The translations under genes were made by a program, and so were the position numbers. From Histomonas meleagridis 2922-C6/04-290x (Eukaryota > Protista > Parabasalia): 64,000 nt of DNA. Positions 1-64,000 of this stretch are shown in pieces. How positions within the stretch are numbered: position 1 is the stretch's first letter; each line of letters starts with the position of its first letter. The DNA lies in contig JAANOX010000221.1 in the NCBI GenBank assembly GCA_020184695.1, forward strand, positions 1 through 64,000. Direction: 5' to 3'. Below the pieces are notes generated by a model. The model searched no databases and was not told where the DNA came from. It saw nothing but the letters and a program-made list of their open reading frames with translations.

Positions 1-2919
1 ATATGTACAGCTTGTGTACGAAAACGGCTTGACAGCTTGCCACCGCAAATACCGTAACAATAGCTCAGGTTCGTTATCGTTCGATTATGCGCATCGTCGG
101 CTTTCTTACAACCGTAATCGTTGTAGCCGGTTTCGAACATGATAACATCAGTACAAATAAGCAACTGGATGTTACTTGCTCGACACGGATATTTGTTCAA
201 AGTGGGCTTGAATAACATTGTTCACGTTTTAATTTTTTCTAGCCTTACAATGTGTTACATTTCACGCCTTTCAAAAAAAATAATGAAATTGATACCATTG
301 GAAATCACACAAATGGTCGGTGGGTATTGGCAATATATTTTTTTCATAATACAAATAAATGCGTTTGTTTAAATGATTACTCAACTGCAGTGGTATAATG
401 CCGAAAATGACACAATATTTGCAGTTCATTCGTCATCATATGATCTTTCTTGTTAACATTTAAAATTCCAATTTCGTGTTACGTTAACTGTACTGTTGGC
501 ATGCATTATTGGTTCATTGTTCCCGTCGCCCTGAATGTTGTCTCCAGTTTCCCATGTTAATATTTTTTCAACATGATAGTCATGCATAACTGTTGGTTAA
601 ATTGAGTTTGTAATGCTTCCTTTGATTAATAAACATGATGCTAAACTGCCACCAGCCATACCATTTTCTTCTAAAGATAATCGTTTCTACAAAAAATTGA
701 AACACACTGTTCATATAATTACTTCAATATAAGACACTGATGACTGCCTGTAATAAATTTCTGGTCCATAAGCCAGTCACTGTTATTTGCAGCTTTCATT
801 ATATTTTAAATATAATTTTTTGTATTTTTTCGAAGAAAATTTGAAATTTCGTTTACTGAAAAGACGTTAAATGAACATGTACCAACATTGAATTTAATTC
901 GCCGGCTCACTATGCATCAATGTAGCATAATTTTGACGACCAGTATTACTGTTACATATTCACAACAAGATTTCTGTATATGATTTATCATGACGGTAAA
1001 ACATATTTTTTGAAGCAATTCTGATTTTATCCTTTGGGAATCTGGTTACTAATGCGAACTATTGCCAGTCAAGAAAATTAAAACATACAGGTTTTGAAGA
1101 AAGTAAAATTCATGTTAATTAGTGCTGTAATCTCGTTGTTGACTTGGAAGATTGATTTTGACGGTGTGCATGGCGATTTTCTTTTCATATTTTGATGTTT
1201 ATAGTGGTATGTGGGCCGGACTCTGATGCAACACACAACAACAGCAAATACACTTTCTTCCTTTTGTACACCTAACATTGACCTACAGAACACGGGTCAA
1301 TACAAAAGCCGAAATATAACAGAAATCTTGATAAAGCACTAGCTTAATTGACGAATATTGTTTCACGCTTAAAAACACATTAAGTTGGTGAATCAATAAT
1401 AATAAGACACAATAGCAATGAATGAATGGATGGAATACGTCACTGGAAAATTGTTGCAGTGAGAACTTTTAAATAGGATGACTCAATACTTGGCATTGAA
1501 TGATACGGTCGCGTTTCATATATCATAGCACAAGAGCTTGTAAAGAAGCTTCAAATTATTTTTGTGGTGTAAAAGCCGTACAAAGCACATAGACAGTTGC
1601 AACGAAAATTTTGTTAAAGCATTTCAAAATCGAAACATATAACACATATAAACATATCTATTTCCATCATTTTTACTGACATAGACCACATCACCATTGG
1701 GAAGCAAATAAAATATTTTTAATGAAATTTCCAGTCCTCATTCTATTAATGCACATCCACATGACATGAGAAGAACAAAATATCGTTCTTCGAATAATAT
1801 CAATATTACGATAAATATATGTTAATACAGTGTTTTTTAACAATAATAAATTTCTACATATTTTCTTGGTATATCATTATCTTCATTTCATTCATAAGCG
1901 GACTACTGCCAGCGGCATCATCACCTCAACATTATAATCAGAACATCAACATTATTAATTTTGATATTTACAGGTTTGCTCATTCGCATAACATATCGTT
2001 TCAATGCATGACTTATTATATTGTTGATAATAATAAATATATATCATTGTAAAAATATTATTTATTTACCTAATAAAAATATAAAAATAATATATTACTA
2101 TTTATGTAATTAATGTTTGAGTATCTAGATATTAAATCTTCTAATGATATGCCAGCTTATCGTTTATTATTAGGATAGGTTATTTTTAATTGCGTTTCTG
2201 CTTTTTTAACATATTTACAACATGCTAGTATTTCGCCAACAATAACTAGTCAGTATCATTTGACACTGATATTATTAGTATCACCACAATTTTTCAATAC
2301 TTTCATCAGCAATACATATTTATTCACTATTTAGATTATTTTCAATACCACTAACACACGCTAATGTTGCATATTTGACTAAGCTTTCATTGGCATTACA
2401 GCATTCGAGGAAATTACTCAGCGCATTCCTTGTTACTGGGCATCATTATTACGGGCTCTTTGGAACAGTGCCAGCCGTGGATACACCTTGAAAATACTCA
2501 CCAAAGCAAAACCAACCAAGAATACGCACATGCTGAACCAGCCACAAATGAACCATCACCGTCAGATACACATATGGTTGTAATGAAGTTTTTTAATATC
2601 ATATACTGATTGTTAACTCATCATTTAGCTTATCGTGAGCCTAATAATAGATAAGTTTATCAATGATGTTTCATATTATTCTTTCTGGACATATTTTGCC
2701 ATCGATACCGATAGCTGCTGTGGAATAAGCATGTTCTACTATATTTCCATTTGCCATACTGAACAATATATCACGATGCCCAACACCTGTCGTAAGCAGT
2801 TGCGCTGATACGTGAAATTTCCTCATCACATATATGTATTGAACAGTAAATGGTGTTACGGTTAACATATCTATTTTTAACATATATCTTGGTAGAGTAT
2901 ATTTGAATGTTTGTCGCAT

Positions 2920-3828
2920 TGTTGCTTTTGCGTCGCAAAATATATAAATAGCAATCACTAAACACTATAAAATTTAAAAGTATTTTTAAATAAAGCACTG
3001 ATATGGTTAATGTTGAAATTATTCATTAAGAAGGAAATTTAACCATAACAATATTTTCAGAGCAAAATGGCAATGTTACATATGAACAGCTCTTCATTGA
3101 AGAACTCGTTGTGGTTTCTGGACACACAGTGGTTGAGGAGGAAAGAAGGGATCAGCATTTGTAGCAATGGATAGAATGTCAAATAATTTGTATTGGATCA
3201 TATAGAATTAGACTCTATAGACGAAGCACTGTCTGTATTCAGAACACGAGGTGATTTTCGTCCACTGTCTGCACAGAGATTACCTGGTTTAGTATTTCGT
3301 TATAAGGGTCTGCAGACGATCGCAAATGATTCAGTGCCAAAAGCTTTATCAAGTATCATTAAGAGCAAGAAGAATTCTTATCGCGTTGAGTCATGGTTCC
3401 CACTCAAGAGGCTATCAAGTGATTCTTGTCTCTGATGACACAGCTCTGGGAGTTTGTGAATACATACTGAGTAATAGATGAATAAAATTACAACAATGAG
3501 ATACAATATTTAATATTGATAATTGAGTAAACACATTTTGCTGGCCGCAAAGAAGGGTTATTATTGATAATGTGGGGTGCACACCAACATGACCAAAACA
3601 ATTGTACTAGCCAAGAGAGCACTCATCCCCCGTTTTTTACTTCAAATGCGCCACCCCGATTTCTTTTTTAAAATCAGATACCCAAAGACAAGATGAATGA
3701 AATTAACACGAATGTAAGCGAAGCTGGCAACAGCAGAATAAGCGAACACGATGACCTACTATCGATGACACAATCAATTACCACCTTAATAATATATTAT
3801 ACTGCAAGTGAAATACCGGAACACTTAT
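2920..3828 (+). pseudogene. Mirror (degenerate) copy of the mariner element at 19,687-20,971
   Basis: ORF 3193-3435 retains LGLVFRY...IIKSKKNSYR..ESWF fragments. A TIR-like stretch at ~3805-3828 mirrors 19,687-19,712. Not an independent element. Confidence 0.8.
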
Positions 3829-6800
3829 AAGATTTTACAACAGTTTCATTAATATTGAAACCAAAATTGCACTCATTTTCAAAATTGAACCAACAACAGA
3901 GGCTTCATTACCAGGCACAATGTTAGCTGATGGGCTTCCAGCCTGTGTTGGATATCTATATTAGTTGCTGCATACAATTATATTTCAGCACAGAACATTT
4001 GGGAGAGGTTTCTGTTTTCGTTCAGCTCCTGCAAATATTTTTAAAGATTAGTCTCGTGTGTCGTTAATTCATTGTTTATTGTTAAATAATATATTATTAA
4101 CATATAATGTGTAATGTAATGTTATGGAAAATAAATTGAAAGACGAAGTTCATACTGGTTACTTGTGGTTGGCTAACGAAATTATCATGTATAAATACAA
4201 ATATGATAAAAGTATATGATAACAAAGTAATTATAATAAATAAGAAATAGGACAGCATGGGTCATATTAAAGAGTTAACATACAGTCATCATAATAGGAT
4301 ACAACAAATTGGCTCACATTCATTTCAAAATACGACATTTATCACCACTGCGATAAATAATGACAGGTATGTAATGCAGTAAAATATTCTACTGAATCCT
4401 CTGAAAAATCTTTATGGGTCGATATTTTTTACTTTATCATACTCAGATATTTGTTATTCAGTTTATGTCAAATTGTAAGGTTCATTTGTCATTGTCAGGA
4501 AGAGATGATCCAACAGTAACGAGGTTCGTCATTATTACATCTCAGTGCCGACATCTTCACGTTAACTATTTGGGGTGTTTCTACGATATTCTTTATTAAA
4601 TATGTCACTGTAGATATATTCTACAAAATTTATCAAGAAATATTAAATCCTGAATATATTCTTCTTAATTTAGAATTTTCGAACATTTTTTTGGAGTCAT
4701 TGCTGGCTTGAAGTATCGGTCACATGTTTCATTGCTTTTCAAGAGAGATGATATCACGGTATAAGTTGTAATAAATCTGTCTATTATACCTAAATTATTT
4801 ATGAGCTTTTTATCAGTATTATATGAACAATAACACATAAATCATATATATTATTTTCTACAAACTATTTTCATCAGAAGTTATTTGACGATATTTATCA
4901 TCAAATTGTTTTAAAAGAATCATTTTCCAGCAATCTTGCGCCATAGAAGATAAGTTTGTTCTCGAATTTTCTTTTCAGTTATCTATTAATGAAATGGAAG
5001 TCGAATATGAAGGTATTTTGTTAAAGCCGTTATTGAACAAAGGTATAAAAGACAGACAACGAATTAAAATCGAAGAATATAACATAATCCGAAAATGAGG
5101 ACATGAACCAAACAAAGCGTATCATCAGAATAAGATTACAAAAAAGAAGTGAATATAAAGATAATAATGAACTGTAAATATATTACACATCATACCATGA
5201 AGAATAAATTAATAACAAGGAGCACCTCACAAAATGTTACTTGAAAGAAGTTAATTCTGACTATAGTATTTTAATGTCTTCATAATGGATGTCATATAAT
5301 ATATTATTGGGGTTTAACTAACCTTTATAACAATTTATGAAATACCACTTTCTTTTATCTTATTATATGTGTTTTGCATCATCAACCTAATGTAATGAAA
5401 TATTGAAATTTAGAATAATGAGAGAATGTGTTGATGCACTTGCTAATATACTTGAGTATGTTATTTCACAGCAATGGAGTTGAAAATAAACGAAAAGTTA
5501 CGCCTCACGCCGATGAGAGCAGATCAGATTTAGATAATTCATATTTGTAACAGAAATGACACACTACTTTTGTGATTCAGTTTAAAAATATTATATATTG
5601 AATAGGTCAGATGATCAGTATAGAATTTATAAAATACTGATAAAATACAATATAATACTAGCTGGATGGCTTACGTTTTAACAGTTTTATTCGAAAGCTT
5701 AAGGCCGGAAATATGGTTGGCCAGAGCATTACAGTCATGACTTGATTCTCGGTGTTTACCAGATCTTTCAGTAATACTGTCAGCACAATATTGCTGTGTA
5801 TTTCTTCACAATTCCAAGTTATATCTATTATTATTTAATATTAGATATTCTACTGGGGCTGGTAAATATCACATAGTTATCAAAATTCCATGTAGCGTGA
5901 TAGAGAAACTATTAGCAAAGTAAAGTGCTCGAAAGAGATGTTTATGTGACGGCGTTTCGAAATAGCACGAACACAGCATAAACAATTGGAAGGAACAGAA
6001 CTCAGGGTATATTTTCGTGCCATGCATGCCCCACTGGGTGTCATCCAGGCAATGAACGGTAAACGATTGATTATAAATGGTTGGTCCGAAAGTAATTAAA
6101 CATTTTATATCATGATGACATTTACTTTAAATGTGTGGCATGACAAACACCACCACTGCACCAATTCATTCAATAAAAGGAATGGAAAGTCATTTTGATT
6201 TCCGAGGCATGCTTACTGGAGCTTCGACAACGGAGGTTAATGCATGTGCAGAAAGGTTTTGGTTGTGCAAAGTACCTTACTTCTTCAAAGGCGATGCAAC
6301 TTTTGTTCTCAGGCAGGTCACGCTGAAAGGATATCCAAAGCTGACTGTTGATATCGAGCATTCACAGCTTGATGTTACCTAAGGTGGAAGTCAGGCCTGG
6401 AAGCTAAAGCTGTGCCATTAACCGAAAGGTCTCTTGGCTTAAAAATCAAAGGCCTCTTAACCTCAACGAAATCGGGAGAAACAGTTTTGAGATTTAACGC
6501 AAAGGACAAAAAATAAATTATTTAAAACTGTTCATCTCGTAGCTTTGAATTTTGACATAAAGTGTAAAACTTGAATTATTAGTAATCTCTGCCAGAGATA
6601 TAACTGTGCTTATATCATAACAGATTGTACTTTCTGAATTTAATAATGTTCCAAAACGCATCTGTTTTGTCATCATAATAATAATCTTCATTTGATATTA
6701 TTACATTGACAACACTCAGATGTTTTTTATTTTTCTCGATTGACACCAACGGAGATTTGAACGCATTGTTGGACGTATCATCAGGATTATATCGTATTGG

Positions 6801-8184
6801 GCTTAAGAATTTCATAATCGGTAATGAAATTTCACATCATGCTTCCCGATGGTATATGAGCCACATCCATACTTGATTTGGGAACACAAGTTTTCAACTC
6901 ACAGCTTTAGTTAGAAATAAAATAAATGTTGAAATAGCTTTAATTTTTTATTTCAGTCATCCGAAAAATGCCAATTTACTCTGCCTGAAGAGGGTCTGTG
7001 TGGTTTCCATTTTTGATGTGACTTTTTGATGAATATTTTGAGGGTCGCTTTTTTGTGTGTCACACATGTTTATTGAGCTTGAGGGTTTTTACAAATTTTC
7101 AAGGACATTTCCTGAAAATTGCATAACAGTTTTTCATCACATGTCAGTTGATGAAAAATTACGCTCTGATCTTGCTTAGGCCAACGGACGGGAGAAATGA
7201 CGGCTGAACAAATCGCTGCAGCCAGGCATTTCAAAATTTTCACACTCAAACGGAAATTAATAAAATGGCTGAAGTTGTACTGTGCGCTTGAATCACGAAG
7301 TGTGGCAAATTTTTCGAATTGCCAGCAAAACGATTAACAACTGAATAGGTACTGAAAATGAATTTCCAATGAGTTCCGTTTCAGCAGCGTCTGTGACGCT
7401 GACGCAAGTCACGTATTATTTTCCAGCTGTAAAAGTAAGTATTGAATATTTACACGAAAAATTTCGGCGGTAATGAACGTTAATAAATTATACTGGCGGT
7501 AATGAGCCTGATCTATAGCCGAAATTGAATGATGCGTTAATGTCAAACGTACCTTGAATCGTCACACTTGGGCAAAATATTGATGATTCTTATGACGGTG
7601 TTTACATATGATAAACGTTGCTGGAACGTTGAGTTGAACGTTAAGGTAGAAATAAAATAAAATTAATAGGCAGAACGAATGTTATCACAACAGACTGTGG
7701 ACCTGTAAGGCGTTCATTGGTGCGACTGACATTGAAATTAAAGATCCATGCTGATACTGATTACATATCAAACGCCCTATTGCCTGTATTTTGGAAATGT
7801 TGTTCTTTCCTCTATCAAATCCTTTTCAGTTATATTTGATTACCAGCGTACGCAGATATACTTAGCTTTTCTTGTGCCATCGTCTGCTTTTGTGCTTCTC
7901 GTCATTTTCGGCTTCCATAAATCTATTATTTAATTCGCAGGAGCACAAGTTTTCTTTCTCCAGTTTGAGTGCCTGAACTTTAAATTTACCGATTCAAGAA
8001 GTTTTAGCTCTCTTATCATTATGAAGTATGTTTGTTTGTTGTCACCCATTCCTCACGCTGTATTATGATTATATTTATACCGACAGTGGCGTAATTTTAT
8101 TGAGTATTTTGATATTAACATCTTTTGAATGAACTATTTATTAACGGTAAAATTTACTTATAAATGTAAATACCAGGTAATCCA

Positions 8185-8900
8185 GATGAGACAGGAAGAT
8201 TGCTTGATAAATTAGAAAATAGAACAAAAGAGCTTTAGAAATGCCAAGATAAAACCTACTACAAAAATTTTACTAAAATTACCAAGCGAGAAGCCGATAG
8301 TTAGGCAAATCATATCTTTGATGTTAAATTTGAAAGAAACAAGAAGTACATTTAATCCATAACCGTTTCGAATTAATAACTGACTAGGTAATAATTCAAA
8401 ATTTGATGAAATAAAAGAAAACGAAACTTGCTGCATAAAGATACTGATTTAGACTGGATTGAAAGAATTTTAAAATATACTTATCATCAAATATATCAAT
8501 TCTGGGGATTTAAGAAAGATGAAATACTCTGAATAATTAAAGAAGAATAAAATACATTTTTGAGTTATGAAATAATAATGGAAAATTTATTCATGATGAG
8601 AGCTGCTTCAGCTGATATTGGGACATTTTGCAACACCTTTACTGGCAGGGCAAGAAATGGAGATGTCAACATTGCTTCAAAACTGCACACGTTAACGTTG
8701 TCATTTGTGTGTAAACAACAGCAATACTGTGCAAGAACTTTGTCAGATACGTTTACTGAATTGACAGCAAGACTTTTCGGGATTCGTTGTTACTTGACGC
8801 AAAGTTTGCAAAAAGAACAGGGCAAAAATGAAAGACACTACACGGCCCACACAGCACGAGGTTAATACAATCAAAAGGAAAGAATCTAAGATTCGAATAC
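8185..8900 (+). pseudogene. Mirror (degenerate) copy of the packaging ATPase gene
   Basis: ORF 8560-8865 (..KLHTLTLSFVCKQ..RTLSD..) parallels KLRHFNINVIICVQ..KRTLSD of 12961-13401; lies in the fold-back arm. Confidence 0.75.
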
Positions 8901-10729
8901 TCATGTAATATTTTGATTTGACCACCAACAAATAAATTATCATATCGAAATTTGATTCAGTAATGCGCTTCGTGATATGCTTCGTCATCTCGTATATGTG
9001 ACAAATCGTGACTTATGTCAATTTTCAAAATGATTTTGACATAATTGAATTTCGTTGAAAAGATTACAGAACGATTTTTGAAATAAGACAGAGCTCGTTT
9101 GACATAAGAATCTTTTTCAACATTTGGACAAAAAGATATTGACTGGAGCTGATAAAAGAGCTTCCGACTGATTCAGCAAATACTAAATGGTCTGTACCAC
9201 AAATGTTGATGGTGGTAGAAAGAATTTCCAGAGAGTAACCTCGATATCTGAATTATATTATATGAAGAGTATTGTGCGTTATTTGAAGAAGTGTCGATTA
9301 GACGCCCTTTTGAATTAAAGAAATTCAACAGTAATATAAACGTTCAGAAAGTTTATCATTATTGAAATAGTATTTTTTAACATAATTTGGGCAACATCTT
9401 CTCAATAACAAGCCAGCCAACGATGCGCCATCATTTTTCTGATGTAGTTGGTGCGGTGATGTATCAATTTGCTGTGGCTGCTCAAGCGTCGGGAGAAATT
9501 AACAATTACTGCATTATACATTTTATGGAATGTGTAATTTCATGAAAACATATATACCAAGGTTGTAACAAAAGCCAATCTTCAGCCGGCAAACATGCAT
9601 TTAGCCAACCCAAGTGAGGCCTCGATTCCCGGCGAGACTACCAGTTGAGGCTCGTGGTTGAAAACACCCTGAAAATTGTGCTGTACTTTCATGACTGTCC
9701 CGACACACCAAAAACTGGTCATGATTAATCCCCCACCGTCATCCTTGCGTTAAATCCTCAAAGCTCGCTTTTCTCCGCTTTTCAGGTTGTGTTGTTGGGG
9801 GCATCATCGTGCATCGGTACTTTTTTAACATTTTTAACATATCTTTTAACATAGCTTTAACATTTTAATTTATGCAAAATGCTTTATTGGTGCTTGGGAT
9901 GTGTGTTATTGAACATTTACGTTTAAATTCAATCGTAATAATGACAAAAATATATGTATTTAAGAGGAAGAAATCTCGAAGATATTGTGCTAACACTCTA
10001 TCAGAATTACATCATTTAACACAACCTGCATATTTCGGATAAATATTTTTTACCGCTTGCCAGCCCACGTTAAATGCCAGAGTTGGCGCATCGTTGGCTT
10101 TTCGATAAAATCACCCGACGTTAATGAATGTCTTCTTTCGTGAAATGAAAGGCTTAGGGCTCTAAGTCATTTCTTGTTCTTTAAATATTGATGAAAGTTA
10201 TTACTTCAGTTTGTTGACAGTCAACTCGAGATTTTTTTTTTGATTGTTGATTTTTTAATGATACATCATGATTGCGACATATTATAGCTTGGGGCGACGG
10301 TCTGAAACCATTCATACCATAACTTCAACAATGATTAAACTATCATACTGACGTTAAAATTCTTCAAATATATTTTGAATTTCACGATACGTGATTGTGG
10401 GTGAAGCACCACTGACTTCAGTTACTCAAACTGCACGAGAAAACGCAGAGGTCGGCGTTATATCTACCTTCTTATGCCAATAGTTTAGTTTCGCGATGGA
10501 CAATCAATTGAGGATGATCAACATTTCAGCCTGACACATACTCATCTAATTCCATGCAGTTACAAATTGACTGCTTCATACAGCTTATCTGTTAAAATAA
10601 CAATTATTGTTTGAAAATTTGAGGTTATAAAGAGCATTACTGTATACAACACTGTTTTTATTCATTAATGCTCTTACTATATTTTCAATTTTTTCAAACT
10701 GTGAATTTGACATTTTTAATAAGATAAAA

Positions 10730-11550
10730 ATGTATAAAACTGAAAATCAATTTACAACAACTGCGTCTCAGTTACCGATTGAAGAAAATTATACAAATCT
10801 TGATTTAGATAAGTATGAAGTATTAAATCCTCAAAATGGTTATACTTTCCGTTATCCTCAACGTTGGTTAGAGTCTCCGTCACAGAATAAAGCTATTGGC
10901 ATAAGAAGATTAGATATAACGCCGACCGCTCACGTTTTCTCATTACAGTTTGAAGTAACTAAACCTGAAAGCGTCAGTGGTTCTTCACCTAATCCACGTA
11001 TCATTAAAATTCAAGTTATGGCGCAAAATACTTTATTTGAAATTTTAACGTCAATTTTGTAATAGTTTTAATAATTCATTTGCGAGTTATAGATTATCTT
11101 ATGAATACGAAGACTCAGGCAATTTATATTTTGCTTGTACTTATGTAGGCTCGGATGAAAGCCAAAATCTTGTCGCAAAATTCGCGATTGTTGATTCAGG
11201 AAGTACTACATCTAATTTAGAAAGTTTTTTTGAAATTCTTAAATCAAGATGTAACGTCAGAAAGTATAAGTTATTTGTCAACTCAAACGGAAGTAATGAC
11301 TTTTAATAATGTTTGGAACAGAGAGTATTTAGAATTTCATGCTTCATTTAGTGATTCGAAGAGACGATTCATTGGCATCAAAGGTGATTTTTATGAAAAA
11401 CCAACGGTATTATATAACGCGCCAACTGATGGCTCAACATTTAACATTAGATTTACAACAAACGGTAAAAATAATATTTATCCGAAATATTGCAGGTTTA
11501 TTATTCAATTAGTATTTCTTTATAATTACAGAAAAACTGTTGTACTTTAA
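10730..11550 (+). pseudogene. Maverick conserved beta-rich ORF (possibly structural), split by two +1 T homopolymer frameshifts
   Basis: ORFs 10730-11062 and 11230-11550 join into one frame if one T is removed at ~11,056 (ATTTTGT) and one at ~11,228 (T7 run). YTFRYPQRW..NKAIGIRR resembles a recurring trichomonad Maverick ORF (recollection, not searched). Confidence 0.6.
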
Positions 11551-11749
11551 GAGTAAAGTGACCTTTTAATATCTTCAGGGATTTCTTTTTTATCTCCTTC
11601 CTCTTCGTTAAATACAACATATATTTTTATCATTGTATTTACGATTGAATTTAAAACGTAAATGGTTCCAATAACACACATCCAAACACCAATAAAAAAC
11701 ATTTTACATAAATTAAAATGTTAAAAAAGTATGTTAAAAAAGTAAAAAA

Positions 11750-12140
11750 GTACCATTAAAATTTTCAAAGGTGATTTTTTAACCTTTTTTTTTAACCCTT
11801 TACGAAACGGAGAAAATGAGCATTTTTTGAAGGATTTAACGCAAAAGTTGACGGTTGATATATCGGTAAGAGTTTGTTGTTAATCCTATGTGGATTTTAG
11901 TGTTTGGAGCTTAAAGTTGTTATTAACTGAGGTTTTGAATGTAAAAAGTACCTTTTAATTTTCAAAGGTGATTTTTTAACCCTTTTTTTGAACCCTCAAC
12001 GAATCCGAGTCTCGCCAGGGCTCGAACCTCACTAGGTTCGGTAAATTAGCGTTTTTCGGGTGATCTGACGTGAATATTGCATGTTTGCTCGAGTTACTGA
12101 AAGGTTAACTTTTTGTGATTTTTTAACCCTTGAATTTTTT
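11750..12140. repeat. Maverick intergenic repeat module
   Basis: AAAGGTGATTTTTTAACC..AACCCT..ACGAA..CGG block occurs twice (~11,768 and ~11,965). An inverted near-copy is at 16,190-16,560 and related blocks are at ~15,470 and 30,040-30,190. Confidence 0.8.
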
Positions 12141-12175
12141 ATATATGTTTTTCATAAATTTTTACAATATATAAA

Positions 12176-12934
12176 ATGTATAATGCAGTAATTGATTATA
12201 CAATTTCTTCCTACGACGCTGAACATTACAATAGAATTGACGTAAACTTACCGTCACCGCCAAAACGTAAAGAAAAAATGATTGTAACATCGTTAACGAC
12301 TAAATGTTCTATTGTTGTTATTGAGAAAGATGATTTTATACAGATTAATGGTAAAAAATACTATTTCAATAATGATTACACTGACTTAAACTCACAAACG
12401 TTTATATTACTGTTGAATTTCTTAATTCAAGAATCAGGCGTTACGTCTGAAGTCGACGAAGCCGGTAGAATTGTATTTACTTCTTCAAATGCCTTTACAA
12501 TAAATAATGCTTCATATAATATAATTCAAATATCAGGGTTATACTCACAAATTCTTCCTATACCATCAACATTTAATGGTACAGATACATTTGAAATATT
12601 TGCTGAATCAGTCGGAAATACTTTATCAACTCCAGTATTATATCTTTTGTCAAATGTTGGAAAAAGTTCTTATAGAAATTTAAACGAAACCATTAACATT
12701 TCAAAAATCGTTCTTAGAATCAATAACTCTTTTTCGGCAAATTTTCCGATTATTGTATCAAACGTCGATTTTGAAATTGACATAAATTCTAATGATTTGT
12801 CACATATACAGTTGACACTCGTTGACGCAAACCTTCACGAAGTACATTTACTGAATCCAATGTATATAACAATTTCTGTTCAAGGAATGCCAGATGAAGA
12901 TTTATTTGTTGGTGAGATTCAAAATCAAAAATAA
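12176..12934 (+). CDS. Maverick minor capsid (penton-like, single jelly-roll) protein
   Basis: Intact 252-aa beta-rich ORF. C-terminal STPVLYLLSN..LRINNSFSANFPII..LTLVDANLHEVHLLNPMYITISV pattern is typical of trichomonad Polinton penton-like proteins; lies next to the ATPase. Confidence 0.65.
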   Translation: MYNAVIDYTISSYDAEHYNRIDVNLPSPPKRKEKMIVTSLTTKCSIVVIEKDDFIQINGKKYYFNNDYTDLNSQTFILLLNFLIQESGVTSEVDEAGRIVFTSSNAFTINNASYNIIQISGLYSQILPIPSTFNGTDTFEIFAESVGNTLSTPVLYLLSNVGKSSYRNLNETINISKIVLRINNSFSANFPIIVSNVDFEIDINSNDLSHIQLTLVDANLHEVHLLNPMYITISVQGMPDEDLFVGEIQNQK

Positions 12935-12960
12935 TTTTTATGAAACATTGTTTCCGAATC

Positions 12961-13861
12961 TTAAGATTCTTTCATTTTTTGATTTATAATAACTCTTCGT
13001 GCTTTAATGTGAATACTAAACGTACCGTGTGGGTCTTTCATTTTGCTATATTCTTTCCATAAAGCTTTTGCGTCAAAAACACTCGCTGGTGATTCCTTCA
13101 ACAGATCGAAAAAGTCTTCTTGTCCAATTCCATTAAATAATACAATATCTGACAAAGTTCTTTTTATATCTTTTGGTATACTTTTTGTTGTTTGCACACA
13201 AATGATAACGTTAATATTAAAGTGTCTGAGTTTTTTAAGTAATCTTGACATCTCCGTTTCTTTACTTCTCAGTAAAGGATGATTAGCAAAATCATCTAAT
13301 ATCAACAAACATCTATGCGGATAAGTTTTCCATTGATATTTCGCTAACTTTTCAGAAATGTATTTTAATTTCTTCTTTGAATTATTCAAATTATATTTCA
13401 TAAATAATCTTTCTACTTCTTCATCCGTTTTCTTAAAATCAGAATTGATATATTTAATGATAGAATTATATTTTAAAAATTCTCCGAATATATTTATTAA
13501 TCCAGTCTAACAAATCAGTATCTTTTATCGCAACAAGTTTCGTTTTCTTTATTGCTTCTTTATAAGTATTTACTGTTTCATCAAATTTTGAGGATGTACT
13601 ACAAATAGTTATTAATTCAAAAAACGGTTCGTTAAATAATACTTCTTGTTTCGCTCCGAGTTTAACGTAAAGATATGATTTGCCTGAACCCATCGGCGCT
13701 ATAAAAGCTGTTATTCCGTTTTGAGCAAATAAAAATTTTTCATGAATGGGTTTTATCTTAGCATTTTCTAAAATTTCTTTGTTCTGTTTTTCTAATTTAT
13801 CAAACAATTCTTCTATCTCATCAAATTTTTTATCTATATTCTCCGAATTATTTTTTCGCAT
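12961..13861 (-). pseudogene. Maverick DNA-packaging ATPase (A32/FtsK-HerA family), one +1 frameshift
   Basis: Walker A APMGSGKS in ORF 13466-13861 and Walker B LLILDDF in ORF 12961-13401. Removing one base in the homopolymer at ~13,476-13,481 gives RRILKYNSIIKY and a single ORF of ~300 codons. Confidence 0.9.
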
Positions 13862-13901
13862 TATTTTTTATTTATAAAAATAAATTTTTTACCGTTAATA
13901 A

Positions 13902-14363
13902 ATGGATTCATTCCAAGATTATTTAATATCAGAATATAAAATAAATTACGCCGCTGTTGATTTTAAATATAATCATAATACAACAGTGAAGATAGACAAA
14001 CCAACAAATAAACCTATACTTCATAATAATATTCTTGTCGGCGTTAAATTTTATGATAAGAATTTAAAACTTCTTGAATCAGTAAATTTAAAGTTTACCG
14101 ATAACATTCTTACTAAAACAAATGAAAAGAAACTTGTAAATATTGCTCCTGCAGAATTAAATAATAAATTTATGGAAGCCAGAAATGATATTGTCAAGAA
14201 AATCACAAACGAACTTGTTGAGAAACGTGAAGAAATCGATAATAGAATTATATCATTAAATGCATATATTGGTAATCAAAATATAGCAATTTCAAAAGAG
14301 TTTGAAGGAGAAAAAATAACGTTTCCGGAAAATACAAACAATAAGAAATCGTTTGATATGTAA
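13902..14363 (+). CDS. Maverick hypothetical protein (153 aa)
   Basis: Intact ORF divergent from the ATPase inside element A; no motif recognised. Confidence 0.6.
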   Translation: MDSFQDYLISEYKINYAAVDFKYNHNTTVKIDKPTNKPILHNNILVGVKFYDKNLKLLESVNLKFTDNILTKTNEKKLVNIAPAELNNKFMEARNDIVKKITNELVEKREEIDNRIISLNAYIGNQNIAISKEFEGEKITFPENTNNKKSFDM

Positions 14364-14399
14364 ATCATGTGAAAATGACTATCATATAACGAGATAAAT

Positions 14400-15590
14400 T
14401 TATTTTAAAATTTCAATGTCAGTTTTTCACTTTTTCAATGAACGCCTTACGTTCGATTCCCGTACAGTGCGTTTTTTGTTAATGTCTTACGTTCGATTCC
14501 CAAACCTATTGAATTTTATTTTTGAACTTACTCGTTCTACCTTAACGTTCAACTCTAACGTTCTTCCTTAACGTTCGACTCTAACGTTCTTCCTTAACGT
14601 TCACTTTATCCTTCGTCATAAACACCGTCATAAAATTCGTCATCAAATATTTTTTACATTTGCCACTAAATTCAATGACGATTCAAAAAATTTTACGTTT
14701 GACACTAATTGATAGCATCATTCAAATTTACATTTTCAGTACTCATTCAAATCTCATTACTGCCCGCCAATTTCTAATTTATTAACGTTCATTTACCACC
14801 GAAATTTTTTTCATTGTAAAATAATTCAATACTTTACTTTTTACAACATTGAAAAAAAAATGCTCCTGTGTCGAGAAACGCGTGTCAGATTTTTTTTTAA
14901 GATTTCAATACTTTTAAAAACTTTTTCAGAACTCATTCAAATTCATTTCCCGCCAATATTTTCAGTACCTATTCAATTATTAATCGTTTTGCCACCAAAT
15001 TAAATGACAATTCAAAAAATTTTACATTTGCCACTAAATTAAATGATAATTCAAAATATTTTTTACAACAACTTCAACCGTCATTTTCTCCGTCCGTTAA
15101 TTTCCGTTAAATTTTAAACAGAAAACGTTTAAAAAAAATTTTTTGAAATCCGTTAAAAAAAGTTTATTTTTTACAACTTACTTATTCAGCGGTTGTTCAA
15201 ATTTATCAACCGTCATTTTCTCCGTCCGTTTATTTTGCGTAAACGGATTTTATCAAGAACGTTAATTTTTCATCAACTGACATGTGATATGAAATGAAAA
15301 AACATGTTATGCGAAATGAATTTTTCGGAAATGTTATGAAAAGACATGTTATTTGAAATTGTAAAAAAGTGGTTCCATAAAAAATTCAATAGTGCTGTAT
15401 CTCGAACCAACGACCTTTACAAAAGTGACACCAAAAGTGACACAAAATTTCTGAGGGTTAAAAAAATAAAAAAGTGAACCCTTTTTTTGAACCCTCAACG
15501 AAACGAAGTAAATTAACATTTTTCGGATGATTTTACAAAATAAAAAATTAAAGCTAATTTCAAAAAAATTTATTTTTTTATTTCTAATAA
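14400..15590. repeat. Repeat-rich Maverick intergenic region
   Basis: 26-bp unit CCTTAACGTTC(A/G)ACTCTAACGTTCTT x2.5 (14,540-14,604); TTTGCCAC(T/C)AAATT x3; CAACCGTCATTTTCTCCGTCCGTT x2 (~15,076 and ~15,207). Confidence 0.85.
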
Positions 15591-15594
15591 AATA

Positions 15595-16155
15595 ATGAGT
15601 TGGAAAACTTGTGTTCTAAATCGAAATTATGAGATTAACACAGAATACCCTTATGCCATCAGAAGAAAACATGATAAAAAAGTCATTAAAGAATTTTCAA
15701 TTAAAACTACCGGTTATATTGCATGTAAATTAAACAGAAAATTATATCTTAAACATCGTATCATTGCATTACAATTTATTCCAAATCCTGATGACAAGCC
15801 ATTTATCGATCACATAGATCACAACCGTTCCAACAATCACGTTTCAAATCTCCGTTGGGTTTATCAGTCAGAAAATCTAAAAAATAAAAGTTCAGGTAAA
15901 GGAAAAGACTTTGAATTCTTCGACGAAATCAACGAGGATTCAATTGAAGTTAATAAGTATGGCAATCATCAATTAGAAGATTATTATTATGATGATAAAA
16001 CAGATGCGTTTTACTTTTGGAACGGTATTAAATTCAGAAAATTAACAATCTGTTATGATAAGCGCGGTTCTGCTCATGTTTATTGCAGAGATACTAATAA
16101 TTCAAGTTTTGCACTTTATTATTCAAAATTCAAAAAACTTTACGGATTATTATAA
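15595..16155 (+). CDS. HNH endonuclease (HNH_3-like), Maverick-associated
   Basis: KHRIIALQFIPNP..FIDHIDHNRSNNHVSNLRWV..SEN motif; intact 186 aa. Confidence 0.9.
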   Translation: MSWKTCVLNRNYEINTEYPYAIRRKHDKKVIKEFSIKTTGYIACKLNRKLYLKHRIIALQFIPNPDDKPFIDHIDHNRSNNHVSNLRWVYQSENLKNKSSGKGKDFEFFDEINEDSIEVNKYGNHQLEDYYYDDKTDAFYFWNGIKFRKLTICYDKRGSAHVYCRDTNNSSFALYYSKFKKLYGLL

Positions 16156-16655
16156 AACTTAGTTTAAATAATTTATTTTTTTGTCATATTCTTTTTGCGT
16201 TAAATCCTTCAAAAAATGCTTATTTTCTCCGATTCGTTGAGGGTTAAAAAAAAGTGATTTTTTAACCTTTGATTTTTAAAAGGTACTTTTTTGATAAAAA
16301 CCTTCAGTTAATAACAGCTTTAAGCTCCAAACACAACTTTCCACATAGGATTAACATCAAAACACTAAATTCTTTCCGATAAATCAACCGTCAACTTTTG
16401 CGTTAAATCCTTCAAAAAATGCTTATTTTCTCCGTTTCGTTGAGGGTTCAAAAAAAGGGTTAAAAAATCACCTTTGAAAATTAAAAGGTACTTTTTACAT
16501 TCACAACCTCAGTTAATAACAACTTTCCACATAGCATTAACAACAACTCATCCGTTATCATCATCAGCTCCAGTAAACATGCAATATTCACGTCAAATCA
16601 CTAAAATGGAGAAACTCATTCAGCTTTTCCGAATTTCCTTTAGCTAATAACTTTT

Positions 16656-16687
<32 letters not shown>
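16656..16687. repeat. (TTAG)8 microsatellite
   Basis: Directly visible. A shorter inverted counterpart (CTAA)n is at ~30,491 in the second Maverick cluster, in the same sequence context. Confidence 0.95.
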
Positions 16688-16690
<3 letters not shown>

Positions 16691-16872
16691 GTCATGCCAC
16701 ACATTTTAAAAAATAAATGTCATCATGAATTTAAATATATTTAATTACTTTCAATCAAAACCAACCGATTTATGAAAATCAATCGCGTTTACACCGTTCA
16801 TCCTTTAGTTTATGTAGCGCGAGTGGGAGCGAGTGCGTAGCACGAAGCTCACATAGCGCTGTGTGAGTGAGT

Positions 16873-17615
16873 ATAGCATAAGTTATTGTTCCGCTTCCAG
16901 TTGTTTTAATATTACTTTTAACTGATTCATTAATATTTCGGAAACATAGATCACATAAGTAATCTCTTTCAACGACACTTTTTGCTGCTAATAAGGTTTC
17001 TCTATCACATACAGGTGCAATAATCAAATTTTGATAACTAGGCATTAATTCTATTGATAATTTACCAGCCCAATTAGGATAATATCTAATATTAAATAAT
17101 AATAAGATATAACTTAATGGAATTATTGAAGAAATCTTTACAACAATATTATTGCTGACAATTATTACTGAAAGATCACAATAAACACCAGGAATCAAAG
17201 GATCATGATTTCTAATATTATCTATTGTAGCAAAACAATCATTTCCAGCCTTAGCTTTATCAGATAAACTATTATAAAACATAAACCATCCATATCTTGT
17301 ATTATGAATATCTTGTATTTTATCAGTATTACTATAAATTCTATACTGATCAATAGCATCACAAATACATTTATATTCAATATAATATTTTTTAAAAGCT
17401 GAATTGCTTTGAGAAGGAACGTTAATAGTAATTTCTTGTTCTAGAGTAATATATGAATTATCTAAATCAAATATTTGGAAACGATCTGTATATATATCAA
17501 CGTAGGAAGTATCTTTTTCATTTATTTTTCCAACATTCTCCGTAAGATGTTGCTGTAGAATACTTATATTTTCCAGAAATAATTTATGATAGCTTAAGTG
17601 CTTTATCAACTGCAT
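16873..17615 (-). pseudogene. Maverick major capsid protein, N-terminal half (element B), truncated by the end of element A
   Basis: DLDNSYITL..YYIEYK..DAIDQYRIY..IPGVY..FNIRYYPNWAGKLSIELMPS resembles the double-jelly-roll MCP N-half. The frame runs into element A's terminus after ..TITYAI; the true start is probably upstream (~17,780) but disrupted. Confidence 0.7.
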
Positions 17616-18249
17616 TATACCAGTATTCTAAATTTCCGCTAATGACATCTATTACATTAGGTTGTTGATTTTGAGGTGCAAACACATATATAAGATAAAA
17701 AAGTGAATTATTTCATAAATTGTTATAAAGTTGGATTAAGCCCTTGTAAATAATATATTATATGACATCCATTATGAGATATATTAAAATACTATAATCA
17801 GAATTAAGATTATTAATTTTCTTTTATCAAATAACATTTTCTTGAATGCTTCCTTGTTATTAATTTGCTTCTTCTTCACCAATTTCATTAATATCATCTT
17901 TTAATGATGTTAATTGATACTCTATTTTTAGTTCATTATTATCTTTTAGATATTCACTTCTTTTTTGCATTCTATCTATTGTCATTCTTTTTGAATTATT
18001 CTGATGTCTAACTTTGACTAATTCAAATAATCCTGTTCCACCAACATATCTTTTTTTTCAGATTATGTTATTTTTTTTTATTATCTAATTCTATATTCTT
18101 CGATTTTAATTCATTAATCTGTCTTTTTATACCACTTTGTTCAATAGCAGCTTGTAGATTCTGTATATTCATTTCCATTTCATTAATAGATGCTAGAAGA
18201 AAAATTCGAATTTTGCTGTCGCTTATCTTCTATGAAATAAGATTGCTAG

Positions 18250-19080
18250 AGAAATTAATGGTTCTTTAAAACAATTTATTGATAAATATCATCCTATTAA
18301 ATTAACTTCTGATGAAGAACCAGGTTTTGTAGAAAAGAATAATATGAAATTATTATATGATTATAATGTTAGTGTTCATATAATTACTGTTAAAAACCAT
18401 AGTAGTTTAGGTATAATAGATAGATTTATTATAACTATACGTGATATAAATACTCTTACAGGAAACAGTAAACATGAATTTTTTAATGAAAAGTATACAT
18501 ATATAACACTCAAAAGAATGAATAGATCTATCAATATATATAATAATTGTTATTATACTTCAATAATAATGACTCCAAAAGAAATGTTCGAAAATTCTAA
18601 ATTAAAGAAAGAATATATATTCAAATCAGTGAAAACTAAGAAAGAACAATCAAAATCAAAGGATTTAATACTCTTGATAAATTTTTTTGTAAGATATGTA
18701 TCACCACGAGATGATATATTTAATAAAAAAAATATCGTATTAGTAGAGAAGCACTAAAAATAGATTAACGTGAAGGTTATATGTCGACACTAATTGCCAG
18801 AGATGGTAATGTAATAATTGAACCTCGTTTTCAATTAATTTTTGTTGGATCATCTCTTCCTGATAATATTAAATGGGCTTATACGATACATTATAAATGG
18901 AATGGCGTTATTACAAAAATATCTAATTATAATAAAAGTAAAAATCGTTATAAAGTTTTTTCAAAGTTCCATCAGTAGAACCTTTTACTACTGATTACAT
19001 ACCTGTCGATTATTTATCACGAGCATATAGACCTGGTGATAAGAGTAATCTCGATAGAGAATATTTTGGGGAGAAATAAT
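18250..19080 (+). pseudogene. Maverick retroviral-type (rve) integrase, degraded
   Basis: KYHPIKLTSDEE, NHSSLGIIDRF, YNNCYYTSIIMTPKEMF and C-terminal TLIARDG..PRF..IKWA..WNG motifs across ORFs 18344-18757 and 18781-18978; stops and frameshifts. Confidence 0.85.
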
Positions 19081-19686
19081 GAATGTGAATTAATTTGTTA
19101 ATACATCTATTATGATGACTTCTTAATGATAACTTCTTTAATATGATTACTTCTTTATTATATTTCTTATTTATTATAATTACTTTATTATCATATATAC
19201 TTTTTTATCATATTTATTATTTATACATGATGTTTCGTTGTAATACAAGTAATACATTATGAACTTCATTATAAATTCACTTTCAATAGCAGTTTATTTT
19301 TACATAACATTACATTACACATTACATATGTTAATAATATATTATTTAACAATAAACAATGAATTAACGGCCTCTACGAGGCCTATTAAAAGATATTTTT
19401 TAAAAAGTAATATTTGCACAGGGCCCTGAGGCGAAACCGTAAGGGGGGCCTGTAGATGTTCTGTGTGTGTGTACGAATACCATTATCATAATTCTTATTA
19501 TTATTCAATATGAGATATTATCCCAACTGGGCTGGAAAATTATCAATAGTATTAATGCCTAGTAATCAAAATTTGGTTATAGTTTCGATTGTTGATATGT
19601 CTAAAGTTCCAGCTACAGTTTTAGAAAATGATTATAATATAGATTTTGGTTTCAGAAATATTAATGAAACTGTTAATAAAATCTTA

Positions 19687-20971
19687 TAGGGTGTTCGGTT
19701 ATTTCGCGCAATTTTTATGAATATGAGATTTTAATTAAAATTAGTAGTGATTTATTATTAATCATCGATGAAATAGGATCCATCATGTTCGAAAACCCAT
19801 TTGCAACGATTTGCCCATTCATCAAAAACTTTCACTTACATTTCGTGTGGAATCGCTTGAACAATTTCATTGATTGCTTCATAAAGTTCAAATCTTATCT
19901 TAAATCTTTGACCTCTGAGTTTTTCTATTACGTAGCCAAAAAAGAAGAAATCAGATGGTGCAACATCAGGTAAAAACGGGGGATGAGGTGCTCTCTTGAA
20001 GCAGGTATTTTGGATTTTGTTTTGGTCATGTTTGAGTTGTGCACACTTGCATTGTCAATATGCAACCATATCTTTTTGCGGCCGGAATTAGGCCAAATAT
20101 TGTTTTTTTTTTCATGCAATGGAATTATAATATTATCAATAAAATAATTATTATCCATTGTTGTGTTTTTTGGGAGTTCATCTATTATAATATATATTCC
20201 CCAAACTCCCCAAACAATTGTAATCATCATTTTTTCACGACAAATGAGTCCGGACTCAAAAAGTGGATGAGTTTCACTATCTATTGTCCATGCTCCTTTT
20301 GGTGCATAATTATAAAGGAACCATGACTCATATTCAGTTATCAAATCACGATAAGAATTCTTCTTACTCTTAATGATAACTTGATAAAGCTCTTGGCATA
20401 AACGGATCTTTTTCACTTTCTGATCGTCAGATAAAATGTGCGGAACCCACCTTGTATAACGAAATACTAAACCAAGGTAATCTGTCATATAATGATAGAC
20501 AGTAGAAATTGGAGCATTTAGAGTGTGCGCAATGCTTCGGACAAAAGAAAATCGATTTTTATGGTGTTCTGCTTGAATACGGAACAAAAGTTATTCATCT
20601 ATAGGTCTACCAGGTCTATATGGTTTCTCATCAACTCTAAAATTTAATTTGACCATTCTGATCCATTTATACATTGCTGAGTCCTTTAACGCACTCTCGC
20701 CGAACTTCTTGTTTAATTTTTTTCTTATTTTCTTTGTCCAGAGCCCTTTTTTAACGAGTTCTTCAATGAAAAGAAGCTGTTCCATATGCTTAACGTACCA
20801 TTTTTAACATACAAAAAAATATTGTTATGGTTAAATTTCAATTTCTTAATGGATAATTTCAACATTAACCATATCAGTAAAAAGCTATTTAAAAATACTT
20901 TTAAATTTTATATAGTGTTTAGTGATTTAATATTTATATATTTTTTTTGCACGAATTAACCGAACACCCTA
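19687..20971 (-). mobile_element. Tc1/mariner DNA transposon, 1,285 bp
   Basis: 25-bp TIRs TAGGGTGTTCGGTTA(T/A)TTCG(C/T)GCAA with 2 mismatches; flanking TA at 19,685-86 and 20,972-73. Confidence 0.95.
19758..20785 (-). pseudogene. Mariner transposase, inactivated
   Basis: WVPHIL, HIDNA and PHPPF.PDVAPSDFF motifs. In-frame TAA at 20,591-93, frameshift near 20,010, and first catalytic Asp context mutated (TEYESW versus TGDESW). Confidence 0.92.
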
Positions 20972-22085
20972 TAATAAAACAACAATCGTTATATCACAAA
21001 CATTCAAATGTAATACTCAAACTACCAAGATGTTAAGATTAAGCTAGCAGAATATATGTTAAAAATAGATATATTTAATGCATTAGCCGTTAAATATGTG
21101 ATAACACCATTACTATTTCCAATACATATATGTGAAATGAGAGATTTCACACAACCATTATCGAAAAATACTGATTTAGATACTGCTGCTACGATAGGTG
21201 TTAGACATCGTGATATATTGTTCAGAGTATGTAGAATAAATCAATATAGTAGAACATGCTTTATTCCACAACTTGAATATCGATTTAATATTGATGTAAA
21301 ATGTATCCAAGAGAATAATATGAAACTATCATTGATTCTAAACATCTGAATACATTAGATTCATTAAATTTAAATGGTAGTTTATTAAGTAGTATAAATA
21401 ATGATATTAAAAACTTCATTACAACCATATTATTTTTGATATGTATATGATGATGATAGTTCGACAATAACAAAACAACAAGTTTGGCATGGTAAAGATA
21501 ATAGTAATTTCTTAGTTGGTTTACCATTTGCTGAGGGTGAATATTTTCAAGGTGGTATATCTACAACTGGCACTGTTCAAAAAGAATTACATGGTAATAG
21601 AATACCCAGTAGTAAAGGTACTAGCAGGCATTTTGAATATGGATTTCATATCACCAGTTGGCATATATTTCGAAGATGCTATATTAAAAATTCGTTCAAT
21701 GAAGCCAGATGGTAGATCACAAATAGAAATTACAAGCATTAGCGTTGTGTTTAGATATTATTGAAAATAATCCATAAATAGTGAATAAATATATTATTGC
21801 TGATGAAAATGAATTAATAAAATTAATACAATTTATAACAGATACTAATAATATAGAATTATTAAAAGCAGATACTGATAGTTATTGTTGTAAAAGTAAT
21901 ACTTATGATTATGTTAGTAAAATATATGTTAAAAAAAATGAAACTTATAATTAAAAATATACCTATCCAGATGTCATAGAATTTCTTGATAAACGGCATA
22001 TCATTTAAGATTTGTAAAATCTACAAGGTTAACATATAAACATTAATTTTATATAAAATATTAATATATTATTTTTATATTTTTA

Positions 22086-22337
22086 TTGTTAAATAAAATA
22101 ATAAATTTTACAATGATATATATTTTATTATTATCAACAATATACATAATAAATTATACATTGGAAACATTATGTTATATTCATTATTGTGAAGGCAAAA
22201 AACCTGTAAATATCAAAATTAATAATGTTGATCATTCTGATTATAATGTTAGTGATAATGATGCCGCTGGCAATAGTCCGCTTATGAATGAAATGAATAA
22301 TGATATACCAAAAATATGTAGAAATTTGTATTGTTAA
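22086..22337 (+). CDS. Small ORF with N-terminal hydrophobic segment, inside Maverick C
   Basis: 83 aa, IYILLLSTIYII hydrophobic stretch; no recognised domain. Confidence 0.3.
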   Translation: MLNKIINFTMIYILLLSTIYIINYTLETLCYIHYCEGKKPVNIKINNVDHSDYNVSDNDAAGNSPLMNEMNNDIPKICRNLYC

Positions 22338-23859
22338 AAAAACACTGTATTAACATATATTTTTATCGTAATATTGTGTGTATTTCGAAAGAACGATGTT
22401 TTTGGTTATTTTTATCGTAATATTATTGTGTGCAGGATGTGCATTATTAGAATGGGGGTTTGAAATTTCATTAAAATACTTTGTTTTAGCTTTTAGCTTT
22501 TTTCCCAATAATTTGATGTGAATTTTTATGTCAACAAAAAAGTGTGTCAAAGCTTTGTGGAATAAGATATGTTTATATGTGTGATTTGTATATAAGTTTT
22601 GTTGTAAATTATATGTTTGATTTACAAAATGCTTAACAAAATTTTTCGTTTTAGCAATCTATATATTGCTTGCTTGCGAAACACACCACAAAGAAATGGT
22701 GCTACGAAGTAGCACAAATGGAATTGTGCTGTGTGTGTGTCATATATGTAAAACACGACCATTATCATTCGAAATTTTCGAACCCCACGAGTGAAGTCCA
22801 TGTTAATGTTTAGTTAATTTTTCATTCAAAAAGTTCTGCATTTTTTAGCGATTTTCCGAATAATTTTAATCATTTAAAATCACTCTTTTACATTCATTCA
22901 TTATATTATTTAAAAGTGTCTTATTAATTATTGAGTTCACCAACTTTAAATGTGTTTTTAAATATTGAAACAATATGTTTTAAGGTTAAATTGAAAAACT
23001 TCAATTAAACATCAAGTTTTTTATATGTTAACCGTGTGATTTTCAACTTTTGTATTGACCGATGTTTATTAGCAAAGGTCTTCAACTATGTTAGGTCTTA
23101 AAACATGAAAATCCTTCATTTACTGCTCATTTCGAACATTGTGAAGCAATTTAGAACGATGTAATCCCAGGAATTCCATTTTATACCACTATAAAATATC
23201 AAATATGAAAAAATCATAAACAAAGAAGGACACACTCATGCACACAATGTCTAAGATCCAATCTTCCAAATTAATAACGAAAATTTTGCTATATTTAATA
23301 AGAATTTTACTTTCTTCAAAACCTGTATGTTTTTTTAATTTTCTTGACTGGCAATAAGTTCGCATTAGTAATGCTTCAAGTTTTAAAGGATAAAATCAAA
23401 TTCCAAGCTGGGAATCATCATGTTTTACAAATACACAAATTAAATCCTTTATACCCAGAATCTTTGTTGAAAACAACACAACAACCAATGTTGAATAGGT
23501 GTTATGGCAATATATCTTTGGTCCAGTCGAAATTTTATGCTTTTTCATTGATGCACTTCAAAACGACAAAACAGACCAACCAATTAAATTCAATATTTGA
23601 ACATGTTCATTTAACCGTCTTTTTTCAATGAAATTTCTGTTTGTAAAAACGAAATTTCAAATTTTCTTCAGCACAACACAGAATGTTTTCGAGCAACTAT
23701 GAATTGAAAAGAAAAGATAAGAAAATACAAAAAAAAATTATATTTAAAATATAATGAAATTTTTAAATAACAGTGACGGAATTTATGAAATTCCAAAGAA
23801 TTTATTTACAGAATAGTCATCAGTTATTTATATTAATTTTAGTATAATTATATGTCAAG

Positions 23860-24230
23860 CATATGGAACAGTGTGTTTCCAATTTTTTTTTAACTAGAAA
23901 CGATTATCTTTAGAGAAAATGGTATAACAATTGGCAGTTTAGCATTTTCATCATGTTTATTAATCAAAAGCATTACAAACTCAATTTTAACAATTAACAG
24001 TTATGCATATTTATCATGTTTGAATTTAAAAATATTAACACATGGGAACGGAATAACAAGTATTGGACATTCAGAATTTGTTATTAACTTGAATGCATTT
24101 ATTATTATGGGAACAATGAACCAAATAATCTTTTTTAATGTAACAACAACAGTTATCACATATTCAACATATGAAAGCACGAAATTTGGAATTTTAAATG
24201 TTAACAAATCATATGATGATGAATGAAACT
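23860..24230 (+). pseudogene. BspA-like leucine-rich repeat remnant
   Basis: Translates ..ENGITIGSLAFSSCLLIKSI..TINSYAYLSCLNLKIL..NGITSIGHSEF, i.e. BspA/LRR_5-type xxIGxxAFxxCxxL repeats; no intact long ORF. Confidence 0.5.
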
Positions 24231-24835
24231 GCAAACCATTTACTACATTGTCATTTTCAGCATTATATACACTCAGTTGAAGTAATCCATTTTAAAACAA
24301 ACGCATTTATTTACTATATGCGTTCACTCGCCAGTGTTATGAAAAAATTTTTTCCCTATATTGCCAATACCACCATTGTTTTGTATGTTTCCAATAATTA
24401 TCAATTTACATTGGTAATTTTTTTTGAAAACATTAATGTTAACACATTGCTAAGGCTAGAAAAAAAATTAAAAAAATTTCATCTTGGATAAAGAATGGAT
24501 GTAAAAATGTGAACAACATGTTATTCAAATTACTTTTTTGAACCATTGTTCGACTAGATCCAAAGCAATATCCGTGTATCGAAATTATAAAATACAACAT
24601 CCATTTTGGTGCAGTTTAACTATTTGTACACTTTTCGATCGGTTTTGATGTTATCATGTTCAAAAAGTGAAACCGATACAACAGATTTTTACAGTTGTAA
24701 AGAAATGACGATTAAACCGCCATAATCAAGACAAAATTGTGTCTTTTTTACGAACCTGAATTTCAATTGTTACGATTATTTGCAATTGAAGCAAGCTATT
24801 AGCCGTTTTTCTGTTTTTCAATACCTAAGAACCAA

Positions 24836-25975
24836 ATGAGACCAAACAAAAATCATCGCTACAACAACAAATGTTTGTTTTTAATACAAAGGAACAACCA
24901 CCTATTCATCATTGGATTAATATTGGTCAATTTTTTATACGCATTTATTGCAAACATATTTTATGAACCAAATCCAAACGTAGTATTAAGAACTGCAGGC
25001 AATTTGGACATTGACGTAGTTTATACCTGGGTTAATGGCACTGATCCTCATTGGCAACATATTAAATCCCTAAAAGAAAAGGAGTATAATGTAACAATCA
25101 AAAAAAATGTTAATGCAGGTCGTTTCATCGACTTTGAAGAAATAAGGTATTCTCTTCGTAGTGTTTTCAAGAATATTCCATGGGTTCACAAGGTATATAT
25201 AATCACCGACAACCAAACCATTTCATATCTTTCTGAAGATCCTCGGATTGTTTATGTCGACCACAGGACCATCTTCCCCCCAGATGCCTTGCCAACGTAC
25301 AATTCTAATGCAATAGAATTCTGCATCATGAACATCCCTGGTTTATCAAATCAATTTCTTTATGCGAATGATGATTTCTTTTTTGCGCGGCCCAGCACCA
25401 AAGACGTTTTCTTTGAACCTAATGGTAATCCAAAGATACCGACTCACAAATCTAAATGGCCAAATGCCACCAAAAGTTTCAAAGAGATGTCAAAGTCCAA
25501 ATATCGCGACAATTTTGGTGCTCAACAATACAATACTGTTCTCAAGCGGACAGCGTCCGTTTTTGAAACAAAGATTGGGCGTGATGCACATGGCTCAGCG
25601 CCGCATAGCATATTCCCATGTTCGTTGAAGCTTTGTCGTAAGGCATATGAAATCTTTGGAAAAGAAATTGATGAAGTACGACATCATCATTTTCGTTCAT
25701 ATACTGATATGCTTTTCCAACTGCTGATGGTATTTACATGTGATCTAGATCCTTCGTTATGTACAAAAACTTCCCCGTCCGGTTATGCAAGATTCTTGCA
25801 ATTACACGGAAAGAAAGAAAATTCACCATTCAAAGATTTCGATCCTTCAAAGGTCGTAACTTTTTGCGTTAACTCAGACTCGGCGACAACAGACGAATTA
25901 AGACTGATTGCTAAAGAATGGTTAGAAAATTGGATGAATGAGCCTTTAAGCATCGAAAAAGATCGAAAGAAATAA
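24836..25975 (+). CDS. Stealth-family hexose-1-phosphate transferase, type II membrane protein
   Basis: CR1 IDVVYTWVNGTDPHW; CR2 EIRYSLRSV..PWVHKVYIITDNQ..LPTYNSNAIE..IPGLSNQFLYANDDFFF; CR4 FCVNS; N-terminal TM helix. Confidence 0.93.
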   Translation: MRPNKNHRYNNKCLFLIQRNNHLFIIGLILVNFLYAFIANIFYEPNPNVVLRTAGNLDIDVVYTWVNGTDPHWQHIKSLKEKEYNVTIKKNVNAGRFIDFEEIRYSLRSVFKNIPWVHKVYIITDNQTISYLSEDPRIVYVDHRTIFPPDALPTYNSNAIEFCIMNIPGLSNQFLYANDDFFFARPSTKDVFFEPNGNPKIPTHKSKWPNATKSFKEMSKSKYRDNFGAQQYNTVLKRTASVFETKIGRDAHGSAPHSIFPCSLKLCRKAYEIFGKEIDEVRHHHFRSYTDMLFQLLMVFTCDLDPSLCTKTSPSGYARFLQLHGKKENSPFKDFDPSKVVTFCVNSDSATTDELRLIAKEWLENWMNEPLSIEKDRKK

Positions 25976-26389
25976 TAAATCAAATAGAGAAAAATGCCAT
26001 TAAAACGAAAGAAATAAACATTTTAGAATTTTTTTATCATTCAAGTTTTGAATAAAAAACAAAGTTCAGCAGTTGTTTCTATAAATATGACATAGCTTTT
26101 TGAGTACAATTTAATTGTTTCGACAATGGAAATTGAAATATGAAATGTTAACAAAACTACAAGCCATTATGTAGAAATAAATAATTAATATATGATGAAT
26201 ACTTTACGAGAGATTACAAAGATGTAATGTTAAAAAGCATCATTTCTCATAAATAAAACTTTTAATAGGCCCTGGGCAAAAAAAATATCCCAAATTAGCA
26301 ACATTACTATATTACTTCATGTTTTTTTCAAATCTTTTGGTATCGATTTAACAGTCTGAACACAAAATTAGTTGAGAGGCTTTAAAAGT

Positions 26390-26570
26390 AGAATATCATA
26401 AAGGACATATGTATACACTAATCACTAGAGATGGCAATGTAATGATTAAACCTCGATATCAATTAATTTAAATAGAAATAACTCACTTAGAAAATATTAA
26501 ATGAGTTTATACTATACTAGGCAGATAGAATGGCGTTATAACAATAATATTAAATTATGATAATACGAAT
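26390..26570 (+). pseudogene. Maverick integrase C-terminal fragment (second copy)
   Basis: ATGTATACACTAATCACTAGAGATGGCAATGTAATGATTAAACCTCGATATCAATTAATT parallels 18,781-18,840; contains stops. Confidence 0.7.
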
Positions 26571-26599
26571 AATAGAAAGAATTCTTATAAGTGATTCAA

Positions 26600-26990
26600 A
26601 TATAGTATCATTTAATATAAAGAGTTCTATAGATAAGCATTTTAACTTATCGTTGTTAGGCGTTCAAATATTAAGCATGTCGACACGTATAATGAACGAA
26701 GTGATGTGCTTAGCATATGACATTGGCTGTAAAATCTTTTATCAAGATACAGACTCAATGCATATTGTAAAATCGGATTTACCTAAATTAGAAACAGCCT
26801 TCGAGGCTAAATATATTAGAAAATTAATAGGTAATAATTTAGGGCAATTTAATCCCGATTTCACAAGTGACGATGGAAGAAGCGATGTCAACTGTTCAGT
26901 TGAAAGCTACTTCATCATGAAGAAAATCTATATAGACAAATTATTATATAATGATGGCAATATAGGTTTTATGTCTAGGGCAAATAACAT
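26600..26990 (+). pseudogene. Protein-primed family B DNA polymerase (pPolB), C-terminal fragment
   Basis: KHFNLSLLGVQILSMSTRIMNEV..IFYQDTDSMHI..LIGNNLGQF..KKIYIDKL, including the PolB catalytic YxDTDS motif, within ORF 26557-27066. Confidence 0.9.
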
Positions 26991-28039
26991 ATTAACCGAT
27001 ACTAGATATATACATGCACTACATCTACATCTTACAGTTATGAAGATCATGAACCTGGATATCTAAAGCATGTACTTGGTTGTTATTCAATATTTGAAGA
27101 AAAAGCGAAAATATGTGAAAAAATCAAACATTTCAAATTAAACCTTTATATATCGAGTAATGACGTGATTTTATTTTTAATGTATTAATATGAGAGTGAT
27201 ATTTTTTTACATAAATTCTCATGTATCAGCATTATTTAAATTGTTAAGAATAAGAAATTTTTGTTTAAATATAAGGTGTGATTTTTTTCTGCAATGTTAA
27301 AATTAATATGAATTGAGCTGCATGATCATCAAAAATTAAACGTGTTATTAAAAGATGAAGACAAACTCCTTTTCGATTTTTCATTATTTCGGATAAATTC
27401 ATTTATAAATATAATTTAAATCTAATTATATTGATACATGCAAGTAGGTAATATTGAATTTTATGTCTTATTAAAATATATTGACATAATCCAAAGATAT
27501 TATCATTTTTGGTTTTGTTATAACAATTAGCGGTTACGTGACACACTCTTATTTCTTCTTATCGTTTTCCGACCAATTAATGATAGAAATTAACCGAAGC
27601 AAAAATAAGCACTTCAAAAAGAATCACAAATTAATTAAAAAAAATAGCAGTTGAATATAAATAAAAATATAAATATAAATAGAAGACTAATAATATTTTA
27701 ATTTTTGCTTGGTCACATTAAAAATCTATTGACCAATTTTTTTTTGGCCAAATATTTCTTAAAAAAATAAATAATTTTTTCTTAAAAATTAAAAAATGAA
27801 CATTTCTAGACAACAATCTGTTATAAAACAAAATCATTTATTTTTAATTTTAAGCAATTATGTTATCATCAAAATGAAAAGATATTTGAAAAATATATAT
27901 CTGATCATATTATTTTTTATCTATAACTTTACAATACAAAATTTCTGATATTATTGATGACTCAGTAAATATAAATACATCAAATTATACATTTGAGGAT
28001 TTCATCAAAAAAACGTTACTTAAAATATGAATTTGCAAA

Positions 28040-28980
28040 ATCACTGTCAGACTTACGCGGAGTATTTGGATTTTGTTAAGGAAGAGTATACATTAAAGAA
28101 ATCAAAAATAAACAGAGTTTTATGAGGGAAATGTCAATGACAAAAATTCATGATGAGTTATGCTTTACAAACCGTTTAAGAATAATACTCAAATCACTCT
28201 TTTAAAGATCGTATCAAAATACTCAGACTATTTCTTATATGATGATGTGATATTTGCGGCAAGACACAAAGAATTCGACGTAAACAGAACAATTAATATA
28301 TTCTAAGATTTAAAATATAAAAATCAACATCAAATGATTTTCCTAAACTTCAGCCATTATTAATTCATATTAAAAATATTGTTTGCAATCACGACGAAGA
28401 CAAATATGATTGTTTTATGAAATGGCGGTCTTGTATTTTGCGAAGTATAACAGTAAAGAATGGCACAATGCCAATAATTTATGGAGCTCAAGGCTCAGGA
28501 ATAAGTCTGCCTATTGAATTATTTTGTGATATTCTAGGTAATTATGCATTAAGAAATTGTGATTACCTAGACAAAGTATTTGGTAAGTTTAACGGTTTGA
28601 TTGACCGAAATTTAGTAATAGTCATTAACGAACCTCCATAAGCTACAGAGAAATTCAAATATTTGTGAAAAATAAAATCAAAGCTTACGCTATTAAAGAA
28701 ACAAAAGGAATTGATCAAATTGAGATTGAATCCTGGGGGAAATGTATCTTAACTTCTAATAATCCTAATCCTATACAAGAAGAAAAAGGTGATAGACGTT
28801 TGATTTACTTTGAAGTTAATAATTCTAAATGTGGAGACGAAGAATATTTTGATGGTTTGTGTAAGGAATTCCAGCCAATTAAACAAGGTGATTACGTGCA
28901 AGAATATATGTAATTACTTTTACATTACATGAAAACACAAGTTGATGTTTCTGAAATAATCCCGAAGCATTAAAACCAAA
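28040..28980 (+). pseudogene. D5-like superfamily 3 helicase remnant (Maverick)
   Basis: Walker A GAQGSG(K>I)S, Walker B LVIVINE, motif C ILTSNN and arginine finger GDRRL in ORFs 28417-28641 and 28665-28913; multiple stops. Confidence 0.85.
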
Positions 28981-29192
28981 GGAACAAATATCTAACCTTT
29001 ACACAATAATTGAATATAAAGCTTATGAAGAATCGTTTAATGAGGAAGAAGAATCAGAGGAACGGACGAAGTCTCTGAGCTCTTCGAGCAAAGAAGAAAA
29101 ACCAGTAAATTAAGAAGTTCTTGATGTGTAGAGTTTTTTTTTTTGTCAAATAACTTATAAAAATATTTGAAATATATAACTTATGTATAATT

Positions 29193-29626
29193 TAAACATA
29201 GCCACAAATTATTTTGAATTTTGCGTAATAAATCTTGACTTGTTTATTATATATATCTCTACACAAAACGAAAGCAGAACCGCGCTTATCATAACAGATT
29301 GTTAATTTTCTAAATTTAATATCGTTCCAAAAGTATAACACATTTGATTCGTCGTCGTAGTAATAATCCTCAAATTGATGAGCTGCATACTCTCTAACTT
29401 CGACTGAATCCTCATTAATTTCATCATAAAATTCAAAATCCTTCCTGTATGATACACGATTATTTGATTTTCAGACGCCGAAACACAACGGAGATTATTA
29501 ATGTTATTATTAGTTTTATTATGATATGTGATCTATTTGTGTTATATTGTTTTTTCTTCTTACTTGATTCGGAAATTCGGAAAATATTTCATAATCTTTA
29601 TCTACAACACAATCGATCCAACTCAT
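29193..29626 (-). pseudogene. HNH endonuclease pseudogene, paralog of 15,595-16,155, internally deleted
   Basis: rc reads MSWIDCVVDKDYEI..IDHI..NNLRCVSASEN..FEFYDEINEDSVEV..EDYYYDD. LTICYDKRGSA is shared at the DNA level (AAATTAACAATCTGTTATGATAAGCGCGGTTCTGCT). Confidence 0.85.
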
Positions 29627-29876
29627 ATTTTTATAGAAATTAAAAAAATAAATTTTTTAAAAAATGAACTTAATTTTCTGATTATGTGAAATCATCCGAA
29701 AAATGCAAGTTTACGTGAGTTGCTGTGGGTCCTGCAAAAATGCAGTACCTATGAATATGTCGAAGAAATAAAAAGCCATGAAACATTAACGTACAAAAAT
29801 ATTTCTTCATTCATCTGAATAATATATGAATGTGTTGAATGATGCAATACTAAGAAGCAAATGTATTTCGGAAGAG

Positions 29877-30000
29877 TTTGTCGTTAAATCTATGTAGATT
29901 TTAGTGATTTGTCGTTAATCCTAAGTAGATTTTAGTGATTTGTCGTTAATCCTAAGTAGATTTTAGTGATTTGTCGTTAATCCTAAGTAGATTTTAGTGT
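29877..30000. repeat. 31-bp tandem repeat x4
   Basis: Unit TTTGTCGTTAATCCTAAGTAGATTTTAGTGA, head-to-tail with no spacers; a single-copy relative is at 11,873-11,903. Confidence 0.95.
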
Positions 30001-30886
30001 TTGGGCTTAAAGTTGTTATCAAATGATGTTTTTATCGAAAAAGTATAATTAAAATTTCAAAAGTGATTTTTAACAAAAAAATTCACCCTCAACGAAACGG
30101 AGGAAATGAGCATTTTTTGTATTATTTAACGCAAATATTGCAAGTTTGCAGCAGTTACTGAAAGATTAACTTTTTTTGTTTTTTTAACCCTTGAATCAAT
30201 TAACGTGTAACACTAACGGAAGAAGTTGATTTTACGTGTTTATTCTTATTCATTGACATATAACACTAACGGAAGAAGTTGATTTTAGAAACAAGTATTT
30301 TTCAGTTGAATGACAAGAAAATTGATTATCAGTAATTGAGTCATAGTTGAATCTTCATTTAGATTCAAAAATAAATACAATCACTCTTGATAAGAATATA
30401 GTGATAAAACAGAAACAACTAACGTAAATACAATCACTTTTGATAAAAATCAAATGATAAAACATATAACATCATTCATTTAACGACAAACTAACTAACT
30501 AAAAAAAGTTATTGGCTAAAGGAAATCCGGAAGAGATGATTGAGTTATTCTTATTTAATGATATGAGCCGATTATTGCAAGTTTACGTGATCTATTGATT
30601 TCTCATAAATACATCTTCCGTTAATCCTATGTCGAATATATATTTTTCATATTATTTTTTGTTTGCAACCTACCAACTTAACTTAACCTTATTAAAAATT
30701 CGAGAAAGCCTTATTGTAAAAGTCAGTATATTTTCGAGGTTGGATTTTAACTTGATGATTTGACTTGAATATTGCAAGTTTGCGGGAGCTACTGAATGAA
30801 AGCGTTAACGAACAAGTAGATTTTACACAAAACATATATACTAGCTGATAACTTAATATACCAGGTAATTACCAGGTAAAATTGCG

Positions 30887-31811
30887 ATTAGCTAAAGGAA
30901 ATTCAAAATTGTTCTGTGAATTATTCCAATTTAATGATTTGACGTGAATATTGCAAGTTTACGTGAGATATTGATTGATTAACAAACGGAGACATAAATT
31001 TAGAAACAAGAATTTTTATGTATAAATGATTCAAAAATTGATTTTCAGTAATTATATAAACATTAATTGAAAGTTGTTGCATTCGACGAATGAGAGCATT
31101 AACCCCTCAAAAATACTTCTTCATTCATACGAATAGTTAATGAATATGTCGAGTGATACAATAATAATTGAGCGCCAAGTAAACCAAAACACAATTGCAA
31201 GTTGTTTGATGTATAGTATTATTGCAATATCTCTGAATTACGTACGACCTGAAGATATGTTGTTGTTTGATCCGAAAAGTAAATTTTCAAAGTTAAAAAT
31301 TAATTATAGCACGAAAAATAAAGAACATAAAAAATTGAGTGTACGATTGATAAGTAATTATTCGCATAATACCAAAAACAAAAGCTTAAATTCTTTTGAA
31401 TCATATGATAAAAAAAATGATTTATCAGATGCTTTATTTCAAGCGTTAGTACTTATTGCTGAAAAGAATGAAATGGAAAATAATGAAAAGAACGAAAAGA
31501 AAAATAATGAATCGGATAAAAGAGAGAGTAAAGTTTCATTAAATGAACCGCGATTGCTTCTCACGAATTACTTGTAATTTTTCAGTATTGATTTCTTTAT
31601 TGTATCATTCGTCGAATGCAACAACTTTTAATTAATGTTTATATAATTACTGAAAATCAATTTTTGAATCATTTATACATAAAAATTCTTGTTTCTAAAT
31701 TTATGTCTCCGTTTGTTAATCAATCAATATCTCACGTAAACTTGCAATATTCACGTCAAATCATTAAATTGGAATAATTCACAGAACAATTTTGAATTTC
31801 CTTTAGCTAAT
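30887..31811. repeat. 207-bp near-perfect inverted repeat (30,887-31,093 / 31,605-31,811) around a 511-bp spacer
   Basis: Arms read as reverse complements with one mismatch seen by eye (AATTGAAAG versus AATTAAAAG). Confidence 0.92.
31140..31577 (+). pseudogene. Poxvirus A22/RuvC-like Holliday junction resolvase, 5'-truncated
   Basis: IIIERQ..N.IA..LMYSI, DPKSKF, EHKKLSV and KKNDLSDALFQAL match the A22-type ExQ and KKDDxADAxxQA motifs. The N-terminal acidic DxG strand is absent. Confidence 0.7.
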
Positions 31812-32039
31812 TATGTATGTAATACTTGATGAATTTATTGTTGCTGGTGGAGTTGATGAATGTAATAGGCAAATAATCTTAAACAGAATGAAACAATTAG
31901 ATGCTATTGACAAAACCAAAAACAATTATTTTATCTTTGTTGACATTCTAATTTAAATTTTATGTAAAATTTAGGCTAACTTGTGACTTGCAAGTCATTT
32001 TAAAATATTAATTTTTAAATCATTAAAATAAATATGAAA

Positions 32040-32510
32040 TAAAACAAATTGATATATTTTTCGCATTAATATCAATTCCTTTTTGTTCAAGAAGTATTTT
32101 TAACAATTTCTATATAACTATTTTTTTAGATGCAAACATAAGTACTGTGTCAAATAGGTAAAATAGGTTTCAAATATTTTTTTAAAATATAAAATTATTA
32201 TAACAAATATCAAATAATACAAATAAATATCTTTAGCATTAATATCATTTTCTTTTTGTTCAAGAAGTATTTTAACAATTTCTATATGACCATTTTTAGA
32301 TACAAACATGGATGCTGTTTTAAATATTTTAAATAGATTCCATATATTATATTATTTCAAAATATCAAATCATTAAATTAAATCCTAAATAAAACAAATT
32401 GATATTTTTAGCATCAATATCAATACCTTTTTGTTCGAAAAGTAATTTAACAAGCTCTATTTGCTAATTTTCAGATGCATAATTAAGTACTGTTTGAAAT
32501 AAGATAAATA
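32040..32510 (-). pseudogene. Ankyrin-repeat array remnant (3 units, ~174-bp period)
   Basis: Three (TA/TV)xxxASxNxxxE(I/L)VK(I/L)LxEQKxxDI(N/D)AK units, each followed by an AT-rich spacer; stops and frameshifts present. Confidence 0.75.
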
Positions 32511-33824
32511 ATTTTCGAATATTATTATGATGTCCCTAAATTATTAAAATAAATTACATTAATTGATTTATATCTTCCTGAATTTCTCCTTTACAGAATT
32601 ATCATTAACATCCTCATTCTCACCTTCACAATTTGTGACTTATAATATATAGAAAAAATTTAAAGAAAGAAATTGACATCAATAAATCAAATGAATATAA
32701 TATAAAGAAAAAATTAAAAATATTAAAAAACACAGATATGGAATTTGATGATTTAAAAATTATTCTAGCTATAGTGAGATAAAAGGATATGAATTTAGTA
32801 TAATGTTTCTTATCATTAACAAATTTTATTATGATTGTTTTGAACATTTTAAATTTTTCTTTTTGCAAAAAATGAAAAAAATTTATACTATGTAGTAAAT
32901 AGAACCTCCTCGTGGGGGGCCCCGAACACATAGCGATCATTTTTGACAGTTAACCATTACCATCAAACCAAAAATTTAGGGTTATCGTTTTTTGCTACAG
33001 ACAAACCTTGTCAATTTTAGTCGCAAAAAAAATAATTTAGATGTCATTTTACTGTAATTAAATTTGTTAGATAAAAATTAGATGGAACAAAAAGTCAGAT
33101 TTTGATGAAAAAAATTATGATATTAGGATATGAGATAACAAAATCATATAAATTATTGATTTTTATAATTTCTTCACATTTTTTAAGTTTCATTTACTGG
33201 TGAATGCCCTTAATTAGAAATTTTATAAATATCATATGCTGAAAAAAAGAAAGAGAATAAAAGATTTATGAATAATAAATAAAACATTATAATATTTTTA
33301 AATTCACATATCTGTTTAAAGAATAATAGTAAAATAATATTGGATGGGGGAAAAAAATGTACATTTTAGCATAAGGATATTTTTAATAAACTGGATGCAG
33401 ATTTCCAACGATAGAATCAAATGAATAAAAAATCATCAGATTTATATTCAAAAACTGAAGTAATAAACCAAGAAAGTTGTAGAAAAACAAACAACTTACA
33501 AAAGATTCAAAAACACAAAAACTATTATAAGATACATACTAAAAAATTAAACAAAATAGACAAAAATGCTAAAAATGATTAAGTGAATCACAGGTGTTTG
33601 AAAGAGAGAAATAAATTGAAATTATTTAACATGTTAAATAAAATACATTTCAAACACTAACAAGAAAACTTGGGTATAATTTCCCGGGGTTTTTCTTTTT
33701 GTTATTAAAATGTCATTTTGCACCCCCAATTTTAAATATGTTTATCAATGACTTATTCATTTAAATTTAATAGACCCAAAACGTCATTAAGCACTAAGCC
33801 GCCTACCAAGTGTTAACCCTTTGC

Positions 33825-33830
33825 TCATTT
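33825..33830 (+). promoter_or_regulatory. Trichomonad initiator (Inr)-like element upstream of histone H3
   Basis: TCATTT a few nt before ATG 33,837, matching the TCA(Y)T(W) Inr consensus and typical spacing. Confidence 0.5.
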
Positions 33831-33836
33831 CCATTA

Positions 33837-34255
33837 ATGGCACGTACCAAACAAACAGCACGTAAGTCAACCGGTGGTAAGACGCCGCGTAAGTCACTCG
33901 GCGCTAAGGCAGCACGTAAGTCAACACCAGTTGTTGATTCGCAAGGCGCTAAGAAGCAGCATCGTTTCAGACCGGGTACAGTTGCACTCCGTGAAATCCG
34001 TAAATATCAAAAAAGAGCACAGACCTCCTTATCCGTAAGCTTCCATTCCAACGTCTTGTTCGTGAAATTGCATCTGGATTCCGCGGAGATCTCCGTTTCC
34101 AATCATCAGCCATCGCAGCACTTCAGGAAGCCTCAGAAGCATATCTTGTTGGTCTTTTTGAAGATACAAACCTTTGTGCGATTCATGCAAACCGTGTTAC
34201 AATTATGGAACGCGATGTCCAACTTGCACAAAGAATACGCGGTGAACGTAACTAA
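33837..34255 (+). pseudogene. H3: Histone H3 (trichomonad type) with a +2 homopolymer frameshift
   Basis: [32 protein letters not shown]. Removing 2 A from CAAAAAAG (~34,009-14) restores [36 protein letters not shown] (138 aa; 419 nt = 417+2). Confidence 0.95.
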
Positions 34256-35383
34256 ATGTTTCCTTGAACTTATTTTTAGAATTTATTAAAAATGGAATTC
34301 GATTTAAAGCAATTATAAATTACAAGATTTGCTTCGCGTGGTTTACGAAGCGTAGCGTAGCAAACCAACAAATTATTTAAAAATAATGTTAAAGCAAAAA
34401 AACACTATTTGATAACTTACAAATAAATATTCTAAAAATTGTATAAATTTAAGAATTATAGAATCACAAAATAACTTTTAATTTTAATAAAACAAAATAC
34501 CAAAATGAATTATCGCTTTTGACTTGTTCAAAAGTATTTTCATCATTTATATATATATATATATAATAGAATCATTGAGATTAGTGTTTTTTATTTTGGG
34601 CAAAAATAGAACAAAATGGGCAGGGCACACCTAACGATAGGAGTTGAATAAGTGTCACTTTTAGAACAGGATCTCTTGCAACAAAACTTTTAGAAAAGTG
34701 AAATCAATCTTTTAGGCTTTAGGGTTTCAAGGAGTTTAAGCATATTTTCCAATGTTTACATATAAAAAATATGTGCCTCCGTGGGCAGAGATCTGCCCAA
34801 AATGAAAAACCCTAATTGAGATATAGATAGAAAATTATAAAAAAGATAAGAGTATAATAGAAAAATATTGGGAGTGAGAAAATTAATGATTGAGTTAATT
34901 TCAATGAAACGCATGATCATATATTGTTTGAAATACAATGATCACCATATAGATGATGTTTTAATCGAAAATAAAATAAATTTTATATAAAAAAATGAGT
35001 GTAAAAAAATTATTATTTTAAAAGATAAAAGAAAATATCAAAAACATGAGGTGAGCGGGTCGTTATAATATACTTTCCCAAATGGGCATCAGATAGCCGA
35101 CAATATGAACCGAATGTTTTTTTTTTTTCGATTTTTTCATCACCAAAAAGGAATCTGTTTTCATTGAAATAAGATGACAGAAATAATTTCATTGAAACAA
35201 AACGGTTTTTATAATTTTTAAATTCAAATATCTTTATTAATTATCATTAAATCAATTATTTTTTTAAATTATGATCTAAATTTTAGTTATTAAGTGTTTT
35301 TAAATCATTCATTATTTTCAAGATAATCTATTTTTCGAGATACGTGAAATCGCATTCAATTTTTGACGGTTTTGAAATTTTAA

Positions 35384-35545
35384 GATGTTGATCATCGTAC
35401 CATCTTTCCACCCATTGCATTGCCAACCTATAATGCAAATGCGCTTGAGTTTCATGTTATTAATATTGCTGGGTTATCAAATCAATTCTTATATGTTAAC
35501 GATGATTTCTTCTTTGCACGTCCAACCAAAAAAGACACATCTTTG
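35384..35545 (+). pseudogene. Isolated Stealth CR2 gene fragment
   Basis: DVDHRTIFPPIALPTYNANALEFHVINIAGLSNQFLYVNDDFFFARPTKKD versus VDHRTIFPPDALPTYNSNAIEFCIMNIPGLSNQFLYANDDFFFARPSTKD in the intact gene; flanks are unrelated. Confidence 0.85.
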
Positions 35546-35666
35546 AGCTCAAGTGAATAGAAACTTATTTTATATATATATATAATAGATACATTAAAAA
35601 ATGAAAATTAGAGAAGCATATGTTTTATTTAATATAAGTATTGAGGAGCCTTATAAATTTGAGAAT

Positions 35667-36364
35667 TTATTCCACTATTAATAATATCATTATAATTTGA
35701 AACATAATTCTCAAATATATCAATTCTTCTTCGAAATTCTTTTTGCTCTTTTGAATATCTTCTTCTGTATTTAAGATAAAGTTTAATCGAAATACATCAA
35801 AACCATTAATATTCTTTTTATTAGAATCAAAATAATTAAAATAATTGAAATGAATTTCAGATGTTCGATTAGTTTTTTTGAAACAATACCACAAATTCGT
35901 AATCCAATGCCAACTGTATATAATTTGCGAAGCATCGTTTTATATTTACTTTTCCCTTGTGAAAATAATTTCGCAATTTTATGTAAATTTAAACAATTCT
36001 TGTTTAAATAAAAGAATAATTTAATAACTAATATTGATATATTATCAAGTCCTCCATTAGAACTACAATCAAATAGCATTAATATTTCATTGTTTTGTGA
36101 ACTTTTTTCGATTTCTTCTTTAAATTTTTTTATAGTATTTTGAATATTATTAATACCAATCCATTGAAACATATCATTCGAACATCTTCGACATACTTCA
36201 ATACCATCACAAACTGTGATGAAATCTTTCACTGTTCTTTTACTAACATTAAATTTGATACTAAGTTCTGAGATGAAAAATAATTTGGTATTATTGTTTT
36301 CTAAATATTCTGATAGTACTTTTAATATTGTAGCATCATTAACATTCATATTTTGTTGAATCAT
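35667..36364 (-). pseudogene. E2F/DP-like tandem winged-helix protein, one homopolymer frameshift
   Basis: Two degenerate RRxYDxxNVL-type segments (KRTVKDFITVCDGIEV..FQWIG; MLRKLYTVGIGLRICGIV). The frame shifts at the T7 run ~35,873-79, joining ORFs 35783-36364 and 35667-35894. Confidence 0.6.
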
Positions 36365-37619
36365 TTAATCAAGTGAACTCAAATATTTTAAATATACTTG
36401 AAAAATATATCATTAAAAAAATCTTAAAATTATTATTTCTTTTGAATAAAATTTGAATATTTGAAAAAAAACAAATATTTATAATATAATTAATATGAGA
36501 AATATTATTTGAAAAATTATAAATATTATATTAATTTTATATTAAGATATTAATATTTTTATAAAAAATGTTGGTTTGGTCTTCTGTATCGAATTCGAAC
36601 GTTATTTAAATTTTATGAGGGCAAATACATCTGGTTAAACAGTCAATTTATGAACTTTTTAAGAATATAAAATTAATTTAACGTTGGAAATTATAAATTT
36701 TATGATAAAATTTCATGTCTTATGAATATGTTCAATTGATCAGCGGTATTCAAATAAATTAGTGAATATTAACTTATTAATTTATATGATCACTTACTTT
36801 CCTATTTTGTTTTTGTAATAAAAATGATTTTGAGAGTATACAATGTCATAAAAAAAGCACATAATATTTCATACATAACATTTCATAGATTTAGCAAATT
36901 ATTACTAAATTGTTTGTCACTCATAAGAATTTGCACATCATGCAATCTAGGTTTAGTATCATTTAGATTTAGGGTTTTTGTATGTCTTAATGTTACTCAT
37001 ATCATTTTCTTAATTGTATCATTGATTTTTATGATATATTAAAATTCAAATGTGAATGTTGTGGTAAAGAAACCGTTATTTTTGGCAACGATAACTTCAT
37101 GTTTGTTTTCTGATCTGTTTTGCCATGTTGGAACAATAACTTTCACTTGTTAAGTTTGGAGACAACCATTTGTAACAAATTATGGTAAATCATGTGTTAT
37201 ACATTACAAATAAAGCATATATTTTATTACCATAATTCCTCAATAATCATTGAAAAACTTTTTATTTAAATACTTTCTGTGGATACGATTAAAATATACT
37301 GATTTCTCTTCAAAAATAAAACAGAAATACCTTATCCAAAAATTAATTTATAAATCAATGTATGCTCTTAAAAAATATGACTATATATATATATATATAT
37401 TATAATATTTTAGAATAATTAGAAATTAGAAGAAAAATCGATTCGAGCATGTATTTTGTATTAAGTTAAGGAATCTGGTGAAAAACAGTGTTTGTTTTTT
37501 ATTGATTTTTGGTTGAAATTTTGTTGTTAAAGATGGGGACGTTTCGCGCAAAATTAAATCAAAATCATAAAATTTTATGCAGCCCGTTACAGTAACATCA
37601 CTTGCTTAAAATCACTTCA

Positions 37620-40600
37620 ATGAGAACTGTTATAATATTCAATTTTGAATTTACAAAATCAGACGATAGAGTTATGGCGCCGAGATACATATGCATTTGC
37701 TCAGACACAGGACCTAATAAAATATATGAAGAAAGCAAATTCAAGGGCATGTCTGTCCATAAACTAATTGCTAAAAACATATTGGAAGAAAAACAAACAG
37801 TTTGGGTGCATACTCCAAATTTTATGATTGCGTTATCCGAAACAGAAATTCCGATAAAAGTTTATCCCGACCTTCTTTTAACGCAAAAGTCATATAATTA
37901 CAAAAGGCCAAATTTTTATCTTTATCAATCTTCCACAATTCCAGAAGACAATATCATACTTTATTTAAACACCATTCAAAAGCAAGAATTTTATATTCCA
38001 CCAATTCCAGTTTCTCTTGCCATATCAGAGCTAGTTAACATTACATTTTCAGATCTTTCAGATCAAGTTCTATCAATTATTGGCTATAACTCCAAAGTCA
38101 ATTGTTTTTATGCCGATGGGATGCTTATAGATGAAGAAGAAACTTTAAATAATTTCATTGATTTTGAATCTCCACCAGAATTATCAGTTGACATCGAATT
38201 TTCATCTAAATCTCTTCAACGTATGCAACATCGTAATAATATCATCAAAGAGATCATTCAAACAGAGAAACAATTTCTTGAAGGATTAAATCAAATCATG
38301 ACATTTTGGCAAGTTCAATTTAAAAATCGAAATGTTTTAACAGAGAATGAACAAAACATGATATTTCGTGACATTCAAGTTATCTACAAATCACATAATG
38401 AGTTTTATGAAGCTTTTTTACGTCAAGACTTAGATTATTCTGCTGATTCTGCTGCGACTTTTTTAGAGTATCAAAATTGTTTACGTTCTTCTATTCATTA
38501 TATTTCACGTTTTTCATCGATCAATGAATTAATTAACATCAAGAAACAAAATCGAGCTTTTACGTCAACAATGAATGAATTACAACAAATGAATGATGGC
38601 CGAGATTTAATGTCATTTTTAATTACACCAATTCAACGTTTACCACGATATTTATTATTTATACGCGAATTAGTTAAGATTACGCCTAAAAGTCATCCTG
38701 ATTCAGCATTATTACCTTTAGCTGAAGAAGTGATCGAAAAAATTACAATTGAAGCTGATCAAGCAACACGACAAGCTAAACAACAAACGATGTTAAAAGA
38801 AATCGAAGACAAACTTAAGAAATATGAAATTAGTTTACAAGATCCTTCACGACAAATTATAATGCTTGTTGAAATAACATTACAAAATCAAAAGAAGAAT
38901 TTCCAAGCGCAATTATGTTTATGTAATGACATTGTTTTTATATATGTTGATCGAGGCAAAACAGGAAAACTCATTTTTTCTCAATCGTTATATACATTTC
39001 ATTATTTACCACTTGTCGGTGAATTTAGATCAGTTGTAATTCCATATATTTATAAAGTTAAAGAATCTGTTTATGAAAGAACTGAATTTATTATATCTTT
39101 TTCTAAATTAGAAGAAAAAACACAATTTTTGGATAATATTCATCTTTTATTAGATTCGTTTAATGAAAAACAAGGAGATAAAGAACGACAAATTAGATGG
39201 TCATTAACATCTATATCTGATTCATTACCATCGATTTGTCAACATAATTGTATCTCTAATGGAGAATCGATAATTTTTTATGGAGGAATTTCTGCGCAAC
39301 GTTTAATTTGTTCGGAATTTTCTTCTTATCATCAACAAAACTTACGAAATTTCCCTTTGTCTGAAATGACCACATTAGAATGTGGTATAATTGGACGACG
39401 GAAAAGTACTTTTACATATTTAAAAGATTATTTTTATGTGATTGGAGGGTTTGTAGGTACTAAAGAAATACCCGATATAATGCGATATAATTTAAATACT
39501 GGTGAATGGCATCAATATGGAATTAAAAACCCTTTTTATAGACATGGACATACATGTGTTTCATATAAAGGGAAATTATATATTTTCGGTGGTAAATCTA
39601 AAGAAAATGGATTTTCATCACAAATTTATGTATTAGATCCTAATCAAAAAGAAATTGAACAATTAAATATTAATGGAAAAAAACCTGATCCGAGATCAGG
39701 ACATTCAGCTATAGTCTTTAAAGATAAAATGTTTATTTTAGGCGGGAAAAATGAAAAAGGAATTTTAAATGATTTTTGGTCATTTGACTTTATAAATATG
39801 ACTTGGAATAAAGAAATATTAAATGAATATATTCGACCAAGAACATCACATCTTTCATTATTATTAGGGAATGAAATGTTAATAATTGGAGGTATTACTG
39901 ATTGTCCAGAATCTAATACATTTACTATTAACTTAAATAACTTCGAAATTTCTAAAATTAATAATTATGGAAATTTTCCTTCTTCTTTAAGATATATGAG
40001 TGGCTCAATATTATCCAATAAAGAAATTATAATATATGGAGGTATTGAATATAAAAGTAAAACACCTTTATGTACATTATATACATTAAAGTTATCAAAA
40101 TCTTGGATGGATGAAATAAAAAATGAAATAATTGATTGTTTCGATCAAAATAAATGGGAAGAAATATTAAATTCTCAAAGATGTCATACATTAATATCAC
40201 ATCAATCGACATATTTACCTGATACTAATAGATTAAAATCTAAAGATAAAAACCAAAATAATATAACTTCCAATCAAATTAAAACTAGAACAAGAAGAGC
40301 TTCTATAGCTGCATTAATCTCTAAAACAGAAGATAAAAATAATAATAATATTCCTTCTAATAAACAACCGATATATCAAAGAATGATAATAGAATCAATT
40401 GCTATCGAAAAAATCGATTCCGATAACTTAGCAACTTTTGTAATTGATTCACCAAAATTAAAACGACAACAACAAAGTGATAAAAACGAAACTTTAACTC
40501 CGAGACAATTAGTCGAAGAAAAAATTAGTCCCGGAATACAAAGAAGATATTCTGTATTTCCTAAGTCACAAGGAATGAGAAAACTTCGGACTGCTTTAAG

Positions 40601-41717
40601 ATCGAATGGTGATTTCATTGAAGAATCATCTGAGAAAACTTTAATACCTAAAAGTAATTTTGCTCAAAATAGTGGCACTATAACACCACGAAGATTAAGA
40701 CCCGTATTTACTTTACCAAGTAACACGAGGCCTCCGAGTGTTAACTTTGATAATAGCAACAATAATTTCACGCGTAAAATTAATAATTTTGATACCGAAA
40801 TTAACAACAATAATGATAATAATGATAATCATCAACAACAACAACAACATGTAGAACCGAAACAACCAATGATTAGATTAACAAGAAGAGCGAATGATGG
40901 AGGGTTAGATGCGTTTCCTTCAATTAAACCTCTCGTTCAACAAATTCATTCTGCTGATAGTAGTCCAAATAAGCAACAAGAAACTGTTAATGATAACAAT
41001 GACATTACAGATGATAAAAAGAAACCAAATATATCCGGAATTATTAATCGTAGAATGTCAATGCAAACAACAAATTCAAGGAACTTAAGAACACCACAAA
41101 AACAACAACAGAATCAAACACAACAACAAAACAATGATGAAGCTGTTAAAGGTAATTTACCTACAGACACAGAAAAAACAAAATCGGATCCTTTCGTTGG
41201 CTTTGCTACTACTAAAGCGAGAAGATCTTCTTCGATACGAAATCCCCAGACATCTAAAGCGACGATTCTATACCAGCATTTGTTTGTCGAAGAAAGCGAA
41301 GATGGATCTTCTACTGCAAAACGACGCAAACGTAAAAGAAGGAAATCGAAAGAAGAAAGAACGAATAATAATAATAATAAGAAAGAAATTAATTCCGATA
41401 ACACAAATAAAACAGAAAATGATAACAATTTGATGATACAGAATCGACGGCCTTCTAAAATATCGAAAGATGCTATAACACTTCGACCTGCTGATAGTAA
41501 TGTAAAGAGTTCTAGTGGAAGAAGTGCATTGATAACTAATAATAATAATAGTAATAATAATACCGAAAGAGAAAAACATGCGCCTGTGTTACCAGGACCT
41601 ATAAGAGCAAGAAAGAACCCAAGACATCAATTGGGTTCACCGGAAAGAGTAGCGAGAAGATTCGTTGCGAAAAATATCGATGAAATGTTACAAAAGCCAA
41701 TAAGTCAGATCGAATAA
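37620..41717 (+). CDS. RhoGEF (DH-PH) plus Kelch-repeat protein with a long N/Q-rich tail
   Basis: DH: RNNIIKEIIQTEKQFLEGL..SFLITPIQRLPRYLLFIRELVKITP..HPD. Kelch: RHGHTCVSYKGKLYIFGG, RSGHSAIVFKDKMFILGG. First ATG at 37,620. Confidence 0.9.
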   Translation: MRTVIIFNFEFTKSDDRVMAPRYICICSDTGPNKIYEESKFKGMSVHKLIAKNILEEKQTVWVHTPNFMIALSETEIPIKVYPDLLLTQKSYNYKRPNFYLYQSSTIPEDNIILYLNTIQKQEFYIPPIPVSLAISELVNITFSDLSDQVLSIIGYNSKVNCFYADGMLIDEEETLNNFIDFESPPELSVDIEFSSKSLQRMQHRNNIIKEIIQTEKQFLEGLNQIMTFWQVQFKNRNVLTENEQNMIFRDIQVIYKSHNEFYEAFLRQDLDYSADSAATFLEYQNCLRSSIHYISRFSSINELINIKKQNRAFTSTMNELQQMNDGRDLMSFLITPIQRLPRYLLFIRELVKITPKSHPDSALLPLAEEVIEKITIEADQATRQAKQQTMLKEIEDKLKKYEISLQDPSRQIIMLVEITLQNQKKNFQAQLCLCNDIVFIYVDRGKTGKLIFSQSLYTFHYLPLVGEFRSVVIPYIYKVKESVYERTEFIISFSKLEEKTQFLDNIHLLLDSFNEKQGDKERQIRWSLTSISDSLPSICQHNCISNGESIIFYGGISAQRLICSEFSSYHQQNLRNFPLSEMTTLECGIIGRRKSTFTYLKDYFYVIGGFVGTKEIPDIMRYNLNTGEWHQYGIKNPFYRHGHTCVSYKGKLYIFGGKSKENGFSSQIYVLDPNQKEIEQLNINGKKPDPRSGHSAIVFKDKMFILGGKNEKGILNDFWSFDFINMTWNKEILNEYIRPRTSHLSLLLGNEMLIIGGITDCPESNTFTINLNNFEISKINNYGNFPSSLRYMSGSILSNKEIIIYGGIEYKSKTPLCTLYTLKLSKSWMDEIKNEIIDCFDQNKWEEILNSQRCHTLISHQSTYLPDTNRLKSKDKNQNNITSNQIKTRTRRASIAALISKTEDKNNNNIPSNKQPIYQRMIIESIAIEKIDSDNLATFVIDSPKLKRQQQSDKNETLTPRQLVEEKISPGIQRRYSVFPKSQGMRKLRTALRSNGDFIEESSEKTLIPKSNFAQNSGTITPRRLRPVFTLPSNTRPPSVNFDNSNNNFTRKINNFDTEINNNNDNNDNHQQQQQHVEPKQPMIRLTRRANDGGLDAFPSIKPLVQQIHSADSSPNKQQETVNDNNDITDDKKKPNISGIINRRMSMQTTNSRNLRTPQKQQQNQTQQQNNDEAVKGNLPTDTEKTKSDPFVGFATTKARRSSSIRNPQTSKATILYQHLFVEESEDGSSTAKRRKRKRRKSKEERTNNNNNKKEINSDNTNKTENDNNLMIQNRRPSKISKDAITLRPADSNVKSSSGRSALITNNNNSNNNTEREKHAPVLPGPIRARKNPRHQLGSPERVARRFVAKNIDEMLQKPISQIE

Positions 41718-41790
41718 TAATAAATGTTAATGAGTGGATTTTTTATTATATTTTTTAAAAGGAATCTAAAAAAAATTTTTTTTTGTTTAT

Positions 41791-42294
41791 TTAAACTGAA
41801 AACCAATCATTCGTTAAAGGACAGTCGCAATGTGAATAATCAAGGAAATCAAGCTCGCGCCATGAAGAACCAACAAAAAAGATTTCTTCTTGATGCTCCT
41901 TAAGATCTACAACTTCAGTGGTATGAGGTGGTGATAATTGTTCAGGTGTAACGTGTTTAATTAACCAATTCCATCTGTTTTTAATAGTAATTGAAGAACG
42001 ATTTGGAAAAAATGAAACAATCTTTGACCATTTGTTCCCATATTCTTTTTGCTTCTCAAGGAGTAAAGCATCTTCAACAGGCGTCCATCCATCTCGTACA
42101 AGGTTAGGATCTAACATTCCAATCCATCTTTCACGACATTGTTTTCCATTTCTTCCTTGAACATGTTGTGCTACTGAAGACCAATTCGATTTCCCATAAA
42201 TCTTCACTGCTTCCCTTAGTTGATCATCTTCAACCTGAGTCCATTTAACTTTCTTATGACTCTGAATGCTTCTCTCCCTTCTCCTTTCCATCAT
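41791..42294 (-). CDS. R2R3 Myb DNA-binding protein
   Basis: KWTQVEDDQL..W..RNGKQCRERW..LDP..WTPVEDALL..YGNKWSKI..RSSITIKNRW. Confidence 0.95.
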   Translation of the reverse strand: MMERRRERSIQSHKKVKWTQVEDDQLREAVKIYGKSNWSSVAQHVQGRNGKQCRERWIGMLDPNLVRDGWTPVEDALLLEKQKEYGNKWSKIVSFFPNRSSITIKNRWNWLIKHVTPEQLSPPHTTEVVDLKEHQEEIFFVGSSWRELDFLDYSHCDCPLTNDWFSV

Positions 42295-42989
42295 GAATAA
42301 TTTTGATTCTAAATTTCATTCAAAATTCTGTTTTATTGTGGAAGTCAATTTAATTGAAATTACTTAAAGTTAGTTAAAATTAATGAATTTACTTTTTATT
42401 TAGACTAAAGAAATAATTCCTCTTTTGATGAACCATGAATTGAATAGTACTGAACACGTTTCCCTTCAAAAAAAGAAATATGTCAAGTCTCTTTTGCTCT
42501 CAAAATTTTATGTGCTGGTTATTGCCATTCAAAATTCTTTGTCACCCAACTCAACTTACTTTTTCAATATATTTAAAAAGCATTTATGACCGTTTATATC
42601 ACATCTGTGAAATTTCAAATCCAATTTTTAGACCCTAAAAAACTTTACCTTTCGATCGTGCATTATTTTGAATAAATTTTAGAGTTTCGATAGCTTGATT
42701 ATCTATGAAAAATCAACTTAGTTTATCGGTGTGGCATCTGGCTATTCAAAATGAAGAGAATTTTATTTTTTTATTTATTATTTCTTTTCGTTAATTTTTA
42801 TTTCTCTCTTTCAAAGTATAGATTTTTAATAGCGTTACATGTAAAAATATAAAAAGAAAAGCAACATATTTAATACATATCTTTACAAAGTCAAATTTAG
42901 CTATAGCTCAAATCATTTTGTTTTATAAAATATTTTGTCCTTAAGTTTTGATATTCTAAGCAAAGAACACTTTGTTCTATCTTTATATT

Positions 42990-43331
42990 TCCACTTACTA
43001 CATTTAGCACCAACTTAAATTTAGATCGAAGTTAAAAATCATTTTGGTTTCTAAGATATCATCAGCTAAAGTTAAAAAATATTTTTTCTTATTTACATTT
43101 CCATAAATATTAATCATAATTCTCGAAAGCTCATTTTGTATATACAAATTCATCACCAAACTTAATTTAACTTGAGGTAAAAGAATTATTTTGTTTGATA
43201 ACACACACTAAAGTTATAAAGATTAATTATAATTCTCGAAATTTGATTTTCTCTAAGCAAATTCATCACTGACTTATATCAAGTTGATATCCAAGAATTA
43301 TTTTATTTTATAACACAAACTAAAGTTATAA
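42990..43331. repeat. ~115-bp degenerate tandem repeat (2-3 copies)
   Basis: ATAATTCTCGAAA..CAAATTCATCAC..AAGAATTATTTT..ATAACACA.ACTAAAGTTATAAA at ~43,097 and ~43,229, with a weaker copy upstream. Confidence 0.7.
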
Positions 43332-43352
43332 AAAAAAAATAAATAAATTTTG

Positions 43353-44354
43353 CTAATTTACTCCAAGAACAGTTTGTACTATTTTCTTATTTTCCTCATT
43401 TCCACAGTTGTTAATTATAACATAGTTCTCAAAGGCCTCTTTTCCATTTGCAAATTCATCACAACCACAAAACGCAAATCCGAATGTTTCCATTGTATCG
43501 AAAATTAAATTTTTTTCTTGTAACATTTTTCGCATTTCTTCATTAGCACTTAGCACTAGTGTATATCCGTTTTGTGATACAAACAAATTTTTTTGATTCT
43601 TTAACTCATCGAAATCATTGATTTCGTCTGAAGTAGAATTCATTTTAATGGTGGCAAGTGCAGATGACATTTCGCAGCTCTTGAAATTGAAGCCAAGGTT
43701 TCCATATACAAATTTGAAGTCGTAGCGGACATTTCCTAATACCCATCCATCATATCGCTTAGTCACATCTTCATCTTGTGTACCAACGCGACCCCAATCT
43801 CGAATACAAAGTGCTTTGTTGTATATAACGGGATCATTAAAAAGAGCTAATGCACAAATACTATCAAATGTGATTATTGATGCATCACTTCCAGTAGTTT
43901 TGACAGTACTATACATAAGATCTTCGATAATGGTTACATTTGCGAGCTTTGAATAATCTTGCGGAATGGAAAGAGGATTTGAAATAAAAACAAATTTCGT
44001 TTCTGGTGTTATGTATTGTTGTATTTCTTCTGGAGTAGCCATTAGTGTCTCTTTGTTAATATCGTAATACTTTATTGTGGCCTTTAATTGTGATAATATC
44101 CCAATAAATGATTGAGGGGAAACTGATGGAATTAAAACTTGTTCTCCTTCGCAAATGCCATAAGCAATGCAAGCCAAAAACAAAGCAGAATTTTTGCTAT
44201 TAACTAAAATTCCATGATTTTTATTACATTTCAAAGGAACTTCTTTTTCTAACAAAGCTGCTTTCTTTCCAGGGGCGACCCAACCATTATTTAAAACATG
44301 AATAACTTCCTCTATTTCATTTTGATTACATTTTTTATTGTAGAACTTAAACAT
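43353..44354 (-). CDS. DegT/DnrJ/EryC1/StrS (RfbH/E1-like) fold-type-I PLP protein, probably catalytically degenerate
   Basis: EIEEVIHVLNNGWVAPG, GILVNSKNSALFLA, IRDWGR and YDFKFVYGNLGFNFKSCEMSSA. Confidence 0.85.
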   Translation of the reverse strand: MFKFYNKKCNQNEIEEVIHVLNNGWVAPGKKAALLEKEVPLKCNKNHGILVNSKNSALFLACIAYGICEGEQVLIPSVSPQSFIGILSQLKATIKYYDINKETLMATPEEIQQYITPETKFVFISNPLSIPQDYSKLANVTIIEDLMYSTVKTTGSDASIITFDSICALALFNDPVIYNKALCIRDWGRVGTQDEDVTKRYDGWVLGNVRYDFKFVYGNLGFNFKSCEMSSALATIKMNSTSDEINDFDELKNQKNLFVSQNGYTLVLSANEEMRKMLQEKNLIFDTMETFGFAFCGCDEFANGKEAFENYVIINNCGNEENKKIVQTVLGVN

Positions 44355-44462
44355 TGTTTAGACTTCCGAATTCAGTACTTTACGCAACATTCTATGTACC
44401 GCAATAAAGTTATCAAACAGAAAAGTGCTATTATTTTATTATACAAAAACTTAAAAAAAAAT

Positions 44463-45866
44463 TCATTTTCTCCCGAATAAAGAAGAAAAGAATCCCTTTT
44501 TCTCTTCTTTCTTCTCTTCTTCCTCCTTATCCTTTTTCTTTTGGGTACTATTTGGATCTCCATATATTGATACTTTTCTTCCGAACGACAATTTCTCTGG
44601 ATTCACATTAATTTCGCTTTTGCTATTTTTCTTCTTCAGCATTAAATTTTGTTCAATGTTTTCATTCTTCTTCCCATAAGCCTCCGCCAGCTTCGAAATC
44701 TCCGCCAATAATTCCGAATAACAAATTTCCTTTTGCGCCTTAGTATACACAGGAACAACGTTTCGATTTCTTCCGACATTCGTTGGCTCCCAAAACGCTG
44801 AATATATTTCTCCGCCGGGTCCATTTTCTATGTCGCGCATCAGTTGCAGAATTGTTTGCGATTGCGCAGTTTGCTGTACAAATAACTCCGAAAACGAAGT
44901 CAATTTACGTAACTTATCCCATTCATTAAAAAGCCTTTTTGGTGCAGTTGTACGTAAATTCAACCCAGCGGATATAACATTAAGGATTAACTTGTTACAT
45001 TGCGCTCGGATAACGACGGGATCCAATTTACTTTCGCGAATCGTCTTCGAAAAAGTGTCAATGTCTTTCTCGACACGCGCTGGAAATGAAAATGGAGGAC
45101 GTGCAGCGGCCATTGATGTGTCGACATTGATAAAAACGTGATCATCCATTTCGGGAGATTGTAATACATTACTTAATGAGGAATGGATGCCAATAATATA
45201 TGGAAATGGAGCAAAAAGTGTATCAATCAAATGATGCGGGAGTACTGGTATGAAAACGCCTGGCCATGGGATGGGATGAATTAATGAGAGAAGTGCAAAA
45301 CAGGTACGAGATACTTTGGAGAGATCAGACGAGATTACAATGATCTTGTTGTCGAGAACAATTGATGTTAATATCGTTCCAACTAAATATGGATCAATGG
45401 TTTGGAATAATTCTGTAAGAAAAGTGGAAAGAAGATTGTTTTCATTGGCATCAAGATTCTTAAGCTGTAGGGATGGTTGCCGAAAACGCTTAAGAAGATC
45501 TAATCCTGCTTTTGGAGGATTTTGTAAATATAAATTGATGATGTGAAAGTATTTGGGTGGATCAAAAAAGGAGGAAAGAAGGCAATACGCAATTTGATTG
45601 TCCGAAGTTATACTTTTGATTTTGACATATCCAAAAGTTGGTTCGGAATTCACACTGCTTAAATAAATTGTAAAACAGGCCTGAGCGCAATCGCCATAGT
45701 CTAGTATGGATGTTAATGGGAAACAAAATTTCCAAAGTGGTTGTTGATTTGTTTGGGGAGCATTTTCCGGGAAAATTATTGTTTGCTTACAACCACTTGG
45801 AGTCTTGTCAATACGAGTGAAAAGAAAAAAGAAGGAAGTATTTGGATCTCGACAGAACCGGATCAT
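44463..45866 (-). CDS. DENN-domain protein (Rab GEF)
   Basis: uDENN (LWKFCFP), cDENN (IVLDNKIIVISSDLSKVS..LIHPIPWPGVFIPVLP..LFAPFPYIIGIH..VFINVD) and dDENN (FVQQTAQSQ). Confidence 0.9.
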   Translation of the reverse strand: MIRFCRDPNTSFFFLFTRIDKTPSGCKQTIIFPENAPQTNQQPLWKFCFPLTSILDYGDCAQACFTIYLSSVNSEPTFGYVKIKSITSDNQIAYCLLSSFFDPPKYFHIINLYLQNPPKAGLDLLKRFRQPSLQLKNLDANENNLLSTFLTELFQTIDPYLVGTILTSIVLDNKIIVISSDLSKVSRTCFALLSLIHPIPWPGVFIPVLPHHLIDTLFAPFPYIIGIHSSLSNVLQSPEMDDHVFINVDTSMAAARPPFSFPARVEKDIDTFSKTIRESKLDPVVIRAQCNKLILNVISAGLNLRTTAPKRLFNEWDKLRKLTSFSELFVQQTAQSQTILQLMRDIENGPGGEIYSAFWEPTNVGRNRNVVPVYTKAQKEICYSELLAEISKLAEAYGKKNENIEQNLMLKKKNSKSEINVNPEKLSFGRKVSIYGDPNSTQKKKDKEEEEKKEEKKGFFSSLFGRK

Positions 45867-47275
45867 TTTTTGGAAATTTTAACTAAATAAGGGTAAAACC
45901 GTTAATTTGCTTTTTTTCATCGTTCTATACAAATGCGAATAATTATTTGCGCCTGATCTGTTGTAACGTAACAAAATTGAAAGGTTAACCTTTTGAATAA
46001 TTATTCCAAACAAAATAACCCGCCGTGTCAACTGGCAAAAACTGCTTGTATGGAGTCAGCATGATTTTTTTAATTAAATTTTATTTATATTTTGTATTTA
46101 TTATTAATAATTCCTATTAAACATATTTTGTGATTTATACTCTATTTTATAGGCAAAAAATAAAAATATTTTCATTTTATTGATTTACAGTTTTTTCTGT
46201 CGTTATTTGGTCTTTGATTACACCAAAAGTGACTTTAATCTGCTCTCAAACGATTATTTTTGATTTAAAAAATTTATAAACAATTGAAATTTATTACCAT
46301 ATTAAATGATAATATCTTTGTATTGGAAGCATAAATTTAAATAAAACACAGAAAATAATTTCATCATATAAAGTTATCATCATACTTTAATTTAAAAAAT
46401 TATATAAAAGAATTATCGAGAAATGATGAATTTCATAAAAAGAAGCAAATTATGTAAAATGTTTTCGACAAGATATTGTTCCAAAAAATTTTTCCAAATA
46501 ATAAATACATTACAAGAAAAGTAAATGATAAATTATATCAAAGAAAAAATCGTAAAATTAAAGCCATTATTTTTTCAAAAAGCAAAAGAAAGATATTTCA
46601 ACTTTTAAATATGTGTAATATGTTTAACTCGAGTAGTACCGCTTTTCTCATGATAATATCTTATTGTCTCCATCAGAATTGGGGAAATTAAAAGGAAAAA
46701 AAATAATTAATTCACAAAAAAGACATTATGTCACTTCAATTTACTCACTTTCTGCTTGCAATTTTTCATTTTCAGGATGTCCTTAACATTTTTTCATGTA
46801 TAACCTTACTAAGTAAAATCGTAAAATTTAAAATAAAAATCCAAAGGAATCCCCAAAACTCTTCTTTTTATTTAAGCAAACTAAAATGTAGTAGGACTAA
46901 TGCTTAAATGAATTTTACCAAAGTTTAATTGATTAGTTAAACAATACAATTGTTCTGTAATAATATTCATTCTTAATATTATAATATTAAGTGCTTAGAA
47001 GATGTGTTGTAATGTGTAAAAGCATATTATAAATTAGGTAAATCTTAAGATCTTAATAAAAGATCACATGAAAATTAACATAAATCTTATTGAAATAAGT
47101 TTTTGCAGTCACAAAAAAATGTTATTGTTCATCTATTCATATTGTAACTTAATAATCTCTCTTACCTAAACGTATATAATGTTAAAGCATTAAGCAAACA
47201 ATTGCTTATATAAAATTTTTCTTATGCCATAAAATGTGAATATTATTCTCATAATGCCAAATCAAAGTGGTTTAT

Positions 47276-48079
47276 TCATTTTTTCTTGGTACCCATTGAA
47301 GCAGAGCCAACGATTTCGGCGCGCCAGTTAACCTTTGATTTGGTGACTGGAAGTCTACGACGAAGACGGTTCAAACCCTCATCCTTGAGGAGGTCGAAAC
47401 CGTAGGCAAGCTTCTCGGTCCATGTCTTGTAGAACTCGGAGAGCTTCTTGACAGCTGCTGCTGCCATTGAATCATTATCATTTCCGCTGACCTGTGCTTC
47501 GAAGTCGGCACTGTTCTCAAGGGTACAGTTACCGTTTTCGTAGAAGTGAGCAGCAGCTGTGATCTTACCTTGAAGATGGCCATTTTCGATTGTGAATCTC
47601 ATGAAGACATCACCGGTACGATAGTTTTCTCGTGCAATTGAGGAACCACTGAGAACAATTGCAACTCCATTATTTGTATCATAAACACCACATGCTCCAT
47701 TTTTAAGAGTATTCTTTGAGAAAACATCAAGAGCAGTTTGGCAAGCATTCCTGAATGGTGTTGATTCTAACTGTTCATCAGTTTCTTGTGAAGTACGATC
47801 TTCAAAGTTGTATTTGAAAATTTTCATTGTATGTGGATCAACAAACCTGCTTCCATCTTGAAGTGCTTCTTCGCAAACCATAGCTGAATGGTTGCCAACT
47901 TCAACGGCAACACATCGAGACATCATCCACTTGCGAACTGATTGTTTTCTAGCTTCTTCAACAACTGCTTTGTCATCAACAAACTGGTTCATAGCATTGA
48001 CGCAATCCTCGAATTCACCTGGTGGAGCATTGACGAGAAGTCTTGAGGCGGCTTCGACAAGCTTTGGATCAGCTTCCAT
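47276..48079 (-). CDS. CAPZA: F-actin capping protein alpha subunit
   Basis: LLVNAPPGEF..AAHFYENGN..LRRRLPVTKSKVNW; likely start at MEADPK (48,079). Confidence 0.93.
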   Translation of the reverse strand: MEADPKLVEAASRLLVNAPPGEFEDCVNAMNQFVDDKAVVEEARKQSVRKWMMSRCVAVEVGNHSAMVCEEALQDGSRFVDPHTMKIFKYNFEDRTSQETDEQLESTPFRNACQTALDVFSKNTLKNGACGVYDTNNGVAIVLSGSSIARENYRTGDVFMRFTIENGHLQGKITAAAHFYENGNCTLENSADFEAQVSGNDNDSMAAAAVKKLSEFYKTWTEKLAYGFDLLKDEGLNRLRRRLPVTKSKVNWRAEIVGSASMGTKKK

Positions 48080-49348
48080 TGTGAGTTGATAAAATGACAG
48101 CATTGTCCTCAATTTTGAATAGGGATTTGCGGTTATGAAGTAGATGGGACACCCCACATAAAAAAAGAAAAAATTAGCGTTAACAGAGAGTAAAAAAAAG
48201 TTATAAAATTAAAAGTTATGCAACTATTTCATACGATACATACCACCCTATAGATGGCATAGGTGAAACAATTTATTGTTTCTAAGAAAAGATAAAAATT
48301 TTACTGTGATTGATGTTTGTGTTGGGAGAAAAATGGTACTTTTTCACATCAAATGTCCCGAAACTTCTCACTTTTTGATTGGATTATATCTCATAAACTA
48401 TTATATGAGATGATTTAAAAAGTTCCTAAGTCTTATGGTTTACACTTGGACCCACAATGGTGCTGATAGCACTTTTTGATTCCGCTCATAACGTTGGTTA
48501 CTTTTTACTTTTTGTTCTTAGATTTGCACCTTTTGCTTTTGAGAAGTTTATGTTAAACTAATGTAAAGCATACAAAAATATTGACTTTTGATATGAAAAT
48601 AGTTTTGCTTTTCTAAAGTGACAACTAAAGCATCGAGATTTCATTCATTATTTGATATGTTTTTACTTCAAGTAAGCGGATGGGAATACTGATTATCAAT
48701 CGGACATGCAGAATGACATAAATTAGTGATGTAAATAATTTTGATAAACATCAGAAAAAAAATATTGGGTGAAGTTTGAAGCTGAGTTACACATTCCAAT
48801 TAATATTATAACATGTAATCCAAGTTTTTTTATTATTTAATCTTGATTATCATGAATTAATATGAGGGGATTTATTTTTATACGTATAAATCTGATACAA
48901 TATCTTCAGTGTTCTTATTTCCAATAAGGAATATGCATGGTTGTCATGTTTAGAGTGAGTTCGGAAAAATGCCTACAACTTTGGAACCTCAAAAGTGTCC
49001 TCTGCCGTTCGAACGCTTGCACCATCGGTTATTTAGACAGCTTTCCCACTTTTTCTGTCGCGTTCATTCAAACCGTTTATCCAAATCTACGGTTTGTCCG
49101 GAACCTTTTATACGTGAAGAATGATAACTAAATATCGAGTTAATTCGTAATATTTTCTTGTAATTTTTGATACATTTATATTCTATATTAATTTATCCAA
49201 CGAAATGTCAAGTTTGTTTTTTAAGAAATAGCAAAAACTACGAAAACCAGGTGAAGTTTTCTTCGTAAAGGATGATGGACATTTTATGGCGAATACATCA
49301 GAATTTTTGTGATAAAATTGTCAGCGGTTAATCACATCACTACACTTG

Positions 49349-49966
49349 ATGTCTGAAAACAAAGTTCCATTAGAACTCATCCAAAAAGGCGTCGAACTCA
49401 AGAAGGTCGAAACAAAGGAACACAAGCTCCCAACAGCTGAAGAAATCGCCGAACAAAAGAAGCTCGCTGAACAAGAAGGTGCTCAAGTTCTTCCAGAAGA
49501 TCTCCCAAGAGATGGCCAAAACCGCAACGTTCACGATCTTATCAAGGAAGGAAAAGAACTTAAGAAAGTTGAAACAAAGGAACCAAAACTCCCAACAGCT
49601 GAAGAAATCGCTGAACAAAAGAAACTCGCTGAACAAGAAGGAGTTCAAGTTCTTCCAGAAGATCTCCCAAGAGATGGCCAAAACCGCAATGTTCACGATC
49701 TTATCAAGGAAGGAAAAGAACTTAAGAAGGTCGAAACTAAGGAACCTAAGCTCCCAACAGCTGAAGAAATCGCCGAACAAAAGAAGCTCGCTGAACAAGA
49801 AGGAGTTCAAAGACTCCCAGAAGATCTCCCAAGAGATGCTCAAAACCGTACTGTTCACGATCTTATTAAGGAAGGCAAGCCAGAACTTAAGAAGGTCGAA
49901 ACTAAGGAACCACGCCTTCCAACAGCCGAAGAAATCGCTGAACAAAAGAAGCTTGAAGGACAATAA
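49349..49966 (+). CDS. Multi-repeat beta-thymosin/WH2-like actin-monomer-binding protein (4 motifs, 54-aa period)
   Basis: Four xxxLIxxGxELKKVETKExxLPTAEEIAEQKKL motifs; DNA period 162 bp (49,398, 49,560, 49,722, then 165 bp to 49,887). Confidence 0.75.
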   Translation: MSENKVPLELIQKGVELKKVETKEHKLPTAEEIAEQKKLAEQEGAQVLPEDLPRDGQNRNVHDLIKEGKELKKVETKEPKLPTAEEIAEQKKLAEQEGVQVLPEDLPRDGQNRNVHDLIKEGKELKKVETKEPKLPTAEEIAEQKKLAEQEGVQRLPEDLPRDAQNRTVHDLIKEGKPELKKVETKEPRLPTAEEIAEQKKLEGQ

Positions 49967-50033
49967 GTTCACTCTTAAACCCTTCAATTCATGAATTTTT
50001 TTTAAATTTAATTTCGTTTTATTAATTCCAATT

Positions 50034-51287
50034 TCATTCGCATGGATTTAAATAGTCCAATTCCAAAATGTAATCATTTAATGCATCGATTTCATCCTTA
50101 AAATTCTCAACGTCATCAATGAATACCATAATCTGGACAATGATTGAAGTGATTTCCTTATCATCTGTTTCCAAAAATTCTCTCAAAATAGAAAATAATT
50201 TATCACATACAAAAACAGATGTGAATGGACCTGTTTTGCTGAACAAATTACGAAGTGCAATTAATAGATTTTTCCGGATTTGGAAAACATCTGATTCCAT
50301 ATGTTGGAGAATTGCTAAATATAATCCACTATCAGAGATATTTTGGATGATGACATTCTGTGAATCACAAATGTTTGAAATTGAAATCGAAATATCTATT
50401 CTTTCCTCACATATTTCAGTTGTATTTAAAAGCATTGTATACATATTTAATGGAGTTTCATTTGCAATCTTAGCTCCATAGTTGTTACTGTAATAACAAT
50501 AACTTAATGCAGATGCAACATAAACTTTTCCTTTTGATTCAAGATATCCAAATGCATTTAACATAAGGAGATGGTAATTGTTTTCTATAAAGATATCAAT
50601 CCAAGAAGAATTCATCACAAAGTAATAACACCCACGAACACATTGTGTTAAAACTGCTTGATGAAATAATTGTGGATTTTCTAAAATACGAATCAGATTT
50701 AAAAGAAGAGGTGATACCAAATCAATTGACATGTTTGGGAAATCAGGTCTAATACAAATTGCTGTAATCGAAGCAAAGGATATCAAACATTCTAATGACA
50801 AGTTTTCAATTGGAATTGACCGTAAAAGATCTAAACCGCCAATTTGAATAAAACGATACTTTATCGCTGAATCTTTATTGAGAACTTTATCGAGAACCGA
50901 TAAACAAGAAGCAAACTCTGATTGATTATGAACAAGCTCAATAAAAAATCGAAAAAAATCATATTTTGGACCGCCAAATGACAATAAAGGTGACTCTTTA
51001 AAAATGTTTCTAAGCGATTCTGATGAAACCATCTGAACTTTTGGATCAGGATAATTGAACAAATTATTCAATGATTTAACAATATCATAAATGTAGTTGG
51101 ATATTATGTCTTGGTAAAGTCCTGATGAAACAATTGTGTTGATTTGTGTTATTGAAGAAATAATCAATTCTGGGATATTTGAATTTAAATTGGAAAGGAT
51201 AGAATTAAGGTCAGCAATGCCACAATTTTTTGCATATTCATCCTCACTAAAAGATTCTCTCCGAGAAAGTGAGGTTTCATCTATCAT
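50034..51287 (-). CDS. ARM/HEAT-repeat protein (importin-alpha-like fold)
   Basis: 417-aa helical ORF with ARM-like phrases (FIQIGGLDLL, IRKNLLIALRNL). Confidence 0.55.
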   Translation of the reverse strand: MIDETSLSRRESFSEDEYAKNCGIADLNSILSNLNSNIPELIISSITQINTIVSSGLYQDIISNYIYDIVKSLNNLFNYPDPKVQMVSSESLRNIFKESPLLSFGGPKYDFFRFFIELVHNQSEFASCLSVLDKVLNKDSAIKYRFIQIGGLDLLRSIPIENLSLECLISFASITAICIRPDFPNMSIDLVSPLLLNLIRILENPQLFHQAVLTQCVRGCYYFVMNSSWIDIFIENNYHLLMLNAFGYLESKGKVYVASALSYCYYSNNYGAKIANETPLNMYTMLLNTTEICEERIDISISISNICDSQNVIIQNISDSGLYLAILQHMESDVFQIRKNLLIALRNLFSKTGPFTSVFVCDKLFSILREFLETDDKEITSIIVQIMVFIDDVENFKDEIDALNDYILELDYLNPCE

Positions 51288-51679
51288 AAAAAAGTGACTT
51301 TGTTGAACATGACCATTTATTTACTGATGATACACCAACACATTTCTTCTGTTTCATCAAAAAACCGAGTATAAAATTTTTTGAAAATCCAATAATTTTT
51401 GATTTAAATTTTTTGATTTCTAATTTGAATTCTTAATTTTTTTTTTTCGATTAAAAATTTTTATTATTTATGACTACTGAACAGTTTTGCTTTTTCGTTG
51501 TTAGAACAATTGAATGAATATTCATCTCTAAGTATATAGCATGTTCCAGAATGGTCATTTATCGATAAATTTTCATATAAATTGTGAGTGTAAAACAAAC
51601 AAAATGTTGTAAACATCGTATTTTTCAATGGAGCAAAAATTTTTTTTTCAGTGAAAAATCTGTTTGTTACAGACAGCAG

Positions 51680-54600
51680 ATGAAGGATGAGAAGAAATCC
51701 AAAGAATCCTTTTTTGCCGAAACAACACAATCAACACTCATGACATGCACCATTGAAGTTATTCAAAGTTATGTTGCAAAACACAAAATATATAATTATA
51801 TAGTTTCCATAATTTTTTTTCTATTCCTTCTGTTCAACTCATTTTCACACCTTGTGGAGTCGCTTTGGGAAAAAAACTCCAGCAATACTTCTTTAAAAAT
51901 TTTTTATGAAATAATTACATATGGTGTACAAAATAATTTTGCAACACATTATGACAATGCGATTATTTTCTTTATTTCATTTTATACTTTACTTTTTATC
52001 CATCTTATTATAATGGCAGCCTGTAAAAATTCCATTAATGTCAATCTTGTCCAAGTATTCACAATTTTTTGGTATTATATTTATCCAATTATGTTTTTTC
52101 CATCAATGTCTATCCTTATTAAAAGTTATTCGTTTATAAGTACAGATGGCGTTAGTATCAAAAATGAAATTTGTATTATATATCAAATCTTTTTCTTTAT
52201 TTTACTTACCATAGTTAATCCTGTTGTCAACCAAACCCCACAAGACATCATTCATCCATATTTTACGATGTCATATTATCACTCATTAATATCAATATCA
52301 TATTTTATTTTATTTTCCAGTCTTTCAGGTAACCAATTTACAACGTCGATCGGTTTTCGGATATTTCGATGTTTTATTGATTTAATATGTATTTTTTTCC
52401 ACATTTTTAATCCATTTTATTCGAGTCGCTTTTTAAATTCACTTTTTTTCTTTGTAAATCTTGAAGATTGTATCACATTAATCATCACGCAAAACTCATT
52501 TCGAAACTATGAATATATATCTTTTCTCTTTTTTATTGCTGAGATCATTATTTCATTATTATATTATTTTTTCTTTTTTAATTTCATGTGTGGTACTACT
52601 ATGCATACATTAAAGAATTTATATATTTCTGGAAAGTATAAAATTGCGAGAAGTTTTTTATTTTTAAATGGTAAACAAGAATATTCTAAATTAAAAGTTT
52701 TAGAATTAATGAAATCGATAATTAACTTAGATCCACAAAACACATCTGAACTTATAGAATATGTTTTAGAGAAGAAACTTCAGCAATTTGAAAACATTCA
52801 TATTTTACGAGTTTCATCGAAAATTTATTTAGAAAATAATTCGAACATTGATGAAGAAGAAGATGAAACTGAAGAAGATATAAATGATATTAATCATATT
52901 TTACTTCATTTCTCTTATTCGAATCTTATTAAGATATTAAATGAGAAAAGAATTAAAATCGAAGAACTTTTAAAGAAGTTTTGGTATAATGTTTGGTTAT
53001 CTAATTTAAAAGGATTTAAAATCGCATTAAAAATTGTTCATGATAAATTTTTGATTAATAATTTCTTGAATGTTTATAATGAAATTTATTTATTATTTTC
53101 TTCTTTGTATAAATTTAACTTAAATTTAAATCTGAGTTATCAATTCGATAATGAGAAAAATGAATATATAAAGAAAAATAAAAAATTTCGTGTTATAACT
53201 TTAAGTATTTTATTGACATTTGTATTAATTCTTGTGAATTTTCGTATTGGAATGTTTTATTATACTAAAAGTTCCAATAATTTTAGTGAGGCTGATTTAC
53301 AAACAATTTTCCAATTTACAAATAAACATATACTACTTCAAGCTAATTTATGGAAAAGTAATTTCAATCAAAAGCGATTTTATTTTACTAATTTCACGAA
53401 TATATTTAACGAATTAATAATGAAATATGAAAAATTTGGTTATGCTGCAAAATTAATAGGGTATGAATATGAAGAACAAAATATTATAACAATTTATAGG
53501 AATTTTCTTCATGAATATAATTTATCAATTGCAAATAATTCATTTCCAGTAAATGAATTACTTGAAGTGAATGATATGATTATACAAATTTATGGATTTA
53601 TGGCTAATAATTTTTATAATGTTGATGATTCTAATCGTTTAAATTTATGTGTAATTATTATTTTTTTATTAATAATTTTTGCAAATTTAATTGGATCTTT
53701 TATATATTATATTAAAGTAATATATAAAAACTTTAATAATCTTTTGTATAGGTTTTTGTTTTTATCCAAAAATCAATTTCATTATAAAAATGATAAAAAT
53801 CAAAAAACAAATTTTTTAAATATCTTTAATCCTAATATAAGATTTTTTTCTTCACATATAATATATTTGTTTTTATTAATAATTATTTCTATTCTTTTAT
53901 TATATATTGTGCTTTCAAGTATATCTAATTCATATGAGTTTAAATATTTGATGACGAATGGCGTGAAAACTGCTTATAGTATTTATCAAGTTCGTTGTCA
54001 ATTAATTTCTGCTATTTCTTGTCGAAGCTTTTTAAATAATAGTGAGAATTTTCCTTCGATTTTTAACTCATACTTAAATGATGCTAATCATTTAGATACT
54101 GAACTTGGAGGTATACCTGAAATACCTTCGACATTTTATCAAATGATTGGCGATAGTATATTTATATCACCATATTCATATTCTGATGAAATATGGCGGA
54201 ACTTAAGCACGAGTTTATTAAATGTTATCATTATTAATCGCCAAAGATCATTAGTTAGACAAACTGATTTAATCAAAGGAACAGTATTTTCATATTTAAC
54301 ATTTATTATTATCTTTATTTATTTGATTTATTTGGTATATTTCATCTTAAAATATTCGGAAACAGAATACATCGAAATAATAAATTTACTTCAAACTTAT
54401 GAATTCGATGACATTAATTTTAATTATGATTTTAATTATAATTCGGATAAAATAAATCTTCAAAAATTCGAAATTGATATTAATAATGATAAATATCATA
54501 AAATGTTCGATGATCATAATGATTTAATCGAAACTTTAATCATTAAATATAAAGATAAATTCGACGAATTTCATTACCCTGAAATAATATCATTACCAAA

Positions 54601-55354
54601 TGACCCAAATTCATCATTAGCTATCATCCCGCAATATAATAAAAATATATTTAATAAACTTTTGTTAATAACACTAAATGGAATAAAATCAATTGATTCA
54701 TATTCTAAAAGTTATGAAGAAAGTTTTTATTCCAATTTTCCTCCGTTCATACAATTAACAGATAAAATTCCGACTTTATTAACATTTAAAGAGAATATTT
54801 TACGAACTTTAATCATCAAGTTAAAAGGTTTTAATATTTTATTAAATAATAATAATGAAAATGTTCAAAATTCTTTAATTAAAGTTAGGCAAATGATATC
54901 GAAATTTGTTGTTAACTTTTGTAATGAAAATAAATCGTTTTATTTAATGAGACAATCAATGGATGTTTTGATATTACAAATTAACCCTTATAAAGCTGAT
55001 AAGAAATATTTTTCGATTTGGAAAGCATTTCATTCGATTGCTAAATTCGGTAAAAAAATAATTTCTAAAATTAATACAATTTTAAATGACTTCCGAATTA
55101 AGAACGTGTTCGTATGCGGTTCGATATTCGCTTCCAATAATTACAAATTGTACGTGCCAAATCATTACATGGCGAAAACTGATTTCGTGTCCGACTTCTT
55201 GTTCATCGCTGAGGAATGTCTCGATGAGTGCCCGAATAATGTGATAACTTGCGTCGCAAGTACTGAGTTCGCAAGAGTACAATCGTCAATGATATTTTAC
55301 AAAGAGATACAACTCAAAAATCAAGCGAAATATAGAATCGCAATTATTGTATAA
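51680..55354 (+). CDS. Multi-pass membrane protein resembling trichomonad transmembrane nucleotidyl cyclases, catalytic domain degenerate
   Basis: N-terminal block of TM helices, further TM pairs, and a C-terminal segment with class III cyclase-like spacing (VCGSIFAS..TDFVSDFLFIAEECLDEC.NNVITCVAST). Likely start MKDEKK at 51,680. Confidence 0.5.
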   Translation: MKDEKKSKESFFAETTQSTLMTCTIEVIQSYVAKHKIYNYIVSIIFFLFLLFNSFSHLVESLWEKNSSNTSLKIFYEIITYGVQNNFATHYDNAIIFFISFYTLLFIHLIIMAACKNSINVNLVQVFTIFWYYIYPIMFFPSMSILIKSYSFISTDGVSIKNEICIIYQIFFFILLTIVNPVVNQTPQDIIHPYFTMSYYHSLISISYFILFSSLSGNQFTTSIGFRIFRCFIDLICIFFHIFNPFYSSRFLNSLFFFVNLEDCITLIITQNSFRNYEYISFLFFIAEIIISLLYYFFFFNFMCGTTMHTLKNLYISGKYKIARSFLFLNGKQEYSKLKVLELMKSIINLDPQNTSELIEYVLEKKLQQFENIHILRVSSKIYLENNSNIDEEEDETEEDINDINHILLHFSYSNLIKILNEKRIKIEELLKKFWYNVWLSNLKGFKIALKIVHDKFLINNFLNVYNEIYLLFSSLYKFNLNLNLSYQFDNEKNEYIKKNKKFRVITLSILLTFVLILVNFRIGMFYYTKSSNNFSEADLQTIFQFTNKHILLQANLWKSNFNQKRFYFTNFTNIFNELIMKYEKFGYAAKLIGYEYEEQNIITIYRNFLHEYNLSIANNSFPVNELLEVNDMIIQIYGFMANNFYNVDDSNRLNLCVIIIFLLIIFANLIGSFIYYIKVIYKNFNNLLYRFLFLSKNQFHYKNDKNQKTNFLNIFNPNIRFFSSHIIYLFLLIIISILLLYIVLSSISNSYEFKYLMTNGVKTAYSIYQVRCQLISAISCRSFLNNSENFPSIFNSYLNDANHLDTELGGIPEIPSTFYQMIGDSIFISPYSYSDEIWRNLSTSLLNVIIINRQRSLVRQTDLIKGTVFSYLTFIIIFIYLIYLVYFILKYSETEYIEIINLLQTYEFDDINFNYDFNYNSDKINLQKFEIDINNDKYHKMFDDHNDLIETLIIKYKDKFDEFHYPEIISLPNDPNSSLAIIPQYNKNIFNKLLLITLNGIKSIDSYSKSYEESFYSNFPPFIQLTDKIPTLLTFKENILRTLIIKLKGFNILLNNNNENVQNSLIKVRQMISKFVVNFCNENKSFYLMRQSMDVLILQINPYKADKKYFSIWKAFHSIAKFGKKIISKINTILNDFRIKNVFVCGSIFASNNYKLYVPNHYMAKTDFVSDFLFIAEECLDECPNNVITCVASTEFARVQSSMIFYKEIQLKNQAKYRIAIIV

Positions 55355-55644
55355 AAAAAATATTGTTATAAAATATACGGTAACTAAAAATTTTATGTTT
55401 GTTAAATTTTTGTGTTGAATTAAATCAAGTAAATATTATTAATGTTGTAATTTTGTACATTAATGAAATTTGAGTATAAAATGAATTAAAATCGTAGTGA
55501 GAATTGCGAACTTTCTATTTTGGCATCTTGATAGAATGTTCGATTTCAAACGATAGGTATAAATAGATGAGAAATCATCGTATTCGTATTGAAAAATTTT
55601 AAACGGCCATGAATTAAAAAAAGTACGTTTAGATTTACGCTAGA

Positions 55645-58600
55645 ATGAGTGCAGAGTCATCAAGCGTAAAATCTCTTCAAAATAAAATTAATGAACTTGA
55701 TGAAATCAACTCGATAAATGACGTTTCTTCAAATAATATTAGCGATTTTTTAAATGATTTATCTAATTTATCAATTGATCAAAACGATTCACATTCTTTT
55801 CATATTGAAAGTGATGACCATATTACTGATTTTCTTAATGAAAATGATGATAAAAATGCAGCATCAAGCACAATACTTTCTGATGATTTCTCTTTAAATT
55901 CAAATATTTTACAAAATTCTTCACATAATTCAATCATAGATTCACACGAAACAGAAGCTTCAATATTTCTTACTGCATTTAATGCCAAATATCGTAAAAA
56001 TGCTATCCAATTATTTGATGTATTTGATTTTATTGACTCATTAATTGAATCAAAGAATGTTACAGAAACAGTAAAAAAAGAAAAGAAATCAATGGGAATT
56101 GATTACAATGAAAAAATTATAAAATATCAAACAGAAAATGATAAACTTCAAACACAACTTGAAGAATCACATAATAAAATAAACACATTAGAACATCAAA
56201 TAACAACATTAAAAACAACAATTAGCGCACTTGATAATCAAAACAAATCTCTGCAAACAGATTTTAATACATTACAAAATTCTCTTGTTAATATGACAGA
56301 AATATTGGAATCACAAATGAATGATATCAAAACATTAAGTGAACAAAGATCACAACTTATTGAAACAATAAAGAAACAAGATTGCATAATAGAAAAATAT
56401 GATAATCTTTATAAAGAAAAATTAATAAATCAAGAAAAAAATAAAGAAAACAAAAAAGATATTAATGTTAAAAAACAATATGATATAAATGATGAATTAT
56501 ATTCATTGATTTCAAAAATAATTCATGAAATTGACCAAATAAAAGATGATTCACTTCGAACTGAAATTAATAAAATTACAAACGATTCAAATCTTCAAAT
56601 TAAAGAAAGAATTATTTCTATTTTTAATAACATTAAAACAAAATATGAAACATTATTTGAAGCAAATAACAATATTATTAATGAAATAAATATAAAAGAT
56701 AAAAATATTCAAAATTATAAACAGAAATGTATTGAAATTTTATCTCTGTTTGAAGAAGAATTAAGTTTTCTTCAAAAATTAACACATAGTACTGATCTTC
56801 AATCTGTTTTATTTTGTGCAACAACTTCAAATGAGATACCTTTACTTGATGAACATTCAAAAACAGAATTAATCAAAAGATGCGCACAATTAGGAAGTTT
56901 TATTGAGCAGACAATAGGTCAAATTTCAAAAGAGAATTTCGAAGAACAATTTCCTGATAATGTAGATAAATCGAATATTTTTGAAATGATTCAATCAACA
57001 CAAATTGAAGAAAGAGTTCAAAATTTATTCGAAAAATTTGATATTGAAAATGATATTAATTTAAGAGAATTATTTGATATGTTTTGTGCACAAGTTTATG
57101 TCAATGATTTACTTAAGAATTACATAACAGAATTAAATATGAGAATTGCACATTGTGGAAATGAAATAAATCTTCTTCGTCAAAGGAAAGATAATAATGT
57201 TATTATTAATGATGAAGAAAAACAAATTCCTAATAAAACAATTTCAAGATTAATTAAACATATGAAACATGTTGATTCAAAAATTCGACGTTTTGTTGCA
57301 CATTATATTGAAGTTAATGATGATGAATCAACGTATAAAATTGTTGTTGATTTATTTAACCTTATGTCAGAAGAACTTCAAAAGAATTCATCAGCATTTC
57401 AAGAAACAGAAAAAATGCAAAATGAAATTAGAAGATTAAAAAAGGCACTTAATAAGTCAAAGAAAAAAATTATTGATTCTGCTGATAATAATGAATTAGA
57501 AAATAAATTAAATGAAACAACAAAAGAATTAGAAATGAAAATAAAAGAATTTGAAAATCTTCAAAAGCAAATTGAACAAATGAATAATGAAATTATAAAT
57601 TATAAAAAACAAATTGAAGAAAGTGAAAACAAGAATAAAGAATATCAAGAAAGTCTTAATAATTCTACAGAACAAATTAACTCATTAAATAAACAAATTA
57701 ATAATTTTGAAACTGCTTTTGAGTCCGTAAAGATACAAAGAAAACAACTTGGTGATCAAATAGAAAAACTTCAAATTGCAAATCAAAAACTTAATGAATC
57801 AATACAACAATCAAATCAACAAATTCGTGAAGATTATGAAAAGAAAATAAATGAAATAATGGAGAAGATGGAAAAAATCAAAAATGAAAATGAAAATTAT
57901 TCACAACAAAATCAAATATTAAATTCTAAAAATCAACAACTTTTATCCGAAATGTCAACTTTAAATATTACGAATAAATCAATTGAATTAAAGATGAGAA
58001 CACTCGAAGAAAGAATTAATTTAGAAAAGAAACATTTACAATCTAAAGCAACAGCTCAAGCAACAGTAATTCAAGCTGAACAATCACAACAAATAAATGA
58101 ATTAAAATCAAAAATTGGAGAAATTATTAAAAGATTATCCAAATATTTCGATGAAAAACAAACAATTAATATTGATTCAATAATTAATGCAATCGAAGAA
58201 GAACTTAAAAATTCTAAAACATCAAAAGAAAATTATATTGAAATGCTTGAAGATGTTACAAATGCAAAGAAATTACTTGGAATTTCGCCATCATCAAAAA
58301 CGAAAATAGCTGAAGTAATAAATGAAATATTAAACAAAAAAGAAAATAAACAAAAATTAGAAGGAGAAAACTTAAAAAGAATTCAACAAGAACATAAAGA
58401 ATATGATCGAATAAAACGCGAATTGAAAAAAACTGAATCACAAATCATCGCATTAAAACAATGGGAAAATTGGGCAAGAAGAATTCATAGAGTAATTAAT
58501 GAAACTGATTCTTTACAATTAGAATCAAATGCATTACGTTTATCACTTGAAGAAGCACTTCTTGCATCAGTTTCTCATAGAGTATTATTCTTTAAGACAG

Positions 58601-58896
58601 ATTTGTTAAGAGCTCAAAAAATTATGTTTATGAAATTTGATAAAAGATTATTAATGTGTAAGCAAACACAAAAAAATAATGTCAGAGCTGTTATAGCTGT
58701 ATGCTTGTTCGCAAGAAGACTTCAGACTATAGCAGGGTGTTTGCCAATTAATATTCATCCACCTGAACCAATAATTAGAACAAATCAAACAATAAGAAAT
58801 GAAAAGGAATCAAAAAGAAGTTTATTTACACCAGCAAAACATTCGCAAATAACAGGAAAGAAGTTACTTCATCCATTGATACCATTTAATTCATGA
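55645..58896 (+). CDS. Large coiled-coil protein (trichomonad 'A-type inclusion'-like family)
   Basis: 1,083 aa with extensive heptads; C-terminal QWENWARRI..LRLSLEEALL..VIAVCLFARRLQ. Confidence 0.75.
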   Translation: MSAESSSVKSLQNKINELDEINSINDVSSNNISDFLNDLSNLSIDQNDSHSFHIESDDHITDFLNENDDKNAASSTILSDDFSLNSNILQNSSHNSIIDSHETEASIFLTAFNAKYRKNAIQLFDVFDFIDSLIESKNVTETVKKEKKSMGIDYNEKIIKYQTENDKLQTQLEESHNKINTLEHQITTLKTTISALDNQNKSLQTDFNTLQNSLVNMTEILESQMNDIKTLSEQRSQLIETIKKQDCIIEKYDNLYKEKLINQEKNKENKKDINVKKQYDINDELYSLISKIIHEIDQIKDDSLRTEINKITNDSNLQIKERIISIFNNIKTKYETLFEANNNIINEINIKDKNIQNYKQKCIEILSLFEEELSFLQKLTHSTDLQSVLFCATTSNEIPLLDEHSKTELIKRCAQLGSFIEQTIGQISKENFEEQFPDNVDKSNIFEMIQSTQIEERVQNLFEKFDIENDINLRELFDMFCAQVYVNDLLKNYITELNMRIAHCGNEINLLRQRKDNNVIINDEEKQIPNKTISRLIKHMKHVDSKIRRFVAHYIEVNDDESTYKIVVDLFNLMSEELQKNSSAFQETEKMQNEIRRLKKALNKSKKKIIDSADNNELENKLNETTKELEMKIKEFENLQKQIEQMNNEIINYKKQIEESENKNKEYQESLNNSTEQINSLNKQINNFETAFESVKIQRKQLGDQIEKLQIANQKLNESIQQSNQQIREDYEKKINEIMEKMEKIKNENENYSQQNQILNSKNQQLLSEMSTLNITNKSIELKMRTLEERINLEKKHLQSKATAQATVIQAEQSQQINELKSKIGEIIKRLSKYFDEKQTINIDSIINAIEEELKNSKTSKENYIEMLEDVTNAKKLLGISPSSKTKIAEVINEILNKKENKQKLEGENLKRIQQEHKEYDRIKRELKKTESQIIALKQWENWARRIHRVINETDSLQLESNALRLSLEEALLASVSHRVLFFKTDLLRAQKIMFMKFDKRLLMCKQTQKNNVRAVIAVCLFARRLQTIAGCLPINIHPPEPIIRTNQTIRNEKESKRSLFTPAKHSQITGKKLLHPLIPFNS

Positions 58897-59094
58897 TGTT
58901 TTTAAAACTTTGTTTGTCTTGAATTTTTATTACAATTTTATTACAAAACATAAAGAGTTGAGAATAACAATTCTAAATGGTTTAAATCATTATCAATATT
59001 TTTGAAAAACCGTAGAAATTGAATTTATCGGCAATACAAAAAAATCCGATTAAATCGATTTCAAAAAACATCCCCATTCAAAAATTAAAAAAAA

Positions 59095-59167
59095 TGGGAC
59101 TCCGCGGACTCGAACCACGTACCTCACGATCTTCAGTCGTGTGCTCTCCCAGGTGAGCTAGAGTCCC
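59095..59167 (-). tRNA. tRNA-Phe (GAA)
   Basis: GGGACTC/GAGTCCC acceptor stem, GCTC/GAGC D-arm, CACGA-CTGAAGA-TCGTG anticodon arm, GGTTCGAGTCC T-loop, followed by an oligo-T terminator. Confidence 0.97.
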
Positions 59168-59248
59168 TTATTGAGGAAAACTATTTCCAAATACCAAAAA
59201 TATAAAATCCAAACAAAGATTGTCAAAAATAGGTTTGATAGGCCAGTA

Positions 59249-61393
59249 ATGGGAGTTCCAGCTTTTTTTAGGTGGCTCCAACGAAATTATCCTTTGATCA
59301 TATCAAAATGTATTGAAGCCGAAATTGATAATGAAAACCAATTATCAGATCAAAATCCAAATACATTAGGAGATACTGAATTTGATTGTTTATATTTGGA
59401 TGTAAATGGCATAATTCATCCATGTTTTCATGCCGATTCACCTGTGTCACCACCCAAAACAGAAGAAGAAATTTTTCACTCAATTGATAATTATATTAAA
59501 CGTCTTTTCAACATTGTAAGACCACGAAAACTCCTTTTTATGGCAATTGATGGACCAGCTCCACGTGCAAAAATGAATCAACAAAGAGCCAGAAGATTTC
59601 GCTCAGCTAAAGATTCTGTTTATCACCATCTTCTTGATATAAGTACCTATAAGAAAGAAAAGGACTCCGAAGCTCTTTCAATTCTTAGGGATCCAGAATA
59701 TTTACAAAAGCGAGATACAAATGTCATCACGCCCGGAACTGAATTTATGTATCATTTAGGCCAACACCTTATTGCATTTATTGAAACTCAACAAAAAACA
59801 GTTCCAGCATGGCATGACATAAAAATTATATTATCAGATTCATCAGTTCCAGGAGAAGGTGAGCACAAAATTATGGACTTTATACGCTCTCAGCGCCTTC
59901 AGAGCTGCTATGATCCCAATCGTCATCATTGTATCTATGGTCTTGATGCAGATTTAATATTTTTAGGCCTAATTACTCATGAATTGTATTTTACTGTTAT
60001 CCGTGAAAACGTATTAGAAAACGTTGATGGGTTCCAATTTGTCAATCTATGGGTTTTACGCCAATTTCTTGAGCGCGATTTGAAACCGTCGAGTCGTGTC
60101 ACTTTTGAGTGGAATTTTGAACGAGCGCTTGAAGACTTTGTCTTCTTATGTTTCACAGCAGGGAATGATTTTATTCCTAATATTCCAGGCCTTAACATTG
60201 CTGCGCAAATCATTAACACTATCATGGTTGAATATTCGCAGACGTTACCAAAACTTGGCGGATATATCATTGAGGATAATGTTCCAAACTACAAACGATT
60301 TGTCCAAGTTATCAAAGGGTTAACCAAATTTGAAAAAAGAGAACTTGAGAACATATTACATCCAAACGAAACAGCATTAGCATGTCAATGTCATGTTAAT
60401 GAGATCTGTAACACTGAAAATCTTTCGTTAAAATCGATGACGTATCCAACGATGACCTCCAAACAAACGAAAGTATCACCGCATCCAAATGACATTACAC
60501 CAATCACTAATGAAATGAAGCAACAATATTACGTCAAAAAGTTTGGCGAAAATGTTAATCCAAATGATGTCGCAATCGAATACTTCAAAGGTATGTGTTG
60601 GGTCTTTAAGTATTATACACATGGAGTGCCTTCTTGGGATTGGTATTATCCTTATCATTACCCGCCGCTTCTCTCCCAATTCTTAAGTGTCGATAATGTT
60701 ATTGTCGAGCCTTTTGTCCTGAATAAGCCTTTGTTACCTTTGGAGCAATTAATGGCCGTGCTCCCGCCTCAGTCAACACATTGCATACCGAAGAAAATGG
60801 CCGAGTTAATGGTCAACGATTCTTCGCCTTTAATATGTTATTACCCGAAAAAGTTCACTGTGGACTTAAACGGTGGAGTAACAACTTGGAAAGGTATCGT
60901 TAATGTGCCTTTCATTGATACGAACCTTTTGTTGGATACTTTGAATGGTATTGACCTCGAATTGACACAAGAAGAAAAAAAAAGAAATTGTTTCGGTTGT
61001 AACAAAGTTTTTTTGTGTGAGGAATTAAAGGATAATATGTTGTGCGGCCCCGAAATTTGGGGAAATGTTAAATATATATGTGGAAATATGTATGAGTTCG
61101 AATTTAGTTTGGTCGGCGAGTCGCAGGATTTGTGTTTTCTGTTACTGAATCTGAAGGCGCCGCCGAATGTGATAAATGAGCCATTCGATCTCTTTGAAAG
61201 AATGAGGAGAAATAGAAACCAAAAAAATCAAAAGTTAAAAGCTAAGATACCAACGGTGGAAGAAAAGTTTAATTTGGCGATTCCGGGTGTGCCGCAGGCT
61301 GCAACAAATGACTACAGAATTAACCGTGTGAGAACTAATAAGCCAAATGTACAGGCGGCAAAGAAAAAGCAAACATCCTCCTTCTTGTTTTAA
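59249..61393 (+). CDS. XRN: XRN 5'-3' exoribonuclease (short XRN2/Rat1-like form)
   Basis: MGVPAFFRWL, LYLDVNGIIH, AIDGPAPRAKMNQQRARRFRSA, NVITPGTEFM, VPGEGEHKIMDFIR, GLDADLIFLGL, GNDFIP, WYYPYHYPP, PLEQLMAVLP. Confidence 0.96.
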   Translation: MGVPAFFRWLQRNYPLIISKCIEAEIDNENQLSDQNPNTLGDTEFDCLYLDVNGIIHPCFHADSPVSPPKTEEEIFHSIDNYIKRLFNIVRPRKLLFMAIDGPAPRAKMNQQRARRFRSAKDSVYHHLLDISTYKKEKDSEALSILRDPEYLQKRDTNVITPGTEFMYHLGQHLIAFIETQQKTVPAWHDIKIILSDSSVPGEGEHKIMDFIRSQRLQSCYDPNRHHCIYGLDADLIFLGLITHELYFTVIRENVLENVDGFQFVNLWVLRQFLERDLKPSSRVTFEWNFERALEDFVFLCFTAGNDFIPNIPGLNIAAQIINTIMVEYSQTLPKLGGYIIEDNVPNYKRFVQVIKGLTKFEKRELENILHPNETALACQCHVNEICNTENLSLKSMTYPTMTSKQTKVSPHPNDITPITNEMKQQYYVKKFGENVNPNDVAIEYFKGMCWVFKYYTHGVPSWDWYYPYHYPPLLSQFLSVDNVIVEPFVLNKPLLPLEQLMAVLPPQSTHCIPKKMAELMVNDSSPLICYYPKKFTVDLNGGVTTWKGIVNVPFIDTNLLLDTLNGIDLELTQEEKKRNCFGCNKVFLCEELKDNMLCGPEIWGNVKYICGNMYEFEFSLVGESQDLCFLLLNLKAPPNVINEPFDLFERMRRNRNQKNQKLKAKIPTVEEKFNLAIPGVPQAATNDYRINRVRTNKPNVQAAKKKQTSSFLF

Positions 61394-61802
61394 TAAAGTT
61401 TATATAAAGCCACATTTTTTTTGTATGTCAAATAATGTGGTTGTTTTGAAACGATTTTGTACGCAGAAATTTTGTTTGAAGTTATTTCCGGATCTAAGCT
61501 CCTTCTAAGTAATTTATATGGAAAAAAAAATTATATAATCCTTTATTATCTTTAACATCATTGTCTTCGTCTTGAAAATATTTTTTGCCGATGAACTTTT
61601 GCATTTCAATTCATTATAACACCAATTCTGATAAAATTGATATTGTGCATTATTTTTATATTTTCTATAATGATTATAACATGTCATACCAATATTTAAG
61701 GAATGATGAAAGATATGGCATTTTATTTTTGGCGGTTAGAGCTCGAACCACTTGTAGAATAAAAACTGCCAGATAAAGTATACAAAAGGATCCGACCAGC
61801 AA

Positions 61803-62681
61803 ATGCAAGAGGAAGAAGAGTTTATTGAAGAAATAACAAAACCTATTGAAGAGATCGATGAAACATTTAACGATAAAAATACACACGAAAAAAAGGTTCA
61901 CAAGTCTTCTAAAACAATTGAGCCAAAAGTAAAAAATTTGTATATTCAACTTGGAAAAATTTTAAGAAGTTTTCAAGGTGGAAAGCTGCCAGCTGCTGTG
62001 AATGCTTTAGCCACTCAAAAAAATATTACGTATTGGCTTGATTTATTATATTTGACTCAACCATTTAAATGGACAATTAATGCATTAACTTCAGTTACTC
62101 TTACATTTCAACACTATGCTAGTGTTAAAAGGAACACAATATACAACGAACAAATTTTATTAGAGTATGTTTTAGATCGTCTTGAATCTCCAAGACCAAT
62201 TCCCAAGACTATAATGGAACCAATAACAATAGCTGCTCGAACGCCACAGTCCTTTTTGGTTGGTTTCTTAATTCCTCTTTCTACAGAAACAATTTGTCCA
62301 TCTAAAACAGCCAAATTTATATCAACATTAATTGCTCAGATTAAGCTTCCAAACACCTACGCCAATGTTTTTATTGACCACCTCTGTAAATCAGATCGAA
62401 GCCAAGTTATCACATTGTTTTTGTCGCGTCTCATTTCACGAAGTTATGCGTTGACAATATCATCAATTGATGCAATATATGCATATTTCTTGTCGTACCA
62501 AGGCGATAGTGAGCAAATGCCGATGATATGGCACAACGCTATATTGGAGTTTGTACAAAAGTATGGGAAAAACCTTCTCGATGAACAAAAGGAAGGTTTA
62601 ACGGAACTGGTAAAGACAAAGTCGAATCCGAAAATTACACCGCAAATAATAGAACTGTTGAGTCAACAAACAAATGAATAA
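61803..62681 (+). CDS. BYSL: Bystin / Enp1 (40S biogenesis factor)
   Basis: LYIQLGKILRSFQGGKLP..LYLTQP.KWT..MPMIWHNAILEFVQKYG..HPKITP-like ending (NPKITPQII). Confidence 0.88.
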   Translation: MQEEEEFIEEITKPIEEIDETFNDKNTHEKKVHKSSKTIEPKVKNLYIQLGKILRSFQGGKLPAAVNALATQKNITYWLDLLYLTQPFKWTINALTSVTLTFQHYASVKRNTIYNEQILLEYVLDRLESPRPIPKTIMEPITIAARTPQSFLVGFLIPLSTETICPSKTAKFISTLIAQIKLPNTYANVFIDHLCKSDRSQVITLFLSRLISRSYALTISSIDAIYAYFLSYQGDSEQMPMIWHNAILEFVQKYGKNLLDEQKEGLTELVKTKSNPKITPQIIELLSQQTNE

Positions 62682-63600
62682 AATTGTTAATGTTAATATA
62701 TTTGTTCATGAAAATAAGCATTTCATTAATATCAGCATATTTCCTATATTTCCCAAAAATTGTGAATCACTAAATTTCCTTTTTCATAACTTAGAAAGTT
62801 ATTTTGTTTTTTCTAGGATTTGAGATAAAATTACAGTTTAACGAAATCATAAAAAAAGTAAGTTAGAAAATGCTTCTATTTCTATGAGAATTATAAATGT
62901 ACTTGAGAATTAATATGTTTATTTGTTTCTCTAAGCTAAATCCTCATAATTTATCGAAAATTTCATTCGATCTCGTGCACAAAAGTTTAATGGTTTCCTG
63001 AATGTGATATGAAAAAAGTGGTATACAGCGAACGTCGGGAAATTTATCGATTCAAAATTTTTGTAACCGATTGAATTTTGAGACACTTTGTACTCACTTT
63101 TTCGATATAAATGTCTCAAATAAAAAACGATAAAAGCTATCATTTTTTCCTATATGGAGCAATTCTTGGATATTAATATCCCGAAAACAATGTTTAACGA
63201 ACCGCTCAAGGCACGCACATATCTTAAAACGCGATTTTATTATTCCAGTCGAGTCATGAATGAAATGATACATGTATCATCTAAATGATTACATCGCAAC
63301 AGCAACATCCTATGTTATCAAACACCTTAAGTTCATATCAAAGGATATGTATACATTGTCGTTAGGATTCAGACTGGAAAGCGATTTTGAACCACACAAA
63401 CATGACGATCAAATTTTTCAAATAACATTTCAGACACCGATAAAATAATAGTTACGTAAACATATCAAAACTTCCATCGGAAATTACTTGCCTATCAATT
63501 CATAGAAATTTTTTTACAACCATTTTTGTGGGGATGTTAAAGGCTTTTGACAGTCAATTTTTTCACAACGTATGTCAATCAATTTCCATTTGCTGAAAAA

Positions 63601-64000
63601 ATGGCTGAAAATGCTCCTCAGAGAAATTACCAACCAAAGTTCTTTGAGCTGCTAAATTTGGAAAATCAGAAAGAATATATCAAACTCAGAGTGACTTTGT
63701 CTTCTCAATTTTGCAGAAATCGCCGAGGAAAAAGGATCGAAACCTTTAGTGAAACCCTCATAACAGTTCAAAAATATTGTATTCGCCACAATGAAGACGA
63801 TTGGAAACGATGTCTTGTTTGTGGTATTTGTTGGATCCAAAATGGAATTGCAATTAATACTCGTCAATTAGGTCTTCTTATTGACAAGTGCAAATCTTCC
63901 ATTAATGGATCATTCCAGAAAATGGGCTATACCACTCTTCAAAGTAGAGAAGAGTCTGCAGCTTATCTTGTTGAGGCTATTCCAAGTTTGCTCAATAACT
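63601..64000 (+). CDS. Initiator-binding-domain (IBP39/IBD family) protein, runs off the window end
   Basis: Open frame from ATG 63,601, absent from the ORF track: ..CRNRRGKRIETFSETL..DDWKRCLVCGICW..GIAINTRQLGLLIDKCKSSINGSFQKMGY. Confidence 0.9.
   Translation, partial: MAENAPQRNYQPKFFELLNLENQKEYIKLRVTLSSQFCRNRRGKRIETFSETLITVQKYCIRHNEDDWKRCLVCGICWIQNGIAINTRQLGLLIDKCKSSINGSFQKMGYTTLQSREESAAYLVEAIPSLLNN

Follow-up and report, generated by a model that had tools for sequence, protein, structure and literature searches.

A probable stack of three Maverick-like endogenous viruses with cut capsid genes in Histomonas meleagridis

Introduction

Near the start of contig JAANOX010000221.1 from the poultry parasite Histomonas meleagridis, element ends and broken genes for a major capsid protein (MCP) lie side by side, raising the question of whether Mavericks have integrated into one another, and whether they favor each other's capsid genes in doing so. 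The window analyzed here is the first 64 kb of this contig (window position 1 is contig position 1), which was assembled from Nanopore reads with Flye and polished with racon. A sequence-only reading had described a nest of three elements, A, B and C, of which C was the oldest, with B inserted into the capsid gene of C and A into that of B. We examined this proposal by comparison with other H. meleagridis loci, including those of a sister-strain assembly (e.g., contig WSYJ01000164.1).

Results

The region from 10,636 to 22,740 is likely to represent three stacked endogenous Maverick-like viruses, seen at their right-hand edge. The features of the locus are as follows:

1–10,635: noisy inverted copy of 10,890–24,473, with which the contig opens
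10,636–16,872, plus strand: element A, the right-hand 6.2 kb of a ~23 kb A-family Maverick-like element
12,961–13,861, minus strand: packaging ATPase of A, A32/FtsK-type (Pfam Pox_A32, E 2.6e-9 on 12,961–13,401)
14,296–16,872, plus strand: long right TIR of A (inverted match to 3,615–5,803 of the intact copy L008 at 91–94%)
15,565–16,192: extra HNH endonuclease cassette in the TIR of A (ORF 15,595–16,155; Pfam HNH_3, E 1.4e-10)
16,873–19,472, plus strand: element B, its right-hand 2.6 kb, with the N-terminal half of an MCP gene, a divergently oriented integrase gene and the tip
16,873–17,685, minus strand: N-terminal half of the B MCP gene, ~270 of ~540 codons, apparently truncated by A
18,203–18,960, plus strand: rve-type integrase of B (tblastn with two A-family integrase ORFs, 51–56% identity)
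19,473–22,740, plus strand: element C, its right-hand 3.3 kb, carrying two-thirds of an MCP gene (the C-terminal part), then a small gene remnant downstream (21,730–21,894) and the tip
19,473–21,800, plus strand: MCP gene of C (tblastn against P0003, P0181 and P0187)
19,686–20,972, minus strand: 1.29 kb mariner in the MCP gene of C, bounded by 28-nt inverted repeats and flanked on either side by TA; its transposase is decayed
22,741–24,835: non-repeated flank between the tip of C and the host gene
24,836–25,975: Stealth-family host gene (Stealth_CR1/CR2), called in both assemblies

Read directly, the plus-strand tips of A, B and C end at 16,872, 19,472 and 22,740, exactly where three termini of the same orientation had been claimed. 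In each tip, a GT run comes after an imperfect G+C-rich subterminal hairpin (fold z-scores of about −2), and all three share the motif CTGTGTGWGTG, which matches nowhere else in the window (three observed against 0.66 expected, a number reached in 2 of 100 shuffles). The 11 (GT)n or (AC)n runs with n ≥ 5 present in 237 kb of H. meleagridis sequence all lie at element edges, and six A-family left ends and one C-like left end begin with an AC run. The GT runs are thus true tips and not blocks internal to intact copies; an internal position is what the sequence-only reading had named as counting against it.

By sequence comparison, the tip of A is proven to be a true element end: the six left ends are independent and carry the mirror-image AC run beside unrelated flanks, both ends of the copy in WSYJ01000164.1 agree, and the subterminal 73 nt of A are identical in four other copies. 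For C, one independent copy is available, a C-like left end at about position 934 of locus L013, where homology ends exactly at the tip. The tip of B is identified by the family hallmark; no second copy of its last 50–140 nt was found, and in both B-like subterminal copies, those of L010 and L013, similarity ends short of the tip.

Element A aligns collinearly, at 90–97% identity, to the final 5.7 kb of the complete copy (23.1 kb) on WSYJ01000164.1, and is 90–99% identical to other copies. Its left cut is an assembly effect, not biology; homology to L008 (99.5%) ends at 10,636, which corrects the start of authentic sequence from the 10,653 given previously. The left and right ends of A-family elements match each other in inverted orientation over up to ~2.2 kb. 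Within the right TIR of A, the HNH segment is missing from the contig-164 copy; a (TTAG)8 microsatellite is also found in this TIR. The ATPase gene of A is split into two ORFs with at least one frameshift, and the contig-164 copy used as a tblastn query aligned to it in three pieces and two frames; the frameshift could be an assembly error. The Pox_A32 match was also obtained for the homologue in L007.

Elsewhere in the A family, an integrase ORF (L006, 6567–7058) matched Pfam rve (E 3.7e-8; 34 bits against a cut-off of 32.6). A 761-aa protein gave no Pfam match, and the model of its 76%-identical relative (pLDDT 75) returned B-family polymerases as all of its top 50 structural matches (E ~1e-5, at low TM values of 0.2–0.26), predicting a B-family polymerase fold. 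No protease family, and so no adenain/Ulp1-type maturation protease, was detected among ~40 ORFs scanned with Pfam, the sequences being very divergent, and most element ORFs had no match in Pfam or PHROGs.

The MCP search of a representative library retrieved 73 cluster representatives at E ≤ 0.001, with full-length members of ~545–560 aa. A PDB sequence search with the MCP profile found nothing. For the closest full-length relative, the AlphaFold model (pLDDT 84.8) had the MCPs of Sputnik, mavirus, PBCV-1 and PRD1 as its top Foldseek matches (E ~1e-13), so that the predicted fold of the family is a double jelly roll. About a dozen MCP genes or fragments are annotated in each H. meleagridis assembly; in at least one annotated 'protein', GO595_008446, a capsid fragment continues into read-through of an element tip. 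Because they combine this capsid protein with a packaging ATPase, an rve integrase, a predicted B-family polymerase fold and long TIRs, the A-family elements are Maverick-like.

Both cut capsid genes were found where they had been described. The minus-strand N-terminal half to the right of the first tip has 74% protein identity to the intact H. meleagridis MCP P0181 (tblastn, BLASTP), a similarity that collapses at the 16,872/16,873 junction; it is nearly open, with one stop and one frameshift near the gene start. To the right of the second tip, the plus-strand MCP gene of C begins mid-gene, 1–2 bases from the 19,472 junction, and a small piece of it is 62% identical to an intact H. meleagridis MCP. 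This gene is broken by the truncation attributed to B, a mariner, eight in-frame stops and at least one frameshift. The sequence-only reading had recognized the cut gene and missed the mariner, whose inverted repeats (19,684–19,711 and 20,947–20,974) are 93% complementary, and whose transposase ORF has matches in the corresponding domains of SETMAR and Mos1 (E 1e-7 to 6e-3) and, weakly and below the cut-off, in Pfam Transposase_1. It had also placed the two cut sites ~70 codons apart; on an intact paralogue the pieces instead overlap by ~85 codons.

The integrase gene of B contains two stops and one frameshift, and its N-terminal ~90 codons were undetectable. B lacks the three genes that separate integrase and MCP in the A family, and the tip of C lies <1 kb from its MCP gene, so either may be a fragment or a deletion derivative and not a whole nested element. 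The junctions of B and C are identical in the sister strain, where the B segment is present at 99.75% identity. The sister contig begins at 16,867, 6 nt ahead of the B segment, i.e., it breaks at the tip of A, and the true left side of the stack is in neither public assembly. On the other side, the 22,741–24,835 flank matched none of the Maverick loci compared. A tRNA search returned a host tRNA-Phe as its sole find.

The tips, the cut capsid genes and the order of decay all accord with a nest. Decay is strongest in C, with its eight stops, at least one frameshift and mariner, whereas the B half-gene is nearly open and A retains 90–99% identity to other copies, which fits C as the oldest and A as the youngest element. 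The nest itself we infer, since only right ends lie in authentic sequence; the left halves of B and C would lie beyond A. No left end, target duplication or complementary MCP half belonging to the A, B or C of this locus was recovered, and the partner left end of A was not among the six A-family left ends examined. A complete example of the same arrangement exists on WSYJ01000164.1 in the sister strain, where the 23.1 kb A-family element splits an outer MCP gene into two complementary pieces, with both ends, both gene halves and a 5–6 bp target duplication present, and with roughly two codons of the interrupted gene occurring twice. The proposed nesting mechanism therefore operates in this genome.

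Three candidate relationships were rejected. The end of the B MCP piece and the restart of the C MCP gene after the mariner map to nearly the same point of the paralogue, as they would if B were the inverted left part of the element of C; this was rejected on account of the 70–85 overlapping codons, which differ by ~40% in protein, of tips having only ~15 nt in common, and of very different levels of decay. P0251, which starts exactly where the B MCP piece stops, is not the missing half, its locus having a continuous MCP gene annotated from an internal Met. L010 and L013 are not the left side of the locus, since they have A-family TIRs of another subtype and no adjoining MCP piece.

An unlikely alternative to the nest is a graveyard in which B and C are right-end fragments joined by deletion or recombination among decaying Mavericks, with only the junction of A being a clean integration. 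In L013, a C-like left end lies ~110 nt from a tipless B-like right-end fragment, and L010 has another such tipless fragment; the distance from tip to capsid gene is unusually short in B and C, and the locus is seen only from its right side. Against this, both junctions set an intact GT-run tip exactly where capsid homology starts or stops, which random breakage would seldom produce, and the contig-164 nest shows the same kind of structure in complete form. The nest stays the preferred reading. It leaves one coincidence unexplained: on the paralogue alignment, no more than about a dozen codons separate the MCP cut of B from the mariner site of C.

Whether capsid genes are hit more often than chance would allow is a separate matter. 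The sequence-only reading had suggested that Maverick integrases prefer the capsid genes of resident elements, or that such insertions are preferentially kept, with element-on-element interference as the result, which we regard as doubtful. Three Maverick insertions disrupt MCP genes (that of B by A, that of C by B, and that of the outer element in the contig-164 nest), and one mariner also lies in an MCP gene. Of the six A-family left ends, which were reached through the inner element's own MCP gene and hence without bias as to flank, one lies in an MCP gene, and MCP genes make up far less than 1% of the 43 Mb genome. The other five left ends lie elsewhere. The inner and outer MCP genes are oppositely oriented in all three nests, a match with p = 0.25. 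Insertion points are scattered over the gene with no common target motif, the MCP gene may form a third to half of the available target in compact B and C, and the window was picked for its cut MCP genes. With sampling centered on MCP genes and B and C looking compact, capsid targeting stays an anecdote, and we think it improbable that resident Mavericks' capsid genes are preferred integration sites of Histomonas Mavericks or, perhaps, of mariners as well.

The sequence to the left of A supplies none of the missing parts. Self-BLAST aligned 1–10,635 with 10,890–24,473 as a collinear inverted match of 65–80% identity, repeating all three junctions and the host flank, and in this degraded mirror of the right side there are neither left ends nor target duplications, and the missing MCP halves are absent from it too. 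Gaps occupy 19.8% of the left arm and 1.4% of the right arm among 8,268 aligned columns. Fold-back (inverted-duplicate) chimeric Nanopore reads are known to leave mirror sequence at contig ends, in which one of the two arms has raw-read quality and deletions strongly predominate. The segment resembles them in contig-end position, collinearity and 15:1 deletion bias, and, judged from the assembly alone, it is most likely a fold-back read and not genome sequence. A real palindrome, that is, a 24 kb mirror structure left by an ancient inverted duplication of the locus or a giant TIR, would also be collinear throughout, host flank included, but it is highly improbable and was rejected on the error profile. 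Gaps are 15 times commoner in a left arm that is 24% shorter, G+C-richer and almost without ORFs, stretches of perfect identity alternate with garbled ones, the arm opens a Flye contig from Nanopore reads, starting with its very first base, and the sister assembly, breaking at the tip of A, shows no palindrome.

Discussion

On the nest reading, C would first have integrated into host DNA 2.1 kb upstream of the Stealth-family gene, the compact element B would then have integrated into the capsid gene of C, and a 23 kb A-family element would later have entered the capsid gene of B; a mariner would also have inserted into the capsid gene of C. Integration would be carried out by the elements' own rve integrase, joining the AC/GT-repeat tips and duplicating a 5–6 bp target. 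In a compact, gene-dense genome, old disabled copies may be safe landing places, so that elements would pile up and decay from the outside in.

The H. meleagridis genome paper gives DNA transposons as only 0.22% and does not mention Mavericks. The species nevertheless harbors Maverick-like endogenous viruses, a small and well-defined population absent from that paper, and their tips are easily recognized by the hairpin ahead of a GT run. With its low copy number and clean tips, the genome is suitable for a full census of Maverick landing sites, one that the huge repeat load of Trichomonas vaginalis hinders there, and for such a census the capsid-gene insertions are a lead and not a result. If targeting were real, each newcomer would disable particle formation by its predecessor, a built-in competition between endogenous viruses. 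For genome users, the first 10.6 kb of JAANOX010000221.1 is not to be trusted.

Maverick-in-Maverick nesting has already been described in trichomonads, and the stacking seen here is ordinary nesting for this parasite group. The T. vaginalis Mavericks (TvMav; Pritham et al. 2007) have an integrase, a B-family polymerase, a packaging ATPase and TIRs, and their MCP, detected later, seeded a 'Metamonada group' in five parabasalid species (PMC12289875). Integrase, packaging ATPase and TIRs are likewise present in the Histomonas A family; the two differ in host and in that T. vaginalis has thousands of copies and each Histomonas assembly about a dozen MCP genes or fragments.

The best structural matches of the Histomonas MCP family are the capsid proteins of mavirus and Sputnik; no evidence of a giant-virus helper was found here. 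Rumen virophage–Polinton hybrids, from animal gut metagenomes, have linear genomes with TIRs and no integrase (PMC4409740). The close metagenomic relatives found here also come from animal gut metagenomes, and one scaffold, 17.5 kb long, terminates in a hairpin and then GTGT. Unlike the rumen hybrids, the Histomonas elements are integrated, with an rve integrase and target-site duplications. Retrotransposons and other mobile elements nest in polinton-like viruses and virophages and disable their genes (PMC12220804, PMC10120064). The Histomonas locus resembles these in that mobile elements disable genes of endogenous small DNA viruses, and differs in that the intruder is mostly an element of the same kind and that every insertion seen to date has struck the capsid gene.

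Element ends and cut capsid genes at the locus

Histomonas meleagridis, a parabasalid, parasitizes poultry. The window was placed at positions 1–64,000 of contig JAANOX010000221.1 by exact look-up of a host protein, and the stack of Maverick-like elements was read directly. The three plus-strand tips proposed by the sequence-only reading were borne out at 16,872, 19,472 and 22,740, as were the cut major capsid protein (MCP) genes adjoining the first two tips on the right.

Features of the stack
10,636–16,872, tip on the plus strand: right end of element A
16,873–19,472, tip on the plus strand: right end of element B, with the N-terminal half of an MCP gene (minus strand) adjoining 16,872 and a divergent integrase ending about 0.5 kb from B's tip
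19,473–22,740, tip on the plus strand: right end of element C, with the C-terminal two-thirds of a related MCP gene (plus strand, starting mid-gene) adjoining 19,472 and a remnant of the gene lying downstream of the MCP in the A family, the tip lying less than 1 kb further on
Within C's MCP gene: a 1.29 kb mariner with 28-nt terminal inverted repeats (TIRs), TA on each side and a transposase matching SETMAR and Mos1 domains

An 11-nt GT-rich motif is common to all three tips (three matches in the window versus 0.66 expected, and no others there); beyond it the tips share little, and each has an imperfect G+C-rich hairpin about a dozen bases inward. Mapped on an intact paralogue, the two MCP pieces overlap by about 85 codons, within which they differ by about 40% at the protein level and so stem from two different genes.

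B lacks the three genes that part the integrase from the MCP in the A family. No second copy of its tip was found, the B-like subterminal copies in two fetched loci (L010 and L013) losing similarity 50–140 nt before the tip. B's tip is nevertheless backed by a family hallmark, since all 11 runs of at least five GT or AC units in the 237 kb of H. meleagridis DNA analysed lie at element edges and a 17.5 kb metagenomic relative ends similarly. For C, L013 has a C-like left end, in which an AC run leads into the end of C in reverse complement and homology stops exactly at the tip.

Identity of the capsid gene

B's half-gene matched 73 cluster representatives in a representative-protein library (E ≤ 0.001; full-length ones about 545–560 residues), and none of these belongs to a Pfam or PHROG family. 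When the closest full-length relative was modelled with AlphaFold (pLDDT 84.8), the structure matched double jelly-roll capsid proteins, those of Sputnik, mavirus, PBCV-1, iridovirus and PRD1, with E ~1e-13. Judged by this predicted fold, the gene cut at the tips of A and B is a capsid gene. Close relatives of the MCP, and of the A-family protein that resembles a polymerase, number in the hundreds in metagenomes. The 17.5 kb scaffold (L004) codes for an A32 ATPase as well as a related MCP, and its end (L004:17300–17542) consists of repeated 'CTCTCACAAGGGG' units, then a hairpin, then a terminal GTGT; this suggests linear genomes that exist in free form and have tips of the same type.

Element A and its family

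Nine loci of the sister-strain assembly (WSYJ) were reached via the intact H. meleagridis MCPs P0181 and P0187 and their cluster members. Six of them hold a left end, in which (AC)6–8 precedes A's subterminal sequence in reverse complement; the subterminal 73 nt of A are identical in four of the six, and the flanks of all six are different. WSYJ01000164.1 (contig-164) contains a complete copy of 23.1 kb, and the stretch at 10,636–16,872 is collinear (90–97%) with the final 5.7 kb of that copy. The predicted functions of the A-family genes make up a Maverick/Polinton-type set.

Features of the A family
TIRs of up to about 2.2 kb
rve integrase, beside the left end
Capsid gene, about 6 kb inward from the left end
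A32-type ATPase, near the right end
DUF3839 protein
761-residue protein, a close relative of which has a predicted fold like that of B-family DNA polymerases

The window's copy of A differs from that in contig-164 by one additional 200-nt repeat unit and an HNH_3 endonuclease cassette (15,565–16,192, inside A's right TIR) that is missing at the same place in contig-164. In other copies, related HNH genes lie at other positions (L008:12667–13230, in a fetched locus, and window 29,198–29,626), so HNH appears to be a cassette that moves around within the elements. A repeat unit of about 200 nt occurs at 11,745–12,135, 15,456–15,546, 16,193–16,526 and 29,958–30,196, in both orientations and variable copy number, inside A's TIRs and in a second Maverick remnant.

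This second, decayed remnant (26,364–31,811) lies just downstream of a host Stealth gene. It comprises an integrase tail (26,364–26,591) with four stops, an ORF (26,557–27,066) that weakly matches a polymerase motif (hhalign E 3e-4), an HNH remnant, 31-nt tandem repeats (29,877–30,003) and a 216-nt inverted repeat of 98% identity (30,887–31,102 and 31,596–31,811). Two further tandem repeats are unrelated to the Maverick stack: the one at 49,394–49,953, within overlapping ORFs, has a 162-nt unit in 3.4 copies of 90% identity, and the AT-rich one at 32,017–32,526 has a 175-nt unit in 2.9 copies.

A complete nest in the sister assembly

The A-family copy of 23.1 kb in contig-164 interrupts the MCP gene of another element, which runs on the other strand. 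Counted from the start of the outer MCP gene, six-sevenths stand to the right of the inner GT tip and the last seventh to the left of the inner AC tip; the same 5–6 bases occur beside both tips, about two target codons being duplicated. The outer element has its own GT tip 5 kb further on, adjoining a host PP2C phosphatase gene. The NCBI-annotated protein GO595_008446 (L011:10001–11479 in the contig-164 locus, 492 aa) consists of 462 MCP codons and 30 codons of read-through into the inserted tip, and from its second residue on this 30-residue tail is identical to that of the window ORF at 16,779–17,615. With both MCP parts and the target duplication in place, integration of a Maverick into a capsid gene is a demonstrated event in the H. 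meleagridis genome.

Assemblies and the left arm of the contig

The JAANOX and WSYJ assemblies, both named in the H. meleagridis genome paper, represent two strains that both go back to one cell; each was assembled by Flye from Nanopore 1D reads, with racon and Illumina data used for polishing. That paper gives a genome of 28% G+C with few introns and only 0.22% DNA transposons, and does not mention Mavericks. The first base of sister contig WSYJ01000086.1 (628 kb) corresponds to 16,867 in the window, so that six bases of A's tip are retained; from there to beyond 35,900 the contig matches the window at 99.75%. Evidently both assemblies failed to cross A and break at the A repeat. The B and C junctions are found in both and are thus not artefacts.

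Complementary left ends had been predicted to the left of 10,652; the left arm (1–10,635) holds none of them, and carries the same right ends and the same MCP pieces instead. In a self-comparison, 227–10,486 is an inverted collinear copy of 10,890–24,473 (65–80% identity), repeating the three junctions with both flanks of each and the host flank past C. Several observations mark this arm as a probable artefact: it begins at contig base 1, is 24% shorter than its partner, has a higher G+C content and is nearly devoid of ORFs; over 8,268 alignment columns, gaps amount to 19.8% on the left versus 1.4% on the right (15x), with 10.9% mismatches; homology to an intact copy of A (99.5%) begins at 10,636 with no leftward continuation; and the sister assembly has no mirror structure. 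The gap and mismatch profile fits a low-quality Nanopore read and not diverged sequence, and the left arm probably stems from a fold-back Nanopore read that stayed unpolished in the deposited assembly.

Proposed order of insertion and alternative readings

The proposed order, with C oldest, B inserted into C's MCP gene and A into B's, is matched by the gradient of break counts.

Breaks in the genes of the three elements
C's capsid gene: one truncation, one transposon insertion, eight stops, at least one frameshift
B's capsid gene: one truncation, one stop, one frameshift
B's integrase: two stops and one frameshift, with no N-terminal part detected
A's ATPase: at least one frameshift, possibly an assembly error

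Because no left partner of the window's A was found among the loci fetched, a nest is the best reading of the locus, and a probable one, short of demonstrated fact. It is rather unlikely that end fragments were instead juxtaposed in a decaying cluster, though such a cluster is seen at another locus, L013, which is a jumble of element ends. At L013:930–1760, about 110 nt separate a C-like left end from a tipless B-like right-end fragment, with an A-family left end 2.2 kb away.

Less likely still is targeting of capsid genes by Mavericks, raised in the sequence-only reading: three Maverick and one mariner insertions in capsid genes were counted, and one of six A-family left ends in a flank-blind sample lies in a capsid gene, far above the genome-wide expectation, but the sample is small and MCP-centred, the hits have no common site or motif, and in compact elements such as B and C much of the target is capsid gene. 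The inner capsid gene is oriented opposite to the outer one in all three Maverick-in-capsid events (n = 3, p = 0.25).

As for known systems, Maverick-in-Maverick nesting and Mavericks enveloping mariners have already been described in Trichomonas vaginalis, and a parabasalid MCP group is likewise already known.
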